Origin: an uncultured Chloroflexia bacterium
Lineage (GTDB): Bacteria; Chloroflexota; Limnocylindria; Limnocylindrales; CSP1-4
Reading direction: 5' to 3'
Length of the DNA: 64,000 bases
Assembly: GCA_963833705.1 (NCBI GenBank)
Contig: CAWHYQ010000007.1
Location: 3,982-67,981, forward strand
Numbering within the stretch: position 1 is the stretch's first letter; each line of letters begins with the position of its first letter. A program made the position numbers and the translations under genes. The notes under the pieces were generated by a model. That model made no database searches, was not told the origin of the DNA, and saw only the letters and a list, made by a program, of their open reading frames with translations. Shown piece by piece: positions 1 through 64,000 of this stretch.

Positions 1-599
1 GCGAACAGCGCCACAGCCGAACCGCGCGACCCGAGGACGTTCCCGAACCGGACGCTGGCGAACGTGGTCGGGTGTCCGCCGCGATAGTTGGTCGCCGCGC
101 TGACCAGCTTCTCGGCCAGCAGTTTCGATGCGCCCATCACCGAGGTTGGGTTCGCCGCCTTGTCGGACGAGGTCAGGATCATCGTCCGGACGCCGGCCGC
201 GAGGCAGGCATCGATGACGTTCTGCGTGCCGGTGACGTTGGTCTGGGTCGCCTCGAACGGGTTGTACTCGCCCGACTCCACGTGCTTGAGAGCCGCGCAG
301 TGGAACACCAGGTCGACGCCCTCGGCGGCCCTGGTCAGGCGGTCCCGATCGCGGATGTCGCCGATCAGGAACCGGATATCGGGCCGATCGCCATACCGCT
401 GGCGCTGGTAGAACTGCTTCGTCTCATCCCGACCGAAGACCCGGACGACCTCCGGTTCGAGGCGCAACAGGTGGTCCACGAGACGGGCGCCGATGGTCCC
501 GGAGCCACCGGTCACGAGGATGCGCCGGCCGCGATAACTGAGGGGCGTGGTGATCGTGGACTCCTCGGTCGGATGGTGGGCGAGGGCGGCGCCCGGCAC
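1..599 (-). CDS. Polysaccharide biosynthesis protein / UDP-GlcNAc 4,6-dehydratase-like SDR (3' end runs off the window)
   Basis: Manual minus-strand translation: ILVTGGSGTIG (Rossmann motif), FHCAALKHV, SSDKAANPTSVMGASK, VRFGNVLGSRGS. Start uncertain (GTG 599, or ATC 554 after GAGGAG). Confidence 0.88.
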   Translation of the reverse strand, partial: MPGAALAHHPTEESTITTPLSYRGRRILVTGGSGTIGARLVDHLLRLEPEVVRVFGRDETKQFYQRQRYGDRPDIRFLIGDIRDRDRLTRAAEGVDLVFHCAALKHVESGEYNPFEATQTNVTGTQNVIDACLAAGVRTMILTSSDKAANPTSVMGASKLLAEKLVSAATNYRGGHPTTFASVRFGNVLGSRGSAVALF

Positions 600-700
600 C
601 GGGCCAAGCCCGGACGGGACCGAATCGAAGGTTAGGGTACGATACCGCGGCCCTCCATCCCCGGCGAAACGCCGGCCATGCGACAGGAAGCACCCACTCC

Positions 701-2437
701 ATGACATTCCGAGCGAAACCCGTCGTCAAACGCGCCCACCGGCCAGCGTGGGAAGGGCAGGATCGACGCCACTTCTATCTCAACGTCGGCTTCGGCCTCG
801 TCGTCATCATCGCCGTCGTCATCCTGGCCATCGCGGCCGGGGTCTCCTGGTACAACGAGCACCTCTCGCCGGTCGGCAGCGTCAACGGCGAGAACATCAC
901 CAAGGACGACTTCAACGATCGCCAGGCGATCGAATCGTGGCGTCTCGATCAAGCGGAGCAGCGGATCCGGACCGCGACCGTCGCCGGGCACCTGACCGAG
1001 GCCGAGGCGTCCGCGCAGCAGAACCTCATCGACTCGCAGCGCAACCAGCTCCCGGCGATCACGCTGGAGCGCCTCATCGACACGAAGCTGCAGGCCAGGC
1101 TTGCGGCCGAGCAGGGCATCACGATCACGCCCGCCGACATCGACGCGCGCCTCCTCGTCGAGGCCACCAGCCCGGCCCTGCGCCACAGTTGGGTCATCGC
1201 CGTCAAGCCCGAGACCAGCCCAGGTGCCTTGAGCCCCACCGACGCGCAGAAGGCCGCCGCCAGGGCGAAGGCCGATGCCGCGCTCAAGGACCTCCAGGCC
1301 GGCAAAGCCTGGGAGGATGTCGCCAAGACGGTCTCGACCGACTCGGCGAGCGCGCCCCAGGGCGGCGATCTCGGCTGGCTCCTCGCGGACGACGCCCAGA
1401 TCGACGAGCCGTTCCTCGACGCGGTCTTCGCCGCCGACGTCAACACGCCGACCGCCGTCATCGAAGGCACCGACGGGACCTACCGGATCGGTCGCGCGAC
1501 GGACATCTCACCCGAATCGGTCGACACGGCGTACCAGGCGCGGCTCGGGAACGATCACATCGACCTCGGTAAGTACCGCAACGTCGTCCAGGGCGACGTC
1601 GTCCACGAGAAGCTCCAGGACAAGCTGGTCGCCGACATGACCGGCCCCGGTCCGCAGCGACGGGCGTCCGAGATCTACATCAAGGCCCCGGAGGCCGCGC
1701 CCGGCCCCAAGGACGTCAAGGTCCGCCACATCCTGTACTCGCCGAAGGACGATCCCAACGGCGCGGCGGATCTCGCGACCGACGATCCCTCGTGGCAGCT
1801 CGCCCAGGCCGAGGCGACGGCCACGTACGAGAAGATCAAGGCGAATCCATCGCTGTTCGACTCGATCGCTCGCGCCGAAAGCGACGAGGGCAGCGCCAAG
1901 GGCCCGACCGGGACGGGCGGCAAGCTGCCGTACTACGGTCCGGACAGCAACGTGGACGATGCGTTCAAGGCGGCCATCACCGCACCCGGTCTCACGCCGG
2001 GCACGCTGCTGCCACCTGTCCGCTCGGCCTTCGGCTACCACGTCATCCAGATCATGTACGGCCCGACCGACGAGGACCAGATGAAGGCGCTCAAGGTCAA
2101 GGCCGACGGTGGCGATGACTTCGCCGCGCTCGCCCGCGACAATTCGGACGCGTCGACGGCCTCGACCGGCGGCGATCTCGGCTGGGTCGCGAAGGGCCAG
2201 CTGAACGACCAGCTGACGAGTGCCATCTTCGCCGCACCGATCGACAAGACATCCGACGTCGTCACCGTGGCGAACGACGGCCTGTACCTGTTCAAGGTGT
2301 TTGCCGAGGAGACTCGAACGCCGGAGGGCAGGCAGCTGGAGCTGCTCCGCTCGAGCGCGTTCTCGAATTGGTACGACGCCAAGAAGGCCGCGGCGACGAT
2401 CACTCGCGACGAGACCATCGCGAACCCCACCAGCTAG
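701..2437 (+). CDS. SurA/PrsA-like peptidyl-prolyl isomerase, membrane anchored
   Basis: N-terminal TM helix, SurA-N-like region, repeated parvulin motifs (GGDLGW, VRHIL, SAFGYHVI). Confidence 0.88.
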   Translation: MTFRAKPVVKRAHRPAWEGQDRRHFYLNVGFGLVVIIAVVILAIAAGVSWYNEHLSPVGSVNGENITKDDFNDRQAIESWRLDQAEQRIRTATVAGHLTEAEASAQQNLIDSQRNQLPAITLERLIDTKLQARLAAEQGITITPADIDARLLVEATSPALRHSWVIAVKPETSPGALSPTDAQKAAARAKADAALKDLQAGKAWEDVAKTVSTDSASAPQGGDLGWLLADDAQIDEPFLDAVFAADVNTPTAVIEGTDGTYRIGRATDISPESVDTAYQARLGNDHIDLGKYRNVVQGDVVHEKLQDKLVADMTGPGPQRRASEIYIKAPEAAPGPKDVKVRHILYSPKDDPNGAADLATDDPSWQLAQAEATATYEKIKANPSLFDSIARAESDEGSAKGPTGTGGKLPYYGPDSNVDDAFKAAITAPGLTPGTLLPPVRSAFGYHVIQIMYGPTDEDQMKALKVKADGGDDFAALARDNSDASTASTGGDLGWVAKGQLNDQLTSAIFAAPIDKTSDVVTVANDGLYLFKVFAEETRTPEGRQLELLRSSAFSNWYDAKKAAATITRDETIANPTS

Positions 2438-2455
2438 ACGGGGAGGAAGCCCGGA

Positions 2456-3640
2456 GTGCTCGACGCGCTGGTCGCGGAGGCGCGGCTCCGATGGGGGCTC
2501 GACCCCGCCATGGGTCTGCAGGTCTTCGCCGGCGAGCGCCTCGTGGCAGCGCCGATCGAGCCGTCGCGACCGCTGCTGGTCGTGCCGTTGGCGGTCCTCC
2601 GGGCGGGTTCGGGCGACGACGGCCCGGCGCTCCCGTTGCCGGGGCGTGCCGGTCCGAGTGGGCGCGACCCGCTGAGCCTGCTTCGCCGACTCTATCCGGC
2701 CGACCATCCGGTCGGGCGGTTCGGGGCGGCCGACGGCGCCACCGTCGGGTCGCTCGAGGCCGTGTTCATCGAGTCGCCCGTCTACCTGGCCCCCGTCGCG
2801 CCGGAACTCGCCGTCGCCGGGCCCTGGGCGATGCCCTGGATCTCGGATCGACTCCGAGCGCCCGACGGTTGCCCGTGGGACCGCGAGCAGACCCACACCA
2901 CGCTCCGCAAGCACCTCCTCGAGGAGGCCTACGAGGTCTATGACGCGCTCGAGGCCGGAGCCACGCCCGGCTTGGCCGGCGAGCTCGGCGACCTGTGGCT
3001 GCAGATCGTCCTGCACGCCCAACTGGCGGCCGAAGCCGGCGTCTTCGACCTCGCCGATGTCCAGGCGGCCATCGCCTCGAAGATCGTCCGTCGCCATCCG
3101 CACGTCTTCGGGGACGCGGTGGCCCGCACGGCGTCCGACGTCAACCGCCAGTGGGAACGGATCAAGGCCGACGAACGCGCCGCCGCTGCCGCCGACGAGG
3201 CCGTCGAGGGCCGGGAGACCGGCGCGGCTGGAGTGTCGGTCACCCCGAAGAGCGCGCTCGATGGCATCAGCCCGTCGATGCCGGCACTCGCGGCCAGCCA
3301 GGAGATGCAGGAGCGCGCGGCCAACCTCGGGTACGACTGGCCCTCGATCGACGGCGTCCTCGACAAGGTCACCGAGGAGGCCGATGAGCTGCGCCGCGCC
3401 GCGTCCGACGCCGAGCGCAGCGAGGAGTTCGGCGACCTCCTGTTCGTGCTCGTCAACGTCGCTCGCCGACGCGGGATCGAGGCGGAGGCCGCGGTGCGCG
3501 ACGCCAATGCGAAGTTCCGACGCCGGTTCGCCAGCGTGGAGCGCGCCGCCGCCGCCCAGGGTGTCGCCCTGCGCGACCTCGACTTCGCCGCGCTCGACGT
3601 CTTGTGGGATGCTGCCAAGGCTGAGGAGAGAGGATCATGA
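2456..3640 (+). CDS. mazG: Nucleoside triphosphate pyrophosphohydrolase MazG with degenerate N-terminal extension
   Basis: [34 protein letters not shown]; tandem MazG domains. Confidence 0.95.
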
Positions 3641-4374
3641 CCATCGGCAACCGCCCACCCACCGTTCGTGCCGACGGGCGCGGCCCCAACGACCTGCGCC
3701 CGGTCACCTTCACACTCGGCGTCCAGAAATGGGCCGAGGGGTCGTGTCGGATCCGGGTCGGGGACACGGAGGTCCTGTGCGCGGCGACGATCGTCGATCG
3801 TGTCCCGCCCCACCTCCGCGGCAAAGGCACCGGCTGGGTGACGGCCGAGTACTCGATGCTGCCGCGGGCGACGGCCGAGCGGACCGACCGAGAATCGGTC
3901 AAGGGCAAGATCGGTGGGCGGACGCACGAGATCCAGCGGCTCATCGGGCGGTCATTGCGCGGTGTGGTCGACCTGGCCAAGCTCGGTGAGCGGACCATCA
4001 CCGTCGACTGCGACGTGCTCCAGGCAGATGGCGGCACCCGGACCGCGTCGATCACCGGCGGCTACGTGGCGCTCGCGGCGGCGCTCATCACCTACGGCAT
4101 GGAGCGACATCTGGTCGCCAAGGTGGCGGCCGTGTCGGTCGGGATCGTCAACGGCCTGCCGTATCTCGACCTCGACTACTCCGAGGACTCCCGCGCGGAT
4201 GTCGACTTCAACGTCGTCGGCACGGACGCCGGCGCATACGTCGAGTTGCAGGGGACGGCCGAGGGCATCCCCTTCGACCGTGCCGCGGCCAACGGCCTTC
4301 TCGACCTGGCCGATGGCGGCCTGGCGCGCCTGTTCGAGGCGCAGGCCGCCGTGCTCGCCACCGTCCGGCGGTGA
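3637..4374 (+). CDS. rph: Ribonuclease PH
   Basis: [47 protein letters not shown]. Confidence 0.98.
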
Positions 4375-5003
4375 CCGACCGCCGCCTGCTCGTCGCCACG
4401 CGATCGGTCCACAAGCTGCGTGAGCTGCGCGAGCTGCTGGACCTGCCCGGTACCGAGCTGGTCTCGCTGGACGATCTCGGGATCGAGGGCGACCCGGTCG
4501 AGGACGGCGCCACCTTCCACACGAATGCGGCCATCAAGGCACGCTTCGGCCTTCGTGCCGCCGGCATCCCGACCCTGGCCGACGACTCCGGGATCGAGGT
4601 GGACGCGCTGGGCGGTGCACCCGGCGTGCTGACCCGGCGATACGCCGGGGAACAGGCCTCCGACGCCGACAACAATGCCAAGCTTCTAAGGGTCCTCGAC
4701 GGCCTGCCGGCGGAGCGTCGAGGCGCACGCTACGTGTGTGTGCTGGCGCTCGCGACGCCCGACGCTGTCGGTACGCAAGGCGGCCTCCGAGTCGTCGCGA
4801 CCCGTGGCACGTGTCGCGGCCGGATCGCGACCGCGCCACGCGGGACGGGCGGGTTCGGTTACGACCCGATCTTCGAGCCCGCATCGGAGCCGCCCGGCGG
4901 ACGGACGCTGGGCCTGTGGACCTCGGCCGAGAAGCACGCCATCTCGCACCGCGCCCGGGCCGCCCGGCGGATGACGTCGCGGCTCTTGGATCTCGGGTTC
5001 TGA
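4371..5003 (+). CDS. rdgB: Non-canonical purine NTP pyrophosphatase (Ham1/RdgB)
   Basis: [32 protein letters not shown]; coupled to rph. Confidence 0.95.
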
Positions 5004-5005
5004 CG

Positions 5006-5584
5006 GTGCGGCGCCTGTGCGTGTTCTGTGGTGCGAACCCGGGTCGCTCGCCCGGCTACGTCGAGCTCGCGGGATCGGTCGGTGCCGGGCTGGCGGGTCG
5101 TGGCATCGGCCTCGTATACGGCGGTGGGCGCGTCGGCCTCATGGGGGCGCTGGCCGATGCGGCACTGGCCGCGGGCGGCGAGGTCATCGGCGTCATCCCG
5201 CGCGGGATGGTCGATCGTGAGTTGGCCCACCCGGGCCTGACGGAACTCCGCATCGTGGAGACGCTCCACGAACGCAAGGCGGTCATGGCCGAGCTGTCGG
5301 ACGGCTTCATCGCCCTGCCCGGGGGTCTCGGCACCCTCGAGGAACTGGCCGAGGTCGCCTCCTGGGCCCAGCTGGACCTGCACGCCAAGCCGATCGGGCT
5401 GCTCGGCCCCGGCGGCTACTGGGACGCGCTGGAGGCCTGGCTCGATGGTGCGGTTCACGAGGGATTCCTCGCCCCCGAGCACCGGCGCCTGGTCGCGGTC
5501 GATGCGGATCTCGCGGCGTTGCTGAGGCGGTTCGAGGGCTGGCAGGCGCCCGGCGCCCGGTGGGATCTCGGGCCCGGTATCTGA
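5006..5584 (+). CDS. LOG family nucleotide monophosphate nucleosidase (TIGR00730)
   Basis: CVFCGA, LVYGGGRVGLMG, PGGLGTLEE. Confidence 0.93.
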   Translation: MRRLCVFCGANPGRSPGYVELAGSVGAGLAGRGIGLVYGGGRVGLMGALADAALAAGGEVIGVIPRGMVDRELAHPGLTELRIVETLHERKAVMAELSDGFIALPGGLGTLEELAEVASWAQLDLHAKPIGLLGPGGYWDALEAWLDGAVHEGFLAPEHRRLVAVDADLAALLRRFEGWQAPGARWDLGPGI

Positions 5585-5594
5585 ACCGGCGGTG

Positions 5595-7007
5595 CTACGG
5601 CGCCGTTGACGCCGCGGGCTTGGCCGGTTTCGGGGTCGCCGCAGGCTTTGGCGTCTTGGGGGCCTTGGTCGGCTTCGGCGTCGGCCAGTCGGCGGGCGCG
5701 GTTCCCGGCGTCGAGAACAGCGCCCCGGCCATCGCCCGGATGGCCGGCACGTCCGGCTCCTGTGAGTCGCCGAAGCGGGTCGACTTCGGGTGGACCAGCG
5801 GGAACTTGATCACGACGCTCGTGACGGCCTTCCGGCCCACGCCGTCGATGACCGCGGCGAGCGCCGGGAGCTGCTCGGTCGGGACGTTCGTGTGGACCGT
5901 CTTGCCGACCGCATCGAGCAGGGCCGGCAGCTGGAACAGGAGGCTGCCACCGCGGGTCACCCCGTTGCGCAACGCGACGAGGATCTGCTGCTGGCGAGCG
6001 GCCCGCGTGAAGTCGCTCTCGCCGAGGGCCTTGCGTGACCGAGCGTAGGCGAGCGCGTTGGCGCCATCGAGGTGGTGCGGCCCGGCGGTGATCGACCAGC
6101 CGCGCTGCTCGAACCCGACGCCGTCGTAGGTCGGGTCCTCGAACCCGCGCGGCACGACCACGTCGACCCCGCCCACGGCATCGACCATGTCGATGAACCC
6201 GCTGAAGTCGATCTCCGCGTAGTAGTGGATCGGGACCCCGAGGAGGGCCCCGGCGGCGTCCTCGAGGGCGCGCATCCCTCCGCCCGGGAACTCGTCCTTG
6301 TGGCTGTTGCCGTACTGGTAGAGCGAGTTCAACTTCGGGCCGTAGACGTTGCCGTCGGGCAATGGCGTGTCGATCAGGTCCCGCGGGATCGACACGATGG
6401 AGACCGTGTGCCCGACCGGGTCGAGCGAGGCGACCATCATCGTGTCGGTCAGCGTGGACGTCCGCCGGCCCGTCTTGTCGATGCCCACGATCAGCACGTT
6501 GATCCGCTGGCCGTCGTTCGGGAGCTTCGCCGCGACCCCCTCCTCGCCCGAGGCACCCAGGACCTCACCGCTGAAGATGCTGGCAAACGTGGTGCCGAGC
6601 ATCGACCCGTAGCGGTACACGGCGAGGTGGGGAAGGACGACCAGGAGGACGAGGATGACGATCCCGATGGCGCCAAGGCGGCCTGTCGGGCCCGTCCGGC
6701 GGGTGTCGAGGAAGGCCTGTCCGACCGACGTCAATCGCCAGGCCAGGATGATCATGTTGAGCGACAGCAGCGTCCCGAGGACCTGCGGCCCCACGACCCA
6801 GGCCGCGAGGCTGGCCGGCGACTGGGACTGCAGCAGCAGGACGGCCAGCAGCAGCAGGATCAGTGAGGGGAGGAGGAACAGGGCGGCCAGGCGAGGTCGT
6901 CCGTTGAACAGTTGACCCAGCCCTGGCAGCACGGCCGACAGGCCCGCCGCGGCGAGGCGGCGACGATCGGTGGGTCCGGTGGCGGGCCGGATCCTGGTGG
7001 CTTGCAC
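5595..7007 (-). CDS. LCP (LytR-CpsA-Psr) family cell-wall glycopolymer ligase
   Basis: TM helices, then TDTMMV, SIPRD, ALAYARSR, SDFTRAARQQ. Confidence 0.93.
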   Translation of the reverse strand: MQATRIRPATGPTDRRRLAAAGLSAVLPGLGQLFNGRPRLAALFLLPSLILLLLAVLLLQSQSPASLAAWVVGPQVLGTLLSLNMIILAWRLTSVGQAFLDTRRTGPTGRLGAIGIVILVLLVVLPHLAVYRYGSMLGTTFASIFSGEVLGASGEEGVAAKLPNDGQRINVLIVGIDKTGRRTSTLTDTMMVASLDPVGHTVSIVSIPRDLIDTPLPDGNVYGPKLNSLYQYGNSHKDEFPGGGMRALEDAAGALLGVPIHYYAEIDFSGFIDMVDAVGGVDVVVPRGFEDPTYDGVGFEQRGWSITAGPHHLDGANALAYARSRKALGESDFTRAARQQQILVALRNGVTRGGSLLFQLPALLDAVGKTVHTNVPTEQLPALAAVIDGVGRKAVTSVVIKFPLVHPKSTRFGDSQEPDVPAIRAMAGALFSTPGTAPADWPTPKPTKAPKTPKPAATPKPAKPAASTAP

Positions 7008-7234
7008 GAAGGTTTCGGGTCCTCGTTCGGGCTCTGCGGCGACCCGGCGAACCGGGTGGCCACGGCCGAGTCTAGCGGGAGATCGCGTTCGCAGCTACCC
7101 CTGAACATGGGGACGCCGGGCGATCGATCAGCCTGCCAGTGATCGCCCGGCGTCTGGTCCTATGACGGGCCGTTCGGTCGCAGCGTGACGCGAGGCGTCG
7201 GGTACGATGCCCCCGTGGACCGCTGGAGGCTGGT

Positions 7235-8155
7235 ATGACCGACCGGAATCTCCGCATCGTCACGGGCGCCATGGCCGTCGCGCTCGTGATCGTCGTGGGT
7301 TGGACGGTCCTGATCATCGGGTCGCGAGACCGATCGTCCGGCTCGACATCACCGAGCGCGGGAGCCTCCGCGACAGCGGGCTCGACGGGCTCGCCGGGTG
7401 CTTCGGCGATCGCGGGCGCGTCCAGCGCCGCGTCCGGTGGCGCGTCGGCGGCGCCCTCCAAGGCGGCGACGCCCAAGCCATCGACCAAGCCGAGCCCCAC
7501 ACCCTCAGCGACGGCGGCCCCGGTGCCGTCGGCGACTCTCACGTTCGTCGAGTTGATGCTCGACGCGACCACCAATTCGGCGGGCCAGGCGCGGACCATC
7601 ACGTTCACCAGCGACGGACCAGGCTCCATCACCGCAGCCCTCACGACCAGCACGGGGGGCAAGACCCGCATGTGCCTCAAGCGCGGGACCCAGGCGGAGA
7701 CCTGTCAGGACTGGACGAAGGGCACCCTCACGGGTACCACGACGCAGGCGCACACGAACTGGCGCGTCACGGTCCAGGGCTCCGGGAGCGCCACGCCGAC
7801 GGTCTCGGTCAAGCTGACCTACGCGGCGGTCGCGCCCAAGGTGAAGATGACCCATGCACGGTTCGATGGGACCGCGTCGCCGGGCCTGAACGGGATCCAG
7901 GCCCGGTTCGTGCCACGCGCGGGCGGTCAGGCCAACCTCGCGGCCTCGTGGGGCGGCCATCCCTTCACCTACGAGGTCGACCTGTTCAACGAGACGACCA
8001 ACGCCGGTGGCGGGTCGTTCCAGAGTGACGGTCCCGCGACGAAGATGAACCAGTCGTACGCGGTCACCGCGAGCGATACCTGGCGGATCCTGCTCCAGAA
8101 CACCGAGTCAGGCGCCGGTACCACCGACATGACCGCCATCATCAGCTGGCCCTGA
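7235..8155 (+). CDS. Membrane-anchored extracellular protein with S/T/P-rich linker
   Basis: GGAGG RBS, single TM helix, low-complexity linker, beta-rich C-terminus; good codon bias. Confidence 0.7.
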   Translation: MTDRNLRIVTGAMAVALVIVVGWTVLIIGSRDRSSGSTSPSAGASATAGSTGSPGASAIAGASSAASGGASAAPSKAATPKPSTKPSPTPSATAAPVPSATLTFVELMLDATTNSAGQARTITFTSDGPGSITAALTTSTGGKTRMCLKRGTQAETCQDWTKGTLTGTTTQAHTNWRVTVQGSGSATPTVSVKLTYAAVAPKVKMTHARFDGTASPGLNGIQARFVPRAGGQANLAASWGGHPFTYEVDLFNETTNAGGGSFQSDGPATKMNQSYAVTASDTWRILLQNTESGAGTTDMTAIISWP

Positions 8156-8296
8156 CCGAGAAGGTCCTCGGGGGTCCCCGGGCCGGAACAGTACTTGTTC
8201 ATGCCCGGATGGGGTCGGTCGTCATCTGTCGCGAGGCCCGTGAGCGCGGTACGGTCCCCCCGGATGACACACGACCCAGCCCACGGAGGCTCAGCA

Positions 8297-9046
8297 GTGA
8301 CCAGGCAGCGCACCGCGCGGCGAGCGACTCGCCTCCGCGCCATCCGGATGGTCATCGTCGAACACCACGCACTCGTGCGAGCGGTGCTGCGCCAGATCGT
8401 CGAAGATGGATCGGACATCGATATCGTGGCCGAGGCCATCGACATCGATGACGCCATCGAACTGATGCGCCATGACCCGGCGGATGTCGTCCTCGTCGAT
8501 ACGGAGGACTCCATCACGAAGGTTGTGCCGTCGATCCGTCGGCTGCGCCGTGAGTACCCGGAAACACCTGTCGTCCTGCTCGGTCACCTCCGCGACGACG
8601 ACGAACTGTTCGCGGCCATCCAGACCGGCGCGGCGGCGCACGTCCTCGACGACACGCCCCCGAGCGAGCTCCTCCAGACCATCCGCGACGTGGCCGACGG
8701 CCAGTACGTCATCGACGACGCGGTCGCGGCACGCCCGGCGGTGGCCAGGCACGTGCTGGAGGCCTTCCGCGACGCCTCGCTCTTCGGCGAGGTCGTGGAG
8801 GACGAGACGGTCGACGTGGCCTTCGCCCCGCTGTCACCGCGCGAAGCCGAAGTCCTCGATGCGATCGCGCACGGCCTGACGAACAAGGGCGTGGCCGAGG
8901 CGCTGTCGATCAGCGAGCAGACGGTGAAGAACCACGTGACGAGCATCCTGCGCAAGCTCGCGGTCAACCACCGCACGCAGGCCGTCCTCCACGCACTCAA
9001 GAACAACTGGATCTCCGACACAGAAGAACCGACCCGGTTCGACTGA
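8297..9046 (+). CDS. NarL/LuxR family response regulator
   Basis: Receiver domain plus LSPREAEVL...GLTNKGVAEALSISEQTVKNHVTSILRKL; GGAGG before GTG 8297. Confidence 0.92.
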   Translation: MTRQRTARRATRLRAIRMVIVEHHALVRAVLRQIVEDGSDIDIVAEAIDIDDAIELMRHDPADVVLVDTEDSITKVVPSIRRLRREYPETPVVLLGHLRDDDELFAAIQTGAAAHVLDDTPPSELLQTIRDVADGQYVIDDAVAARPAVARHVLEAFRDASLFGEVVEDETVDVAFAPLSPREAEVLDAIAHGLTNKGVAEALSISEQTVKNHVTSILRKLAVNHRTQAVLHALKNNWISDTEEPTRFD

Positions 9047-9058
9047 ACCGGGTCGGTT
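9027..9058. terminator. Probable bidirectional terminator hairpin
   Basis: Perfect 14-bp inverted repeat AACCGACCCGGTTC-gact-GAACCGGGTCGGTT between convergent genes. Confidence 0.6.
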
Positions 9059-9104
9059 GATGAGTGCCGTGTCGGCGGCCTGAGCGCCGCCTCGTGACCG
9101 TGGG

Positions 9105-9365
9105 TTAGACCCCGGTCGTTCCCGTCTCGTTGAGCTCGGTCTCGGCGTCGTCGCCGGTTCCCGTGTGATCGCGGAACGCGACCAGGCGCTGGACCTCGCC
9201 CAGGGTCCATGAACTGTCACCCACCAGCAGGTCCGACAGGAACGTGATGACGGCCGTATCGTCCGCCTCGGTGGTCGTCCGGCGGGCGTGCCGGAGGCGT
9301 CGTTTTGCCGCGATCTGCGCGGCCGGATCACCGCCGACTCGTCGGCTGTGCCGCTGTAGCGTCAT
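9105..9365 (-). CDS. Small hypothetical protein
   Basis: GAGGG then ATG 9365, 86 aa (MTLQRHSRR...); frame is open further upstream. Confidence 0.5.
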   Translation of the reverse strand: MTLQRHSRRVGGDPAAQIAAKRRLRHARRTTTEADDTAVITFLSDLLVGDSSWTLGEVQRLVAFRDHTGTGDDAETELNETGTTGV

Positions 9366-9900
9366 GAGAGAACCCTCGTGGACGTCGGTTGTTCCAACGG
9401 CACGCGAGCGGGATATGTCGAGCCCGCGCACGCGCGAGCCGAAGGGAATCGATCGACGGTCGACGTCGGCGTCGAACGATCCGGACCACGCCATGGCGCG
9501 GGCGAGCCGATGGGGCTCAGCCGGCGCGGATCGAGAGTGAGAAACGAACGATCGAAAAAGAGAGAGATCGAATGAGTGCTGGAGAGCTGGCGTTCCGCGC
9601 CGTAGGCGAGAATCCTTCTTCGGTTGTATCCCGACGTTGCCATCGCTCGCGGTGGATGACCATAGGCGATAGGTCCCGGCCAAGGGCGTTTGCGGTGCGC
9701 GGATGCACATAGCCCATCCGGTGCTACACCACAGACATGCGGGTCTTGGCGGAGAGGCCTCCCTGCCTTCTTCGTCAAGTCCGCGGCGCGCCCGGGCGCC
9801 AAGCATGCGAGGCTCAGGAAGCGGACACTCTGCCATGAGTCACGCACCAGACAGGGATCGAGTCTGGCTGGCGTGGGGTGCGAACACGGAGGAGGAGACC

Positions 9901-10713
9901 ATGACAGCCGCAACGAACACCGGTGAGCCGCTCCTCGCCTGGCTCTCCCGCCGCACCGAGGCGGCGCGCCGTGGCGACGTGGAATTCGACGACGCGAAGC
10001 TCGAGTACCGTCGCCTGTTCAGCGAGGTCTGGGGCACGTTCCTGCTCGTCCTCGTCGCGGGAGGCGGCGGAGTGGTGGGGGCGCTGCCCGTCGGTGGCGA
10101 TCTCACGCTGGCGATGAAGGCGCTCGCGCCGGGGATGATGGTGATGGGGATCATCTTCTTCATGGGAACGATCTCCGGGGCACACCTCAATCCCGCGGTC
10201 ACGCTGGCGTTCGCCGTGCGGGGTAACTTCCCGTGGCGGCGGGTGCCCGGCTACATCGTGGCCGAGGTGGTCGGCGCCATCCTGGCATCAGTCTTCCTGC
10301 AGCTGGTGTACGGCGGCATCCTCAACGGCGCCACAGAGCCCGGAGCGGGTATCTCGGACGGGACCGCCGTCGTCACCGAGGCGATCCTGACCGTGGGTCT
10401 CGTCAGCGTGATCATGGGGACGGCCGCGGGGGCTCGCAACGTCGGGTTCAATGGCGCGATCGCCGTCGGCGCGTACATCGGGCTTGTTTCCGTCTGGGGC
10501 GCACCGATCTCGGGCGCATCGATGAACCCGGCCCGCTCACTCGGTCCGATGCTCATCGGTGGCGATCTCACTCACTACTGGGTCTACCTCGTCGGCCCCA
10601 TCGTTGGCGCGATGATCGCGGTCGGGTTCGAGTTGGTCCTCCGGGGCAGGGCCACGAAGGCCGGAGCCGAGGCCGCCCAGGGCATCCTCGACGAGGATCC
10701 CACCGGGATCTGA
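9901..10713 (+). CDS. Aquaporin (MIP family)
   Basis: Two NPA motifs (HLNPAVT, SMNPARS); GGAGGAG RBS. Confidence 0.95.
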   Translation: MTAATNTGEPLLAWLSRRTEAARRGDVEFDDAKLEYRRLFSEVWGTFLLVLVAGGGGVVGALPVGGDLTLAMKALAPGMMVMGIIFFMGTISGAHLNPAVTLAFAVRGNFPWRRVPGYIVAEVVGAILASVFLQLVYGGILNGATEPGAGISDGTAVVTEAILTVGLVSVIMGTAAGARNVGFNGAIAVGAYIGLVSVWGAPISGASMNPARSLGPMLIGGDLTHYWVYLVGPIVGAMIAVGFELVLRGRATKAGAEAAQGILDEDPTGI

Positions 10714-10757
10714 TCGGTGACATCGAGACCACCGATCGCCGCTGAGGTTCGCGTCTC

Positions 10758-12122
10758 GTGATCGCTCGGTCCGGGCTTCGCGGGGCGACGATCGAGGGCA
10801 TTCCCCTCGCGAGCCACCTGGGCCTGTGGGCCGTCGCCCTTGCCCTGGGGAGTGTGACCGCCATCGGGGTCTGGCTCTTCAACAAGGCCATCGATGGCGT
10901 CGGCTCGATCGTCAGCGACGTCCTGGTGCCAGTCCTGGGTCCGCTGGGTGCCTGGTCCATCGTGCCGATCCTTGCGCTGGCGGGTGTGCTCGTGGCGGGC
11001 ATCGTCCGGTTCCTGAAGCCGGAGAAGCTGGCCGCGATGGGCTACATCATCGACGGCGTGGCTGAGCACGAGGGACGCCTGGACCAGCGCAACGCCGCGG
11101 TGACGGTCGCGGGCGCCGCCGTAGGCCTGGGCATGGGCATGCCGGTCGGCGCGGACACCCCATCCGCGATGATCGGCGGCCACCTCGGCTCGTGGGTCGC
11201 GTTGCGGCTGGGGTGGCCGACCGTGTTCGTGCAGGCGCTCATCGTGGCCGGCGTGTCGGCCGGAATCTCCGCTACGTTCCTGGCCCAGCTGTCGGCCGCC
11301 TTCTTCGGCCTGGAGGTGGTGCTGGGCGGGATCGGCGGCCTCGTCTTCATCGTGCCCATCCTGCTGGCCGTTGCAGCCTCGGCGGTGACCACGTTCCGGC
11401 TGACCGGAACGCCACCCGTGTATGCCATCCCGCCCGACGCGGTCCACTGGGATGTGAGCCTGCTGTTGTACCTGCTGCCAGCGCTCGTGACCGCGATCGC
11501 CGCGATCGCCTACGTGCGCCTGTTCGCATCGTTCAAGGGCGCATGGGCGGCGGTCAGGGTGCCAGCAGTTGCGCGGATGGCCATCGCCGGCGCCATCGTG
11601 GGGGTCGTCGCGGTCGCGCTGCCCGCTGTCACAGGTTCCGGCACCGCAACGATGAAGCAGCTTTTCGGGGGCGCGACGATCCCGCTGGCGACCCTTCTGG
11701 CCCTGGCGCTGGCCAAGCTCGTGCTGACACCGGGCAGCCTCGCATCCGGATTCGTCGGCGGCGTCATCGGACCGGCGATGCTCATCGGCTCCACGCTCGG
11801 CGCGGCCGTCGGCGCGGTCGTGACGCCGATGTTTCCCGAGCTGGGGTTATCACCCGTGATCTTCGCCATGGTTGGCACGACAGCGATGCTCAGCGGGTCG
11901 CTCCACGCACCCCTGTTCGCGGCGCTCGTCGTCTTCGAGATGGCCGGGGTCTACGAGATGCTGGTTCCCCTGATGCTGGCGGCGGCCATCGGCTTCGGGC
12001 TCTCGGCGCCATTCCAGACCGGATCCGTGTACACGTTCTCGTTTGGCAAGCTGGGCATCGATCTCCGGCCCGGTCGGTTCCGCGCGACTCCGACAGCTCC
12101 CCCGACGGGTGCAGGTTCGTGA
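10758..12122 (+). CDS. ClC family chloride channel protein
   Basis: Multi-TM; GxxxP motifs (GADTP, GFVGGVIGP), AGVSAGISATF, LHAPL. Confidence 0.85.
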   Translation: MIARSGLRGATIEGIPLASHLGLWAVALALGSVTAIGVWLFNKAIDGVGSIVSDVLVPVLGPLGAWSIVPILALAGVLVAGIVRFLKPEKLAAMGYIIDGVAEHEGRLDQRNAAVTVAGAAVGLGMGMPVGADTPSAMIGGHLGSWVALRLGWPTVFVQALIVAGVSAGISATFLAQLSAAFFGLEVVLGGIGGLVFIVPILLAVAASAVTTFRLTGTPPVYAIPPDAVHWDVSLLLYLLPALVTAIAAIAYVRLFASFKGAWAAVRVPAVARMAIAGAIVGVVAVALPAVTGSGTATMKQLFGGATIPLATLLALALAKLVLTPGSLASGFVGGVIGPAMLIGSTLGAAVGAVVTPMFPELGLSPVIFAMVGTTAMLSGSLHAPLFAALVVFEMAGVYEMLVPLMLAAAIGFGLSAPFQTGSVYTFSFGKLGIDLRPGRFRATPTAPPTGAGS

Positions 12123-12290
12123 TCCACATGCCAATCCGCTGGACGAGACGGCGACGAGACCGGGAGGCAAGGAGTGTGGACACCCGACCGGCCGTATGAT
12201 GCTTGCGACCTCGTCGGCGTCGTGAGCGATGCGGGCCAGGCCGAGCGTTCGGTCTCAGGAAGCGCGGGTCGTTCCTGAGTACGAAATCGC

Positions 12291-12333
12291 CGGGGAGTAG
12301 CGTAGTTGGCAACGCACGTGCTTTGGGAGTACG
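12291..12333 (+). repeat. att site: 5' half of tRNA-Pro(TGG), direct repeat of 17258-17300
   Basis: 39-bp exact match (12291-12329 = 17258-17296), extending to 42/43 through the anticodon arm. Confidence 0.93.
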
Positions 12334-13331
12334 TCCGGCGGGAGGCGGTCCTCAGCTCGCAGATCGAAGGGACACAGAGCACGTTGGACGACGTGCTGGC
12401 CTACGAGCTCGACGCCAATCGGAGCACAGCTGCCCGTCGACGTCGGCGAGGTGGTGAACCACATCGCTGCGATGAACTACGGCCTCCAGCGCCTCGAGAC
12501 CCTCCCGTTGTCCAATCGACTCATCAAGGAGATCCACGAGCGACTGATGCGGGACGTACGGGGTGCCGAACGGAGCCCGGGCGAGTTCCGGCGGACCCAG
12601 AACTGGATCGGGCCGAGCGGAGGCACCCTTCGTGACGCCGCGTTCGTGCCGCCGCCGGTTCACGAGATGGATGACCGCGATGGGGGATCTCGAGACGTTC
12701 CTTCACCAGACGGGATGGTCTACCCCGACTCGTGCATGCCGGCCTGGCGCACGCCCAATTCGAGACGATCCACCCGTTTCTGGACGGCAACGGGCGGGTC
12801 GGCCGGCTCCTGATCACCTTCCTGCTGGTGCACGGCGGAGTGCTGCATCGGCCGCTGCTTTACCTGAGTCACTTCCTGAAGAGGAACCGCAGCGAGTACT
12901 ACGATCGACTGATGGCCGTTCGGCAAGCTGGCGATTGGGAGAGCTGGCTCGGTTTCTTCCTGCGGGGCGTCGCCGAGACAGCAAGTGAGGCGACCAGCAC
13001 TGCTGGGGCGATCGTGGCTCTCCGTGACCTGCATCGACCGCTTGCCGCTGAGCTCGGCGCGAACGGTATCCGGCTCCTCGACCATCTCTTCACGCAGCCG
13101 CTCGTGAATGTGAACGCGGTCGGGTCGGTGTTGCAGGTCTCGTGGCCGACTGCGAACAAACTGGCGCAATCGTTCGCAGAACGCGGGATCCTCGACGAGG
13201 CCACGGGCTACCGGCGGAATCGCGTCTACCGCTACAGCCCGTACCTCGCGCTGTTCAGTGAAACAACGCCGACGGCAGATTCGACGGCCGCGCCGATGGG
13301 AACGGAGGCGGAACGGGCCGAAGGCACCTGA
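12306..13331 (+). CDS. Fic family protein, N-terminally truncated and fused to the tRNA fragment (frameshifted in assembly)
   Basis: YVRREAVLSSQIEGTQ (S/TxxxEG inhibitory motif), PGEFRRTQNWIG, HPFLDGNGRVGR, C-terminal HTH; spread over three frames. Confidence 0.85.
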
Positions 13332-13374
13332 CCGTGTGCTCCATTGCCGGCCGGGGGTGCGGGAACGCCGGCGA

Positions 13375-14055
13375 ATGGGGCCCCAAGGCGTAGACGTCAG
13401 CAAGGTCAGTAACAACAATTTCGCCTGGAAGCAAGGAGCTTGGGAGCGAGCCACGCCGGCATGGGCGAGAGACCTCGGAAAGGTCGATGCGAACGGCTGT
13501 CTCGTCGCGGTCACTCAATGGTGTTCGAAACCAGCATCGCTGAAAGACGTTGTCACGTTCACCGTAGTCGTCGGCGGCGCGACGGTTGTGATCATCCTCG
13601 CGGCGCCTGTGGTCATCGAAGGCGGGATGACCGTAGCCGCTATATACGTTGCCACCGGCGCGACAGGTGCGGCAGGCTTGGTAGCTCCAAGCCTAAATAA
13701 GGTCGGCGAGATAATCGTCGAGGGCGAAGGCGGGGCTGGCCTGCCGCGCCCAGCGTCGCCTAGCGAGCTGGTCGGGATGATGAACCGCCGCCCTGGGGTA
13801 ACCGCGGAGATCTCAGATAGCCCTGACCTTATCCGTTTGCTCGACTCCCGAAAGGCGCAGGGTCTAACCTTTATGGAACAAGGAGGCTTTAGTGTGTTTC
13901 TCCGCGCAGGTTCATCGCGCAGCGACGTCTTGCACGAGTGGTTGCATGTTGTCCGCTCTGGCCAAGGAATAGGCATGGGCGTAGGAGAGGAGGACTTGAT
14001 CGATGGATGGCTGGCTAGTCATTCCGAGCTTCTCAGGCTAGGGCATGGAGACTGA
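13375..14055 (+). CDS. Orphan polymorphic-toxin C-terminal module, putative HExxH metallopeptidase
   Basis: Hydrophobic Gly/Ala linker, then DVLHEWLH and downstream EE; lower GC; overlaps the next small ORF. Confidence 0.6.
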   Translation: MGPQGVDVSKVSNNNFAWKQGAWERATPAWARDLGKVDANGCLVAVTQWCSKPASLKDVVTFTVVVGGATVVIILAAPVVIEGGMTVAAIYVATGATGAAGLVAPSLNKVGEIIVEGEGGAGLPRPASPSELVGMMNRRPGVTAEISDSPDLIRLLDSRKAQGLTFMEQGGFSVFLRAGSSRSDVLHEWLHVVRSGQGIGMGVGEEDLIDGWLASHSELLRLGHGD

Positions 14056-14341
14056 TTTCTTGACGGTCTCAGCGGACCAGCTTGCCGCGCTGCCGAGCAT
14101 TCATCGCATCCTCGTTCCAGTTGATAGAGTCGCGTGGAAGCCTTCAAACGTAAGTCTTTCGATCGACGATTCGTCTTGGTTTCTTCGCATGGTCGGAGAG
14201 GCTTGGATTGGGCCGAATGTCTTCGTGGCTCTGGAAGCCCTCGGTGACGATCCGTCTGCAGTCGAGGAAATTGAAAAGATCCTCAGAACTCGGCCGAAGT
14301 CGACAGCTGTGGTTGAAGGCCTCGTACGGATAGAGGGCTGA
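14045..14341 (+). CDS. Putative immunity protein
   Basis: 98-aa acidic ORF overlapping the toxin stop. Confidence 0.55.
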   Translation: METDFLTVSADQLAALPSIHRILVPVDRVAWKPSNVSLSIDDSSWFLRMVGEAWIGPNVFVALEALGDDPSAVEEIEKILRTRPKSTAVVEGLVRIEG

Positions 14342-14455
14342 GCGGACCGACACGATCTCGGGCACCGACACGCTCTTCACCATGTAGCGCCTACGGTGAT
14401 CTGACCGAGAACGACAACACCGTGCAACATCTCACAATCTCGTACACAGAAACCC

Positions 14456-14484
14456 TTCCTTGCGGCCGACCGCTGGTCTAGCAT
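14456..14484 (+). promoter_or_regulatory. Sigma70-type promoter of the RNA/relaxase module, copy 1
   Basis: TTCCTT-17 bp-TAGCAT; copy 2 has TTCCAT-17 bp-TAGCAT with a diverged spacer. Confidence 0.65.
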
Positions 14485-14942
14485 CGAGGCTCGGCGGCTG
14501 ACGCCTCGGTCGGTCCGCCTGAAGGCCGTCTCGGTGGGCTGAGCAGCAGGCGCTGCGGTCCATCGTGTCGATCGCGTCAGGAGCAACGCTCCGGCGGTCG
14601 CTGACGGCATTCGGGTCGACGATCGAGACGTCCGCGTCGCGACTGCTCCGCTGGAGCGGTCCTGTTCGGTCGGGTCGTCCCAGGCGTGACGGCTCCCGTG
14701 ACGGACCGCTCAATCGGGCGGGAACGTGGCCAGTCCGTCGAAAAACCGGTACGCACAGTCCTTCTGTGAGGTCGCCCTCCGATGGTTCAACGGCAATTTG
14801 ATCAGCACCAGTCAGCCATCGCTGTCCTCGGCCCACGTCGGGCGGCAGGGATGGACTCTTCGATCGGGGTTTCGGGACCCCGGTCCCTGCCCGCCGTTTC
14901 GTGCCTGGGAAGGCGCGCTCCGGGCCGAGACCCTGCAGTCCC
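14485..14942 (+). ncRNA. Putative large structured RNA/leader upstream of the replication-relaxation gene, copy 1
   Basis: Strongly conserved with 46465-46922; many hairpins with G-U pairs on this strand; differences mostly in loops or compensatory. Confidence 0.6.
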
Positions 14943-15842
14943 ATGATCGGTGCGTTCACCGCCGCACCCGCACCACCTCGCCGGGTCATCGTCGATCCAG
15001 GCTTCCTGTCGTACCGCGATCGAGCTGCGCTGCGCATCCTCTACCGCGCCGACGTCGCCACTACAGCCCAACTCACGACGCTCGTGTACAACCGCCGTCA
15101 AACGGCACAGGAACGTCTCAGCGCTCTCTACCGCGCGGGCTATCTCGAACGGGCGATCCTGCCACCATCCTCCCGCGGTGGTGCTCCTCATGCCTTCCGC
15201 GTCTCCCCCCGCGGACGTCATCGTCTCGGCTACGACCCGCTCACCCGATCACGGGCCGGTACCCAGCTCCGCCACAGCCTCAACGGCGTCGAGACCGTCT
15301 GCGCGCTCGTGAACGCTTCCCGCGGCGACGGCAGCAGCGAGCCGCTCGTCCAGGCCTGGCTGACGGAGGACATGGCCCACGACCTGCTCCCGAAGACGTA
15401 TCCCGATGGCGTCGTCGTCCTCCAGGCATCGACAGGCTCCGGTGTCCTCTGTCTCGAGATCGACCAGAACACCGAGCGCGGTCCGGTCATCCGCGACAAG
15501 CTCGGACGCTACGAGACGGCGATCCGCTCCAAGGCCGGCTGGCACCTCCTGTTCGTCGTCCCGTCGTCCGAACGGGCCGGCTCGCTGGCCGGGACCGGCC
15601 GTCAGAAGGACGGCTACGCGGGGCTCGCGGGCTACGCCTGGGCGCTCGTCCTGCCCGAGCTGCGGACCCGCGGCCTCGATGCCGGTGTCGTCGCGCTCAA
15701 CCCGAACGTGGCTCGGACGACGCTCGGTGCGCTGCTGGTCGACTCGACGCCGCGGCGCTGCCCGACGCCGGTCGGCACCGACGCCTGGCTCCAGGTCCTG
15801 GGTCTCGGTGGCGACGAGGACTTCACCGAGGCGCTTCGGTGA
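14943..15842 (+). CDS. Replication-relaxation family protein (wHTH + PD-(D/E)XK fold; MOB_C-like), copy 1
   Basis: RDRAALRILY..ATTAQL (wHTH), LRHSL, YPDG...LEIDQNTE...KLGRY. Alternative start at ATG 14782 if one indel is an error. Confidence 0.85.
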   Translation: MIGAFTAAPAPPRRVIVDPGFLSYRDRAALRILYRADVATTAQLTTLVYNRRQTAQERLSALYRAGYLERAILPPSSRGGAPHAFRVSPRGRHRLGYDPLTRSRAGTQLRHSLNGVETVCALVNASRGDGSSEPLVQAWLTEDMAHDLLPKTYPDGVVVLQASTGSGVLCLEIDQNTERGPVIRDKLGRYETAIRSKAGWHLLFVVPSSERAGSLAGTGRQKDGYAGLAGYAWALVLPELRTRGLDAGVVALNPNVARTTLGALLVDSTPRRCPTPVGTDAWLQVLGLGGDEDFTEALR

Positions 15843-15916
15843 GAGAGCGCAACCAGCGGGCCGCGTGGGGTCGAATTGGTGGCTTGACGACGTCCGCCCG
15901 ATTGGGTGGTGTAGCG

Positions 15917-16156
15917 ATGACCGCCCCGGCGCGACGCGGCTTTCGGCAGCGCTTCGAGCGCGAGGTCGACCCTGAAGGCAGGCTAAGCCCAGTCGAGCGG
16001 TCCAAGCGCGCGAGTCTCCTGATGCGCGCTCACATGTTGCGGCTGGCCAAGTCCAGTTCGGAGATGCGGGCCGCGTCGAAGCGGCTCACATCTGGCGATC
16101 CCGCGTCGCGATCGAATTCGCGCCGGGCTGCGTCGCCACGCTCGAGACCGCGCTGA
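15917..16156 (+). CDS. Small basic hypothetical protein of the integrative element
   Basis: MTAPARRGFRQRFEREVDPEGRLSPVERSKRA...AHMLRLA; lies between relaxase and integrase. Confidence 0.6.
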   Translation: MTAPARRGFRQRFEREVDPEGRLSPVERSKRASLLMRAHMLRLAKSSSEMRAASKRLTSGDPASRSNSRRAASPRSRPR

Positions 16157-16186
16157 GGGTTGCGAATCGGCCCAGGCGTGGCGGCT

Positions 16187-17177
16187 CTACCGGTCGCCGG
16201 CCAGGCGATCGACCGGACTGAGCGCGCGTGCGGCCGCGATCGCCCGCTCCGCCCGCGTCGACGCCGCATAGCGGGCGACCATGTCGCGGCTTCGCCAGCC
16301 GACCACGGCCATGAGGTCGGTCTCCTGCATCCCGCCGGCAAGCATCATGTGGGCGTAGGCGTGGCGGAACATGTGCGGGTGGACGCGGCCCGGAATGCCG
16401 GCCTCAAGCCCGCGATCGCGGACGAGTTCGGCGAGTCCGGACTCGGTCAGGCGGCCCCTTCTGGCCGATCCAAAGGACCGCGAGGTCGCCGCCCGGGTGT
16501 TTCGCCCGGGCCCGGAGATAGCGATCGACGCGCGAATGGTCTGGGCGCCGAGCGGCACGAGTCGGATCCGGCTGCCCTTGCCGGTCGACACGCAGCGAGC
16601 CCCTGCTCGAGATCGACGTCAGCGACGCCGAGGCCGAGGACCTCGCCGCGTCGGGCTCCGGTGTCCATGAAGACGCGAAGGATCGGCCTCGTCGCGCCGA
16701 CCGGCGAAGGTCTTGTCGCGCTCGCAGGCGGCGAGGAGCGCCCGAAGCTCCGCCTCGCGTAGGACCGGCGGCGGTTCCTCCGGCAGGCGCGGCGGCTTCA
16801 TCCGCTCCATCGGGTTGTCGCGGATCTCGCCTTCCTCGACGGAGCCAGCGGAAGAACGGCATGACAGCCGCGGTAGCGGTTGTGGGCCGTGGCCGGCTTC
16901 CAGCGGTCGAGGATGTCGGTGATGAAGGCCTCGACGTGCTCGCGCGTGATGGCGGTCGGCGTGGTCGGCATGCCCTGGCGCTCGAGGAATCCGGTCGAGC
17001 TGTCGCGACGGCGGTGGAGTACGTCGAGATCGTCGCCGGACTGATCCGCTGCGCACGAAGATGCCGGCGCCAACTCTCGAGCAGACCGTCGAGCTCAGTC
17101 GGGGCCGTAGAATGCGCGGTGTCGGTTAGCGCTGCGTGCGTCGTTCGAGCTCCTGCTGGGAGTCCTGACAGGCGCAC
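16187..17177 (-). CDS. Tyrosine recombinase/integrase (frameshifted)
   Basis: DTGARRGEVLGL (R), GKGSRIR (K), HPHMFRHAYAH (HxxR), VGWRSRDMVARY (W, Y); N-terminal SAM-like domain. Confidence 0.92.
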
Positions 17178-17257
17178 AGCATATGCGATATGAGCGGTGA
17201 AGGTCCAGTGATTACGGCCGAATGTCGAGTATCATGCGATATCCACGCTCAAACGGA

Positions 17258-17333
17258 CGGGGAGTAGCGTAGTTGGCAACGCACGTGCTTTGGGAGCACG
17301 AGATCGCGGGTTCGAGTCCCGCCTCCCCGACCA
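17258..17333 (+). tRNA. tRNA-Pro (TGG)
   Basis: Cloverleaf: CGGGGAG/CTCCCCG acceptor stem, CGTGC-TT TGG GA-GCACG, GGTTCGAGTCC, encoded CCA; TATCAT at 17230. Confidence 0.98.
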
Positions 17334-17337
17334 TCTC

Positions 17338-18075
17338 CTACGTACTGGGCGTGGGTCCGTCCTCGTTCCACTCAGGACTCGAGTGGAACACGACGCAGCA
17401 TCGGCCCGGCGCGGGAGCGAGTTCCACGGTGACGTCTCGAACGCCGAGGCCATCGACGACGCCGGTCGCCCAGGCGAGATTCATCCCGCACGTCACGTCG
17501 CGATGATCCGCGACGAGCACGTCGTATGGGCAGTTCCTGAGGCACACCGTGCCGTCGGCCTCGACATCCGGCTCGAACCCGGCGCCCCGCAGCACGTCGG
17601 CGATACCCCGCAAGGAACGAAGGCGACCGACGCGCCTGCCAGCCTGCCGGCGCGCGTCGACCCCGACGCTCGCTCCGCGTTCCCGGGCCACCTGGGCCAG
17701 CGCCTCGATCCCCGACTTGCCGGCGAGTCTCTGTAGCGCGCTCGCCATCATGTCGGCCGCCCGATCGTAGTGGCGGGGCGGGAGCGATACGTCGACCTCA
17801 CCCTTCGCCCTGCGATAGAACTTGGCCGGGCGCCCGGCACCCGGGCCAGTCCGTCCGCTCCGGCGCCGGAACTCCGTCTGCAGCAAACCCACCTCGACGA
17901 GCCGATCGAGATGGAACGCGGCCAGTTCCCGGCTGATCCCCAATGCCGTGACCGCATCGTCGCGACCGACCGGTTCTCGGCTGGCGGCGACCAGGTCGTA
18001 GAGCGCCCGACGAGTCGGTTCGGCAAGCGCCGCGACCGCCTCGATCGGATCCTCGATGGGTGGCTGCTTCGTCAC
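17338..18075 (-). CDS. ArsR-like HTH transcriptional regulator with Cys-rich metal-binding C-terminus
   Basis: LAEPTRRALY, AFHLDRLVEVGLL, GAGRPAKFY, NCPY, VTCGMN, GRCC. Confidence 0.88.
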   Translation of the reverse strand: MTKQPPIEDPIEAVAALAEPTRRALYDLVAASREPVGRDDAVTALGISRELAAFHLDRLVEVGLLQTEFRRRSGRTGPGAGRPAKFYRRAKGEVDVSLPPRHYDRAADMMASALQRLAGKSGIEALAQVARERGASVGVDARRQAGRRVGRLRSLRGIADVLRGAGFEPDVEADGTVCLRNCPYDVLVADHRDVTCGMNLAWATGVVDGLGVRDVTVELAPAPGRCCVVFHSSPEWNEDGPTPST

Positions 18076-18112
18076 CGGAAGATTGTATCAGCAAGATTCG
18101 TTATGGAAAGAC

Positions 18113-18140
18113 TTGACAGACGCGTGTCCGTCTGTAATCG
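18113..18140 (+). promoter_or_regulatory. Promoter with overlapping palindromic operator
   Basis: TTGACA at 18113; inverted repeat ACAGACG-n6-CGTCTGT (18116-18135); TAAT downstream; between divergent genes. Confidence 0.55.
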
Positions 18141-18223
18141 TAATCTCCGTTCACTTTAGAACGGCGGCCGGCCAGGCGTGCGAACCGAACCCGCCGGCCC
18201 AGGCAACCAGACGAGGTGATGTC

Positions 18224-18781
18224 ATGACGATCTCCAGGGAACCGGTCCGGCTGGCGCTCCGCAAGTTGTGGTCCGACCACGTCATCTGGACCCGCGAGTA
18301 CATCGTTGCCGCCGTCGCCGGGACGCCGGATGCCGGCCCCGCCGCAGGGCGGCTGCTCACCAACCAGGAAGACATCGGGACCGCCGTCGCCGGCTTCTAC
18401 GGGCCGGCGGCCGGTGACCGTCTGACGGCGCTGCTCAAGGAACACATCATGATCGCGGTGGATCTCGTCGAGGCCGCGAAGACGGGCGACCAGTCCGCGT
18501 TCGCGACGCACGACGCGCGCTGGACCGCCAACATCGAGGCGATCGCTGCATTCCTCGCTGGCGCCAATCCGAACTGGCCCGAGAACGACGTCCTCGACCT
18601 GCTGGCGCTCCATCTGAAGCTCACGAAGGACGAGGCCGTCGCACGGATCACGGGTGATTGGGCCGCCGACATCAAGGCCTTCGACGACATCTTCACCGAG
18701 ATCATGGTCCTGGCGGATGCGATCCATGACGGGATCGTCGCGCAGTTCCCGGAGCGCTTCGCGGCGTTGGCGACGGCATGA
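18224..18781 (+). CDS. Helical-bundle hypothetical protein with repeated His motifs (possible metal binding)
   Basis: LRKLWSDHVIWTR, LLKEHI, LALHL; GAGGTG RBS. Confidence 0.75.
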   Translation: MTISREPVRLALRKLWSDHVIWTREYIVAAVAGTPDAGPAAGRLLTNQEDIGTAVAGFYGPAAGDRLTALLKEHIMIAVDLVEAAKTGDQSAFATHDARWTANIEAIAAFLAGANPNWPENDVLDLLALHLKLTKDEAVARITGDWAADIKAFDDIFTEIMVLADAIHDGIVAQFPERFAALATA

Positions 18782-19347
18782 TGTCGCTCGACCTGTCGGA
18801 GGTGTCGCCCCATCGGGCAACCCTTCCGATCGGTGCGCAAGGCCCGGCCTTCGAAGGATTGCTGGGCACGGACAGGGAGCGCTACGGCTTCTCGACCTTC
18901 TCCGAGCGCGATGTCCTTGTGCTGATCTTCTCGTCGAACCGTTGTCCGACGGCGAAGGCCTATGCGGATCGGATGAACGCGCTCCAGCGCGACTACGGCC
19001 CTAGAGGCGTGCAGGTCATCGCCATCAACTCCAACGATCCCCACCTGTATCCGGACGAAAGTCTCCACCGGATGGTCGAACGTGCCGCCGAGGACCGATA
19101 TGCGTTCCCGTACGTGGTGGACGACGGGCAACGGGTCGCGAAGGCCTACGGGGCCGCCTGCACGTTCCACGTCTTCGTGGTCGACCGCCAGCGAAGGCTC
19201 CGTTACCAGGGTCGTTTCGACGACTCGCGCGTGCCCGACAGGGTCACGAGCCACGACCTCCGGAATGCCCTCGACGATCTGCTCGCCAACAGGAAGGTCC
19301 GGCTGACCACGACGCGGGCGTTCGGCTGCAGCCTCGATTTCGTCTGA
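18778..19347 (+). CDS. AhpC/TSA thioredoxin-fold protein
   Basis: SNRCP, VIAINSND, FPYVVD, YQGRFDD, FGCS. Confidence 0.88.
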   Translation: MMSLDLSEVSPHRATLPIGAQGPAFEGLLGTDRERYGFSTFSERDVLVLIFSSNRCPTAKAYADRMNALQRDYGPRGVQVIAINSNDPHLYPDESLHRMVERAAEDRYAFPYVVDDGQRVAKAYGAACTFHVFVVDRQRRLRYQGRFDDSRVPDRVTSHDLRNALDDLLANRKVRLTTTRAFGCSLDFV

Positions 19348-19357
19348 AGTCGGCACC

Positions 19358-20167
19358 ATGGCCGCGTTCGAGCGCCCACGTTCGGTCCGTCCGGCCGAAG
19401 GCCTCGACGCGGCCGGTGCAGTGCCTGGCAGCCCACGGTCCCTCGCCGTCCCCGTGCTGGTCGCCGCTGCCTGGGCGATCCTCTTGGTCGCCGAACGCAC
19501 GGGCGCCGCGGCCGCCCTCCATCATCACGCGCTGATCGAGGGCGGTCTGCCCTTGACGATCGCCGTCCCGTTGTTCCTCGTCGGATGGGTCGTGATGGTC
19601 GCGGCCATGATGCTGCCGGCCAGCTTGCCGACCATCCGTCTGGTGGAGGCGGCCACGATGCGGCTGACTCGGCCGCGAGGAGCCCGCGCCGCCTTCCTGG
19701 CTTCGTTCGCCCTCGTGTGGACCGCCTTCGGGCTGACCGCGTTCCTGGGCGAGGTCGGCCTCCACCACCTCGTCGACGCGACGCCGTGGCTGGCCGCGAG
19801 GCCGTGGCTCATCGAGGCCGGCATCCTGGGGCTCGCGGGTGGGTACCAGCTGGTCCCGCTCAAAAGGCGCAGCCTCGCTGCCTGCCGCCATCCGGCTGGA
19901 CCCGCATTGACCGCCTCCCTTGTCCGTGAGGGCGCGGGCCTGCTCGGACTTCGCCACGGGCTCGCCTGTCTCGGCGGCTCGTGGGCGCTGATGCTCCTCA
20001 TGTTCGCCGAGGGCTTTGCGAACGTCGGGTGGATGGCCGTCCTGACGATGGTGATGGCATACGAGATCACCGGGCGGCACGGCGAGCGGGTCGCCTCTGT
20101 CGTTGGAGTCGCGCTGATCCTCGCAGCGGTCGGCGCGCTTTCGGGCGTTTCCGCCGGGGGGCTCTGA
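19358..20167 (+). CDS. DUF2182-type metal-binding integral membrane protein
   Basis: WVVMVAAMMLP, YQLVPLKRRSLAACRHP, GLRHGLACLG..WALMLL. Confidence 0.85.
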   Translation: MAAFERPRSVRPAEGLDAAGAVPGSPRSLAVPVLVAAAWAILLVAERTGAAAALHHHALIEGGLPLTIAVPLFLVGWVVMVAAMMLPASLPTIRLVEAATMRLTRPRGARAAFLASFALVWTAFGLTAFLGEVGLHHLVDATPWLAARPWLIEAGILGLAGGYQLVPLKRRSLAACRHPAGPALTASLVREGAGLLGLRHGLACLGGSWALMLLMFAEGFANVGWMAVLTMVMAYEITGRHGERVASVVGVALILAAVGALSGVSAGGL

Positions 20168-20248
20168 TCAGGTCGATCCGGGCCGAGCCCGCGCCATCCC
20201 TCAACGCATACACTCGCCGGCACCAGACGGTGAGGAGGATCGGCAGGC

Positions 20249-21063
20249 ATGACCACACAGGCCACGGAGATGCGCGAGCACGGCAACGCCTACAACATCT
20301 TCATCCTCGTCCTGACGATCTACTCGTTGGCGCTGATGGTGCTGCTGCTCCTCCCGCTGAACGATCAAACGCGCGAACTGGTGAACCTGTACGACAACCT
20401 CATCTGCGTGATCTTCCTGATCGACTTCACGATGAACATGGTCGGCGCACACCCGAAGCGGGCCTACTTCATCGGCAGGCGAGGCTGGCTCGACCTGCTC
20501 GGGTCCATCCCGAGCTTCGGATTCATCCCGTTCACCGCGCTGTTCCGTCTCGCCCGCCTCAGCCGGCTGGCCCGGATCACCCGCCTGCTGGGGGTCAGGC
20601 CGGCAAGGACTTGGTCCTCGATGTACTCAAGAACCGCAGTCAATACGCGACGTTCATCACGATCCTGCTGGCCGGGATGGTGCTGTCGACCGCGAGCATC
20701 CTCATCCTCCAGGAGGAGAGCCGGTCGCCCGAGGCCAACATCAAGACCGGTGGGGACGCCCTCTGGTGGGGCGTGGTCACGATCACGACGGTCGGCTACG
20801 GCGACTACTACCCGGTGACGACGCTCGGGCGGATGACAGCGTTCTTCGTCATGGTCGCCGGTATCGGGATCATCGGCGCCCTTGCGAGCATCCTCGCCAG
20901 CCTGCTGGTCGCCCCGCCACAGCCGCCCGAACCTGATCCAGTGGTGGCGCCGCCGACCGAGCCCGAGATCGACCCGGCGACGACGACCGAGATCGTCGAG
21001 GAGTTGGCGGGCCTGCGGGCCGAGATCGCCGCGCTGCGAGCCGCCCTGCCACCTGGCACCTAG
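20249..21063 (+). CDS. Potassium channel / ion transporter (frameshift near 20600)
   Basis: S4-like LFRLARLSRLARITRLL; pore ALWWGVVTITTVGYGD. Confidence 0.9.
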
Positions 21064-21071
21064 TCCGCGGT

Positions 21072-21821
21072 TCAACCCAGGCGGTGGTGGACCCAGACGC
21101 AGGGTTCGCAGTACACGGCGTAGTCCTGGGCCACGTCGCAATAGACGGGGATCAGCGCCTCCGGGACGGTCACGGGCCCGGTGGTGTCGAATGGCAGGCC
21201 GGTCCACTCGCGCCATTGCGCCGTGGTCCCGGCCATGGTCATCGCTCGCGGCGACACACTGACGATCTCCCCGCCAGCCCGAACGTGCACTCGTAACCAG
21301 GGATCCTCGGGCAGGCCGTCGTCGCGACGCAGGTCCGCGTAGGCCCGGATCGACATGTCGGGGTACCGGTGCTTGCCGTTCGGGCGGACCGGGGCGACCA
21401 TGCTCCCGAATCCGAGCGACGCCGCATTGTCGCGCATCGCGGCGAGCATGACGCCTGCCAGCCCGGTGCCCTGCAGATCCGGCCGGATGGAGATCTCGAG
21501 GGCCGAGACGAGGTTGCCACGCCGCCCGGCGAACCGGTCGAAGGCCGCGTACAGGATGACGCCGTCCCAACCGTCCTCCGGCAGCGACTCGGTCGGGTCC
21601 TCGTCCCACGTGAAGGGGACGCTGTATCCCTTGGCGACCAGTCGATCGGGATCGTCGCGATCGACCGCGATCAGGACGAACTCCGGGTACGCGGCGACCG
21701 GGTCGTCGTAGTACAGCGAAGCGACCGGATCCTGGCGCATGAATGTCGGCCAGGGATTGAAATCATCCAGCAACGGCACGAGATCGGGCCGCTGGGCCGC
21801 GGTGGCGATGAGGATGTCCAC
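21072..21821 (-). CDS. GNAT-like N-acetyltransferase
   Basis: ALEISIRPDLQGTGLA, APVRP, DPWLRVHVRAGG. Confidence 0.82.
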   Translation of the reverse strand: MDILIATAAQRPDLVPLLDDFNPWPTFMRQDPVASLYYDDPVAAYPEFVLIAVDRDDPDRLVAKGYSVPFTWDEDPTESLPEDGWDGVILYAAFDRFAGRRGNLVSALEISIRPDLQGTGLAGVMLAAMRDNAASLGFGSMVAPVRPNGKHRYPDMSIRAYADLRRDDGLPEDPWLRVHVRAGGEIVSVSPRAMTMAGTTAQWREWTGLPFDTTGPVTVPEALIPVYCDVAQDYAVYCEPCVWVHHRLG

Positions 21822-21842
21822 AGGTGTGCCCTCCCGGTCGAG

Positions 21843-22268
21843 TCAGTCGCCCGCCGCGGTCGCGTCCGAGAACAGCGTCAGCTGGAGCCCTGCGGGGCCT
21901 TCGAGGCGCGCGTTCATCGTCCGCCACGGGGTCGCGGTCGCTGCGGCAAGCACGGTTGCGCCGGCAGCCTCCAGAACGTGCGCCGTGGCCGCTGAGTCGG
22001 CGACCTCGAACGCGACCCGGATGTGCCCGGCGATGCGCCGCCCCACCTCGACCCGGTCGATGAACTCGGCCTGATCCGGATCGGCGATCTCGAGCGTCGC
22101 TCGGCCCGCCTCCAGGATCACGACGCGCCCGTCCGGCGAGGCGAACGAGGCGCGCTCGGGGAGGCCGAGCACGTCGCGATAGAAGCGGACAGCCGCCTCG
22201 TAGTCGTCCGCCGTGACGACCAGGCGCATCTCGCGAACAGGACCCAGCTCGCGATCGGGAACGGTCAT
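21843..22268 (-). CDS. VOC/glyoxalase family protein
   Basis: AVRFYRDVLGL, RVAFEV, TPW...GPAGLQLTLF; GGAGG RBS. Confidence 0.88.
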   Translation of the reverse strand: MTVPDRELGPVREMRLVVTADDYEAAVRFYRDVLGLPERASFASPDGRVVILEAGRATLEIADPDQAEFIDRVEVGRRIAGHIRVAFEVADSAATAHVLEAAGATVLAAATATPWRTMNARLEGPAGLQLTLFSDATAAGD

Positions 22269-22413
22269 GGAAACCTCCGCCGTGCGTGACCCCGATGATG
22301 CGATGTTCCTTGCTAGACTGCGCCGCGTTAACGAGGTGCCGGTCGATCGGCCGGCGGGACGGTCTTCCGAGGGATCGTGCGAATGGCGGCTTCGGCGCGC
22401 GCGTCTAGGCTCG

Positions 22414-23292
22414 ATGGTCGACTGGCTCGAAGGGGCCGATGTCGACGTCGCGCGCGTCGGTGGCAAGGCCGCGTCGCTCATCCGCCTGGCCGCCTTCGGG
22501 TTTCGGATCCCGCCCGGCTTCTGCCTGACGACCAACGGCTTCGAGAGGCACGTGGCGACGCTGCCCGGCGGCGAGGTCCTCGGCACGAACCCGACGGCCC
22601 TGCTCGACGAACCCACGAGGACTGCGTTGGTGGAAGCGATGATCCGAGGGCCGCTCTCGCCACTTGTCGCGGAAGCCTTCCGCGGTCCGCTGGCGCGACT
22701 CAGCCAGGAGATGGCCCGCCTCCACGACCACCCGCCGCGTCTCGCCGTCCGATCGTCAGCCGTCGCCGAGGACAGCGCCGGCGCCTCGTTCGCCGGAATG
22801 CATGACACCGAGCTCGATCTCGACGCCGCGGACGTGGAGCCCGCCGTGTTGCGGTGCTGGGCATCGTTGTGGAGCGACCGTGCGGTCGGTTACCGGGCGC
22901 GACGCGGACTGGCGCTCGATGGCGGCGCGATGGCGGTCGTCGTGCAGGCCCTCGTCCCGGCGCTCGCGGCGGCCGTGGCGTTCACCCGTCACCCGGTCAC
23001 CGGCCGATCGGACCAGGTCCTCATCAACGCCGTCCCGGGCCTCGGCGAGGCGATGGTGTCGGGCACGGTCACGCCGGACACGATCGTCGTCGACAAGTCG
23101 GATCGTACAGTCGTCGAGTTCAGCGCCGGCGACTCGGGCGACGGGCCGGCACTGTCGGATGACGTGCTCGACGAGCTGGTGTCGCTGTGCCTCGACGTCG
23201 AGCGCGCATTCGGGGCGCCCGTCGATGTCGAGGCGGCACACGCGACCGATGGCTGGTATCTCCTCCAGGCCCGACCGATCACCACACCCTGA
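22414..23292 (+). CDS. PEP/pyruvate-binding (ATP-grasp, PPDK-N) domain protein
   Basis: VGGKAASL, AVRSSAVAEDSAGASFAG, GLGEAMVSG, LLQARPIT. Confidence 0.92.
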   Translation: MVDWLEGADVDVARVGGKAASLIRLAAFGFRIPPGFCLTTNGFERHVATLPGGEVLGTNPTALLDEPTRTALVEAMIRGPLSPLVAEAFRGPLARLSQEMARLHDHPPRLAVRSSAVAEDSAGASFAGMHDTELDLDAADVEPAVLRCWASLWSDRAVGYRARRGLALDGGAMAVVVQALVPALAAAVAFTRHPVTGRSDQVLINAVPGLGEAMVSGTVTPDTIVVDKSDRTVVEFSAGDSGDGPALSDDVLDELVSLCLDVERAFGAPVDVEAAHATDGWYLLQARPITTP

Positions 23293-23301
23293 GGTGCGTC
23301 C

Positions 23302-24945
23302 GTGACCAGTCAGACCAGCGACCCGGCACCGCCGTCCGACGCCGAGTTCCAGGTCGCCTGGGAGGAGCCATGGGACCCGGAGCGGACCTGGACCTGGGAC
23401 GACATGCACATGCCGTTCGCCCTGTCGCCCCTTGCGGGCGACTACGTCCGGCTCATGGGTGCCGGATTCGCCTATGGGTATCGGCACCTCGGGCTTCCGA
23501 TCGAGATGCATACCCGCATCTGGAACGGCTATGCGTACTTCGCCTGGAAGTCGGACGGAACGACGTCCGAGGGCTCCGAGGTCTGGGACCGGATGCCCGA
23601 TGCGTGCCGCGCGCGGATCCCGATCACCGATGCCTATTGGCGTGAGCGAGCGCTGCCCGAGCTGCACGAGACGTACGCGGGCATCGCCGCCCGGCCGGTC
23701 GAGACGATGCCGGCCGCCGCGCTGGCGGATGCCTGGGACGGGGCCTGGGCCGGCATCGCGCGGACCTGGGCCATACACTTCCTCGCGATCCGCGGGCCGT
23801 ACCAGGTGCTCGACGACCTCGCCGACCTCTACGAGTCGATCGTCACCGATCCGCCTCCGGGCGAGGGTCTGGCACTCATCGGCGGTGGGGCGCACGTCCT
23901 GCACGACGTCGAGCGCACGCTCGAGGAGCTGGCGGCGATGGCGGCGGCATCCCCGGCGTTGGCCGCGCGCCTCGCCGAACCGAACGTGACGCTGGCCGAG
24001 GTCGCCGCGACCCCCGGTGCGAAGGCGTTCGTGGCGGCGCTCGAGGCATTCCTGGAGGATCACGGCCACCTCGGCCAGGGCTTCGACGATCTCGCGTTCG
24101 CCGACTGGGCCGAGCGACCCGAGCTGGTCCTGGGCGACATCGCGAAACGGCTGGAGCATCCGCCCGCCGTCGATGCCGAGACGCGACGCGAACGACTCGC
24201 CGCCAAGGCCGATGCGCTCGCGGACGGTGTCCGGGGTCGGCTCGCCGGCGATCCGGACGGCCTCGAGCGGTTCGAGACGCTGCTCGCCGCGGCGAGGCAG
24301 ATCGGACCGCTGACCGAGACGCACAACTACTGGATCGACCGGATGGCGCAGTCGTCACTCCGACGCTTCGTCCTGCGCTGCGGGCGGCGACTCGCGTCCC
24401 TGGACGTGATCGACGACCCGGAGGACATGCTGTTCTTCCAGCGGGGCGAGGTGCCGCTCCTGTTGCGGGGACCCGAGGATCGGCGCGCGATCGTCGAGGA
24501 ACGTCGCGAGACGCTGGCTCGGTGGCGCACCGTCCGGCCACCGAGCGTGGTCGGCAAGCCCGCCGATCCCGACGACGACGATGAGGTGGATCGATTCGAC
24601 GGGAAGAAGATCGAATCGACCGAGCCCGACGAACTGCGCGGGACCGGCGCCTCGGCGGGCGTCGCCCGCGGACGCGCCCGCATCGTCCGGACCCAGACCG
24701 ACTTCGGGACGGTCGACTCCGGCGACATCATCGTGTGCCCGTCGTCGAACCCGTCGTGGGTGCCGCTGTTCGCGATCGCCGGCGGCCTGATCACCGACAC
24801 CGGCGGGGTCCTGTCGCATGCGGCCGTCGTGGCTCGCGAGTTCGCGTTGCCGGCCGTGGTCGGGGTGGGTCAGGCAACGACCCGGATCGCGGCCGACCAG
24901 CTGGTGGAGATCGACGGGACCAGCGGGATCGTGCGTCTCCTGTGA
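23302..24945 (+). CDS. PEP-utilizer substrate-binding + phospho-His swivel domain protein
   Basis: GTGASAGVARG, TDTGGVLSHAAVVAREF; own RBS GAGGTG. Confidence 0.9.
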   Translation: MTSQTSDPAPPSDAEFQVAWEEPWDPERTWTWDDMHMPFALSPLAGDYVRLMGAGFAYGYRHLGLPIEMHTRIWNGYAYFAWKSDGTTSEGSEVWDRMPDACRARIPITDAYWRERALPELHETYAGIAARPVETMPAAALADAWDGAWAGIARTWAIHFLAIRGPYQVLDDLADLYESIVTDPPPGEGLALIGGGAHVLHDVERTLEELAAMAAASPALAARLAEPNVTLAEVAATPGAKAFVAALEAFLEDHGHLGQGFDDLAFADWAERPELVLGDIAKRLEHPPAVDAETRRERLAAKADALADGVRGRLAGDPDGLERFETLLAAARQIGPLTETHNYWIDRMAQSSLRRFVLRCGRRLASLDVIDDPEDMLFFQRGEVPLLLRGPEDRRAIVEERRETLARWRTVRPPSVVGKPADPDDDDEVDRFDGKKIESTEPDELRGTGASAGVARGRARIVRTQTDFGTVDSGDIIVCPSSNPSWVPLFAIAGGLITDTGGVLSHAAVVAREFALPAVVGVGQATTRIAADQLVEIDGTSGIVRLL

Positions 24946-26354
24946 CCGACTCGCGCCGTGGCCGGCTGCTCGGCCCGGCGATGCTCGGCGTCGCGAGCGG
25001 GGCCGTCCTCGTGCCGCTCAACTCGACGATGCTCGCCGTCGCCCTGCCGAGCATCATGGACCAGTTCGACGTCGACGCCGTCACGGTGTCCTCGCTGGTC
25101 ACCCTCTACCTGGGTGCTGTGACGATCGCGTTGCTCGCGAGCGGCAGCCTGGGCGACCGCTACGGGCAGCGTCCGGTCTTCCTCGTCGGGGTCGTGGCCT
25201 TCGCCGCCTCGTCACTTCTCGCGGCCGTCGCGCCCACGTTCGAGTGGCTCGAGGTCACCCGCGTCTTGCAGGCCATCAGCGGCGCCCTCGTGTCCACGAG
25301 CTCCGTCGCGCTGGTCCGGGCGATGGCGCCACCCGACCGGCGCGGATCGGCGTTCGGGCTGTTCGACATGCTCGTCTCGACGAGTGCCGCGATCGGACCG
25401 TTCATCGGCGGTCTGCTCGTCGGCGCGTTCGGCTGGCAGTCGTTATTCCTGATCGCGGTCCCGGTCGCCCTGTTCGCGGCGCTCGTCGTGGGCGTCGTGG
25501 TCCGACCCGATGCCGGCGAAGCGGCTCGCACCCGCGCGCCGGGCGGCGGGCCCGGCATCGATGTCCCGGGACTCGTCCTGCTGGCGATCCTCCTCATCGC
25601 GCTCCTGGTCGCGATCCGTGGGGCCGGTGACGGCGGGCTCGGCACGGTCGCGGCGATCGCGGTCGTGCCGCTGCTGTTCCTGTTCGTCCGGTTCGAGCTT
25701 GCCGCCGATCGCCCGGCCGTCGATCCCCGCCTGTTCGCCAGCCGCCCGTTCAGCGCGGCCGTGCTCGGAGTCCTTGGCGCGACGGTGATCCTCCACGCGA
25801 CGTTCATCCTCGTGCCACTGCTCATCGAGCGGCTGCTGAACGGGTCCGCCCAGACGGCCGGGCTCGTGCTGCTCGGGATCTCGGGGCTGGGCGCGGTCGC
25901 GGCCCCGTTCGGTGGCCGCCTGTCCGACCGCTTCGGGCGGCGCCGACCCGTGGTCGCGGGGTCGGTCTGCCTGACGGCCGGCCTCATCGGGTTGTGGCTG
26001 TTCGCCGTGGGCAGCACGGCATTCGTCGTCGGCGCTCTGCTCGGCGTCGTCGGGTTCGGGATGGGGTTCAGCGGGTCGCCCCGCCAGGCGGCGGCGTTGG
26101 AGTCGATCTCGGCGGACCGCGTCGGGATGGCCGCCGGCACGTACTACACGGGGCGCTATCTCGGCGGCGTCCTTGGGGCCAGCCTGGCGGGGGCCGTCCT
26201 GGGCACGACGGTCACCGGCGCCGGCGTCACGCTCGGGTTCGGCCTGCTCGCGATCGTCGGCGTCGCCATCGTGGCGGTCTCGTTCGGGCTGCCGGATCGT
26301 GCCGGGCGGCGCTCCGAAGCCCGCACAGAGCCAAGCGCCGCCGCCGCCGGCTGA
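24942..26354 (+). CDS. MFS efflux transporter (DHA2-like)
   Basis: PLNSTMLAVALP, GSLGDRYGQR, GRLSDRFGRR; many TM helices. Confidence 0.92.
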   Translation: MTDSRRGRLLGPAMLGVASGAVLVPLNSTMLAVALPSIMDQFDVDAVTVSSLVTLYLGAVTIALLASGSLGDRYGQRPVFLVGVVAFAASSLLAAVAPTFEWLEVTRVLQAISGALVSTSSVALVRAMAPPDRRGSAFGLFDMLVSTSAAIGPFIGGLLVGAFGWQSLFLIAVPVALFAALVVGVVVRPDAGEAARTRAPGGGPGIDVPGLVLLAILLIALLVAIRGAGDGGLGTVAAIAVVPLLFLFVRFELAADRPAVDPRLFASRPFSAAVLGVLGATVILHATFILVPLLIERLLNGSAQTAGLVLLGISGLGAVAAPFGGRLSDRFGRRRPVVAGSVCLTAGLIGLWLFAVGSTAFVVGALLGVVGFGMGFSGSPRQAAALESISADRVGMAAGTYYTGRYLGGVLGASLAGAVLGTTVTGAGVTLGFGLLAIVGVAIVAVSFGLPDRAGRRSEARTEPSAAAAG

Positions 26355-26358
26355 TCCC

Positions 26359-27102
26359 TCAGCCCTTGATCCACACGCGCAACGGCCCCAGCCGCTTGAA
26401 CCCGATGGACTCCATGGCGTCGAGGTCGTCGCCCCGTTCATAGCCGACCATGGGCAGATCCGGGAAGGCCGATCGGACCGCGGCGACCACGCCGGGTCGG
26501 TGGATTTCGCCGCCGGCCTCCGGGAGGACGATGTTGGAGATGCCGGCCCGGGACCCGACCCATCGTCCGAGCGGTTGGCGATCACGACCGCATCGATGCG
26601 GTTCCCCCGGTGGCCGGCCAGGAACGCGATGTCCGGGTCGTCGAGAAGCGACGGCATGAAGATCCGAGGCGCTGTGCGAGCCGCGGCGTTCCCCGGCGTT
26701 CCGCGCCATGCCGCCTCCCAGTCGGACAATCCTCTCGCAGACGTCGACTCGCTCCCAACGCAGGTCGGTGGGGTCGGACGTGGCGACGATCCCGCCGACC
26801 GGAAGCGCGATCCAGGTCGCCTCGAACAGGGCCTCGAACCCGACCCTGCCGAGGTTCATCTGGGCGTAGCTGTCCTTGACGCTCCAGCGACCCGGCACAC
26901 CGGCATCGACCTGGTCGCGCACGCGAGCGAACGAGGATCCCATGTCGCCGGGCCTCAACGCGATGGCGTTGGAGTAGAACGGCGGCGAGGGATCGAGGTT
27001 GACCCAGAAGCCGTCGCGCATCCGGGTCCGACGCCCGAGCGCGCGACAGACGGCGTCACACCACGTCGCGTTGTTGAAGACAGCCGCGTCGACCAGGTCC
27101 AT
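26359..27102 (-). CDS. Hypothetical GNAT-like protein (frameshifted)
   Basis: AVFNNATWCDAVC, PPFYSNA, VKDS, C-terminal VGYE..GFKRLGPLRVW; internal frame break. Confidence 0.65.
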   Translation of the reverse strand: MDLVDAAVFNNATWCDAVCRALGRRTRMRDGFWVNLDPSPPFYSNAIALRPGDMGSSFARVRDQVDAGVPGRWSVKDSYAQMNLGRVGFEALFEATWIALPVGGIVATSDPTDLRWERVDVCERIVRLGGGMARNAGERRGSHSASDLHAVASRRPGHRVPGRPPGEPHRCGRDRQPLGRWVGSRAGISNIVLPEAGGEIHRPGVVAAVRSAFPDLPMVGYERGDDLDAMESIGFKRLGPLRVWIKG

Positions 27103-27103
27103 G

Positions 27104-27730
27104 TCAGGCCGCAAGGATCGCCAGCGAGGACCCGATCGCGACCAGGGCGAACAGGCCGATGACCACCCCCGAGACGAGGTTGATCCGGTGGATCCAGGCC
27201 GGGGTCACGCGCAGGCGGAACGCCCCGATCACGCTCGTCAGCACCACCCACCACGCGCTCGACCCCAGGAGCACCCCGACGACGATGGCGGCCGCATCGG
27301 CCGTCACGCCGGTCGTCACCCCGAGACCCGCGAACAGCGCAGCGAACGACAGGATCGTCATCGGGTTCGCCATCGTCAGCGCCAGGATCGACAGGTAGGC
27401 GCCGGCCAGCCCACCGCGCCGTCGCGGGGCCGTGGCTGCCTCGGTCGGCTGCGCGCGGACCGTGTTCCATGCCAGCCAGAGCAGGAAGAGGCCACCGACC
27501 AGACCGAGCACGACGCGGGCGTTGACGAGCACGTCCGTGATGGCCCCGAGGCCGAACGCGGCGATCGCCCCGTACGTCGCATCGGCGGTCGCGACGCCCA
27601 GCCCGGACACGAGGCCGACGGCCTGACCCTCCGCGAGCGTGCGGCGGATGACGAGCAGGCTGATCGGCCCGACCGCGGCGGCGATCGTGAAGCCGAGGAT
27701 GAATCCGCGGACAGCGAACGCGGGATCCAC
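27104..27730 (-). CDS. LysE/RhtB family translocator
   Basis: GFTIAAAVGPISLLVIRRTL, GLGVATADA, LTMANPMTILSF. Confidence 0.93.
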   Translation of the reverse strand: MDPAFAVRGFILGFTIAAAVGPISLLVIRRTLAEGQAVGLVSGLGVATADATYGAIAAFGLGAITDVLVNARVVLGLVGGLFLLWLAWNTVRAQPTEAATAPRRRGGLAGAYLSILALTMANPMTILSFAALFAGLGVTTGVTADAAAIVVGVLLGSSAWWVVLTSVIGAFRLRVTPAWIHRINLVSGVVIGLFALVAIGSSLAILAA

Positions 27731-27955
27731 TGGTTCCTCCGAGCATCGACTTGGACCGAGGCGCCCGAGGCGCCCCGATGTGGCTGACACACAACACTGA
27801 AGCATCGAAGACCCTTCGGCAGTGGGCGATCGCCCTCTTCGGGGCTTCCTGGTGGCCGCTGGGCACCGATACGGGTCCAGGCGGGCGCTGCCCAGGAGTT
27901 CGACCGTTGGATGCTGCGTGGCAACCACATCGGGCGGTCCGCTACGCTGTCGGCG

Positions 27956-28885
27956 ATGACGGTGACCGCCGGCCGGCCGCTCAAGGTCGGCATCCAGCTC
28001 CCCGAGGTCGAGCGTGACGTGCGCTGGCGGGAGCTGCTCGACATGACCCGGGCGATCGAGGATCTCGGGTTCGATTCCGTGTGGGTCGGCGAGCACCTGC
28101 TGTACCGCTGGGACGACCGCCCGGCGCGCGGACCGTGGGAGGCCTGGACGGTGCTGGCCGGCATCGCCGCGTCGACTTCGCGGATCGAGCTCGGCCCGTT
28201 GGTCGCCTGCACGAACTTCCACAACCCGGCGCTGCTCGCCAAGCAGGCCGCGACGATCGACGAGTTGAGCGACGGCCGGTTCGTGCTCGGCCTTGGCGCG
28301 GGCTGGAACGAGACGGAGTTCCGGGCCTACGGCTATCCGTTCGACCACCGCATCGATCGCTTCGCCGAGGCGTTCACGATCATCCGCGGCCTGCTGCGCG
28401 ACGGCGCGATCGACTTCGACGGCCGCTGGTACCAGGCGCGCGACTGCGAGCTGCTGCCACGCGGTCCGCGTCCCAACGGACCGCCCCTCATGATCGGTTC
28501 GATCGGGCCGCGGATGCTTCGCCTGACGCTGGGTGACGTGGACTCGTGGAACGCGTGGTACGCGGACATCGGGAATGGCCCCGAGGGAATCCCGGCGGTC
28601 CGCGCGGCCGTGGACGACGCCTGTCGCGACGTCGGCCGCGACCCGACCGAGGTCGAGCGGACGGTCGCACTGCTGGTCGGCCTGTCGGGCGGCGCCGGGC
28701 GACTCCAGGGTGACGCCGGCAAGGGCACCATCCCATCGCTCGACGGCGACCCCGCCCGCCTGGCTGCGACGCTGCGAGCGGTCGCCGGGGAGGGGATCGG
28801 GCACGTCCAGCTGGTGCTGGATCCGATCACGCTCAATTCCATCCGGGCGGTCGCCCCCGTCCTCGCCCATCTCGATCGGGCCTGA
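27956..28885 (+). CDS. LLM-class flavin-dependent oxidoreductase
   Basis: GFDSVWVGEHL, NPALLAKQAATIDELSDGRFVLGLGAGW. Confidence 0.93.
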   Translation: MTVTAGRPLKVGIQLPEVERDVRWRELLDMTRAIEDLGFDSVWVGEHLLYRWDDRPARGPWEAWTVLAGIAASTSRIELGPLVACTNFHNPALLAKQAATIDELSDGRFVLGLGAGWNETEFRAYGYPFDHRIDRFAEAFTIIRGLLRDGAIDFDGRWYQARDCELLPRGPRPNGPPLMIGSIGPRMLRLTLGDVDSWNAWYADIGNGPEGIPAVRAAVDDACRDVGRDPTEVERTVALLVGLSGGAGRLQGDAGKGTIPSLDGDPARLAATLRAVAGEGIGHVQLVLDPITLNSIRAVAPVLAHLDRA

Positions 28886-28964
28886 GCGCCGGACCGATGG
28901 CGGTTTGGAGCGTCGAAGGTCATGGTCGGACTCGGGCAAGTCGCGTGCTAGCATGCCGTCCGCC

Positions 28965-29636
28965 ATGCGCGCAACAAACCGTCGAATCGTGTTCACGCGG
29001 TCCCGTGGACTGGTCGTGGGCCTCGTGATCACGTGGCTTGCCGTCGCCTGCGGCGGTGCCCCGTCACCGCCCCCGTCGGCTGCGCCCACGCCGGTCCCGA
29101 CCCCGTCGCCGACCCCGAACCCGCACCTGAGCGAGCCGGTGACGGCCGACCAGGTCTATCGCGCGCTGCTCAAGGCCGGCCTGGAGATCTCGCCGAACAC
29201 GGCGGTGACCGGCGGCGAGGGCAAGGACCCCGTGAAGCGCATCGAGGCGAGCTACCAGGGCTGGCCACTGTCGATCGGCCAGTACATGTCGTCCGCGACC
29301 CTGGCCACGGCGGAGCCCTGGAAGGATGGCGCCAAGCCGACGGACGGCATGCGGCCGATGTCGTTCAAAGGCCTCAATATCCTCGTCGAATACGGCCCGA
29401 CCCCCATCGGCCCCCCGAAGCAGCCCGACGCCGCCCGACTCGAGGCCGGAAGCAAGCTCAGGTTCGCGCTCGACGCGCTCCTCTCGCCGCTCGTCGTGCG
29501 GACCGTCGTCCCGGTGGCCGGACCGACACCGGCCCCGACGCCGATCGCCACCCCGGCCCCGACGCCGAAGGCGACGCCCAAGCCCACCAAGAAGCCGACC
29601 AAGACACCGAAGCCGACGAAGAAGCCGAGAGAGTGA
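28965..29636 (+). CDS. Putative lipoprotein with Pro/Thr/Lys-rich linkers
   Basis: Lipobox LAVAC; start uncertain. Confidence 0.65.
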   Translation: MRATNRRIVFTRSRGLVVGLVITWLAVACGGAPSPPPSAAPTPVPTPSPTPNPHLSEPVTADQVYRALLKAGLEISPNTAVTGGEGKDPVKRIEASYQGWPLSIGQYMSSATLATAEPWKDGAKPTDGMRPMSFKGLNILVEYGPTPIGPPKQPDAARLEAGSKLRFALDALLSPLVVRTVVPVAGPTPAPTPIATPAPTPKATPKPTKKPTKTPKPTKKPRE

Positions 29637-30139
29637 GCACGCCGACGCCCCGCGCTCCTCGCCTCCGGCCGTCGTCGGCGCGCGTGACCGATGAGGTGTC
29701 GGCCCTCGACAAGCGGATCATCGAGCACCTCCAGGCCGACGGCCGGCGGCCGTTCACGCAGATCGCGGCCGACCTCGGCGTCTCCGAGGCCGCCGTCCGG
29801 GCCCGGACCAATCGACTCATCGAACGCGGGATCCTGCAGGTGGTCGGGGTCACCGACCCGCTCAGGCTCGGCTTCCACCAGATGGCGATGATCGGCATCC
29901 GTTGCGAGAGCGACAAGCTGATCGCCGTGGCCGAGCGACTCGCCGAGATGCCCGAGGTCGACTACGTGGTCATCACCGCCGGTTCGTACGATCTCCTCAT
30001 CGAGACCGTGTGCGAGGACAACGAAGCGCTGCTGGTGTTCCTCGCCGAACGGCTCCGGGCGATCGACGGCGTACGGGACACGGAGACATTCGTCTACCTC
30101 CGACTGGTCAAGCAGACCTACCAGTACGGGACACGCTGA
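29633..30139 (+). CDS. Lrp/AsnC family regulator
   Basis: LDKRIIEHLQADGRRPFTQIAADLGVSEAAVRAR; AGSYDL. Confidence 0.93.
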   Translation: MSTPTPRAPRLRPSSARVTDEVSALDKRIIEHLQADGRRPFTQIAADLGVSEAAVRARTNRLIERGILQVVGVTDPLRLGFHQMAMIGIRCESDKLIAVAERLAEMPEVDYVVITAGSYDLLIETVCEDNEALLVFLAERLRAIDGVRDTETFVYLRLVKQTYQYGTR

Positions 30140-30274
30140 GCGGCGGCCTCACGATCGCGGTGCCGCGCGGCACCGTACAGGACCGCCCCGAACGGGTCCG
30201 CACCCTACGGGCGGATAAGATGACCCCGATGCGGGCGCAGGATGCGGCTCGCCTGGGGGGCATAGGGGACGAGA

Positions 30275-31524
30275 GTGCCGGTCACGCCGGTCCTGATCCT
30301 GATCGTGGTCGCGGTCGCCGCGAACCTCGTCGTGATGGCGGTCATCGTCATCCCGCCGATGCTCGGGCGGTCCGGCCCGCTCGTGGCCGACGTGGAGCTA
30401 GGCGTGGAGGCGGAACGCCGGGCGGCCGAGGGGGCGGTCATCGGCGGCCTCGACGGGACGGCGTCCGACGGTGGAGTCCCGACCCAGACCTATGACCGGG
30501 TCGTGCGGATCGTCGCCTGGGTCTTCCTGCTGACGACCAGCGCGTTCGTCGCCGCGACCGGGCTATGGGCGGACAACCAGCCGGCCATCCTGATCCTGCT
30601 CGCGTTCGCGGGCCTGTTCATCGTCATCATCCACGACCTCCTGCCGGCGGACGTGCTCGGCCCGGCCAAGTTCGTGGTCGAAGGGTCCGTGGCGATCACC
30701 GTCGCGACCCTCCTGGTGGCCCTGACCGGTGGCGTCGCCAGCCCGTTCTTCTTCGCCTTCCCGCTCATCGTCGGCGGCGCCGCGCTCGTCGTCTCGCCAC
30801 CCATCACGGTTGCGCTGACGGCCGCCGCCAGCGTCGGGTACCTGTTAGGGGTCGCCGTCGGCTCGCCGGCGGGTTCGCTGGGGCCTGCCACGGCGGCCAC
30901 GGTGGGGGTGAACCTGACGGCGATGATCCTGCTCGCGTTCGTGGCCATGGTCATCGCCCGCGAGCAACGACGGACACGCGACGCCGCCATCCGGCTGTCG
31001 ACCGTCGATTCGCTCACGGGCCTGTTCAACCGGACGTTCTTCTTCGCAGCGCTCGAGCGCGAGATCGCCCGCTGTGCCCGGTCTGGGCGCGGCTTCTGCC
31101 TGCTGATGATGGACCTCGACGAGCTCAAGGCGATCAACGACCGGCTCGGCCATTTCAACGGCGACCGCGTCCTGCGCGGCGTGGGCGACGTCATCACCGC
31201 AGGGCGTCCGCAAGATCGACACGGCGGCCCGCTACGGCGGCGACGAGTTCGTCGTCCTCCTGCCCGAGACCGATCCGACCGGCGCCTTCGTCCTGGCCGA
31301 GAAGATCCGGCTCGGGGTCAACGCGATGGCGGTCGAACTCCCGGTCGGAGGCGCCGCGGCCGTCGATGTCGATCGGTGTCGTGAGTTACCCCGACGATGG
31401 TCAGTCGGCCGACGAATTGATGATCAGCGCGGACGGGGCGATGTACGCCTCCAAGCGGGCCGGCAAGGATCGCGTCACGGGCGTCCCGGCTCCGGCCGTC
31501 AGCCGACCGACGACTCCGGTGTAG
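30275..31524 (+). CDS. Membrane-bound GGDEF diguanylate cyclase (frameshifted)
   Basis: TM helices, DSLTGLFNR, DLDELKAINDRLGH, RYGGDEF, AMYASKRAGKDR. Confidence 0.9.
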
Positions 31525-31533
31525 CATCGCTCC

Positions 31534-32774
31534 GTGAGCGACGATCCGCGGCCCGAGCGCGACCCTCGAGGCTTCTCGACCCGTGCCATCCGTGCCGCGT
31601 CACACGCACCCCGGCTCGACCAGACGCCGACGAGCGTGCCGATCTACCAGACCGCGACGTTCTCGTCGGCCGATGCCGACGAACTCGGGCGCGTGGCGGC
31701 CGACGGACGGGCCGGATTCGCCTACAGCCGCATCTCGAACCCGACCACGAGCGCCCTCGGGAGCGCCTATGCCGAGATCGCCGGTGGCGCCGCGGGCGTC
31801 GCGCTCGCGTCGGGGATGGGCGCCATCCATGCCGCCCTCGCCTCGCTCGTCAGCGCCGGGGACCGGATCGTCGCGCCGGTCGCCATGTACGGGTCGACCC
31901 GCGCGCAGTTGCTGCGGACGTTCGGCGGGTTGGGGTCGAAGTGGTCCTCGTGGACACCACCGACCACGACGCCGTGGGCGCCGCGCTTGCCGCCGCTCCG
32001 ACCCGGGTCCTCTACGCCGAGACCATCGCCAATCCGACGACTGCGGTGGCCGATCACGCGGCGCTGTCCGAGGTCGCCCATCGACACGGGGCGTCGTACG
32101 TGGTCGACAACACGTTCGCCTCGCCGTATGTCTGCCGGCCGCTCGGGCTCGGCGCGGATCTCGTGGTCGAGTCGGCGACCAAGTTCCTCGGCGGCCACAG
32201 CGATCTCATCGCCGGGGTCGTCGCCGGGTCGCCCGAGCGCATCGCTGCCGTTGAACGCGTCCAGATCGACACCGGCGCGACCCTCGGGCCGCTCGAGGCG
32301 TTCCTCGTGCTGCGCGGCATCATGACCCTCGCGGTGCGGGTCGAGCGTCACGCGGCGACGGCCGCGGCACTCGCGCTCTGGCTCGAGCGTCACGACGGCG
32401 TGCAGGCGGTCTTCTATCCCGGTCTCCCGAGTCATCCCCAGCATGCGGTCGCCGCCCGCCAGTTCCGACCCGGCGTGGCGGGCGGCATGCTGGCGTTCGA
32501 GGTCGCCGGCGGTCGCGCCGCGGGTCGGGCGGTCATCGACGCGCTGCGCCTGCCCGAGCTGACGGCGTCCCTCGGGAGCGTCCACACGATGGTCGTCCAC
32601 CCGCCGTCCACGTCGCACCGCCAGTCGAGCGAGGCGGAGCTGCTCCAGGCCGGGATCACGCCGGGCCTGCTGCGCGTCTCGGTCGGGCTGGAGGATCTCG
32701 AGGATCTGCTGGCCGACTTCGGCGAGGCCCTGCGCGCCGCACGGCAGGTCGAGCCGGCGCTCGGCGCCGTCTAG
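31534..32774 (+). CDS. Cys/Met metabolism PLP enzyme (cystathionine gamma-synthase / methionine gamma-lyase; frameshift near 31930)
   Basis: YSRISNPT, ASGMGA, VDNTFASP, ESATKFLGGHSD, RVSVGLED. Confidence 0.92.
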
Positions 32775-32851
32775 GGGCTCGAGCCATCGCGAGCCCGGCC
32801 GCCGTCTCGGCGGCCTCCAGCCGACCGTCCAGCCAGAACATCCCAGCCCGG

Positions 32852-34238
32852 ATGGGCTACGGGCTGTGGCGGCTCTTGACGTCGGTCGACTTCGCGGTCG
32901 CCCAGATCATCTTCCTCGCGCTGCATGGCCGTCGTCGGGATGACGATCAAGCAGCTGCCGTACGTTCGCGTTCCGCTCGGCGCTCGGATTACGCGTCGGC
33001 GCTCGACGACATCCACGCCCGCTACGACCCGCTCCTGGGCGCGGGGCTCGTCGACGCGCTCGACCGCCTGTCGGTCTTCTCGATCTTCCGCTCGCCCGTG
33101 GTTCAGCGCCGCGTTGACCGTGCTCGTCATCTCGATCGTCGTGTGCACGCTCGATCGGACCCCGAAGCTGTGGCGTGGGGTGAGCGACATCCGGGTCGCC
33201 CAGCCGGAGCCCTACTTCGACCCGATCCTGCCCGATCGCGCGGCGATGGACGGGGTGGCCGCGGACGAGGCGTCCGCGACGTCCTGCGCCGGAACGGCTT
33301 CCGCGTCCGCGAGGCGACGGCCGACGACGGCACGCGGTTCCTGTACGGCGACCGCCACCAGTACACGAAGATGGCGACGCTGTTCACCCACGCCGGGCTC
33401 ATCGTCTTCCTCGTCGCGGCGGCCGCCACCTCGCGGCTCGGGCAGGAGCAGGGTCTGGTCGTGCCCGAAGGGCGAGATCGCTGACGGTCGGGCCGATCGG
33501 GACGCCCGGACTCCTGCTGGTCAAGAACCTCGACTTCGAGGCGCCCGGGTTCGACACGGGCAAGCCGACCGACTTCACGACCGACCTCGCGGTCTACCAG
33601 GACGGGCAGGAGATCGCGCGCAAGACCATCCGCGTCAACGACCCGCTGTCGATCGCCGGCTACACGTTCCACCAGAACGGGTTCGGGCCCGGCCCCGGTC
33701 CTGCGTCGTCCGCGATGCCGACGGCAAGCCACTCTGGGACGGGGCGGTCCCGATGACCGACTCGGCGGACGGCTCGCCGTACGCCATCCAGGGCGTGCCG
33801 GGCAGCGACATCGGTCTCAACCTGCTGCTGCGCAAGACGGCCGACGGGACCGCGGTCGTCTTCATCCTGCCGTACCGGGTGGTCGGCACGAACCCCGACG
33901 GCAGCCCGATCGCCCAGAACTTCGCGCCGCTCGCCCTCGCCAAGGGCGAGACCGGTGCCGCGCGCGATCTCGGCATGACCATCGAGCTCCGCGACATCGG
34001 CGCGTACACGCTGCTGATCGCCAAGCGCGACCCCGGCCAGGGCCTCGTGTGGCTCGCGTTCGGGCTGCTCATCGCCGGCATCACGATCACGTTCTACCGG
34101 CCGCGCCGCCGGGTCTGGACGCGGCTGGCGCCCGACGGACGACTCGGCATCGTCTGGCGGTCGGACCGGTACGTCGACGTCGAGCGCGAGTTCGGGCGCC
34201 TGCTCGACCATCTCGTCGCCGCGCGCCGACCGGCCTGA
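32852..34238 (+). CDS. Cytochrome c biogenesis protein ResB-like (multiple frameshifts)
   Basis: LWRLLTSV, IFRS.WF, FTHAG, IRVNDPL...YTFHQ, KRDPGQGLVW, RRRVW. Confidence 0.8.
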
Positions 34239-34401
34239 CCCGGGCGGCGGCCCGACGCCCGCGCATCGTCCAACAGCCGCAACCATCGACGGTACCCGGG
34301 GATACTGAATCGCAACCCGCTCGACTGGTAGGCTCCGACCAACGAGCGCGCGCCCGTCGCTTGGTGCGCGAAGGACACGATCCAGTAGTTTCAGGAGCGC
34401 C

Positions 34402-36562
<2,161 letters not shown>

Positions 36563-36672
36563 GCGCCCTGTCCGTCGCTCTTCGAACGCGCCCGGCCGCG
36601 CCTCCCGCGACCGGGCGTATCCTTGCCTGACGCGACTGGCAGTCACCCGACCCGCCAGACGGCCGAGGAGGC

Positions 36673-38039
36673 ATGCGACCGTGGCCACGAGCGCCGATCG
36701 ACCGCCGCAGATCGAAGCCGCCAAGAGCGAGCGGCATCCGCTTCATCCAGCTCCAGTTCACCGACATCATCGGCCACGTCAAGGCCGTCACGATCCCGAT
36801 CCACCAGCTCGAGGGCTCGGTCAAGCACGGGACCTGGTTCGACGGCTCGTCGATCGAGGGCTTCACGCGGATCGCCGAGAGCGACCAGTACCTGATGCCC
36901 GACATGGACACCTTCGCCGAGATCCCGTGGCAGCCCGGGTCGGGCCGCGCGGCACCGCCCGGGTCATCTGCGACGTGTTCACGCCGCGCGGCGAGCCGTT
37001 CGCCGGCGACCCGCGCATTCGTGCTCCGTCGCCAGGTCGAGCGGGCGAAGGCGATGGGCTACATCGTCAACACGGGCCCCGAGCTCGAGTTCTTCCTGTT
37101 CCGCCGCGGCGAGGACGGGCTCATCGAGCCGCTGCCGCACGATCAGGCCGGCTACTTCGACTTCTCGACCGACCTCGCCCAGGAGATCCGCCAGGACATG
37201 GTCGACGCGCTCGAGGCGTTCGGGATCAGGGTGGAGGCGGCCCATCACGAGGTCGCCGTGGGCCAGCACGAGATCGACTTCGAGTACTCCGACGCGCTCC
37301 GCACCGCCGACAACGCGATCACCTTCAAGTTCGCGCTGAAGGCGATCGCCCAGCAGCACGGCCTGTACGCGACGTTCATGCCCAAGCCGATCCACGGGAT
37401 CAACGGCTCGGGGATGCACACCCACCAGAGCCTGTATTCGATCGCGCGAGGAGCGGAACGCCTTCGCCGACGCGGCCAACCCCTACGGGCTGTCCGACGT
37501 CGCGCGCTCGTACATGGCCGGGATCCTCGCCCACGCCCGCGGCATGATCGCGGTCCTCGCGCCGCTCGTGAACTCGTACAAGCGGCTCGTGCCCGGCTAC
37601 GAGGCGCCGACGTATCTGACCTGGGGCCGGACCAATCGATCCGCCCTGATCCGGGTGCCGATGGTCTCGCCCGGCAAGTCCGTCGAGGGGACGCGCTGCG
37701 AGGTCCGCTGCCCGGACCCGTCGTCCAACACGTACCTCGCGTTCGCGGCGATGATCGCGGCCGGTCTCGACGGCGTCGAGAAGGGGATGCACCTGGCCGA
37801 CCCGGTCGAGGAGTCGCTCTTCGAGATGGACGCCGCCACGATCGCGTCCAAGGGCATCCGGGAGCTGCCGGGCACGCTCGGCGAGGCGCTCGACGAGCTC
37901 GAGGCGCGACGAGGTCATCCGCGATGCCCTCGGCGACCACGTTTTCAGTCACTATGTCGAGGCCAAGCGCGCCGAGTGGGACGAGTACCGGACGCAGGTC
38001 TCGGACTGGGAAGTCGACCGCTACCTCGACCAGTTCTAG
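36673..38039 (+). CDS. glnA: Glutamine synthetase type I (frameshifted)
   Basis: [66 protein letters not shown]. Confidence 0.95.
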
Positions 38040-38055
38040 AGGAGGTCCTCCGCCG

Positions 38056-38340
38056 ATGGAAACCCCCGTTCTCATCGGTACCGGGTTCGTCATTCTCGGC
38101 CCGTTCGTCTGGGGCTTCTGCGCCTACTACGCCTACCAGAGTGCGCCGAAGTTCGGTCGTCGGGCCGGGACCTGGGGCGTCCTCGGGATCATCTTCGGGC
38201 CGATCGCGCTGATGGTCCTGTACATCCTGCCGAAGGGGCATCACGTGACACCCGCGGCCACCACCTCGAGCGGCACGCACACGACCCACAAGGATCCGCG
38301 GGCGGACCTGTACGAGGTCCCCAAGAAGAAGCACCACTGA
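38056..38340 (+). CDS. Small membrane protein
   Basis: GGAGG RBS, two TM segments (WGVLGIIFGPIAL). Confidence 0.7.
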   Translation: METPVLIGTGFVILGPFVWGFCAYYAYQSAPKFGRRAGTWGVLGIIFGPIALMVLYILPKGHHVTPAATTSSGTHTTHKDPRADLYEVPKKKHH

Positions 38341-38435
38341 CCGCCGCTGCCGACCCGCCCGTCTGAGACGGAAGGCGCGGCGGCCCGCGCGGATTGGCCC
38401 AACCGGATAGGCCAACGATGCGGCACCATACGGGG

Positions 38436-39677
38436 ATGCCCGCCCCCGAGATCCGCCCGATGCGCTCGCTCGGCCTGCTGTCGATCGCCCACGCCGTCAA
38501 CCATGCGCAGGCCGTCATCCTGCCGCTGATCTTCCTCGAGATCATCGATGAGTTCGGGGTCAGCGTCGGAGACGATCGCCTTCCTCGCCGCCATCGGGGC
38601 GTTCCTTGCCGGGGTGGTCCAGCTGAGCTACGCGGGGCTGACCCGGGTCGTGTCGCGCCGCCGGTTGCTCGGCTATCGGCGGGATCCTGTTCGGGGCGGG
38701 TTCGCGGCCCAGGCCCTGGCCACCAGCTTCGTCACGTTCGCCATCCCGAACATCGCGTCGCGCATCGGCGGCTCGCCGCAGCACCCGGTCGGCAACGGCC
38801 TGCTCGCCGAGCAGTTCCCGCCCGAGCGGCGCGGCTTCGCGATCAGCGCCCACATCGCCGGCGGCAACGTCGGCACGCGTCGTCGTGGCGCTGATCGGCG
38901 TCCCGCTCATCGCCGCCGTCGGCTGGCGCGGCGCGTCGGTCGTCTTCGGCATCCCGGCCATCGCGGTCGGCATCCTGATCCTGCTCTTCGTCCGCGAGCG
39001 AGGCACGGACCGCGCCGCGGCCGCGGCCGAGCGGCACCGTCCGCTCGGCGTTCGGGCGGATCCTGCGCGACAGCGACCTGCGCTGGCTGTACCTCACCTC
39101 GGCCCTCGGCGGCGGCGGGCGCGGGCTCGGCGTCGTCAACCTGTTCGCCCTCATCTACCTGACCCAGGTCCTCGGCCTCGACGAGGCGACCTCCGGGCTG
39201 ATGTACGGCGTGCTGATCGTCTTCTCGGTGCCCGTGCCGATCGTCGCCGGCTGGCTGTCGGACCGGATCGGCCGCAAGCCACTCATCGTCGGCGTCTACC
39301 TCGGCGGCGCGATCGGGTTCATCGTGTTCCTGGCGGCCGGCACGTCGCTCGTGATGGCTGTGGGTCGGCATCGTCCTGATGGGCCTGTTCACGCTTCGCC
39401 GAGAGCCCGCAGCTCCAGGCGCTGCTCGGCGACATCGCGCCGCCCTCCATCCGCGACGCGTCGTACGCGCTCTACTTCACGATGGCCTTCGGGGTCGGCT
39501 CGCTCTGGATCATCCGTCTACGGCTTCGTCATCGAGACCGCTCGGCGAGGCGGCGGGTGTGCCGTGGTGTTCGGGCTCATGGCCGCCACGTTCGTCCTGG
39601 CGGCGCTCGGGACGCTGCCGATCCACGCGGAACAGCGCGCCCGGGAGAACGCCGCCTACGAGGCGACCCTGGGGTAG
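38436..39677 (+). CDS. MFS transporter (multiple frameshifts)
   Basis: AHAVNH, HPVG...RRGFAISAH..GGNVG, GWLSDRIGRK. Confidence 0.85.
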
Positions 39678-39768
39678 GCGCGGCGGCGGTCCGGCGATGC
39701 CCCGACGGGGACGACTGGGCATACTGCCGCGAACGCCGGCCGTGGGTGCCGGTCGCACGAGGAGTCGG

Positions 39769-40458
39769 ATGGACGCTCGGATCCTGCTCGTCGAGGACGA
39801 TCCGTCGATCCGCGAGGTGACCGCCATTGGTCTCCGCAACGCGGGGTTCACCGTCGAGACGGCGAGCGACGGCCAAACCGGCCTCGACCGCTTCGCCGCG
39901 GAACCGTTCGACCTCGTCCTCCTCGACGTGATGCTGCCGCGGCTCGACGGGCTGGAGGTGTGCCGGGCGATCCGCCGGACCTCGACCATCCCGGTCGTGA
40001 TGCTGACCGCCCGCGCCGACACGATCGACGTGGTCGTTGGCCTCGAGGCGGGCGCCGACGACTACGTCAAGAAGCCGTTCGAGGTGCCGGAACTGATCGC
40101 CCGCGTCCGGGCCGCTCTCCGCCGTGCCGGCCGACGACCCGACGATGCCGACCACCTCGCACTCGGCCCGCTGGCGATCGACCTCGCCGGGCGCACGGTG
40201 GCGCGCGACGGCGTCGACATCCCGCTGACGCGGACCGAGTTCGACCTCGTGGCGGAACTCGCCCGCCATGGCGGGCAGGTCCTCAGTCGCGACGTGCTCC
40301 TCGACCGGATCTGGGGTTACGACTATCTCGGCGACTCGCGCCTGGTGGACGTCGCGATCCAGCGGCTGCGCGCCAAGATCGAGACCGACCCCGCCGTCCC
40401 GGAGCTGGTGCTGACCGTCCGCGGCGCGGGGTACAAGGCCGCTCGAGGGGGCGGCTGA
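39769..40458 (+). CDS. OmpR-family response regulator (MtrA-like)
   Basis: ILLVEDD, LDVMLP, GADDYVKKPF, DSRLVDVAIQRLRAKIE. Confidence 0.95.
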   Translation: MDARILLVEDDPSIREVTAIGLRNAGFTVETASDGQTGLDRFAAEPFDLVLLDVMLPRLDGLEVCRAIRRTSTIPVVMLTARADTIDVVVGLEAGADDYVKKPFEVPELIARVRAALRRAGRRPDDADHLALGPLAIDLAGRTVARDGVDIPLTRTEFDLVAELARHGGQVLSRDVLLDRIWGYDYLGDSRLVDVAIQRLRAKIETDPAVPELVLTVRGAGYKAARGGG

Positions 40459-40463
40459 CGGCG

Positions 40464-41849
40464 ATGCGCGGGATTCGCGCGCGGCTGACCGTCACGCTGG
40501 TGGCGCTCGTGGCGTTGACGGCGGTCCTGCTCGGAGCGGGCGCCTACGTCTTCGTCCAGACCAGCCTCCGCGACCAGGTCGTGCGCGATGCTGCGGCCCA
40601 GGCGCGATTCGATCTGGCCGAAACCATCCCGAACCGCGATCTCCCGGCCGCTCCGACGCGTGACGACATCATCGACAGCGGCCTCCGCCAGACGTTCCTC
40701 CAGCGCGACATCGACACCATCATCGATGTCGGAGACCCGCCGCCGGTCGTCTCGCGGCCGGCCCTCAGCGATGCCCTGGGCACGCTGCCAGCCGACTTCG
40801 TCGCGCGGGTCGGTGGCGGCGAGCTGGCCTACACATGGGAGACGGTCGCCGGCAGGCCCAGCCTGGTCGTGGGTGGTCGGGTCGCGGGATCGGGACCCGC
40901 CTTCTACTTCATCCATGACGTCACCGCGATCGAGGAGGCACTCGGTCAGCTGCGACTGGCGCTGACGGTCGGGACCATCGCGCTCATCGTGTTGGCCCTG
41001 CTCGTCGCGCGCGTCATCGCCCGCGGCGTGCTGGCCCCGGTCGAGGCGGCCGGGCGGGCCGCGGAGCGGATCGAACATGGCGACCTGTCGGCTCGGGTCC
41101 CGGTCACCTCGGACGACGAATTCGGGACGTGGGCGGAGCGCTTCAACCGGATGGCCGATGCCCTCGCCGACACGATCGGGCGACTCGAGGCCGCCGAGGC
41201 CCAGAACCGTCGGTTCGTCGCCGACGTCGCACACGAGTTGCGAACGCCCGTGGCCGCCCTCGTGGCCGAGGCATCCATCCTCCGCGACCACGTGGACGCG
41301 CTACCCACCGAGAGCCGGCGCGCCGGTGAACTCCTCGTTGCCGACGTCGGGCGCCTGCGCACCCTGGTCGACGATCTCATGGAGGTGTCGAGGTTCGACG
41401 CGGGGGCCGAACAGATCGTCCCCGAACCGGTCGACCTCGATCGGCTGATCACGTCCGTCGCGGCGGCGCGACTGCCGGCCGCCGTCCTGCACCTGCCCGA
41501 TCCTCCCCTCGTCGTCGAGTCGGACCCTCGCCGCCTGGAGCGGATCCTGGGCAACCTGCTCGACAACGCTCGCGAACACGCTCCGGGCGCTCCGGTCGAG
41601 GTCGGGCTGGACGTCGACGCCGACGAGGTGGTCCTGGGCGTCGCCGACGGTGGTCCGGGCGTGCCGCCGGACGAGCTCGAACGCATCTTCGAACGCTTCT
41701 ACAAGGCCGATCCGTCGCGCCACGGGGGCAGCAGCGGGCTGGGTCTCGCGATCGCCGCGGAACATGCCGCGCTCCTTGGCGGTCGGCTCATCGCGACGAA
41801 CCGGGCGGAGGGCGGCCTCCGGATCGAGCTCCGGCTGCCTGTGACGTGA
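40464..41849 (+). CDS. HAMP sensor histidine kinase (MtrB-like)
   Basis: FVADVAHELRTP, NLLDNA, DGGPG, GSSGLGLAI. Confidence 0.95.
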   Translation: MRGIRARLTVTLVALVALTAVLLGAGAYVFVQTSLRDQVVRDAAAQARFDLAETIPNRDLPAAPTRDDIIDSGLRQTFLQRDIDTIIDVGDPPPVVSRPALSDALGTLPADFVARVGGGELAYTWETVAGRPSLVVGGRVAGSGPAFYFIHDVTAIEEALGQLRLALTVGTIALIVLALLVARVIARGVLAPVEAAGRAAERIEHGDLSARVPVTSDDEFGTWAERFNRMADALADTIGRLEAAEAQNRRFVADVAHELRTPVAALVAEASILRDHVDALPTESRRAGELLVADVGRLRTLVDDLMEVSRFDAGAEQIVPEPVDLDRLITSVAAARLPAAVLHLPDPPLVVESDPRRLERILGNLLDNAREHAPGAPVEVGLDVDADEVVLGVADGGPGVPPDELERIFERFYKADPSRHGGSSGLGLAIAAEHAALLGGRLIATNRAEGGLRIELRLPVT

Positions 41850-41928
41850 TCGTTACCGTCCGGCGACGGGATGGCGAACGACGGGGAGCAAGCTGAGGTT
41901 CGGATCGCTCGTATCAGGAGCCCGAACC

Positions 41929-42927
41929 ATGAAGCCCGACATCCGCATCCTCATCGTCGGCCTGCTCGTTGTCCTCATCGCCGGCGTCGCCGCCTGCAAC
42001 GGCACGACCGGTGGCCTGGGATCCGTCCCGACCGCCGCCGCGACAGCGTCCGCCGACGCCGGCGGCCCGGACGTCACACCGCTTCCGGGCGGTTCCGCGA
42101 CGCCGTCGGTCACCCCGTCCGATCAGCCCTCAGCCACGCCGGGCGCCTCGACGAACCCGAGCGCGACGCCGGCTGCCTCGTCGACGGGGACCGTGATCGT
42201 CCGTGCCTACTTCGTCCTCGGCGGTGAACCAGGCAGCGTCGGCCTCGTGCCGGTCCTTCGCGAGGTCCCGAAGACGACCGCGGTCGCCACGGCGGCCGTG
42301 AACGCGCTGCTGGCCGGACCAACCGCGGATGAGTCCGGGGACCGCAGGATCGGGACGGACGTGCCGGACGGCACCACCCTTTTCGGTCTGACGATCAAGA
42401 ACGCGGTGGCGACGGTCAATCTGTCGACCGAGTTCGACTCGGGTCTGAGGAAGGCGTCGGAGGCGTTCCGCCTCGCACAGGTGGTCTACACACTGACCCA
42501 GTTCACCACGGTCAAGTCGGTCATCTTCCAGATCGACGGTGTGACGGTGACATCCTTCGGAAGCGACGGCATCCCGCTCGACGGCCCGGTCGGTCGTGCC
42601 GACTTCTACGACCAGCTGCCCTCCATCTTCGTGGACCGGCCGGCGTTCGGCGCCGCCTTCGCCGATGGCGGCAAGGCCTCAGGTAACGCGAACGTCTTCG
42701 AGGCGACCTTCCGGATGGCGATCCTCGATGCGACCGGCAAGTCGCTGGTGGATCAGCAGGTCATGGCGACCTGCGGGACCGGTTGCCGCGGCACGTTCGG
42801 TGTCAACCTGCACTACACAGTCAGCAAGGGCCAGTGGGGCACGCTCCACGCGTACAACCTTTCGGCCAAGGACGGGACGCCGGAGGACATCCGGGACTAC
42901 CCGGTCTGGCTCACACCCGGCGGCTGA
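41929..42927 (+). CDS. GerMN-domain lipoprotein with Ig-like C-terminus
   Basis: Lipobox VAAC; ALLAGPT, AQVVYTLTQF, GNANVFEA. Confidence 0.85.
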   Translation: MKPDIRILIVGLLVVLIAGVAACNGTTGGLGSVPTAAATASADAGGPDVTPLPGGSATPSVTPSDQPSATPGASTNPSATPAASSTGTVIVRAYFVLGGEPGSVGLVPVLREVPKTTAVATAAVNALLAGPTADESGDRRIGTDVPDGTTLFGLTIKNAVATVNLSTEFDSGLRKASEAFRLAQVVYTLTQFTTVKSVIFQIDGVTVTSFGSDGIPLDGPVGRADFYDQLPSIFVDRPAFGAAFADGGKASGNANVFEATFRMAILDATGKSLVDQQVMATCGTGCRGTFGVNLHYTVSKGQWGTLHAYNLSAKDGTPEDIRDYPVWLTPGG

Positions 42928-43012
42928 CGTTAGGCGGCGGGCCGCCGCCCGACGGTCCCGTCCCAGGTGTGGTGCACGGCCCCCAGGATGCGGGGGCCGT
43001 GCGCGCGTTCGA

Positions 43013-43570
43013 TCAGTACGACCTGCCGCCTGACGACGGCGAGGCCCCGGCCGGCGCGGTGCCGGTGGGCGACGCTACGAACCACTTGTCGCCGACACCT
43101 TGCCCGACCGTATCGCCGGCCTTCGTGTCCTTGGCGAAGTAGTAGAGCGGCGCGCCGTTGTAGGCGACCTGCATCTTGCCGTCGGCTCGGGCGAACGTGG
43201 TCAGCTGGCCGGCAACGCCGTCGCCCGGCTTGAGCGTGTCGTCACCCTCGACGATGAACGGTGGCCAGTTCGTGGCGCACGTGTCGACGCAGGTGCTCTT
43301 GTTGGCCGAGTCGGGCTTGAACGTGTAGAGCGTCTTGCCATCCTCGCCGGTCAGGTATGCACCGACCGTGCCGTTGGCCACGGCGACGACGTACGCCTCG
43401 CCGCCGGCTGCGGCGGACGGAGCCGCGACGGATGGTGCCGCGACCGACGGGGCCGCCGAGGGCGCCGAGCTGGCGCCGCTGCCGGTCGAACACGCGGCGA
43501 CGATGAGCACGAGGCCGCCGAGCGCGGCGCTCAAGCGAGCCTTGGACATCGGGTTGGTAGGTCGCATCAT
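43013..43570 (-). CDS. Secreted repeat lipoprotein (COG4315 / Lipoprotein_15)
   Basis: Lipobox VAAC; GKTLYTF..D, CATNWPP, QVAYNGAPLYYFAKD. Confidence 0.88.
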   Translation of the reverse strand: MMRPTNPMSKARLSAALGGLVLIVAACSTGSGASSAPSAAPSVAAPSVAAPSAAAGGEAYVVAVANGTVGAYLTGEDGKTLYTFKPDSANKSTCVDTCATNWPPFIVEGDDTLKPGDGVAGQLTTFARADGKMQVAYNGAPLYYFAKDTKAGDTVGQGVGDKWFVASPTGTAPAGASPSSGGRSY

Positions 43571-43710
43571 CAGTGGATCTCCTCCGGGGATCGTGTGGGG
43601 TCTGGCATCAGTCCCTACGTCACGTCACTCCGGACGGTTTCCCGGCGTCGGACGCCTGGCACGCCCGCTTGCGCTATCATCCGTCAGCCCTGTACAACGG
43701 GCACCTCGGT

Positions 43711-45222
<1,512 letters not shown>

Positions 45223-45226
<4 letters not shown>

Positions 45227-45417
45227 GCCGGTCCGATCGTGACGACCGTGAGGCTGGAGTGTCGACCGTTGCGGGCCCGCTGCTCGTTGGTCCAGCGGTC
45301 TCGGACGAGTTGGGCGAGGGCGATGACGACGGGGTCCATCGACAGATTGTCCCCCGGCAGCCTCGACTCGGCCAGTCCGCCACTCTCGGTCACGATCAAC
45401 AGGCGCGGACCCGCCAT
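45223..45417 (-). CDS. Small ORF coupled to recombinase A (candidate directionality factor)
   Basis: DPVVIALAQLVRDRW; ATGA overlap with recombinase start; start uncertain (45339, 45417 or 45546). Confidence 0.55.
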
Positions 45418-45563
45418 CGGCGGTGCGCGCCGCGCCGGCGGCCGGCGATCGGGATCGAGGTACCGCGGGGCCGATGGGCGGCCCGGCCGCCGCCGCGCGG
45501 TCCGTTGGCAACGACGTGTTCGCCGACGGCGCTCGCTGGTGGCCATCTCCGCATCCGACCGTG

Positions 45564-46464
45564 TCACCGAAGGGCCTCGGTGAAGTCCTCGTGGCCACCG
45601 AGCCCCAGGACCTGGAGCCAGACGTCGGTGCCGACCGGTGTCGGGCAGCGCCGTGGCGTCGAATTCGACGAGCATTGCACCGAGCGTCGTCCGCGGCACG
45701 TTCGGGTTGAGGGCGACGACGGTCGCGTCGAGGCCGCGGGTCCGGAGCTCGGGCAAGACGAGGGCCCAGGCGTAGCCAGCGAGTCCCGGGTAGCCGCCCT
45801 TCTGACGGCCGATGCCGGCGAGGGAGCCGGCCCGTTCGGCCGACGGGACGACGAACAGGAGATGCCACCCGGGCTTGGAGCGGATGGCGGTCTCGTATCG
45901 GCCGAGCTTGTCGCGGATCACCGGACCGCGCTCGGTGTTCTGGTCGATCTCGAGACACAGGACCGCAGAGCCCGACGCTGCCTGGAGGACGACGACGGCA
46001 TCGGGGTAGGTCTTGGGCAGCAGGTCGTGGGCCATGTCCTCCGTCAACCAGGCCTGGACGAGCGGCTCGCTGCTGCCCTCGCCGCGAGAAGCGGTCACGA
46101 GCGCGCAGACCGTCTCGACGCCGTTGAGGCTGTGGCGGAGCTGGGTGCCGGCACGTGAGCGAGTGAGCGGGAGGTAGCCGAGACGACGACGTCCGCGGGG
46201 AGAGACACGAAACGCGTAGGGAGCACCACCGCGGCTGGACGGTGGCAGGATCGCACGTTCGAGATAGCCCGCGCGATAGAGCGCGCTGAGACGTTCCTGC
46301 GCCGTTTGTCGGCGGGTGTGGACGAGCGTGGTGAGTTGAGAGGTTGTCGCGACATCGGCGCGATAGAGGATGCGGAGCGCAGCTCGATCGCGGTAGGAGA
46401 GGAAGCCTGGATCGACGATGACCCGGCGAGGTGGTGCGGGTGCCGCGGTGAACGCACCGATCAT
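45564..46464 (-). CDS. Replication-relaxation family protein, copy 2 (1-nt insertion near 45660)
   Basis: Near-identical protein to 14943-15842; 901 vs 900 nt; frame is open upstream to ATG 46626. Confidence 0.85.
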
Positions 46465-46922
46465 GGGTCTGTAGGGTCTCAGCCCGGATTGTGCACAGCC
46501 ACGCACGAAACGGGGGGCAGGGACCGGGGTCCCGAAACCCCGCTCGGATACCCCATCCCTGCCACCTGTGGGCGGCCGAGCGACTGGCCGGCTGACTTGT
46601 CGCTGATCGAGTTGCCGTTGAACCATCGGAGGGCGACCTCATAGAAGGACTGTGCGTACCGAGTTTTCGACGGACTGGCCACGTTCCTGCCCGCTGGAGC
46701 GGGTCCCATCACGGGAGCCGTCACGCCTGGGACGACCCGACCGAACAGGACCGCTCGCGGAGCAGTCGCGACGCGGACGTCTCGATCGTCGACCCGAATG
46801 CCGTCAGCGACCGCCGGAGCGTTGCTCTGACGCGATCGACACGGCGGACCGCAGCGCCAGCTGCTCAGCCCACCGAGACAGTATTCAGGCGGACCGACCG
46901 AGGCGTCAGCCGCCGAGCCTCG
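46465..46922 (-). ncRNA. Putative large structured RNA/leader, copy 2
   Basis: Reverse-complement homolog of 14485-14942 with stems retained. Confidence 0.6.
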
Positions 46923-46951
46923 ATGCTAGGACGCTCGCGGGCCGAATGGAA
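46923..46951 (-). promoter_or_regulatory. Promoter of the RNA/relaxase module, copy 2
   Basis: TTCCAT-17 bp-TAGCAT on the minus strand. Confidence 0.65.
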
Positions 46952-47205
46952 GGGCTTCTGTGTACGAGATTGTGTGCCGCTCATTTCCGGACGAGTCGGG
47001 AGGGTGGGCGGAAGCCCTCGGGACTCGCTGGATTCCCGACGACCCGGTTGAGGCCCCGCATTGTCGCGCCTAAGATCATTCGATCGTCCTTGGTGCGGAC
47101 TGGTGCGGTAGTCCCCAGTTGACGCGGCCGACACCCGGGCGGACGATGCTGGACGGCACGGGGGCGGGCACGCTATCCGGAAGGCGCGGGGGTCGAGGAG
47201 GGATC

Positions 47206-50200
47206 GTGTTTCACGATCAGCCATCGCGCCGCGGCTTTGTGTTGCTCAGCGCAATCTTGTTGTCGACGCAATTGGCGTGGGTCCCAGCCGCCACTGCGGC
47301 CACACCCGGCGCTCCGATCCGATACACCTACGATCCGAGTGGCCGCCTATCCGCCGTGATCGATCCGGCAGCCGGTTCCGCCCAGTACGCGTACGACGCC
47401 GCCGGCAACAACACCTCGATCACCCGCCGAGCCGCGACCGTCGCGGCGATCCTAGAGTTCTCGCCACGATCCGGCCCGACCGGCACCCAGGTGACAATCG
47501 ACGGCACGGGCTTCAGCGCGACGCCTTCCCAGAACACGGTCAAGGTCCACGGCGTCGTCGCGACGGTCGTTTCTGCCACGCCGACCGAGATCGTCGCCAC
47601 CGTGCCCGCGTCCGCGACGACCGGCACGATCAGTGTGACAAGTCCGGCCGGCACGGCGACCAGCACGGCGTCGTTCACCGTCGGTTCGGTTGTGCCGACC
47701 GTGAGCGGTTTCTCCCCGGCGATGGCCTCGCCGGGTGCGACGCTGACGATCACGGGCACGAACTTCGACACCACAGCCGCCTCGGACTCCGCCCGGGTCA
47801 GCCTGCTCCTCGCCAAGGTGACTTCGGCGACCGCCACCTCGATCGCCGCCGTCGTACCACCTGGTGCGTCCGGTCACGTCTCGGTCACCACACGCAACGG
47901 GACGGCCACGAGTTCGGGCTACTTCTTCGTACCTCCACCCGGTCGTACCACGGCCGACATCGACGACACCAAGACGGCGACCATCGGCGGTGCGGCCGTC
48001 ACGGCGACGGTCACGCACGCGGGCAACGACGCCCTGATCGTCTTCGACGGCACCCAGGGTCAGCTCGTGGCCTGGACGTTCGGCACCGTGACCGTGAGCA
48101 ACTCGGTGACGATCCTCGCCCCGGATGGCTCGACCCTGCGTGGCGCGCAGGGCACCGGAAGCGGAACGTTCTACGACTCGATGGCGCTGCCCATGTCCGG
48201 CACCTACACGATCTGGGTCGACGGGAGCGTCGGGACGGTCGGCACCCTAGCGGTCCAGGTCCTGAGCGTGCCGCCCGATGCGACGGCCACAGGCACGATC
48301 GGCGGACCGATGACGACCGTGACCACGACCGTCTCCGGCCAGAACGCCAAGATCCTGTTCGACGCCACCCAGGGCACACTGGCCAGCTGGCTGATGGGCT
48401 ACACCGCCTACAACAACCGCGCCCGGATCCTGAACCCGGACGGCTCGGTCCTCCGCGACTGGCAGGGCACCGCCAACGGCATCTTCTTCGAGCCCCTGAC
48501 CCTGCCGGCGACCGGGACCTACACGATCGCCATCGACGGCATCGGGTCCGAGGCGGGCAGCCTGACCTTCCAGGTCTTCAGCGTTCCGGCGGATGCCAGT
48601 GCCACGGGCACGATGGGCGGGCCGATGACCACGGTCACCACGACCACGCCCGGCCAGAACGCGAAGATCCTGTTCGACGGCACGCAGGGCACGCTGGCCA
48701 GTTGGCTGATGGGTTACACGGCCTATAACAACCGCGCCCGCATCCTCAACCCCGACGGCTCGGTCCTGCGTGACTGGCAGGGGACCGCCAACGGCATCTT
48801 CTTCGAGCCGCTCACGCTCCCAGCCACCGGGACCTACACGATCGCCATCGACGGCATCGGCTCCGAGTACGGCGGCCTGACCTTCCAGGTCCTGAACGTG
48901 CCCGCCGATGCGACCGCCACCGCCACGGTCGGCGGCCCGCTGACCACGGTGACCACGACCGTGTCCGGCCAGAACGCGAAGATCCTGTTCGACGGCACGC
49001 AGGGCACGCTCGTGAGCTGGCTCTTCGGCACGACGACGTACAACAACCGCGCCCGCATCCTCAATCCCGATGGCTCGGTCCTGCGCGACTGGCAGGGCAC
49101 GTCGAATGGGTTGCTCTTCCCCGCGCTGACACTGCCTGCCACCGGCACTTACACGATGGCGATCGATGGCATCGGTCCGGACTATGGGTCGATCGGCGTC
49201 CAGGTCCAGAACGGCCGGGCTTCGCCCCGCGGGCGCCGACTGATGCCGCGCCGGCAGTCCTTGCGGTCTGGCATGGTGGCGAAAGCGCGTCCACGTCGAG
49301 CATCGGCAACTCGCCGGGCCGCATCGAGCCCCGCCCGCCGATCGATCCCGCGGCCGATCCGCCGCCGGCGACCGGTCCCGAGGACTGGACCCCCGATCCC
49401 TCGAATCAGCACGGTGACTGGCGATCGCATCGACCCCGTTCCGCCTGGGAGGACCAGGCTCCGCTACGGGCAGGGTCGGGTGTCACAGCCCTGAGTGGTC
49501 TCGTGCTCGACCTTCGCGGCGAGCCGTTGCAAGGCGTCACCCTGACGGTCGGCGACAAGGCGACCACAAGCGACGCGAGGGGTCGGTTCCTGCTCGCGGA
49601 CGTCGATCCTGCGAGCCCGACCCTCGAGATCGAAGGCTCGACCGCCGCTCGGCCCGGCCGGACATATGGCTTCTTCGAGGCGCGGGTCGAGCTTGCGGCA
49701 GGCCTAACGACGGTGCTGCCGTACACGATCTGGATGCCGAAACTCGACACGGCCCACACCGTGACGATCCCGGCCGTGATCGACCACGACATCGTGGTCA
49801 CGACCCCGAAGATCCCGGGGCTCGAGCTGCACATCCCGGCCGGGTCGTCGATCACCGACGAGGACGGTCACCCAGTGACCGAGATCGGGATCACCCCGAT
49901 CCCGATCGACCGCACCCCGTTCCCGCTTCCGGTGAACTCGATCATCCCGGTCTACTTCACCATCCAGCCCGGCGGTGCCTATGTCGCCCCCAAAGGTGCC
50001 TGGCTCGTCTACCCGAACTACATCAACGCGAGCCCAGGTGCCGGGATCGACTTCTTCAGCTACGACCCCGACGACAAGGGTTGGCACGTCTACGGCCACG
50101 GCACCACCAGCCCCGACAACTCGCAGATCGTGCCCGATGCCGCCACCCGGATCTGGGCCTTCACCGGGGCGATGATCAACAGCGGCAACAACCCCGCGAG

Positions 50201-53200
50201 CACCGGGCCTAACCATGGCAGCGGCGACGGGGACCCGGTCGATCTCAACAGCGGTCTTTTCGTGCTGAGCAAGACCGACCTGGTCCTCGATGGCGTCATG
50301 CCCTTGAGCGTGACGCGAACCTATCGCCCGAACGACACGGACAACCGGCCATTCGGCAAGGGGACGAACTGGAACTTCGGGATCTTCCTGTGGTCGGCCG
50401 TGCAGTACCAGGAAGCCGATCTGGTGCTGCCTAGTTCGCAGCGGATCCACTACGTCCGCACGTCGCCTGGGACCGGGCCGACCGACGCCATCTTCGAGAG
50501 CACGGCGACCCCGGACGCCTACTACAAATCGACGATCAGCTGGAACGGTGCCGGCTGGGACCTCCGGCTTCGCGACGGCACGGTCTACGTGTTCGGCGAG
50601 AACGCGCCGCTCCAGTCGATCCGCGATCGTTATGGCAACCGGGTCAACCTCATCCACCAGGGCGGCGGACAAGGCGGCAACGTCATCGCCTTGACGTCGT
50701 CGAGCGGGCGCTGGATCACCCTCGGTTATGACGCGAGCAACCGGATCACGTCCGCGACCGACGACACGGGGCGCGTGGTCGGTTACACGTACGACGCGAA
50801 TGGCTACCTCTGGAAGGTGACCGATCCGAACGGCGGCCTGACGACGTACACGTACGACGCATCGGGGCGGATGACGACGCTCAAGGATGCACGGCTCATC
50901 ACCTTCCTGACCAACGACTACTACGCCGACGGCAAGGTCCAGAAGCAGACCCAGGCCGACGGGACCACCTACCAGTTCGCCTACACGACCGACGCCGGCG
51001 GCAAGGTCATCCAGACCGACGTCACGGACCCCCGAAACAACGTCCGGCGGGTGACCTTCGATTTCGACCGGCTACCCGTTGACCGACACCAGCGCTTTGG
51101 GGACGTCGCAGGCCGAGACGACGACGATCGTCCGCCAGGCGAGCGGGGAGCTGCCGACCAGCATCACGGACGCCCTCGGGCGTCGGACCGACATCGCCTA
51201 CGACCCGTCGGGCAACGTCACGACCGCGACCCGACTCGCGGGCACGGCCAACGCGGTCACCACCACGATGACGTACGAGCCGGTCTTCAACCAGGTCAAG
51301 ACGGTCACCGACCCGCTCAGCCACACGACGACGTACGACTACTACGCCGACGGCAGTCTCAAGACCGTGACGGACCCGCTCAGCAAGGTCACGACCTTCA
51401 CCGACAACGTCGCCGGGCAGCCGCTGACGGTCAAGGACCCAACGAACAAGACGACGACGTTCGAGTACGCGTTCGGCGACCAGACGGCAGCCATCGACCC
51501 CCTCGGTGCCAAGACCAAGCGGTACGTCGATGCCGCCGGTCGGGTGGCGAGTGTCGTCGACCCAATGGCCAACCTGACCAAGACCGACTTCGACGCCCTC
51601 AACCGCCCGACCAAGGTCACGGATCCGCTCGCGGGCCTCACCCAGTTCACCTATGACCCCAACGGGAACATCCTCACGTTGTCCGATCCTCGCAACGGTG
51701 TCACGACCTACACCTACGACTCCATGGATCGTGTGGCCACACGCAAGGACCCCTTGCTCAAGACCGAGTCCTACATCTACGACGGCAACGGCAACCTGAC
51801 CAAGGTCACCGACCGGCTCGGGCTCGTCACGACCTACCAATACGACCCGCTCAACCGCAAGACGTTCGCCGGCTTCAAGACGCAGGGGACGTCGCCCAAC
51901 TTCACCTACGAGAGCACGATCGGCTACACCTACGACGCGGGCAACCGGACGCGGACCGCGGTCGATTCGCTCGCGGGTACCGTCGCGCTCGGCTACGACG
52001 ATCTCGATCGGCTGACGTCCGACAGCTCGCCTCAGGGCACGACGAGCTACGGCTACGACAACGCCGGTCGGCAGACGTCGATGACCCTGACTGGTCAGCC
52101 GCAGGTCACCTATCTCTACGACAACGCGGACCGCCTGACCTTGATCACCCAAGGCGCCGCATCGGTCGCGTCGACCTACGACGATGCCGGACGCCTGCTC
52201 ACCTCGACCTTGCCGAACGGCTTCGTCGGCACGTACACCTATGACGACGACTCGCACATCAAGACCCTCACATACACGACTGGGTCGACGACGATCGGCG
52301 ATCTTTCCTACACCTATGATGCGTCGGGTCATCGAACGACGGCCGGCGGCAGTCTCGCCCGAGTGAGTCTGCCGACGGCGGTCAGCACGACTACCTACAA
52401 CGCCGACAACCAGTTGACCAAGTGGGCCAGCACCGCCACCCAGCCGACATACGACCTGAACGGAAACATGCTGGCGGACGGCACTTATACCTACACGTGG
52501 AACGCCCGACACCAGCTCACCCAGGTCAAGCAGGGCACCACGGTCACCGCAGCTTACGGGTACGACGCCCTCGGTCGGCGGATCAGCAAGACCCTGTCAG
52601 GGACGACGACCGGCTTCGCCTATCAGGGCGGCAACTTCATCCAGGAGAAGAACGGTTCGGGCACGCCGACTGCGAACCTCCTGGCGGGCGGCACCGACCA
52701 GACCTTCAGCCGGACCGACAGTGCCGGCGCGCGCTACTTCTTGACTGACGCCCTCGGCTCGAGCGTCGGCCTGGTCGATGGGGCCGGCACCACTCAGACG
52801 AGTTACACGTATGAGCCGTACGGCAAGACGACCGTCACGGGCTCGTCCAATGGTAACGCCCAGCAATTCACCGGTCGAGAGAACGACGGCCCGCTCTACT
52901 ACTACCGAGCACGCTACTACAACCCGACATTCGGTCGGTTCATCAGCGAGGACACGGCCGGCCAAGCGGGAAGCGGCCCAAACCTCTATGTCTACGCCGA
53001 TGATGACCCGGTCATCTGGCGAGATCCAACTGGCAAGATCACGGCAGGTCTTTGCTTCAGTGCTGCTGGCGTTCTCGGTTTCTTTGGTGCCGTCGGTGAG
53101 GTCTGTCTCGTTGGGTCGAGTGCCGGAGAATTGGGGGTCACGGTTTCGGGTGGCGGCGGTGGAGCCGTAGGCGCGGGCGTCTCCGGCACGATTGGATTCC

Positions 53201-53496
53201 AAGGTTCCACGGCGGACCGCATCGACGATCTCGGTGGGCCTTTCGTGTATGCCGGCGCCAGGGCCGGCTTCGCCGGAAGCGGCTCTGTAAATGGATTCCA
53301 AGGCAGGGGCACCACCAACTCGCTCGTGACAGGCGGAGAGGTCGCGGTCGGGGTCGGTGAGGGGGCATCGTGGATGTTGGGATTTACAGCGACCAAGGTC
53401 TTCCACATCGATCCCGTCGGCTTCTTTAGCCACTTCAATCCGCTGAACATTTTCGGAGACGATCAAGGCATTCTGGGAAGGCGTAAAAGTGTATGA
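47206..53496 (+). CDS. Large RHS/YD-repeat polymorphic toxin with IPT/TIG domains and twin-arginine signal (frameshifts near 49220-49500 and 51060)
   Basis: GGAGG then GTG 47206, SRRGFVLL, IPT repeats, GDPVDL (DUF6531-like), YD repeats, YYYRARYYNPTFGRFISED...DPTG core, Gly-rich tip. Confidence 0.9.
47960..49210 (+). repeat. Intragenic tandem repeat, 315-bp (105-aa) unit, three close copies plus one degenerate
   Basis: GGCCAGAAC recurs at 48337, 48652, 48967; ARILNPDGSVLRDWQGT repeats. Confidence 0.9.
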
Positions 53497-54007
53497 GTTC
53501 GGATTGCTCGTAGCGCTGGGGCTGATTGGTTCAGCGCTCCTTTGGTACAACCAAGCGAACGCCCGGTTCAGCGAACGGGTTCTCGGCCGCGTCGGAACAC
53601 GCCCTGCAGACGACGTGACTGAATCGTCGCAAACGCGTCCCAGGGACTCAACAATCGTCAGGAGAGCTTGGGGAGTGCCATCGGACGACCCAGAGACGGA
53701 GCATTGGCGAGGGCTGATGCACCGGCGTTTCAGAATCTTCCTGTTAGGTGGGCCGCTCTTGTTCCTGTTGCCGATGCTATTTGGCTTGATCGGCTTGGAC
53801 GCGGCAATCATTTCGGGCGCCGGCCTGTTCGCATATGTGTGGCTGGGCGGCGCGCTCGTCCTCCTCGCCGTGTGGACGTTCCGATTCGTCGTGACCTTGA
53901 TCGCTTATGGGGCCGGTTCACCGCTCGAGATACGCGCAATGTTGACGTCGGTCGGCGGAGTGTCCGTCGCCGTGATCGTACTGATCGGGCTGCTGCTCGT
54001 GCGGTAG
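53489..54007 (+). CDS. Putative membrane immunity protein of the RHS toxin
   Basis: Overlaps the RHS stop; about 4 TM helices; lower GC. Confidence 0.7.
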   Translation: MYEFGLLVALGLIGSALLWYNQANARFSERVLGRVGTRPADDVTESSQTRPRDSTIVRRAWGVPSDDPETEHWRGLMHRRFRIFLLGGPLLFLLPMLFGLIGLDAAIISGAGLFAYVWLGGALVLLAVWTFRFVVTLIAYGAGSPLEIRAMLTSVGGVSVAVIVLIGLLLVR

Positions 54008-54611
54008 ACGGGTCATTTCAATCATGAATGGCGGTGGCCTATCGGGTGACCGTGTGGCAGGACGGCTGAACGCGTCCGCCGACCCTACGCGGGTAATTCT
54101 GGTCGTGCGCGGCCTTATCCATCGCCCGGTCGACCGTCGGCTCGGTCGGGCCGCCAGCGATAGCCTCGCCTTACATGCAGGCAGCGGGTCGCGGTGCCGG
54201 AGTGGCCCCCATCGGAACGCGGCTGTACAACGGTAAGCCGCGCGCGACTAGCCTTCCCTGACCGGGCTAGTACCGAAGGGCTCGAATCCCCCCCGCGCTC
54301 GGCGTTCCAGATCCCAAAGCCGAGCACGTCCGCGAGCATGTCGAGTACGGCGGCAAGGGCCGCTTGACGCTCCAAAGCCTCGATGCCGTTCGTGACGTCG
54401 ATACACAGAAGGGAAAGTCCTCGACCGGACCGAGGACATCGAGCGACTGCGGGCCTAGCCGAGTCGCCGCCGCCGCCACATGGGCGCTGAGTGGCGTCTC
54501 AGCCAGCCGAGGCGGGCGCAAAGTTACTTCCATTGGCGCCTTGTCGCCAGGCAGTCATCCGCTCAAGCGACGCCAGCGCGAGCCTCTCTGACCTCGCTTG
54601 TTATCTCGGCC

Positions 54612-56113
54612 TCAAGTCCTCTCGCCCCGACCAAACTCACCGATCTGGCGTCCGAGCTCGAGCACCGCCGGTAGCGCGGCGTCGAGACCGAGGTCGATCG
54701 CGTCGGGCGTGAGCTCGTACTCCAGCCGCTCGAAGCCCAGCACGTCGAGCCTGGCGAAGATCGCCGTCACGAGCGCCTGTCGTCCTTCGGGTCCGAATCG
54801 GCCCAGAGCGACGGCAGCGAGCGCAGGTAGTCGACGATCTCGTGCGGCGTGAGCCGCGGTCTCGCAGTGGCTCCCGGGCGATCCGTTCCTCGGCGTCGAG
54901 CCGCGCCATCGTCGCCTGCCAGGCGGCCATGTCGCGGGTCTTGGCGAGCGCGCGTGCGGCGTCGTCGCGCTCCCGCTCGATGCGGGCGAGGGTGAGCTCG
55001 TCCGACCCGCGGCCGGTCGATCGCCGTAGAGCCGGACGACCTCGCTGATGGTCGCGTCATCGACGCGCGCCGATCTGGGCGAGGAGCGCGCCGACCGCGT
55101 CCTCGTACCACGCCTGCGGATAGCAGTGGCCCTTGATCCGGGTGTCGTGGCCTCGGCTCGCGCCGCGCGTCCGGACCAGCGGCTCGCCGCCAGGAACGCC
55201 TCGCACGTCGGCGCCGGATGGCGGTAGCGGCCGACGTCGCCGTAGAGGTACTCGCCGCAGCCGGCGCAGCGCAGGCGCAGGGCGTAGGCGCGCTTGACGA
55301 TGCGGCCGGGCGTCCGCGTCCGGCGTCGCTCGCGCATCGTCTGCACCGTCGACCAGAGCGCCGGGTCGACGATCGGCGCGATGCCCGCCGGCTCGCCGGT
55401 CCGCAGCCGCCCGGCGTAGATCGGGTTGGTCAGGACCTCGCCGACGTGGGTCTTGGCGAGGCCCGTCTGGGCCGCGACCTCCCAGTCCGTGCGAGCCGGT
55501 CGCCGCGAGCTCGTAGGCGCGGCCGACGATCGCCGCCTTCTCGTCGTCGACCCGCAGGATCGAGGGCTTGCCCTCGCGGATGAGGCCGAAGGGCATCCGG
55601 TTGCCACCGGGGACCCCGAGCCGTCGTCGCTTGGCGGCGTAGCCCTCGCTGACGCGCTTGGAGAGCTTGCGGCTGTACGCCTCGGCCTCGTGGGCCTCGC
55701 GGATGAACTGGTCCCAGTGGCCGGGGTCGACGCACAGGAGCCGCTCGTCGGCGAACAGGACGACGACGCCCGCCGGCATGGAGGTGGTCCTCGACCGCGA
55801 TGAGGGTCTGCTTGAGGTTGCGCAGGAAGCGGCTGACGTAGCCGACGACGAGGACGTCGAAGGCGCCCGCCGTGGCCGAGCCGATCATCGCCTCCCAGGC
55901 GGCGCGTCCGCCAGGCCGACGTCCAGCCCGACGAGGCCACCGACCACTCGAGGCCGGCGTCGAGCAGGCCGTAGCGGTCGATGGCGCGGTCCTGCTGCTC
56001 GCGCTGGGCGTCGGGCCGAAGTTGTCGCACTGGCCGGCGGTCGACTCGCGGAACCAGCGAGCGGCCCGCAGGCCCTCGATCGCCTCGATCGACGGTGGCA
56101 GCATCCGGGTCAT
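54612..56113 (-). CDS. Large serine recombinase B (frameshifted)
   Basis: RWFRESTAGQ, FDVLVVGYVSRFLRN, MPFGL, NPIYAG, CAGCG; ends GRGERT* across the att core. Confidence 0.9.
54617..54633 (+). repeat. att core (tRNA-Pro 3' end copy) between islands A and B
   Basis: Identical to 43771-43787; 21/22 match from 54612. Confidence 0.92.
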
Positions 56114-56277
56114 GGTCGTGGCCCCTGGGTCATCGGACGTCGGACCTTACCTCGGTCACGCCGTTGTTCAAGCTCGAGGATCGCTACGACCAGGGCATAC
56201 ACGACGCTGTTGGCGCCGGGAGCGCGAACCTCGAGCGGCGTCGGTTCGCGATGGATGGGCGCGACCGGGGCGTTCAT
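56110..56277 (-). CDS. Small ORF coupled between primase and recombinase B
   Basis: MNAPVAP...NSVVYALVVAILELEQRR; ATGA overlaps at both ends. Confidence 0.55.
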   Translation of the reverse strand: MNAPVAPIHREPTPLEVRAPGANSVVYALVVAILELEQRRDRGKVRRPMTQGPRP

Positions 56278-58367
56278 GCGGTGCCCTGCGGGTAGTCGTC
56301 CGCCAGGTCGTCTCCAAAGATCCGCCACGCCGCCCGGGTGACTGCGAGGTCCTGCTCGATCCGCAGGTCGCGAGCAACCGACACATCCGACACATCCGGC
56401 ACATCAGCGGGCATCGCATCGTGCGGCACGCCGCCATGCGTGCCGCTTGTGTCGGATGTGTCGCTTATTGGCGAGGCGACATAGCGCTCCCAGGCAGCCT
56501 CGAAGTCCGCGCGCAGGTAGCCGTGAAACGGATTGCTGATGCCGCCGACCCGGTGACGCGTCGAGCGGATGCCGAATTGCTTCAGGAGCTTGGCGAGGTA
56601 GTGCGAGGTGATGGGCTTGCCGCGAATATCGCCCCACGGCGACTCCTCGATGCCGGTCAGGCCCTCGATCAGCTCAGTAGTTGCGATAAACGGACCGGTG
56701 AAGCGATCGAAGATCGTCTGGCAGTCAGTGAGGAGGCGCAGCTCGTGGCTGTCATCCGACGATGAACGTTGCGCATTGATGGTGACCGCCGCTGCGCGGG
56801 CACGGCGTGGCCAGTCCGCACCCGCGGCATCGGCGATCGCCAGTAATGACTCCCAACCGTCCTGCGCCCGATCATCGAGTTCCGCAGGCAATGCGTCGTC
56901 GGGCAGGGACAGGTCCTCGATCGCGCCGACCAGCGCTGAGATCGCGTCACGCAGCGGCGTTCCAAGGCGACGCGCGGTCTTCTCGCGCAATCGCTCCTGG
57001 CGTTCGCCGCGCGAGCGACGCTCCATCGGGATCACGATGGCCCGGTCGAGGATCGTGTCGGGCAGGCCGCCGATGCCCGCAGTTGCCTTGGGGCAGAACA
57101 CGTCGAACTCGACGAGCTCGAAGGTCTTGCCGCGCGGCGCCATGCGCGGCACCTTGGTGCCCCGTCGGTTGCCGCTGTTGAAGACCGAGCGGATGCCTTC
57201 GGTGCTGGCCGCCTTGTCGGCGAAGATCGCGTCGACCTCGTCGAGCAGGATGGTCGGGTGATCGTGGTCGATCTTCCGAAACAGGACAGATTCGGACGGC
57301 CGGGTGATCCGCCACGGCCGTGCGACCAGGAACTCGAGGACGTCGAGCACCTTGGTCTTGCCGCTCTGCTTGACCGCCGAGGTGAGGGCGAGCACCGGGG
57401 ACTGCTCGAGCCGATCGAGAGGCACATGAGTGTGGCCGACCCACAGCGCGATGGCATCGACGTAGGCCGGATCCGCAAAATGGACGAACCGGCCCAGGTG
57501 GATGGCGACGGCGTCGAGGGCTTGAGCAAGAGTCGGCGGAGGTGGCCCTTGCCCGTCGGTCCCGGAGTCCGGAGCCACCATCCACGCGACTCCGGTCTGG
57601 ATGAGACCGGATAGCTCGGGAGCAGATTTGCCGGCATCGAGCCAGTCGCTCACATCGCCCTTGGGTCGAAGCCCCGGAAGCTCGACAGTGGCTAAGCTGC
57701 TTGTGATTCCCTGGAGTGAGGACGCGACTGCCGTCGCGTGGGCGCGGCCCGGCTCATCGTTGTCGGGCAGGATCAAGACCCGGCGATTGCGCAGCGCCTC
57801 GCTGTATTCGGGTCGCCATTTGCCGGCGCCGCCGCTGTTGGTCGTCGCGATGAACCCGAGCCCGATGAGCCGATCGACGTCCTTCTCGCCTTCGACAATC
57901 AGTACCGGCTGATCGGCTTCCGCCGCCAGAAGCTCCGGCAGCCGGTACAGGACCCGGCGAACACCATCGAGGTTCCAGACCCAGCCGCCGACGCCGTCCG
58001 GGCGACGAACACTGAACCGCTTCGGCTCGCGCCGAACCACCTGATAGAGGGGTGCCCCGTCCTCGTCGCGGTAGTCGTACGTGACCACGATCAGGGATGG
58101 CGCTTTCGTGGTCGTTCTAGTGAAGAAGAGGTCGGACATCGTCAGCCCGACGGCCTCGACGATGTCCTCGGTTCGGCAGCCTCGGTGGCACCGAACGAGG
58201 ACGTCACCGGCCAGGTTTACCGAGACGCTCAGCGACGGACGCGTGTCCGGGTGCGCAGGACAGCGCGCGTACCAGCCTCCCGGGTGTTGTGACACGCGAT
58301 CTAGCGCTTCGAGCACGCGGTGGACGGCCTTGTCCGCGGCGCGATGGCTGGATTGCTCTTCGCCCAT
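56274..58367 (-). CDS. Element primase: CHC2-type zinc finger + TOPRIM + DUF3631-like domain
   Basis: ARCPAHPDTRPSLS..CHRGC, IVEGEKD, PDNDEPG, KGDVSDWL, SGKT, LLDEVD, DRAQDGWESL. Confidence 0.88.
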   Translation of the reverse strand: MGEEQSSHRAADKAVHRVLEALDRVSQHPGGWYARCPAHPDTRPSLSVSVNLAGDVLVRCHRGCRTEDIVEAVGLTMSDLFFTRTTTKAPSLIVVTYDYRDEDGAPLYQVVRREPKRFSVRRPDGVGGWVWNLDGVRRVLYRLPELLAAEADQPVLIVEGEKDVDRLIGLGFIATTNSGGAGKWRPEYSEALRNRRVLILPDNDEPGRAHATAVASSLQGITSSLATVELPGLRPKGDVSDWLDAGKSAPELSGLIQTGVAWMVAPDSGTDGQGPPPPTLAQALDAVAIHLGRFVHFADPAYVDAIALWVGHTHVPLDRLEQSPVLALTSAVKQSGKTKVLDVLEFLVARPWRITRPSESVLFRKIDHDHPTILLDEVDAIFADKAASTEGIRSVFNSGNRRGTKVPRMAPRGKTFELVEFDVFCPKATAGIGGLPDTILDRAIVIPMERRSRGERQERLREKTARRLGTPLRDAISALVGAIEDLSLPDDALPAELDDRAQDGWESLLAIADAAGADWPRRARAAAVTINAQRSSSDDSHELRLLTDCQTIFDRFTGPFIATTELIEGLTGIEESPWGDIRGKPITSHYLAKLLKQFGIRSTRHRVGGISNPFHGYLRADFEAAWERYVASPISDTSDTSGTHGGVPHDAMPADVPDVSDVSVARDLRIEQDLAVTRAAWRIFGDDLADDYPQGTA

Positions 58368-58471
58368 GACAGGTCCTCACATGGACCGTCCGACGGATCG
58401 GACGGCGAGGACCCGGAACGCTTACCTCTCCTGTTGAGGGCGCTCGTATCGGGAGGCTGCGGGGCAAGATA

Positions 58472-58880
58472 TCAGATTGGTCCGACCTTGACTACCTCAT
58501 TCGGCTCCATCGCCTGTCCAGTGTTGCAGGCATAGCAATAGACCCAGAACGGCCCATTGATGATCGGTCCCGCAACCTTCGATCCGCGCTGGCCTTTGCC
58601 TTTCGCGAATACGCGAGTCGCCGGTCCGAAACGACGATAGCCGTGGCCAGTCTGGGACTCGCGACCGTCCCGCTCGACGATGCGGGGATCTAACGTCGTC
58701 GTGCTTCCATGGAAGGATGTAGCCGCCCGAAAACGGCACAAACAGCCGGCCGAGTTGTGCGCCGCAATGTCGACACTGAATGTCCCAGCCCGATGTGATG
58801 ATGGTTACGTAGTCGTCGTCGGGCTTCGCGAGGTTATGGGCAGTGACTCGCCGGTATGCGCGAGTTTCGACGTCAGACAA
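58472..58880 (-). CDS. Hypothetical zinc-finger-like protein (frameshifted)
   Basis: GGAGG RBS; CRHC and CYAC in two adjacent frames. Confidence 0.45.
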
Positions 58881-58979
58881 CGCGGACCTCCAGCCTCACC
58901 TTGCAGAGAATCTCGGAGTTCTTGACGTGCCTCTTGACTCGCATCGATGCCCTATGCACCGGGGTCGGCGGATGCGCAG

Positions 58980-59590
58980 TCACGCCTCATCTGCCGATTG
59001 AGGTTGAGGTCCTCCACTGCGGGGCCAGGTTCGAAACCTTACAAACCGGTCGAGCGCCGACGAAATTAGGGTCTCCCAGTCGGACCTTTGGGGCTTGACG
59101 CCAAGATCAGTAATCAAGAAGCGAACGACGGACTCGAATGCAACCCGCTCACCAGGAAAATGTAGGCGGTCCAGGTCGTAGCCAGCGATCTGGCCGTCAC
59201 GATAGATGTGGAGATGCGGCTCGTGCGATCCCCCGGAGGTGGGGTGGTAGTGCCAGGCGATTGATTTTCTAGGCTCGTGATCTACGCGTTCGTACACGGT
59301 GTACGCGTATCCCGTCGTCGTGGCCTTCCACTCGCCGGGTGCGTAGCGCTCGTCCGGGGATTAGCCGGAATCCCTGGGTTGCACTTAAAATAGACCGGAC
59401 TGGCCCCGTCGCGTTTGAGTCGCAGAGGCGAGGGCATTCCGCTAAGCTGTATTGCGCGGTCAGTATCGGTGCCTCTGATCGTTGGCGCTTCGCACCACAC
59501 CGCGTGCGTCACGCACGTGAGAGGCATTTGGATGATACGAACGTATCGATTGCGTGCCTCGCGCGGGTCATACGCCGGTTCGCGCGCCAC
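58980..59590 (-). CDS. Putative toxin of a TA pair (His-rich WHYHP...PHLH; frameshifted)
   Basis: Two consecutive ORF pieces; follows a small helical ORF. Confidence 0.5.
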
Positions 59591-59596
59591 CGGCCA

Positions 59597-59851
59597 TCAG
59601 TGCCAGGTGCTCGACGACGGGGCTGTCCGGCGATTTCCTGCGTCCAGACGCCGAAGAAACTCGTCACCAGACATGTGCAGCTCGCGTTGTGCCAGGCGTT
59701 CAAAGAGAATCCGCGCCTCATCACGGCTCAGCTCCACGGCCGCGCCACTTCTACGGCCGCTCCGCAGCTTGCGTGCGATCGAGCTCTGTTTGCGGTTTCG
59801 AACTCGCTTCCAAATGCGAATCGGCCCTACCACACCTGCTCCTTTGGTCAC
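59597..59851 (-). CDS. Putative antitoxin-like small protein
   Basis: LSRDEARILFERLAQRELHMSGDEFLRRLDAG. Confidence 0.5.
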   Translation of the reverse strand: MTKGAGVVGPIRIWKRVRNRKQSSIARKLRSGRRSGAAVELSRDEARILFERLAQRELHMSGDEFLRRLDAGNRRTAPSSSTWH

Positions 59852-59994
59852 CTTCTACTCCTAGGGAGTATGCCCGTCAATCCCTTTCAGAGCTCGTCGT
59901 CGGCAAGCTTGTGAAAAACGGTGCTCCGACGCCAATAGCCTCGGCTACATCTATCCAAGCCTTGTCTGTCTCGCCCTCTAGTCGCCTCAGGTAG

Positions 59995-60315
59995 ACGCTC
60001 GTAACGGCCAAGCTCGAGTGGTCGAGGAATGAGCTGTTCGCGGTCGGCAAGCTCGACTCGCATTTTGGCGATCATGCGGCCGAATGGGGCGTGGGAAACA
60101 TCACCAAGGAGGCGTATCTGAAACGAGCGAGGAGTCTCCTCTCGGCACCGGAGGGAGGCGACATCCTGGGGCATACGAGGCCCAATGGCGATGTCCTGCG
60201 CTACAACCACCGGACCAATGAACTCGCCATTGCCCGGGCCGACGGTACGATCAAGACGATGTTCAGACCGAGGGATGGGTACGAGTACTGGCTTAGTCTG
60301 CTCGTGCCGCGATGA
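59995..60315 (+). pseudogene. Orphan toxin C-terminal fragment, BECR-like RNase
   Basis: LDSHFGDHAAEW...YLKRA...DVLRYNHRTNELAI...GTIKTMFRP..GYEYW; no N-terminus. Confidence 0.65.
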
Positions 60316-60593
60316 CACGCCTAACGCCGTTTCCGTGCCCTTGCTGTGGATTTCTCACGTTTCAGGAGGAACCGCCGGGGACATTTGACATCTGCCCCGT
60401 CTGCGGATGGGAGGATGACAATGTTCAATTCGAGGATCCGTGGAGGAAAGGCGGCGCCAATCGAGTGAGCCTCAGCGAAGCGCGAAGCAACTTCCTCGAA
60501 ATCGGCGCCTCCTCGACCGATCGACTCGAGCGCGTGCGAAATCCTACGCCGCTCGAATACCCGAACGGCCACCCAGATAGGCAAGGAACTTAG
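60312..60593 (+). CDS. CPCC family cysteine-rich (immunity) protein
   Basis: CPCCGFLT...DICPVCGWEDD...GGANRVSLSEARSNF; ATGA-coupled to the toxin fragment. Confidence 0.88.
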   Translation: MTRLTPFPCPCCGFLTFQEEPPGTFDICPVCGWEDDNVQFEDPWRKGGANRVSLSEARSNFLEIGASSTDRLERVRNPTPLEYPNGHPDRQGT

Positions 60594-60744
60594 GTCTCCA
60601 TCCCCGCCTTCTGCTCTCATAGGCTTGGCGAGTGGCGATATCCCAGCGGAGTCTCTAGCCTGAGCCTGTGCCTGACTGAGGCACTGCTGCAGCGGCCGAG
60701 TACGCTGTCGCGTCGAAGACGATAGCGCGAGGTATCCGATGGCT

Positions 60745-61054
60745 GGAACTCGAGCTCCTTGATCCGGGCGCGCTCCTCGGTCGTGAGGCCGGCCCGGGTG
60801 CCGCGCTCGATCTCCTCCTGGTGGACCCAGTGGCGGAGCGATTGAGGGCCGATGCCGAGCTGCTTGGAGACCTTGCCCACGGCGCCGTGCCATTCACCCT
60901 GCTCGGCGGCCGTCTCGAACACGAACCGGACGGCCCGTTCCTTGATCTCCGGGGGTAGCGTCGCTGGTACTCGCCTTTGCGGGAGGGTCGTTGTTCTGCC
61001 ATGGCTCCATCTTCCTCCAAGGGATGGAGTCTCCATCAGACCCAGTACGGTTCA
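60745..61054 (-). mobile_element. Truncated IS3-family element (left end plus partial orfA)
   Basis: Terminus TGAACCG at 61054; orfA RRYPPEIKERAVR...LRHWVHQEEIERGTRAGLTTEERARIKELE. Confidence 0.85.
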
Positions 61055-61487
61055 GCTCACCCCAGGGCACCACGAGCTACGGCTACGACAACGCGGGCCG
61101 GCAGACCTCAATGACCCTGACCGGCCAGCCCCAGATCACCTACGGCTACGACAACGCCGACCGTATGACTTCCATCACCCAGGGGGCCGCATCCGTCGGC
61201 TCGACGTACGACGACGCCGGACGGCCGCTGACATCGACCCTGCCCAACGGCGTCGTGGGCACCTACACCTACGACGACGACTCGCACGTCAAGGCCATCA
61301 CGTACACGACCGGTTCGACGACCGTCGGCGACCTCTCGTACACCTACGACGCGTCGGGGCATCGGACGACGGCCGGCGGCAGCCTCGCCCGGGTGAGCCT
61401 GCCGACGGCGGTCAGCACGACCACCTACAACGCCGACAACCAGCTGACCAAGTGGGCCAGCGCCGCGACCCAGCCGACCTACGACCT
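61055..61487 (+). pseudogene. RHS/YD-repeat gene remnant, paralog of 52025-52457
   Basis: 433-bp colinear match with mostly synonymous changes; abuts the IS3 end. Confidence 0.9.
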
Positions 61488-61655
61488 TCCGGATGCGGGT
61501 TCGCAAACGCCAAGGTGTGGCAGTACGCGCAATCGGGACAACCAGGGTCTTGTCCTGGCTTTGAGAGCAACGGGCATTGCTCCAAGAGTTACGGCGGAAT
61601 TGCCCTCGTCATTGATCTGGACACCGCCAACTCGCCGAACCCGTCCGGCGGCTAG
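61488..61655 (+). pseudogene. C-terminal fragment resembling a DUF1906/GH25-like glycoside hydrolase
   Basis: AKVWQY...SYGGIALVIDLD. Confidence 0.4.
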
Positions 61656-61895
61656 CGCCGAACGCCAACCGTCCTGGAATATTGCGGCCCGCGACCGCGA
61701 CGGGCGGCGGGGGCTTAGACGATCCTGGGCCCCAGACCGCCGATTGGCTGACGTGGAGTCGACCCAGCGATTGATCGCCCGAGGGCGGATGGCCCACGTG
61801 AACCTTTCTGGCGGCTGAATTGTCTACAAGGCACGATGACCAGTGGGCATCCCGTCCGTTTAGACCGAGCACATCATTGGCGCGAGGCGTCTCCC

Positions 61896-62421
61896 TTGAC
61901 CGATTCGACCGGATGCTGGGCAACTCTGGTTTCGGCAGCTTGACGACCAGCAGTCGCGTCGAGCGTACCGATTGGCGGCGATGGTTCTACGGAACGCCAG
62001 CGAGGCCGAAGACGCAACTCAGGAGGCGCTGGCGCGGGCGTGGAAGCGGCGCCATACGCTGCGGACGCTGGACAGTGCGCCGATTTGGTTCGACCGCATC
62101 GTGTTGAACGTATGTCGCGATCAGCTGCGGCGCCGCAAGGTAATACGGTGGCTCCCGATGCCCCAAGGAGCAGGTGAGGCTGCCACCGACCAATTCACAC
62201 AAGCGCTGTTATCGGATGACCTATTTCGGGCCTTGTCTGGTCTCAACGTCGACCATCAGATCGTCGTAGTCCTCCGTTACTGGCGCGACATGACCATTGA
62301 CGAGATCGCCCAGCGACTTGACGTGCCAGTCGGAACCGTCAAGTCACGTCTCCACTACGCAATTCGCGATCTTCGAGCCGCGATGGGCGAAGCCACGAAG
62401 GATGAATTCGGCAATGAGTGA
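61896..62421 (+). CDS. ECF RNA polymerase sigma factor (start uncertain)
   Basis: AYRLA, AEDATQEALARAW, WFDRIVLNVCRD, EIAQRLDVPVGTVKSRLHYA. Confidence 0.9.
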
Positions 62422-63647
62422 TGACCAGCGCCAGGGGTTCGAGGACGACCTTCGGAGCCGGTTCCACGTGGTAATTACACCGGAAATGCCATCGACGATC
62501 CCAGCGACCGCGCGTCGATTGGCCACCGACCAATCGGCCTCCAAGCCCTATCGACGTCCTGGACTGGGTGCGTTCGCGATGTTGGTCGTTGCAGCCTTGG
62601 TGGTCGGCCTATTCGCGCGGATTCCCGTGTTCGGCCAGCCTTCAATTGGCCCATCGGGCGTCTCGACCCACGCTCTTGGTGCAGCGTCGGCGAACGTGTC
62701 AGCCAGCCCGTCGGCGACGGCAACGGCTCCTGAGAATCCTGGCACAAACGAACCGTGGACCAAACCATGGATACCGGTCGCTCTCGCGGCGCTCGATCAG
62801 ACCCACCTGGTCTTAGTCGGATCAACCGGTGACGGGATCGGTGATGCGGTCGTCGCCGCGAGCGATGATGGCGGTCATCAGTGGATGGCCGCCCGCCTGG
62901 GTCAACCCGCCCTCGACGGCGTCGCTGCCGTGGGTCAGATGCGGTGGGCAACGTCCACTTGTGCCCCGGATGCTTCGACGGACTGTCTCGGCGGTCTGAT
63001 CATCAGCCCCGACGCCGGCCGGAGCTGGCGGCTGTCGGCAGCCAAGGGTCTGTCCGATCCTGCCTTCGTCGATGTTGATCATGGTTGGGCGTTCGGGGCT
63101 GCAACGCCATCTTCGCCGTTGACGCTCCAGATGACGACCGATGGAGGGGAGACTTGGGCACCTACAGCGAGGTCCTGCCCAGCGACCGTTTCACAGGGCG
63201 TCGACGTCGAGTTCACGTCGCCTGTCAACGGGTGGCTTGCCTGTGCCGGCGACAGCGGGTCGGCTCGCAAGCGGAGGAGATCCCTAGGACGAACAACGGC
63301 GGCAGGATCTGGCAACCCGTTTCCGGCTGCGGGCCACGGACGGTAGTGGACGCGTCGGCATTATTCCTCTGAACGGGCTACTCGCTGGCATCTCAATGCG
63401 TGCATCCGGCGTCGGTTGGTTGTGGACCGATCGAGGGTTATTTGCGACCGTCGATCGGGGTCAGACTTGGACGATCATCGCTTACGACAATCCGGACGCA
63501 TCCACACCTATCGTGTCGGCAATGCTCGTCGGTGAACACGCTGGCTTCGCCCTGGTCCGGAATGGCGTTCAGAACGAAATGAACCTGGTCAAGACTGACG
63601 ACGACGGGCACACATGGGCCATCGTTGGTTCTTGGCCTCTGCGCTAG
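62414..63647 (+). CDS. Anti-sigma-like membrane protein with BNR/Asp-box beta-propeller (frameshift near 63270)
   Basis: Overlaps the sigma stop; TM helix; SDDGGHQW, SPDAGRSW, TTDGGETW, TDDDGHTW. Confidence 0.78.
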
Positions 63648-63901
63648 GGTGGTGGCCACCCCGGGAATGGGCGTGGCCGACAAGAACATCATTCCCACTT
63701 CCGGAGAGGCGCGGTCGCGGTTCGACTTTCGACGCAGCCGCCTGCTCCACACGGACCGGACCTTACGTTCGCATCGAACCTCCAGGCGAGCGACTTGGAA
63801 CGGCGAGACTGGCTCCGGTTCATTCAAGCCGACCGACGAGTGAGCACCCGACAGCGGTCGAAGACAATCCCGACCTTTACCCGTAAGGTGTCGGCCTGAC
63901 C

Positions 63902-63918
63902 TCCTCTCGCCCCGACCA
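63902..63918 (+). repeat. att core (tRNA-Pro 3' end copy), right end of island B
   Basis: TCCTCTCGCCCCGACCA identical to 43771-43787. Confidence 0.9.
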
Positions 63919-64000
63919 TTTCGACTTCTTCGTAGCCGAAGGCCGGCCGCAGGCCGTGTTCAGCGCCATCGCGCGTGGGCACTACGACCATTGTGTCCGT

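Follow-up and report, generated by a model that had tools for sequence, protein, structure and literature searches.

A conserved, base-paired leader upstream of a Replic_Relax gene in integrated elements of Chloroflexota: a candidate regulator of uORF-coupled translation

Introduction

Several plasmids control their replication genes through the 5' part of the rep mRNA. In plasmid R1 and in the IncI1/IncB and IncI2 plasmids, leader peptides whose frames overlap the rep start control Rep synthesis, so that rep expression depends on translation of the leader frame, while regulators bind stem-loops of the leader—in IncI2, an RNA-binding protein acts on the leader stem-loop (PMC8053102).

The PF13814/MOB_C proteins form a relaxase/replication family (PMC12857230, PMC3424549), among which TraX was described by Francia et al. 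2013, as cited in PMC12857230. MOB_C relaxases are described as working without a covalent DNA intermediate, and their engagement of DNA as an open question (PMC12857230). In streptococcal IMEs, PF13814 relaxases adjoin integrases (PMC5357655).

Here we describe a module in which a PF13814 gene of an uncultured Chloroflexia bacterium is preceded by a large structured leader and a short upstream frame (uORF). The window—the whole stretch of 64,000 nucleotides that was analysed—had before been annotated from its letters alone, and this first-pass annotation proposed a structured RNA co-transcribed with the gene.

Layout and distribution of the module

The 1.4-kb module is present in duplicate. 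Its copies lie at 14433-15842 on the + strand (copy A) and at 46974-45564 on the − strand (copy B), as the first-pass annotation had placed them, with 92% identity over aligned columns, and the source genome holds no further copy, for a total of two. The proposed borders are likewise borne out: homology begins on the left at CACAATCTCGTACAC and ends on the right at the TGA of the gene, and about 510 nt—some 500 nt had been claimed—precede the CDS start at 14943. The order is upstream box, promoter-like motif, leader of about 290 nt, Shine-Dalgarno site (SD) with a 54-codon uORF, and Replic_Relax gene. The two copies are about 98% identical in 14479-14700 and about 90% in the CDS.

Copy B (45564-46974, − strand) is decayed. 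Its leader domains, named D1 and D2 below, lie at 46768-46915 and 46676-46774 and match model R2 with 149.7 bits and model R1 with 93.3 bits, respectively. The uORF ATG (46626) and the CDS ATG (46464) are in place, but one indel of 1 nt has joined uORF and CDS into a single frame, and another takes the last ~40 codons out of the family consensus.

In related Chloroflexota genomes of the Limnocylindria type, the module occupies no fewer than 46 loci. A search with D1 through a class-level sample detected it in 1 of 44 other genomes of the same family and in none of 106 genomes from four other families; within the genomes searched, the leader is confined to one family, and its breadth is thus modest. 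Some loci depart from the standard layout. Of the apparently orphan leaders, L020 and L073 are copies broken by the same inserted element, L018 and L019 are remnants, and L021 is fused to a different small gene. In L052, promoter and gene are present and D1, D2, and the uORF start are absent—hence, at least one copy can do without the leader, unless L052 is dead.

The Replic_Relax protein and its host element

The gene (14943-15842, + strand) has 299 codons and starts with ATG or GTG among homologues. Judged by its profile match, the protein is a member of the PF13814 Replic_Relax (MOB_C-type) family, with residues 30-198 aligned to profile positions 1-180 of 191 (E 4.3e-16, 60 bits, cut-off 25.3). 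NCBIfam has no model for Replic_Relax, and a PDB sequence search with the protein returned nothing relevant. Variability across the three codon positions of the CDS is 0.082/0.060/0.211, a clear period of three, and the string YPD...LCLEID...TE...IRDK is invariant among the proteins.

The AlphaFold model (pLDDT 78.6, pTM 0.82) predicts a winged-helix-like N-terminal part and a C-terminal part resembling restriction endonucleases. The best Foldseek matches in the PDB are the type IIS restriction enzymes PaqCI and FokI, at E 3e-3 to 1.7e-2 with none reaching 1e-3, and MarR-type winged-helix regulators follow at E about 2e-2.

Both copies in the window lie in islands with unrelated recombinases, in agreement with the earlier observation: the neighbour of copy A is a Tyr integrase in pieces, that of copy B a Ser-recombinase homologue. 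An integrase or resolvase adjoins the module in 6 of the 10 loci examined. The host elements are small and integrated at tRNA-Pro genes.

Upstream box and promoter-like motif

The left edge of homology is formed by a box, CACAATCTCGTACACAG (14433-14449, + strand), with GTACAC at 14442-14447. The homology of 21 loci starts here, and the flanks further upstream are unrelated. The box is followed by a promoter-like motif (14456-14484, + strand) consisting of TTCCTT, a 17-nt spacer, and TAGCAT (14479-14484), from which a transcript would start near 14491. The conservation of these −35/−10 hexamers, claimed from two copies, extends to the family: 28 of the 38 unique homologues carry TT[GC]NNN-N16-18-TANNNT, always in the same position, ending 280-290 nt before the SD. 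Elsewhere in the 38 sequences of 620 nt each, the same pattern matches three times on the + strand and once on the − strand, and this single match is all that a simple −35/−10 search yields for an antisense promoter. Among 21 sequences examined, 19 have both the −10 motif and the uORF ATG, and the two are always 301-307 nt apart. A strict scan found no sigma-70 consensus promoter, and a scan for intrinsic terminators found no terminator-like site.

A search of RNA libraries returned one soil metatranscriptome that contains 6% of the sampled words. Its cover comprises one 216-nt contig at ~14421-14636 with a depth of 2.6—extending upstream of the predicted promoter—and one 34-nt piece at ~15895-15928, with the remainder bare. 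Given the low depth, possible DNA carry-over, and unknown strand, this contig speaks neither for nor against transcription of the leader.

Non-coding character and strand of the leader

The region between promoter-like motif and uORF is a large, conserved, non-coding, base-paired, sense-strand element joined to the Replic_Relax gene, which upholds the core of the first-pass proposal. Its variability by codon phase (0.115/0.133/0.112) lacks a period of three, and intact copies differ by scattered, frame-breaking indels of 1-2 nt; on both grounds, a coding leader was rejected. No + frame is open across the leader, and the open − frame shifts between sequences. A minus-strand ORF of 201 codons (14432-15037) was also considered and discarded, as it has no Pfam match and its frame is lost in homologues. 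Variability of the leader is 0.120 vs 0.211 at third codon positions of the gene, and its conservation equals that of the CDS overall.

The suggested preference for the sense strand is confirmed by 375 G-U cells vs 116 A-C cells in the paired columns. In addition, the strands differ in their RNA folding z-scores (−2.16 on +, −0.17 on −). The leader has no match among known families, as had been suspected: with Rfam 15, two tRNAs are the only hits in the whole window, and within 14400-15000, with E allowed to reach 10, the top hit scores 19.7 bits vs gathering scores of 42-100. No variable guide-like segment is found in the leader alignment.

A leader of two folded domains

RNAalifold, applied to the 525-nt region or to mixed groups of homologues, gave unstable long-range pairs, and the leader was therefore modelled as two separate domains. 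D1 (14494-14635, + strand) is Y-shaped, with a long closing stem and two arms, the first ending in a GCAGC/GCTGC hairpin and the second built from CGATCGC/GCGGTCG around GGAGC-AAC-GCTCC. D2 (14634-14732, + strand) is a long irregular hairpin closed by GTCGCG/CGTGGC, whose tip presents the loop CCAGGCGT (14680-14687) between GGTCGTC and GACGGCT. In single-sequence folds, this hairpin with its conserved tip is recovered in 32 of 36 homologues despite differing stem sequences, whereas three fold differently and one has another tip.

Both domains covary among homologues when compared with shuffles, a comparison that is inflated since model-fitted alignments lean towards structure and the sequences are related. 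Read with this inflation in mind, D1 (model R2, alignment A8, 39 matches, 36 distinct) has 92.6% of its cells paired vs 82.2 ± 0.4 in shuffles and 44 of 57 pairs changed on both sides vs 21.1 ± 2.8, and none of its five measures is equalled in any of 500 shuffles. In slid controls of D1, pairing is 30-50% and compensatory pairs number 12-18. For D2 (model R1, alignment A6, 37 matches, 34 distinct), under the same reservation, 85.2% of cells are paired vs 77.6 in shuffles; the 18 compensatory pairs among 37 are reached by 13 of 500 shuffles, and the 89 compensatory cells vs 36.9 by 0 of 500. A structure-blind MAFFT alignment of the leader gives 81.7% paired vs 77.8% in shuffles and 98 compensatory cells vs 46.4, and the D1 count from MAFFT alone points in the same direction as the result with model R2. 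The helices are retained, though built from different sequences, even where leader identity among homologues is only 54-60%.

The individual stems listed from the two window copies fared less well than the general claim of structure. GCAGC/GCTGC stands, with 90.8% of cells paired and three of five pairs compensatory; the others do not hold as given. Only 53.9% of cells pair in GACTGCTCC/GGAGCGGTC and only 51.0% in CCGCTC/GGGCGG, both giving way to the long hairpin, while CGAGGC/GCCTCG, TCGGTCCGCC/GGTGGGCTGA, and CGTGTCGATCG/CGATCGAGACG take other partners in the covarying model.

Linker, Shine-Dalgarno site and uORF

D2 is followed by a conserved linker (14733-14781, + strand) with an A-rich stretch, GGTACGCA (14748-14755), and GAGGTCGCC (14768-14776), which contains the SD core GAGG and is invariant across the 38-sequence alignment. 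Leader and SD do not covary with each other. Two modes of direct contact were considered and rejected: occlusion of the SD by the 5' end of the leader, as the pairing is lost in divergent groups, and a loop–SD pseudoknot between GGCG of the D2 loop and CGCC after the SD, which is possible in the window copy and fails in divergent groups. The D2 loop reads UGCG in two divergent groups, with the SD-side sequence unchanged.

The caveat of the first-pass annotation that the last 160 nt could be coding was well placed, as the ATG at 14782 opens a conserved 54-codon frame (14782-14946, + strand) whose TGA overlaps the CDS start as ATGA. A uORF of 53-57 codons with the 4-nt overlap is present in 17 of 21 loci and, with the overlap as ATGA or GTGA, in 30 of 38 unique homologues, including the group with a TTG start; in the other eight, it is fused, truncated, or interrupted. 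Variability within the uORF (0.179/0.186/0.199) has no period of three. The GCAGGGA/TCCCTGC hairpin proposed earlier falls within the uORF, where no consensus RNA structure emerges across 35 homologues. Invariant in the uORF are TCCCTGC (14884-14890) and CGTGC (14900-14904), which are still present in homologues whose proteins are 47% identical.

Site-specific nicking at an oriT, with a bind site some way off from nic, is characteristic of MOB_C relaxases. In the present module, the box at 14433-14449, TCCCTGC, and CGTGC are candidate DNA motifs, considered here as conserved strings only.

Possible functions of the leader

The promoter-like motif on one side and the SD with the uORF on the other bracket the leader, which corresponds to the anatomy of a regulatory mRNA leader. 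It is hence most likely a new leader of this kind rather than a new RNA–protein machine. More specifically, by analogy to R1 and the IncI plasmids, we put at about one in two the probability that it acts in cis to control uORF-coupled translation of the relaxase/Rep gene. One mRNA would then carry the ~290-nt 5' leader with D1 and D2, the 54-codon uORF, and the Replic_Relax gene. Translation of the uORF would be the ribosomes' only route to the relaxase start—via the ATGA stop/start overlap—and the folded leader would set how frequently the uORF is initiated. It might do so through a factor bound at a conserved single-stranded feature, for example the D2 tip loop; this factor could be an RNA or a protein, the latter either from the host or the putative winged-helix protein of the element itself. 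Such a scheme would keep tight control over a nuclease that may nick or replicate the excised element.

Covariation cannot separate RNA from single-stranded DNA, and the fold could act as the latter—as part of an oriT or as a single-strand (lagging-strand) origin, in the strand displaced or transferred after nearby nicking. The protein does belong to a relaxase/replication family, an oriT is usually located next to the relaxase gene, and the strings TCCCTGC and CGTGC, which are invariant and lie shortly before the CDS, suggest a DNA site there. Nevertheless, we regard such a role of the leader as unlikely: about 15% of its paired cells are wobbles (375 of 2415 G-U/G-T), which are weak in DNA, and with DNA parameters the z-score of the + strand is only −1.19, with 30 of 200 shuffles folding equally well. 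Moreover, the fold fits exactly between the promoter-like motif and the SD. A template-strand promoter of the Frpo type would need folding of the − strand, which carries no signal.

It is doubtful that the putative winged-helix/PD-(D/E)XK protein uses the leader as an RNA partner—as scaffold, guide, or nicking licence—or that the leader is a replication primer RNA, even if RNA and gene travel as one sharp-bordered unit and the leader is conserved like the CDS overall and above its third codon positions (0.120 vs 0.211). Its ~250 paired-domain nucleotides are indeed large for a plain translational operator, and the way in which MOB_C relaxases engage DNA without a covalent intermediate is left open in PMC12857230. 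On the other side, there is neither a variable guide-like segment nor a terminator that would free a discrete RNA, the SD and uORF follow directly 3' of the leader, L052 lacks the leader, and in L021 it is joined to another small gene, as a portable regulatory leader behaves. Nothing thus points to the omega-RNA-like ribonucleoprotein or the primer RNA raised by the first-pass annotation: the leader is bracketed by the promoter-like motif and the SD with the uORF, the protein is not of the RuvC/TnpB type, and L052 is without the whole leader. The narrower version, in which the leader binds the element's putative winged-helix/PD-(D/E)XK protein and, in cis or after processing, licenses or targets DNA nicking, we consider improbable.

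Least of all do we expect the leader to be without a function of its own, conserved merely through recent kinship or homogenising recombination in GC-rich DNA that folds easily. Gene conversion could account for the higher identity of the two window copies in 14479-14700 than in the CDS, and the shuffle tests overstate support for related sequences; but leaders of 54-60% identity keep their helices with different sequences, D1 exceeds its slid controls in compensatory pairs (44 of 57 vs 12-18), and lengths are fixed.

Implications

Our literature search found, in the portions of the sources accessible to it, no report of this leader RNA nor of a leader or uORF for PF13814 genes. If the reading as a cis-acting mRNA leader is true, this would be an undescribed, well-covarying RNA family of ~250 paired-domain nucleotides from an uncultivated soil lineage, and, as far as our search reaches, the first structured, uORF-coupled leader known from a MOB_C/Replic_Relax gene and from an integrated mobilizable element. 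Translational control of the plasmid type, acting on DNA-processing enzymes, would then reach into small genomic islands of Chloroflexota. Should the leader instead be bound by the element's protein and license or target nicking, this would be the first RNA-dependent MOB_C-type relaxase/Rep and might help to explain DNA handling without a covalent intermediate. The model of D1 and D2, with defined helices and a conserved loop, offers a concrete experimental target.

Comparison with known systems

With the omega-RNAs of IscB/TnpB (HEARO and relatives), the leader shares that a large structured RNA lies beside a nuclease gene in a mobile element. It differs in its PF13814 protein, in having no Rfam match and no guide segment at the element end, and in its position between a promoter-like motif and a predicted uORF. 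The single-strand origins (sso/sti) and ssDNA promoters of plasmids are non-coding, orientation-specific, and extensively paired stretches of a few hundred bases beside rep/mob genes. The leader is likewise paired, non-coding, and next to a rep/mob-type gene, but departs from sso/sti by its many wobble pairs, RNA-like strand statistics, and mRNA context.

The gene resembles the MOB_C/PF13814 relaxases TraX of pAD1 and MobC of CloDF13 in its PF13814 match and perhaps in the two-part layout of its predicted model, and, like streptococcal IMEs of class 8, it adjoins an integrase in a compact element (PMC5357655). For known MOB_C/PF13814 relaxases, the source text available to us reports no structured leader or uORF, and their carriers are Bacillota or Proteobacteria, in contrast to the Chloroflexota host here.

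The R1/IncI-type plasmid leaders bear no sequence relation to the leader described here, which exceeds them in length and comprises two large domains. At 53-57 codons, the uORF is also larger than the 19-29 codons of these plasmids. Control of the R1, IncI, and IncB type further involves a counter-transcript from the strand opposite the leader and, in IncI/IncB only, a loop-to-RBS pseudoknot; here, neither an antisense promoter, by the simple −35/−10 pattern, nor a pseudoknot was found. The gene that follows encodes a putative PD-(D/E)XK-type Replic_Relax protein of an integrated Chloroflexota element. What the module has in common with R1 CopA/CopT-tap-repA, IncI1/IncB repY-repZ, and IncI2 repR-repA/PcnR is the arrangement itself: a structured leader followed by a short frame that overlaps the start codon of the gene.

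Two copies of the module and their islands

The module—a unit of about 1.4 kb with an upstream box, a promoter-like motif, a leader, a Shine–Dalgarno site (SD), a short reading frame (uORF), and a Replic_Relax gene—occurs twice in the window, whose G+C content is 68%. As the first-pass annotation had described, copy A (14433–15842, + strand) and copy B (46974–45564, − strand) are duplicates, aligning at 92% column identity, and their homology starts exactly at CACAATCTCGTACAC and stops at the TGA; a third copy was not found in the genome. Copy A lies in a 5-kb element (12284–17300) bounded by a 50-nt direct repeat (12284–12333 and 17251–17300, 92% identical), a copy of the 5′ half of tRNA-Pro(TGG). 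Besides the module, this island holds a Fic-domain fragment, two ORFs without family match, and a tyrosine integrase of which only pieces in three frames remain. Copy B adjoins tRNA-Pro(CGG) and is followed by a serine recombinase homologue (72% identity) with a frame change near the gene end, whose relative in the homologous locus L036 matches the Resolvase family. The 17 bases with which tRNA-Pro(CGG) ends, TCCTCTCGCCCCGACCA, lie at 43771–43787 and recur exactly downstream at 54617–54633 and 63902–63918; these two repeats suggest a tandem integration of two elements, the first of about 10.8 kb, with copy B and the serine recombinase homologue, and the second of about 9.3 kb. Two frame-shifting indels in copy B shift its uORF–CDS junction and C-terminus. 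Its leader is about 98% identical to copy A over 14479–14700, the CDS only about 90%, and the copy A protein matches the family consensus through the last residue.

Distribution

When the 513-nt upstream part was searched against 400 further genomes from the same family, 53 matched: 15 at E < 1e-25—several of these with two copies—and 38 with short matches only (E 5e-19 to 1e-3). A scan with the protein alignment, covering prokaryotes at one genome per species, found 46 loci of 47–93% protein identity, all in this Chloroflexota group; the related loci belong to metagenome-assembled Chloroflexota genomes, mostly 'Candidatus Limnocylindrales/Limnocylindria'. Once duplicates were removed, 38 distinct leaders remained, the most divergent being 54% identical to copy A. 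The covariance model of D1, the first folded domain of the leader, matched one of 44 other sampled genomes of the same family; across four further families of the class, 106 genomes gave no match. Downstream neighbours, examined for ten modules, were an integrase or resolvase in six and an AbiEii toxin in three.

Some loci depart from the module order. L052 (2700–3000) lacks D1, the second domain D2, and the start of the uORF but has the box, the promoter-like motif, and a 298-codon gene that looks intact; in L021, the leader is directly joined, at its start codon, to a different small gene. This small basic ORF of about 80 codons (motif like RF.REVDP.G.L....ER; no match in Pfam or NCBIfam) follows copy A at 15917–16156; in L077 and L078, the most distant homologues, it stands 5′ of the Replic_Relax gene. 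One lower-GC sequence end breaks the uORF in two genomes, in opposite orientations: behind the uORF start in L020 and ahead of the second half of the uORF in L073. This looks like an inserted mobile element splitting the module.

Gene and leader

The gene proposed as Replic_Relax is indeed a 299-codon frame (14943–15842, + strand) matching Pfam PF13814 (E 4.3e-16), a family that excerpts of PMC5357655, PMC3424549, and PMC12857230 equate with MOB_C relaxases and place in the PD-(D/E)XK superfamily. Homologues of the gene start with either ATG or GTG, and its variability by codon position (0.082/0.060/0.211) has a clear period of three. The protein structure model (pLDDT 78.6) is helical in its N-terminal and alpha/beta in its C-terminal part; among PDB folds it comes closest to type IIS restriction enzymes and to winged helices of the MarR type, in each case at E 3e-3 or weaker.

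The leader of about 290 nt has no period of three (0.115/0.133/0.112), and its mean variability of 0.120 is well under that of CDS third codon positions. Leader copies with intact genes differ by 1–2-base indels, none of the + frames stays open from end to end, and the open − frame changes from sequence to sequence; on these grounds, a coding leader was rejected. Rfam holds no match to it. In 28 of 38 sequences, a promoter-like TT[GC]NNN-N16-18-TANNNT ends 280–290 nt 5′ of the SD; the pattern is nearly absent elsewhere on either strand; the sequence between its hexamers varies, as claimed, and the −10-like hexamer lies 301–307 nt from the uORF ATG in 19 of the 19 sequences where both were found. 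A simple −35/−10 pattern scan of the 38 sequences, 620 nt each, gave one hit on the − strand; no antisense promoter was found by it, nor was a terminator found. One soil metatranscriptome contig of 216 nt (approximately 14421–14636, depth 2.6) reaches 5′ of the predicted promoter and could be DNA carry-over or read-through; no conclusion is drawn from this contig. GTACAC (14442–14447) stands just 5′ of the −35 motif and GTACGC (14749–14754) 14 nt before the SD; these GTAC[AG]C repeats are conserved in most groups, GTACAC being doubled in L071 and L072, and may be chance or an operator.

Consensus folding of the whole region was unstable; hence, helices were sought by covariation and each homologue was also folded singly, whereby the same architecture recurred with differing sequences. 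D1 (14494–14635, + strand) forms a long closing stem with two arms, D2 (14634–14732, + strand) one long hairpin with the tip GGTCGTC-CCAGGCGT-GACGGCT, whose loop hardly varies. Tested on all 38 sequences as aligned by MAFFT, without regard to structure, the first helix set showed 81.7% paired cells versus 77.8% in shuffles (33–51% in slid controls) and 98 compensatory cells versus 46.4, while two local stems claimed earlier were only 54% and 51% paired. One covariance model per domain was then built from 23 close sequences, and divergent sequences were re-aligned to these models. D1 is 92.6% paired versus 82.2% in shuffles, with both-side changes in 44 of 57 pairs versus 21.1; 0 of 500 shuffles reach any measure, and slid controls give 30–50% pairing and 12–18 compensatory pairs. 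D2 is 85.2% paired versus 77.6%, with 89 compensatory cells versus 36.9 and 18 compensatory pairs of 37, equalled in 13 of 500 shuffles. These figures for D1 and D2 are generous, since the alignments are model-fitted and the sequences related; both the MAFFT counts and the folding of each sequence singly agree with them in direction. No covarying contact was found between leader and SD.

The uORF

GAGGTCGCC (14768–14776) is invariant and followed 9–11 nt on by the uORF start, ATG or, in one group, TTG. The caution that the last 160 nt before the CDS could be coding was apt: they form a leader reading frame of 53–57 codons, its stop overlapping the CDS start as ATGA/GTGA in 30 of 38 distinct homologues and the frame being fused in frame, shortened, or interrupted in the remaining eight. 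Its peptide is poorly conserved, and its variability by codon position (0.179/0.186/0.199) is without period of three; judged by sequence, what has been conserved is that translation runs up to the CDS start, rather than a protein product. The GCAGGGA/TCCCTGC hairpin claimed within the uORF has no consensus structure among 35 homologues. TCCCTGC (14884–14890) and CGTGC (14900–14904) are invariant nucleotides in 20 homologues and recognisable even in loci at 47% protein identity, which hints at a sequence-level site and may mark a candidate DNA site that the Replic_Relax protein nicks or binds.

A probable regulatory leader and its rivals

Chance folding is unlikely because compensatory changes occur across groups. 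The claimed G-U preference for the sense strand holds: the proposed pairs comprise 375 G-U versus 116 A-C cells, and the sense strand folds as RNA at −152.5 kcal/mol (z −2.16; 7 of 200 shuffles fold equally well), the antisense strand at −126.3 kcal/mol (z −0.17). With DNA parameters, the values are −1.19 and +0.18. A fold acting as single-stranded DNA—an oriT or single-strand origin—would agree with the protein family, and covariation does not separate it from RNA. The share of wobble pairs, the weaker z-score under DNA parameters, and the framing by mRNA features speak against it. For a template-strand single-stranded DNA promoter, the antisense strand would have to fold, and it does not.

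What stands of the original observation is a large conserved sense-strand structure, linked to Replic_Relax and absent from Rfam; several stems were wrong. Its reading as a new system, with the RNA in a ribonucleoprotein or primer role, is not supported: this role found no positive evidence, a guide-like variable segment is not present, the protein lies outside the families of RNA-guided transposon nucleases, L052 keeps promoter and gene without the leader, and L021 joins the leader to another gene. A new regulatory leader of known design explains the data better and is, in our analysis, the best explanation, with a probability of about one half. In a small integrative mobilizable element, such a cis-acting mRNA leader would control how the relaxase/Rep gene is translated in coupling with the uORF, with the D2 loop and GTAC[AG]C (14442–14447 and 14749–14754) as candidate contact points for a regulator.

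The precedent lies in plasmids R1, IncI1/IncB, and IncI2, for which excerpts of PMC8053102 describe that Rep synthesis requires translating a leader peptide overlapping the rep start, and that the leader stem-loops are bound by antisense RNA or an RNA-binding protein. The predicted order of promoter, folded leader, SD, uORF, ATGA, and DNA-processing gene on one mRNA is of the same design, and it is this match that leads us to read the module as a probable cis-acting leader governing uORF-coupled translation, as in these plasmid rep leaders.

Follow-up and report, generated by a model that had tools for sequence, protein, structure and literature searches.

Two islands in the window (the whole 64,000-nt stretch of DNA analysed here) carry a compact cassette in which a Replic_Relax gene is preceded by a large structured leader. 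We reason that this cassette is probably the mobilization module (a MOBC-type relaxase with a probable oriT/operator) of small IMEs in Limnocylindrales-type Chloroflexota, since homologues of its protein are linked to coupling-protein genes (12 of 12 loci) and its box and promoter recur in some conjugative operons. The islands most likely ride on conjugative elements rather than self-replicate.

The gene order that a sequence-only reading had given for island A (promoter, structured leader, Replic_Relax, small ORF, serine recombinase and att) held when assessed with Pfam matches, reading frames and the tRNA overlap, as the last 22 nt (7 codons) of the recombinase lie within tRNA-Pro(cgg) (Table 1). 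This recombinase shares 54% identity over 350 aa with an intact homologue from G396, in which a 10.8-kb layout like that of island A was found. The small ORF, for which no family match was obtained, is a candidate directionality factor and has marginal similarity (E 0.003) to its counterpart in island B. Because the next tRNA-3′ repeat stands at 54611, island A most likely extends from 43788 to 54610, beyond the genes listed for it; the RHS/TIG/DUF6531 genes are its probable cargo, and RHS genes adjoin the cassette also in L032, L033, L034 and L045. The order proposed for island B (primase, small ORF, serine recombinase, att) stood equally well: its 697-aa protein (58367-56274) matches DUF3631 (2.5e-43) and the PHROG ‘DNA primase’ (3e-34), a 54-codon ORF (56274-56110) begins with an ATG that overlaps the primase stop, and the recombinase, homologous to that of island A (~50-57% aa identity across ~200 N-terminal residues), ends within the 23-nt tRNA 3′-end copy (54611-54633). 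Island T, which harbors the sister cassette, has a 43-44-nt direct repeat of the 5′ part of tRNA-Pro(tgg) at 12291.

Table 1. Coordinates of the features in the window
Feature	Position	Strand	Remarks
Sister cassette, island T (12291-17302)	14433-15842	+	Intact; Replic_Relax 14943-15842
Intact leader frame of the sister copy	14782-14946	+	
Tyrosine integrase fragments, island T	16190-17222	-	
tRNA-Pro(cgg), integration target (attL side)	43711..43787	+	
Large serine recombinase, island A	43766..45226	-	At least 6 frameshifts; resolvase fragment 8.4e-7; three-frame reading
Small ORF, island A, 107 codons	45226..45546	-	Stop overlaps recombinase ATG (ATGA)
Cassette copy A, island A	about 46974/46976-45564	-	Alignment with sister copy
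Replic_Relax (PF13814, MOBC-type) gene, copy A	45564..46464	-	Pfam 2e-16; MarR-like wHTH + PD-(D/E)XK
Leader reading frame, 54 codons when intact	46461..46626	-	TGA stop lies within the ATGA overlap with the gene start
Structured 5′ leader domain, ~295 nt, multi-branched	46626..46920	- (sense strand)	RNAalifold, covariance
Promoter-like site TTCCAT, 17 nt, TAGCAT	46923..46951	-	Comparison between copies
Conserved 17-nt box ACACAATCTCGTACACA	46959..46975	-	5′ edge of cassette
RHS/TIG/DUF6531 genes	47119..53496	+	Pfam; between cassette and tRNA-3′ repeat at 54611
23-nt copy of tRNA-Pro(cgg) 3′ end	54611..54633	+	Island A/island B junction
Island B core	54612..58367	-	Primase, small ORF, frameshifted serine recombinase (to 54612)
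Second copy of tRNA-Pro(cgg) 3′ end	63899..63918	+	Far end of island B

Neither Replic_Relax island was found to encode a coupling protein, a T4SS or another Rep (Pfam, E <= 0.01 to 1e-4), as had been read from the letters. Both have the makings of an IME, i.e. an own integrase with flanking att repeats at a tRNA gene, and a relaxase without mating-pore genes. Repeats derived from tRNA genes bound islands A, B and T as well as several relatives; around the minimal islands L037 and L038 att repeats were looked for and none were found. The synteny of the island T flanks was too diverged in 40 genomes of the genus for an empty-site comparison.

The cassette is made up, in this order, of a 17-nt box, a promoter-like site, the ~295-nt leader, a 54-codon frame and the Replic_Relax gene. 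Its copies in islands A and T are 89% identical and end abruptly in pairwise alignment: the alignable stretch runs from CACAATCTCG (46974 in A, 14433 in T) to the stop TGA (45564 and 15842), and beyond both edges the two copies are unrelated in sequence. The same borders emerged in other genomes, where BLAST matches to the cassette with 300-nt flanks (loci matching only from deeper within the cassette being omitted from these figures) start at query 294-300 or, in three copies whose 5′ ends have diverged, at 346-357, and stop at 1711-1719, the sole exception being L032 (of the same serine-recombinase island type as island A), whose match extends past the 3′ border. The sharp module ends claimed from the window alone are thus upheld. 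Copy A differs from 12 other copies by a 1-nt insertion near 45660, which shifts the last ~30 codons of its Replic_Relax gene, and another 1-nt insertion shifts its leader frame; both are probably assembly noise, as the housekeeping genes of the window are frameshifted too.

Among 20 related cassette loci, a tyrosine recombinase was detected in 11, a serine recombinase in seven and none in two, which agrees with the modular exchange previously deduced from the presence of the cassette beside both integrase types. With the window loci counted, the serine recombinases accompany it in seven loci at tRNA-Pro(cgg), and the tyrosine integrases in seven at tRNA-Pro(tgg), three at tRNA-Gly(tcc) and one at tRNA-Leu(tag); the recombinase/target specificities found together with the cassette number at least four. 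It is the sole conserved non-recombination function in the islands bounded by tRNA-derived repeats. Borders of such abruptness, together with downstream neighbours of at least three types, could also be produced by a cassette that moves by itself between islands, as the sequence-only reading had ventured. We regard this as very improbable: neither terminal inverted or direct repeats, nor target duplications, nor a transposase were seen, and the five cassette-bearing metagenome loci (out of 80 fetched; four of the five being one and the same locus) included no circular contig, i.e. none with terminal overlap. Moreover, the 3′ border is no more than the stop codon of the Replic_Relax gene, the 5′ border is a box common to some conjugative operons, and the genome of the window holds only two copies, each within an island, a pattern that fits recombination between related elements.

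On the basis of its sequence, the cassette protein is assigned to the Replic_Relax/MOBC relaxase family, with a predicted nicking role. The model PF13814, carried by all its listed homologues, reaches 61.1 bits in ORF 45223-46626(-) (cut-off 25.3) and 59.5 bits (6.3e-16) in the sister ORF 14802-15839(+). The family has been assigned the PD-(D/E)XK fold (PMC3424549), and PF13814 has been equated with MobC relaxases (PMC5357655). In the AF2 model of the 299-aa sister-copy protein (pLDDT 88.6) the N-terminal domain is a MarR-like wHTH (Z ~10), and the remainder has weak Foldseek matches to FokI, PaqCI, EndoMS and XisH. Five residues (D155, E172, D174, E178, K186) are invariant in 30 sequences, and the protein consequently unites the two family hallmarks, an HTH domain and a PD-(D/E)XK nuclease core with conserved acidic/lysine residues. 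No relatives were recovered by tblastn among 72,556 plasmids, nor by a sequence search of solved structures.

These domains might equally belong to an excision-control or regulatory nuclease that works with the recombinase as XisH/XisI do with XisF, or else to a MarR-like island repressor. The wHTH, the weak Foldseek hit on an XisH-family member (E 0.095), the weak resemblance of the G396 recombinase to the XisF model (5e-7, far below the cut-off) and the placement of the gene in one operon with the small ORF and the recombinase all lean in this direction. Such a role is nevertheless unlikely, as the same cassette pairs with unrelated tyrosine and serine recombinases, the paralogues in T4SS operons have no recombinases adjoining, and the conserved nuclease residues would favour catalysis.

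The surroundings of these paralogues point to a relaxase, since in all of the 12 T4SS-type loci examined within the same bacterial family a TrwB-like coupling-protein gene is immediately followed by one for a Replic_Relax homologue. In the G018, G257 and G248 clusters the latter is preceded by T2SSF, RcpC, P-loop_TraG/AAA_10, SLT+M23 and DUF87+TrwB_AAD_bind. The cassette protein is 36-48% identical to the homologues of nine loci and 27-29% to those of the other three, and one pairwise comparison with a coupling-protein-linked paralogue gave 46% identity (E 6e-64). Of 200 family genomes, 16 encode a homologue of the coupling protein (T4CP). As PF02534 (VirD4) matched in 0 of 201 genomes and AAA_10 rose above the cut-off in only one of 201, the T4SS reading of the clusters rests on PF10412, PF19044, the gene content and few loci. 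A lack of conjugation in the family, considered from the PF02534 count, was overturned by the PF10412/PF19044 matches within the clusters. The search of the window’s own genome (89.7% complete) yielded no T4CP or VirB4 homologue, which weighs against the mobilization reading. Co-occurrence of the module with coupling proteins had been named beforehand as evidence against a replicon or a self-moving cassette, and here the outcome is divided: close paralogues do sit next to such genes in every one of the 12 loci, and the cassette itself adjoins no primase, T4CP or VirB4/T4SS gene in any of the 20 related loci.

The cassette shares more than a protein family with some of the conjugative operons. 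Its 17-nt box, a candidate operator and/or oriT core, has only two matches at <=3 mismatches in the window, one per cassette (chance expectation 0.04), and is kept in 20 of the 22 aligned copies. The promoter-like site behind it shows an invariant T-A-G-n-n-T in 22 copies and a spacer of constant length and variable sequence, while diverged cassettes have TTGAGC-17-TACGGT; this call is based on comparison between copies, the E. coli-consensus scan for promoters and terminators having returned nothing on either strand of the leader. A box and promoter of the cassette type were found in two or three of the 12 T4CP operons: in L311/L312 a box with two mismatches (computed chance expectation for such 17-mers 0.016 in 111 kb) closely precedes the promoter of the coupling-protein operon, TTGTGA-17-TAGGGT, which stands immediately 5′ of the T4CP ATG, and the layout of L307 is similar.

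Between the promoter and the gene lies a leader whose predicted folding is backed by covariation. RNAalifold assigned -119 kcal to the sense strand vs -85 to the antisense, the 120-pair model is 91.2% paired (33-50% with partners slid), and double-change cells number 63 vs 28 in shuffles (0/500 shuffles); the single-sequence fold has a z-score of only -1.79. The covariance model R1 scores 296 bits on copy A and locates the domain upstream of all diverged cassettes, even one with a protein of only 42% identity. The fold starts ~8 nt past the conserved promoter -10, and the predicted structured transcript upstream of the Replic_Relax gene amounts to ~460 nt. Rfam recognized only two tRNAs in the window at gathering scores and gave no family for the leader at E<=1 (best match E 7.6); among the genomes searched, the ~295-nt fold is confined to this bacterial family. 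A word search of sequencing runs brought up no RNA run with the locus, and the DNA runs carry only 5-8% of the locus words.

Other uses of the leader were considered and rejected. Protein coding by the 5′ domain on either strand conflicts with indel lengths not divisible by three, and a stop immediately precedes the one tidy frame on the antisense strand. A guide-RNA role was discarded as matches to att/tRNA sites span <=12 nt (E>=0.05) and the variable stretch is independent of integrase type. As a separate observation, the leader-like fragments L086 and L028 have no Replic_Relax gene adjoining, and the ORFs downstream of them lack Pfam matches.

The leader passes into a short frame that includes the GGCAGGGA...TCCCTGCC hairpin and ends in a stop overlapping the Replic_Relax start codon. 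An ATG exactly 54 codons 5′ of this stop is present in 16 of 22 close and four of nine distant copies (about 20/30 overall; missing in 10/30), and compensating -1/+1 indels occur among copies. Frame and length are therefore conserved, as in tap/repA-type coupling, and the stop/start overlap implies translational coupling. Taken together, a promoter start and a translated-looking 54-codon frame joined by ATGA to the gene amount to the layout of a regulatory mRNA leader, and the RNA with its coupled frame is best read as a putative cis-regulator of the relaxase gene. Leader-peptide-coupled control is known from the plasmid rep genes of R1 (tap-repA) and IncB/IncI (repY-repZ), where it depends on antisense RNA and acts on a replication initiator. 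The cassette resembles these systems in its structured leader and in having a short ORF with a stop that overlaps the start codon of a DNA-processing gene; it differs in its far larger 5′ fold (~295 nt) and in that the controlled gene is relaxase-like.

The transcript had initially been likened to ColE1 RNA II, with the module as a minimal replicon in which the long RNA acts as a pre-primer and the protein as nickase/initiator; in the version weighed here, the pre-primer would be processed at an origin and the protein would be an accessory nickase. As with RNA II/RNA I, a structured transcript of several hundred nucleotides (here ~460 nt, 5′ of the gene) lies beside a replication or mobilization function, and the slot is the one that the primase fills in island B. 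We hold this interpretation to be extremely doubtful and unsupported: the promoter-started RNA runs on into a length- and frame-conserved ORF (its 3′ half) that is ATGA-coupled to the gene, and the conserved partner is a protein gene, unlike in ColE1. No sign of priming was seen, neither an antisense partner nor a conserved promoter on the antisense strand came to notice (the E. coli-consensus scan being negative on both strands), the leader has no Rfam match, and the paralogues point to a relaxase.

A replication module of another kind deserves more weight. The Replic_Relax protein could be a nicking initiator of rolling-circle replication, equivalent to the island B primase, and the upstream structure could act as an sso-like ssDNA origin instead of, or besides, an RNA. 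The shared operon slot speaks for it, and so does the mutual exclusivity expected by the sequence-only reading, which was borne out in both directions (an island-B primase homologue in 0/30 cassette loci; Replic_Relax or leader RNA in 0/13 primase loci, +-1.5 kb). The protein further matches PHROG 9381 (1.8e-5), whose label is ‘replication initiation by nicking’, the fold is a property of the coding strand and accommodates G-T/U pairs (G-T pairing could serve ssDNA of that strand), and relaxases that also maintain excised elements are discussed in PMC5357655. However, the structure begins next to the promoter and is followed by a frame-conserved coupled ORF, which fits an mRNA leader; its conserved G-U pairs (G-U in 19-20 of 22 copies at four pairs) would be weak in DNA; the paralogues reside in T4SS operons behind the coupling protein (12/12 loci); and no circular or plasmid-like contigs were found (72,556 plasmids; five metagenome loci). 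On balance, replication as the primary function appears possible but distinctly less probable than mobilization. Considering that a primase fills the same slot in island B, the relaxase may also serve a second role by initiating rolling-circle replication of the excised circle.

For the preferred reading, mobilization, we envisage the following sequence of events. The recombinase, aided by the small ORF, would excise the island, after which the Replic_Relax protein would bind at or near the box and nick one strand, and a conjugative element residing in the same cell could then take over the nicked island through its coupling protein and T4SS. Together, the leader and the short 54-codon frame, standing where the conjugative operon has its coupling-protein gene, may gate relaxase translation in cis: the upstream fold, with its GAGG...CCUC hairpin, would set access to the ribosome site of the short frame, and a ribosome translating this frame would open the GC hairpin and then reinitiate at the relaxase start. 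A more speculative proposal, to which we grant only a small chance, is that the leader is a sensor RNA (riboswitch-like or binding a helper factor, with the relaxase switched on when the helper T4SS is active), acting together with the promoter and box common to conjugative operons, or that it is an RNA partner of the relaxase that primes replication of the excised circle.

In CloDF13 MobB/MobC and other MOBC systems, a relaxase of the Replic_Relax family is paired with a dedicated coupling protein. The conjugative-type loci conform to this arrangement, with a T4CP-then-Replic_Relax gene pair in 12 of 12, whereas the islands have the leader and short ORF where the coupling-protein gene would sit. 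MOBC systems known to date usually carry a coupling protein themselves (PMC5704250), which counts against an IME reading of islands that have none. A class of IMEs with a serine integrase and MobC does exist in streptococci (IME_Class_8; Coluzzi et al. 2017, PMC5357655), and the likeness extends to the compact relaxase/small gene/integrase core, the PF13814 relaxase, the serine integrase and the shuffling of modules between integrase types seen in streptococcal IMEs. The streptococcal class has its own VirD4 coupling protein, unlike the Chloroflexota islands, and the cassette differs from it further in the host phylum and in pairing with tyrosine integrases too. A long structured leader with a coupled short frame is not described for streptococcal IMEs in the portions of PMC5357655 consulted.

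The analysis provides a first outline of the conjugative mobilome in Limnocylindrales-type Chloroflexota. In this family, T4SS-type elements use a Replic_Relax relaxase, and tiny tRNA islands carry only a recombinase and a related relaxase, several of the cassette islands also ferrying RHS toxin genes. Limnocylindrales-type Chloroflexota are abundant uncultured soil bacteria, and should the leader indeed be a sensor or a priming partner, it would represent a new class of large structured RNA serving mobile-element parasitism in an uncultured soil phylum. In either case the analysis adds an unclassified ~295-nt RNA fold, coupled to a short frame 5′ of a relaxase gene, which gives a concrete and testable example of the way in which a hitchhiking element may control when its DNA is processed.

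Pfam matched Replic_Relax (PF13814, a MOBC-type relaxase family) twice in the window, and alignment of the two regions delimited one shared unit, from CACAATCTCG to the stop TGA, outside which both flanks are unrelated and within which the ~510 nt upstream of the start codon are more conserved than the gene itself. This unit (the cassette: a 17-nt box, a promoter-like site, a folded leader, a 54-codon frame and the Replic_Relax gene) is present in the window's genome in these two copies only, and a nucleotide-level search of 400 further genomes from the order matched it in 22 (E <= 1e-40), all of the same family; a wider tally of 116 genomes consisted mostly of short hits at chance level. When the cassette with 300-nt flanks was compared with other genomes (loci matching only from further inside being set aside), homology began at the same box (~50 nt further in for three diverged copies) and ended at the stop codon, except in G396, a relative with the whole serine-recombinase island in common; at least three unrelated continuations follow the stop codon among relatives. 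The cassette described in the sequence-only reading was confirmed, and its sharp ends are real, recurring at box and stop codon in other genomes. The window has a G+C content of ~70% and many of its genes are split by frameshifts; because housekeeping genes are also affected, the breaks in island genes are probably assembly noise. Glutamine synthetases, a GGDEF protein and an ion channel are each split over several frames; the window assembly appears to hold many single-base indels, and apparent pseudogenes there are not to be trusted.

Upstream of the fold, T-A-G-n-n-T is invariant among the compared copies and is preceded by a 17-nt spacer, free in sequence but fixed in length, and by TTCCnn/TTGCCG (in diverged copies, TTGAGC-17-TACGGT or TAGAGT), while the fold begins ~8 nt past the -10. 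A consensus promoter scan of the leader called nothing, the locus is contained in none of the public RNA runs, and the promoter is a predicted one, drawn only from comparison between copies. For 12 copies, RNAalifold gave -119.4 kcal (covariation term -2.76) on the sense strand and -85.2 kcal (+1.23) on the antisense, with single-sequence z-scores of -1.79 and -0.03, respectively; the structure prefers the sense strand, and may alternatively act as single-stranded DNA. Across 22 copies the 120-pair structure is 91.2% paired, as against 33-50% with partners slid by 1-3 columns, and double-change cells number 63 versus 28 ± 5 in shuffles (reached by 0 of 500), statistics that are flattered by the structure having been taken from the same 22-copy alignment; many one-sided changes turn G-C/A-U into G-U. 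A covariance model built on the 297-column leader domain matched the leader ahead of every diverged cassette (100-118 bits at the six loci L041, L043, L044, L045, L049 and L078, ~48-50 bits at L046/L017, and a partial 27-bit match where the protein is just 42% identical). The model had no match in island B (the sister island with a primase) or in 150 further Chloroflexota genomes (146 not of this order), and Rfam had no match to the leader. Partial matches with no Replic_Relax gene nearby occur at two loci (L086, 37 bits; L028, 57 bits), whose adjoining ORFs have no Pfam match; these fragments may be relics, or the leader RNA may have a second context.

The leader's variable stretch tolerates insertion: in the third copy of G107 (L101), ~180 additional nt separate the 5' fold from the GC hairpin. 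Across this otherwise most variable stretch a 54-codon spacing is kept: exactly 54 codons separate an ATG from the TGA within the (A/G)TGA start overlap, read in the same frame, in 16 of the 22 close copies and four of the nine distant ones, and in one clade -1 and +1 indels cancel out. Within an invariant UAUGAGGUCGCC, a GAGG 10 nt ahead of the short-frame ATG has a potential pairing partner, CCUC, a little further downstream (helix 8), and the GC hairpin (GGCAGGGA...UCCCUGCC) sits inside the frame. As judged from sequence, the predicted layout of leader and short frame is one of translational coupling, not of primer RNA.

The intact protein has 299 aa, a length nearly fixed among ~200 homologues. 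Its AF2 model (pLDDT 88.6) has a MarR-type winged helix as N-terminal domain (Z ~10) and as a whole gives only weak matches to wHTH-nuclease enzymes (FokI, PaqCI, EndoMS, SdaI, XisH; E 3e-3 to 0.1). Residues D155, E172, D174, E178 and K186 are invariant, and the available text of two papers (PMC3424549, PMC5357655) assigns PF13814 to the PD-(D/E)XK fold and MobC relaxases.

We surveyed 17-kb contexts of 20 cassette loci (GC3-filtered ORFs >= 90 aa within ~5.5 kb, Pfam at E <= 1e-5). A tyrosine integrase lies beside the cassette in 11 and a serine recombinase in seven, none being detected in L048 and in L040, which has an unmatched ORF in the recombinase position beside tRNA-Pro(cgg). Serine-type loci are always located at tRNA-Pro(cgg), and tyrosine-type loci at tRNA-Pro(tgg), tRNA-Gly(tcc) or tRNA-Leu(tag); the cassette stop codon and the end of the integrase gene beyond it lie ~1.3-1.45 kb apart in G367, G102 and G124, next to tRNA-Pro(tgg), and cassette, short spacer and integrase therefore span ~2.8 kb. 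At this threshold and distance, none of the 20 loci has a primase/DUF3631, FtsK, TrwB/VirD4, VirB4 or further Rep gene. Homologues of the island-B primase exist in 18 of 200 family genomes and in none of 30 cassette-bearing loci (tblastn), and Replic_Relax and leader RNA are absent from 13 primase loci taken with ±1.5 kb, one of which (L295) comes from a genome with an unpublished flag. Two parts of the earlier interpretation hence stood, namely the mutual exclusivity of primase and cassette, in all loci examined, and modular exchange, the cassette pairing with either recombinase type at several tRNA targets; the minimal replicon with a ColE1 RNA II-like pre-primer and the autonomous mobile cassette fell away, nothing specific speaking for either.

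A second cassette, a further Replic_Relax gene or a pair of att repeats within ~2-8 kb is present at several loci, so that islands seem often to accrete in tandem at a single tRNA. A recurrent neighbour of the cassette is a Fic/DOC gene, an AbiE toxin-antitoxin pair or, in L050, an AbiEi antitoxin-domain ORF on its own, and in L040, from the same-genus genome G208, a heliorhodopsin gene (PF18761, 2.3e-96) lies just past it.

Coordinates of features in the window and in loci fetched from related genomes (L-numbers)
Feature	Sequence	Position	Remark
Shared unit, island A	window	46974-45564 (-)	
Shared unit, island T	window	14433-15842 (+)	
Replic_Relax match	window	45223-46626 (-)	
Replic_Relax match	window	14802-15839 (+)	
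tRNA-Pro(cgg)	window	43711-43787	
tRNA 3'-end copy	window	54611-54633	23 nt
tRNA 3'-end copy	window	63899-63918	
att/last-codon overlap	window	43766-43787; 54612-54633	
Island A	window	43788-54610	most likely extent
RHS/TIG genes	window	47119-53496	most likely part of island A
RHS/DUF6531/TIG	window	60991-61815	
RHS/DUF6531/TIG	L032 (G396)	9630-16220	
RHS/DUF6531/TIG	L033, L034, L045		
Island T	window	12291-17302	43-44-nt repeat of tRNA-Pro(tgg) 5' part; tyrosine integrase
Fic/DOC or AbiE	window	12675-13328	
Fic/DOC or AbiE	L035	4427-5446	
Fic/DOC or AbiE	L036	10018-11563	
Fic/DOC or AbiE	L046	12139-13284	
Fic/DOC or AbiE	L050	10050-11069	
Double cassette/repeat	L108, L129		one 23.7-kb contig
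Double cassette/repeat	L035	3889 and 5622	
Double cassette/repeat	L044	14981-15667	
Double cassette/repeat	L050	14367-15344	
Heliorhodopsin	L040	9518-11062	
Split genes (examples)	window	34406-38337; 30266-32771; 19930-21060	
Cassette with insertion	L101	4132-4498	
Leader fragment	L086	3909-4130 (-)	
Leader fragment	L028	1453-1631 (-)	

Behind the cassette of island A come a 107-codon ORF and, its ATG overlapping the stop of that ORF, a large serine-recombinase gene that can be read across at least six frameshifts and ends (GRGERI*) within the 3' end of tRNA-Pro(cgg). Island B has the same backbone: a 697-aa protein (DUF3631, 2.5e-43; PHROG 'DNA primase', 3e-34), whose stop overlaps a 54-codon ORF, and then a recombinase (~50-57% identity to that of island A over the N-terminal ~200 aa) ending (GRGERT*) within a tRNA 3'-end copy. 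Both recombinase genes terminate, on the opposite strand, within tRNA-Pro 3'-end sequence; the att site and the final codons of the recombinase therefore overlap. The repeats are arranged like those of a pair of elements stacked in a single tRNA. The 10.8-kb layout of island A recurs in G396, with a giant RHS-type gene between cassette and repeat. RHS-repeat, DUF6531 or TIG genes adjoin the cassette in five loci. In the window and G396 these genes fall within the att-bounded island, so that such small islands seem to carry cargo of the polymorphic-toxin type. The island-B primase does fill the slot held by the cassette in island A, as had been proposed, and this common slot, together with a PHROG label of 'replication initiation by nicking' (1.8e-5), keeps alive a replication role for Replic_Relax, alone or besides mobilization.

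The gene's neighbourhood elsewhere in the family points to a relaxase. Initial results spoke against conjugation: VirD4 (PF02534) had no hit in 201 family genomes, a search that overlooks the T4SS-type clusters of this Chloroflexota family (L302-L304, L305-L316), and AAA_10 exceeded its cut-off in one of 201. Some sub-threshold AAA_10 hits lie a few kb from weak Replic_Relax matches, and three such regions (L302 = G018:C24, L303 = G257:C69, L304 = G248:C55) proved to be T4SS-type clusters with T2SSF, RcpC/CpaB, a P-loop_TraG/AAA_10 ATPase (~850 aa), an SLT+M23 hydrolase and a DUF87+TrwB_AAD_bind ATPase (~820 aa), the Replic_Relax gene coming immediately after the TrwB-like gene. Among 200 family genomes, 16 encode a homologue of the TrwB-like protein; a Replic_Relax gene stands directly behind it in 12 of 12 fetched loci (36-48% identity to the cassette protein in nine, 27-29% in three; in one pairwise comparison, 46% over 279 residues, E 6e-64). 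In the window's own genome (89.7% complete) no such cluster turned up. The coupling-protein genes of G072 and G008 have upstream of them ACACCACCTCGTACACA, two mismatches away from the 17-nt box, followed by TTGTGA-17-TAGGGT and, 9 nt on, by the ATG; G197 is arranged similarly. By our calculation 0.016 such 17-mers are expected in the 111 kb searched, and the sharing counts as one event, G072 and G008 being of one genus. In the window the box is found at the two cassettes only. Compared by eye, TCGTGC and GGGAC are further motifs in common with the cassette, within the ~60 nt just ahead of the relaxase start.

The cassette looks like the two ends of a coupling protein - relaxase operon. It would combine front and back of such a conjugative operon, the coupling-protein gene having presumably been swapped for the folded leader and short coupled frame; the islands would rely on a helper's coupling protein and pore, and the leader would act as a cis-regulator of relaxase synthesis. 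We infer nicking, transfer and RNA-based gating as steps beyond the relaxase homology, and the 17-nt box is a candidate operator and/or oriT core. Streptococcal integrative mobilizable elements (IMEs) with serine integrase, MobC and VirD4 are described in the available text of PMC3424549 and PMC5357655, and MobC elements tend to carry their own coupling protein according to that of PMC5704250; in contrast to the streptococcal elements as described there, the cassette islands have no coupling protein of their own. The islands are best filed as helper-dependent IMEs, and the cassette is probably a MOBC-type IME mobilization module, here from a new phylum, that lacks a coupling protein of its own and carries an unclassified large leader RNA with a coupled short frame.
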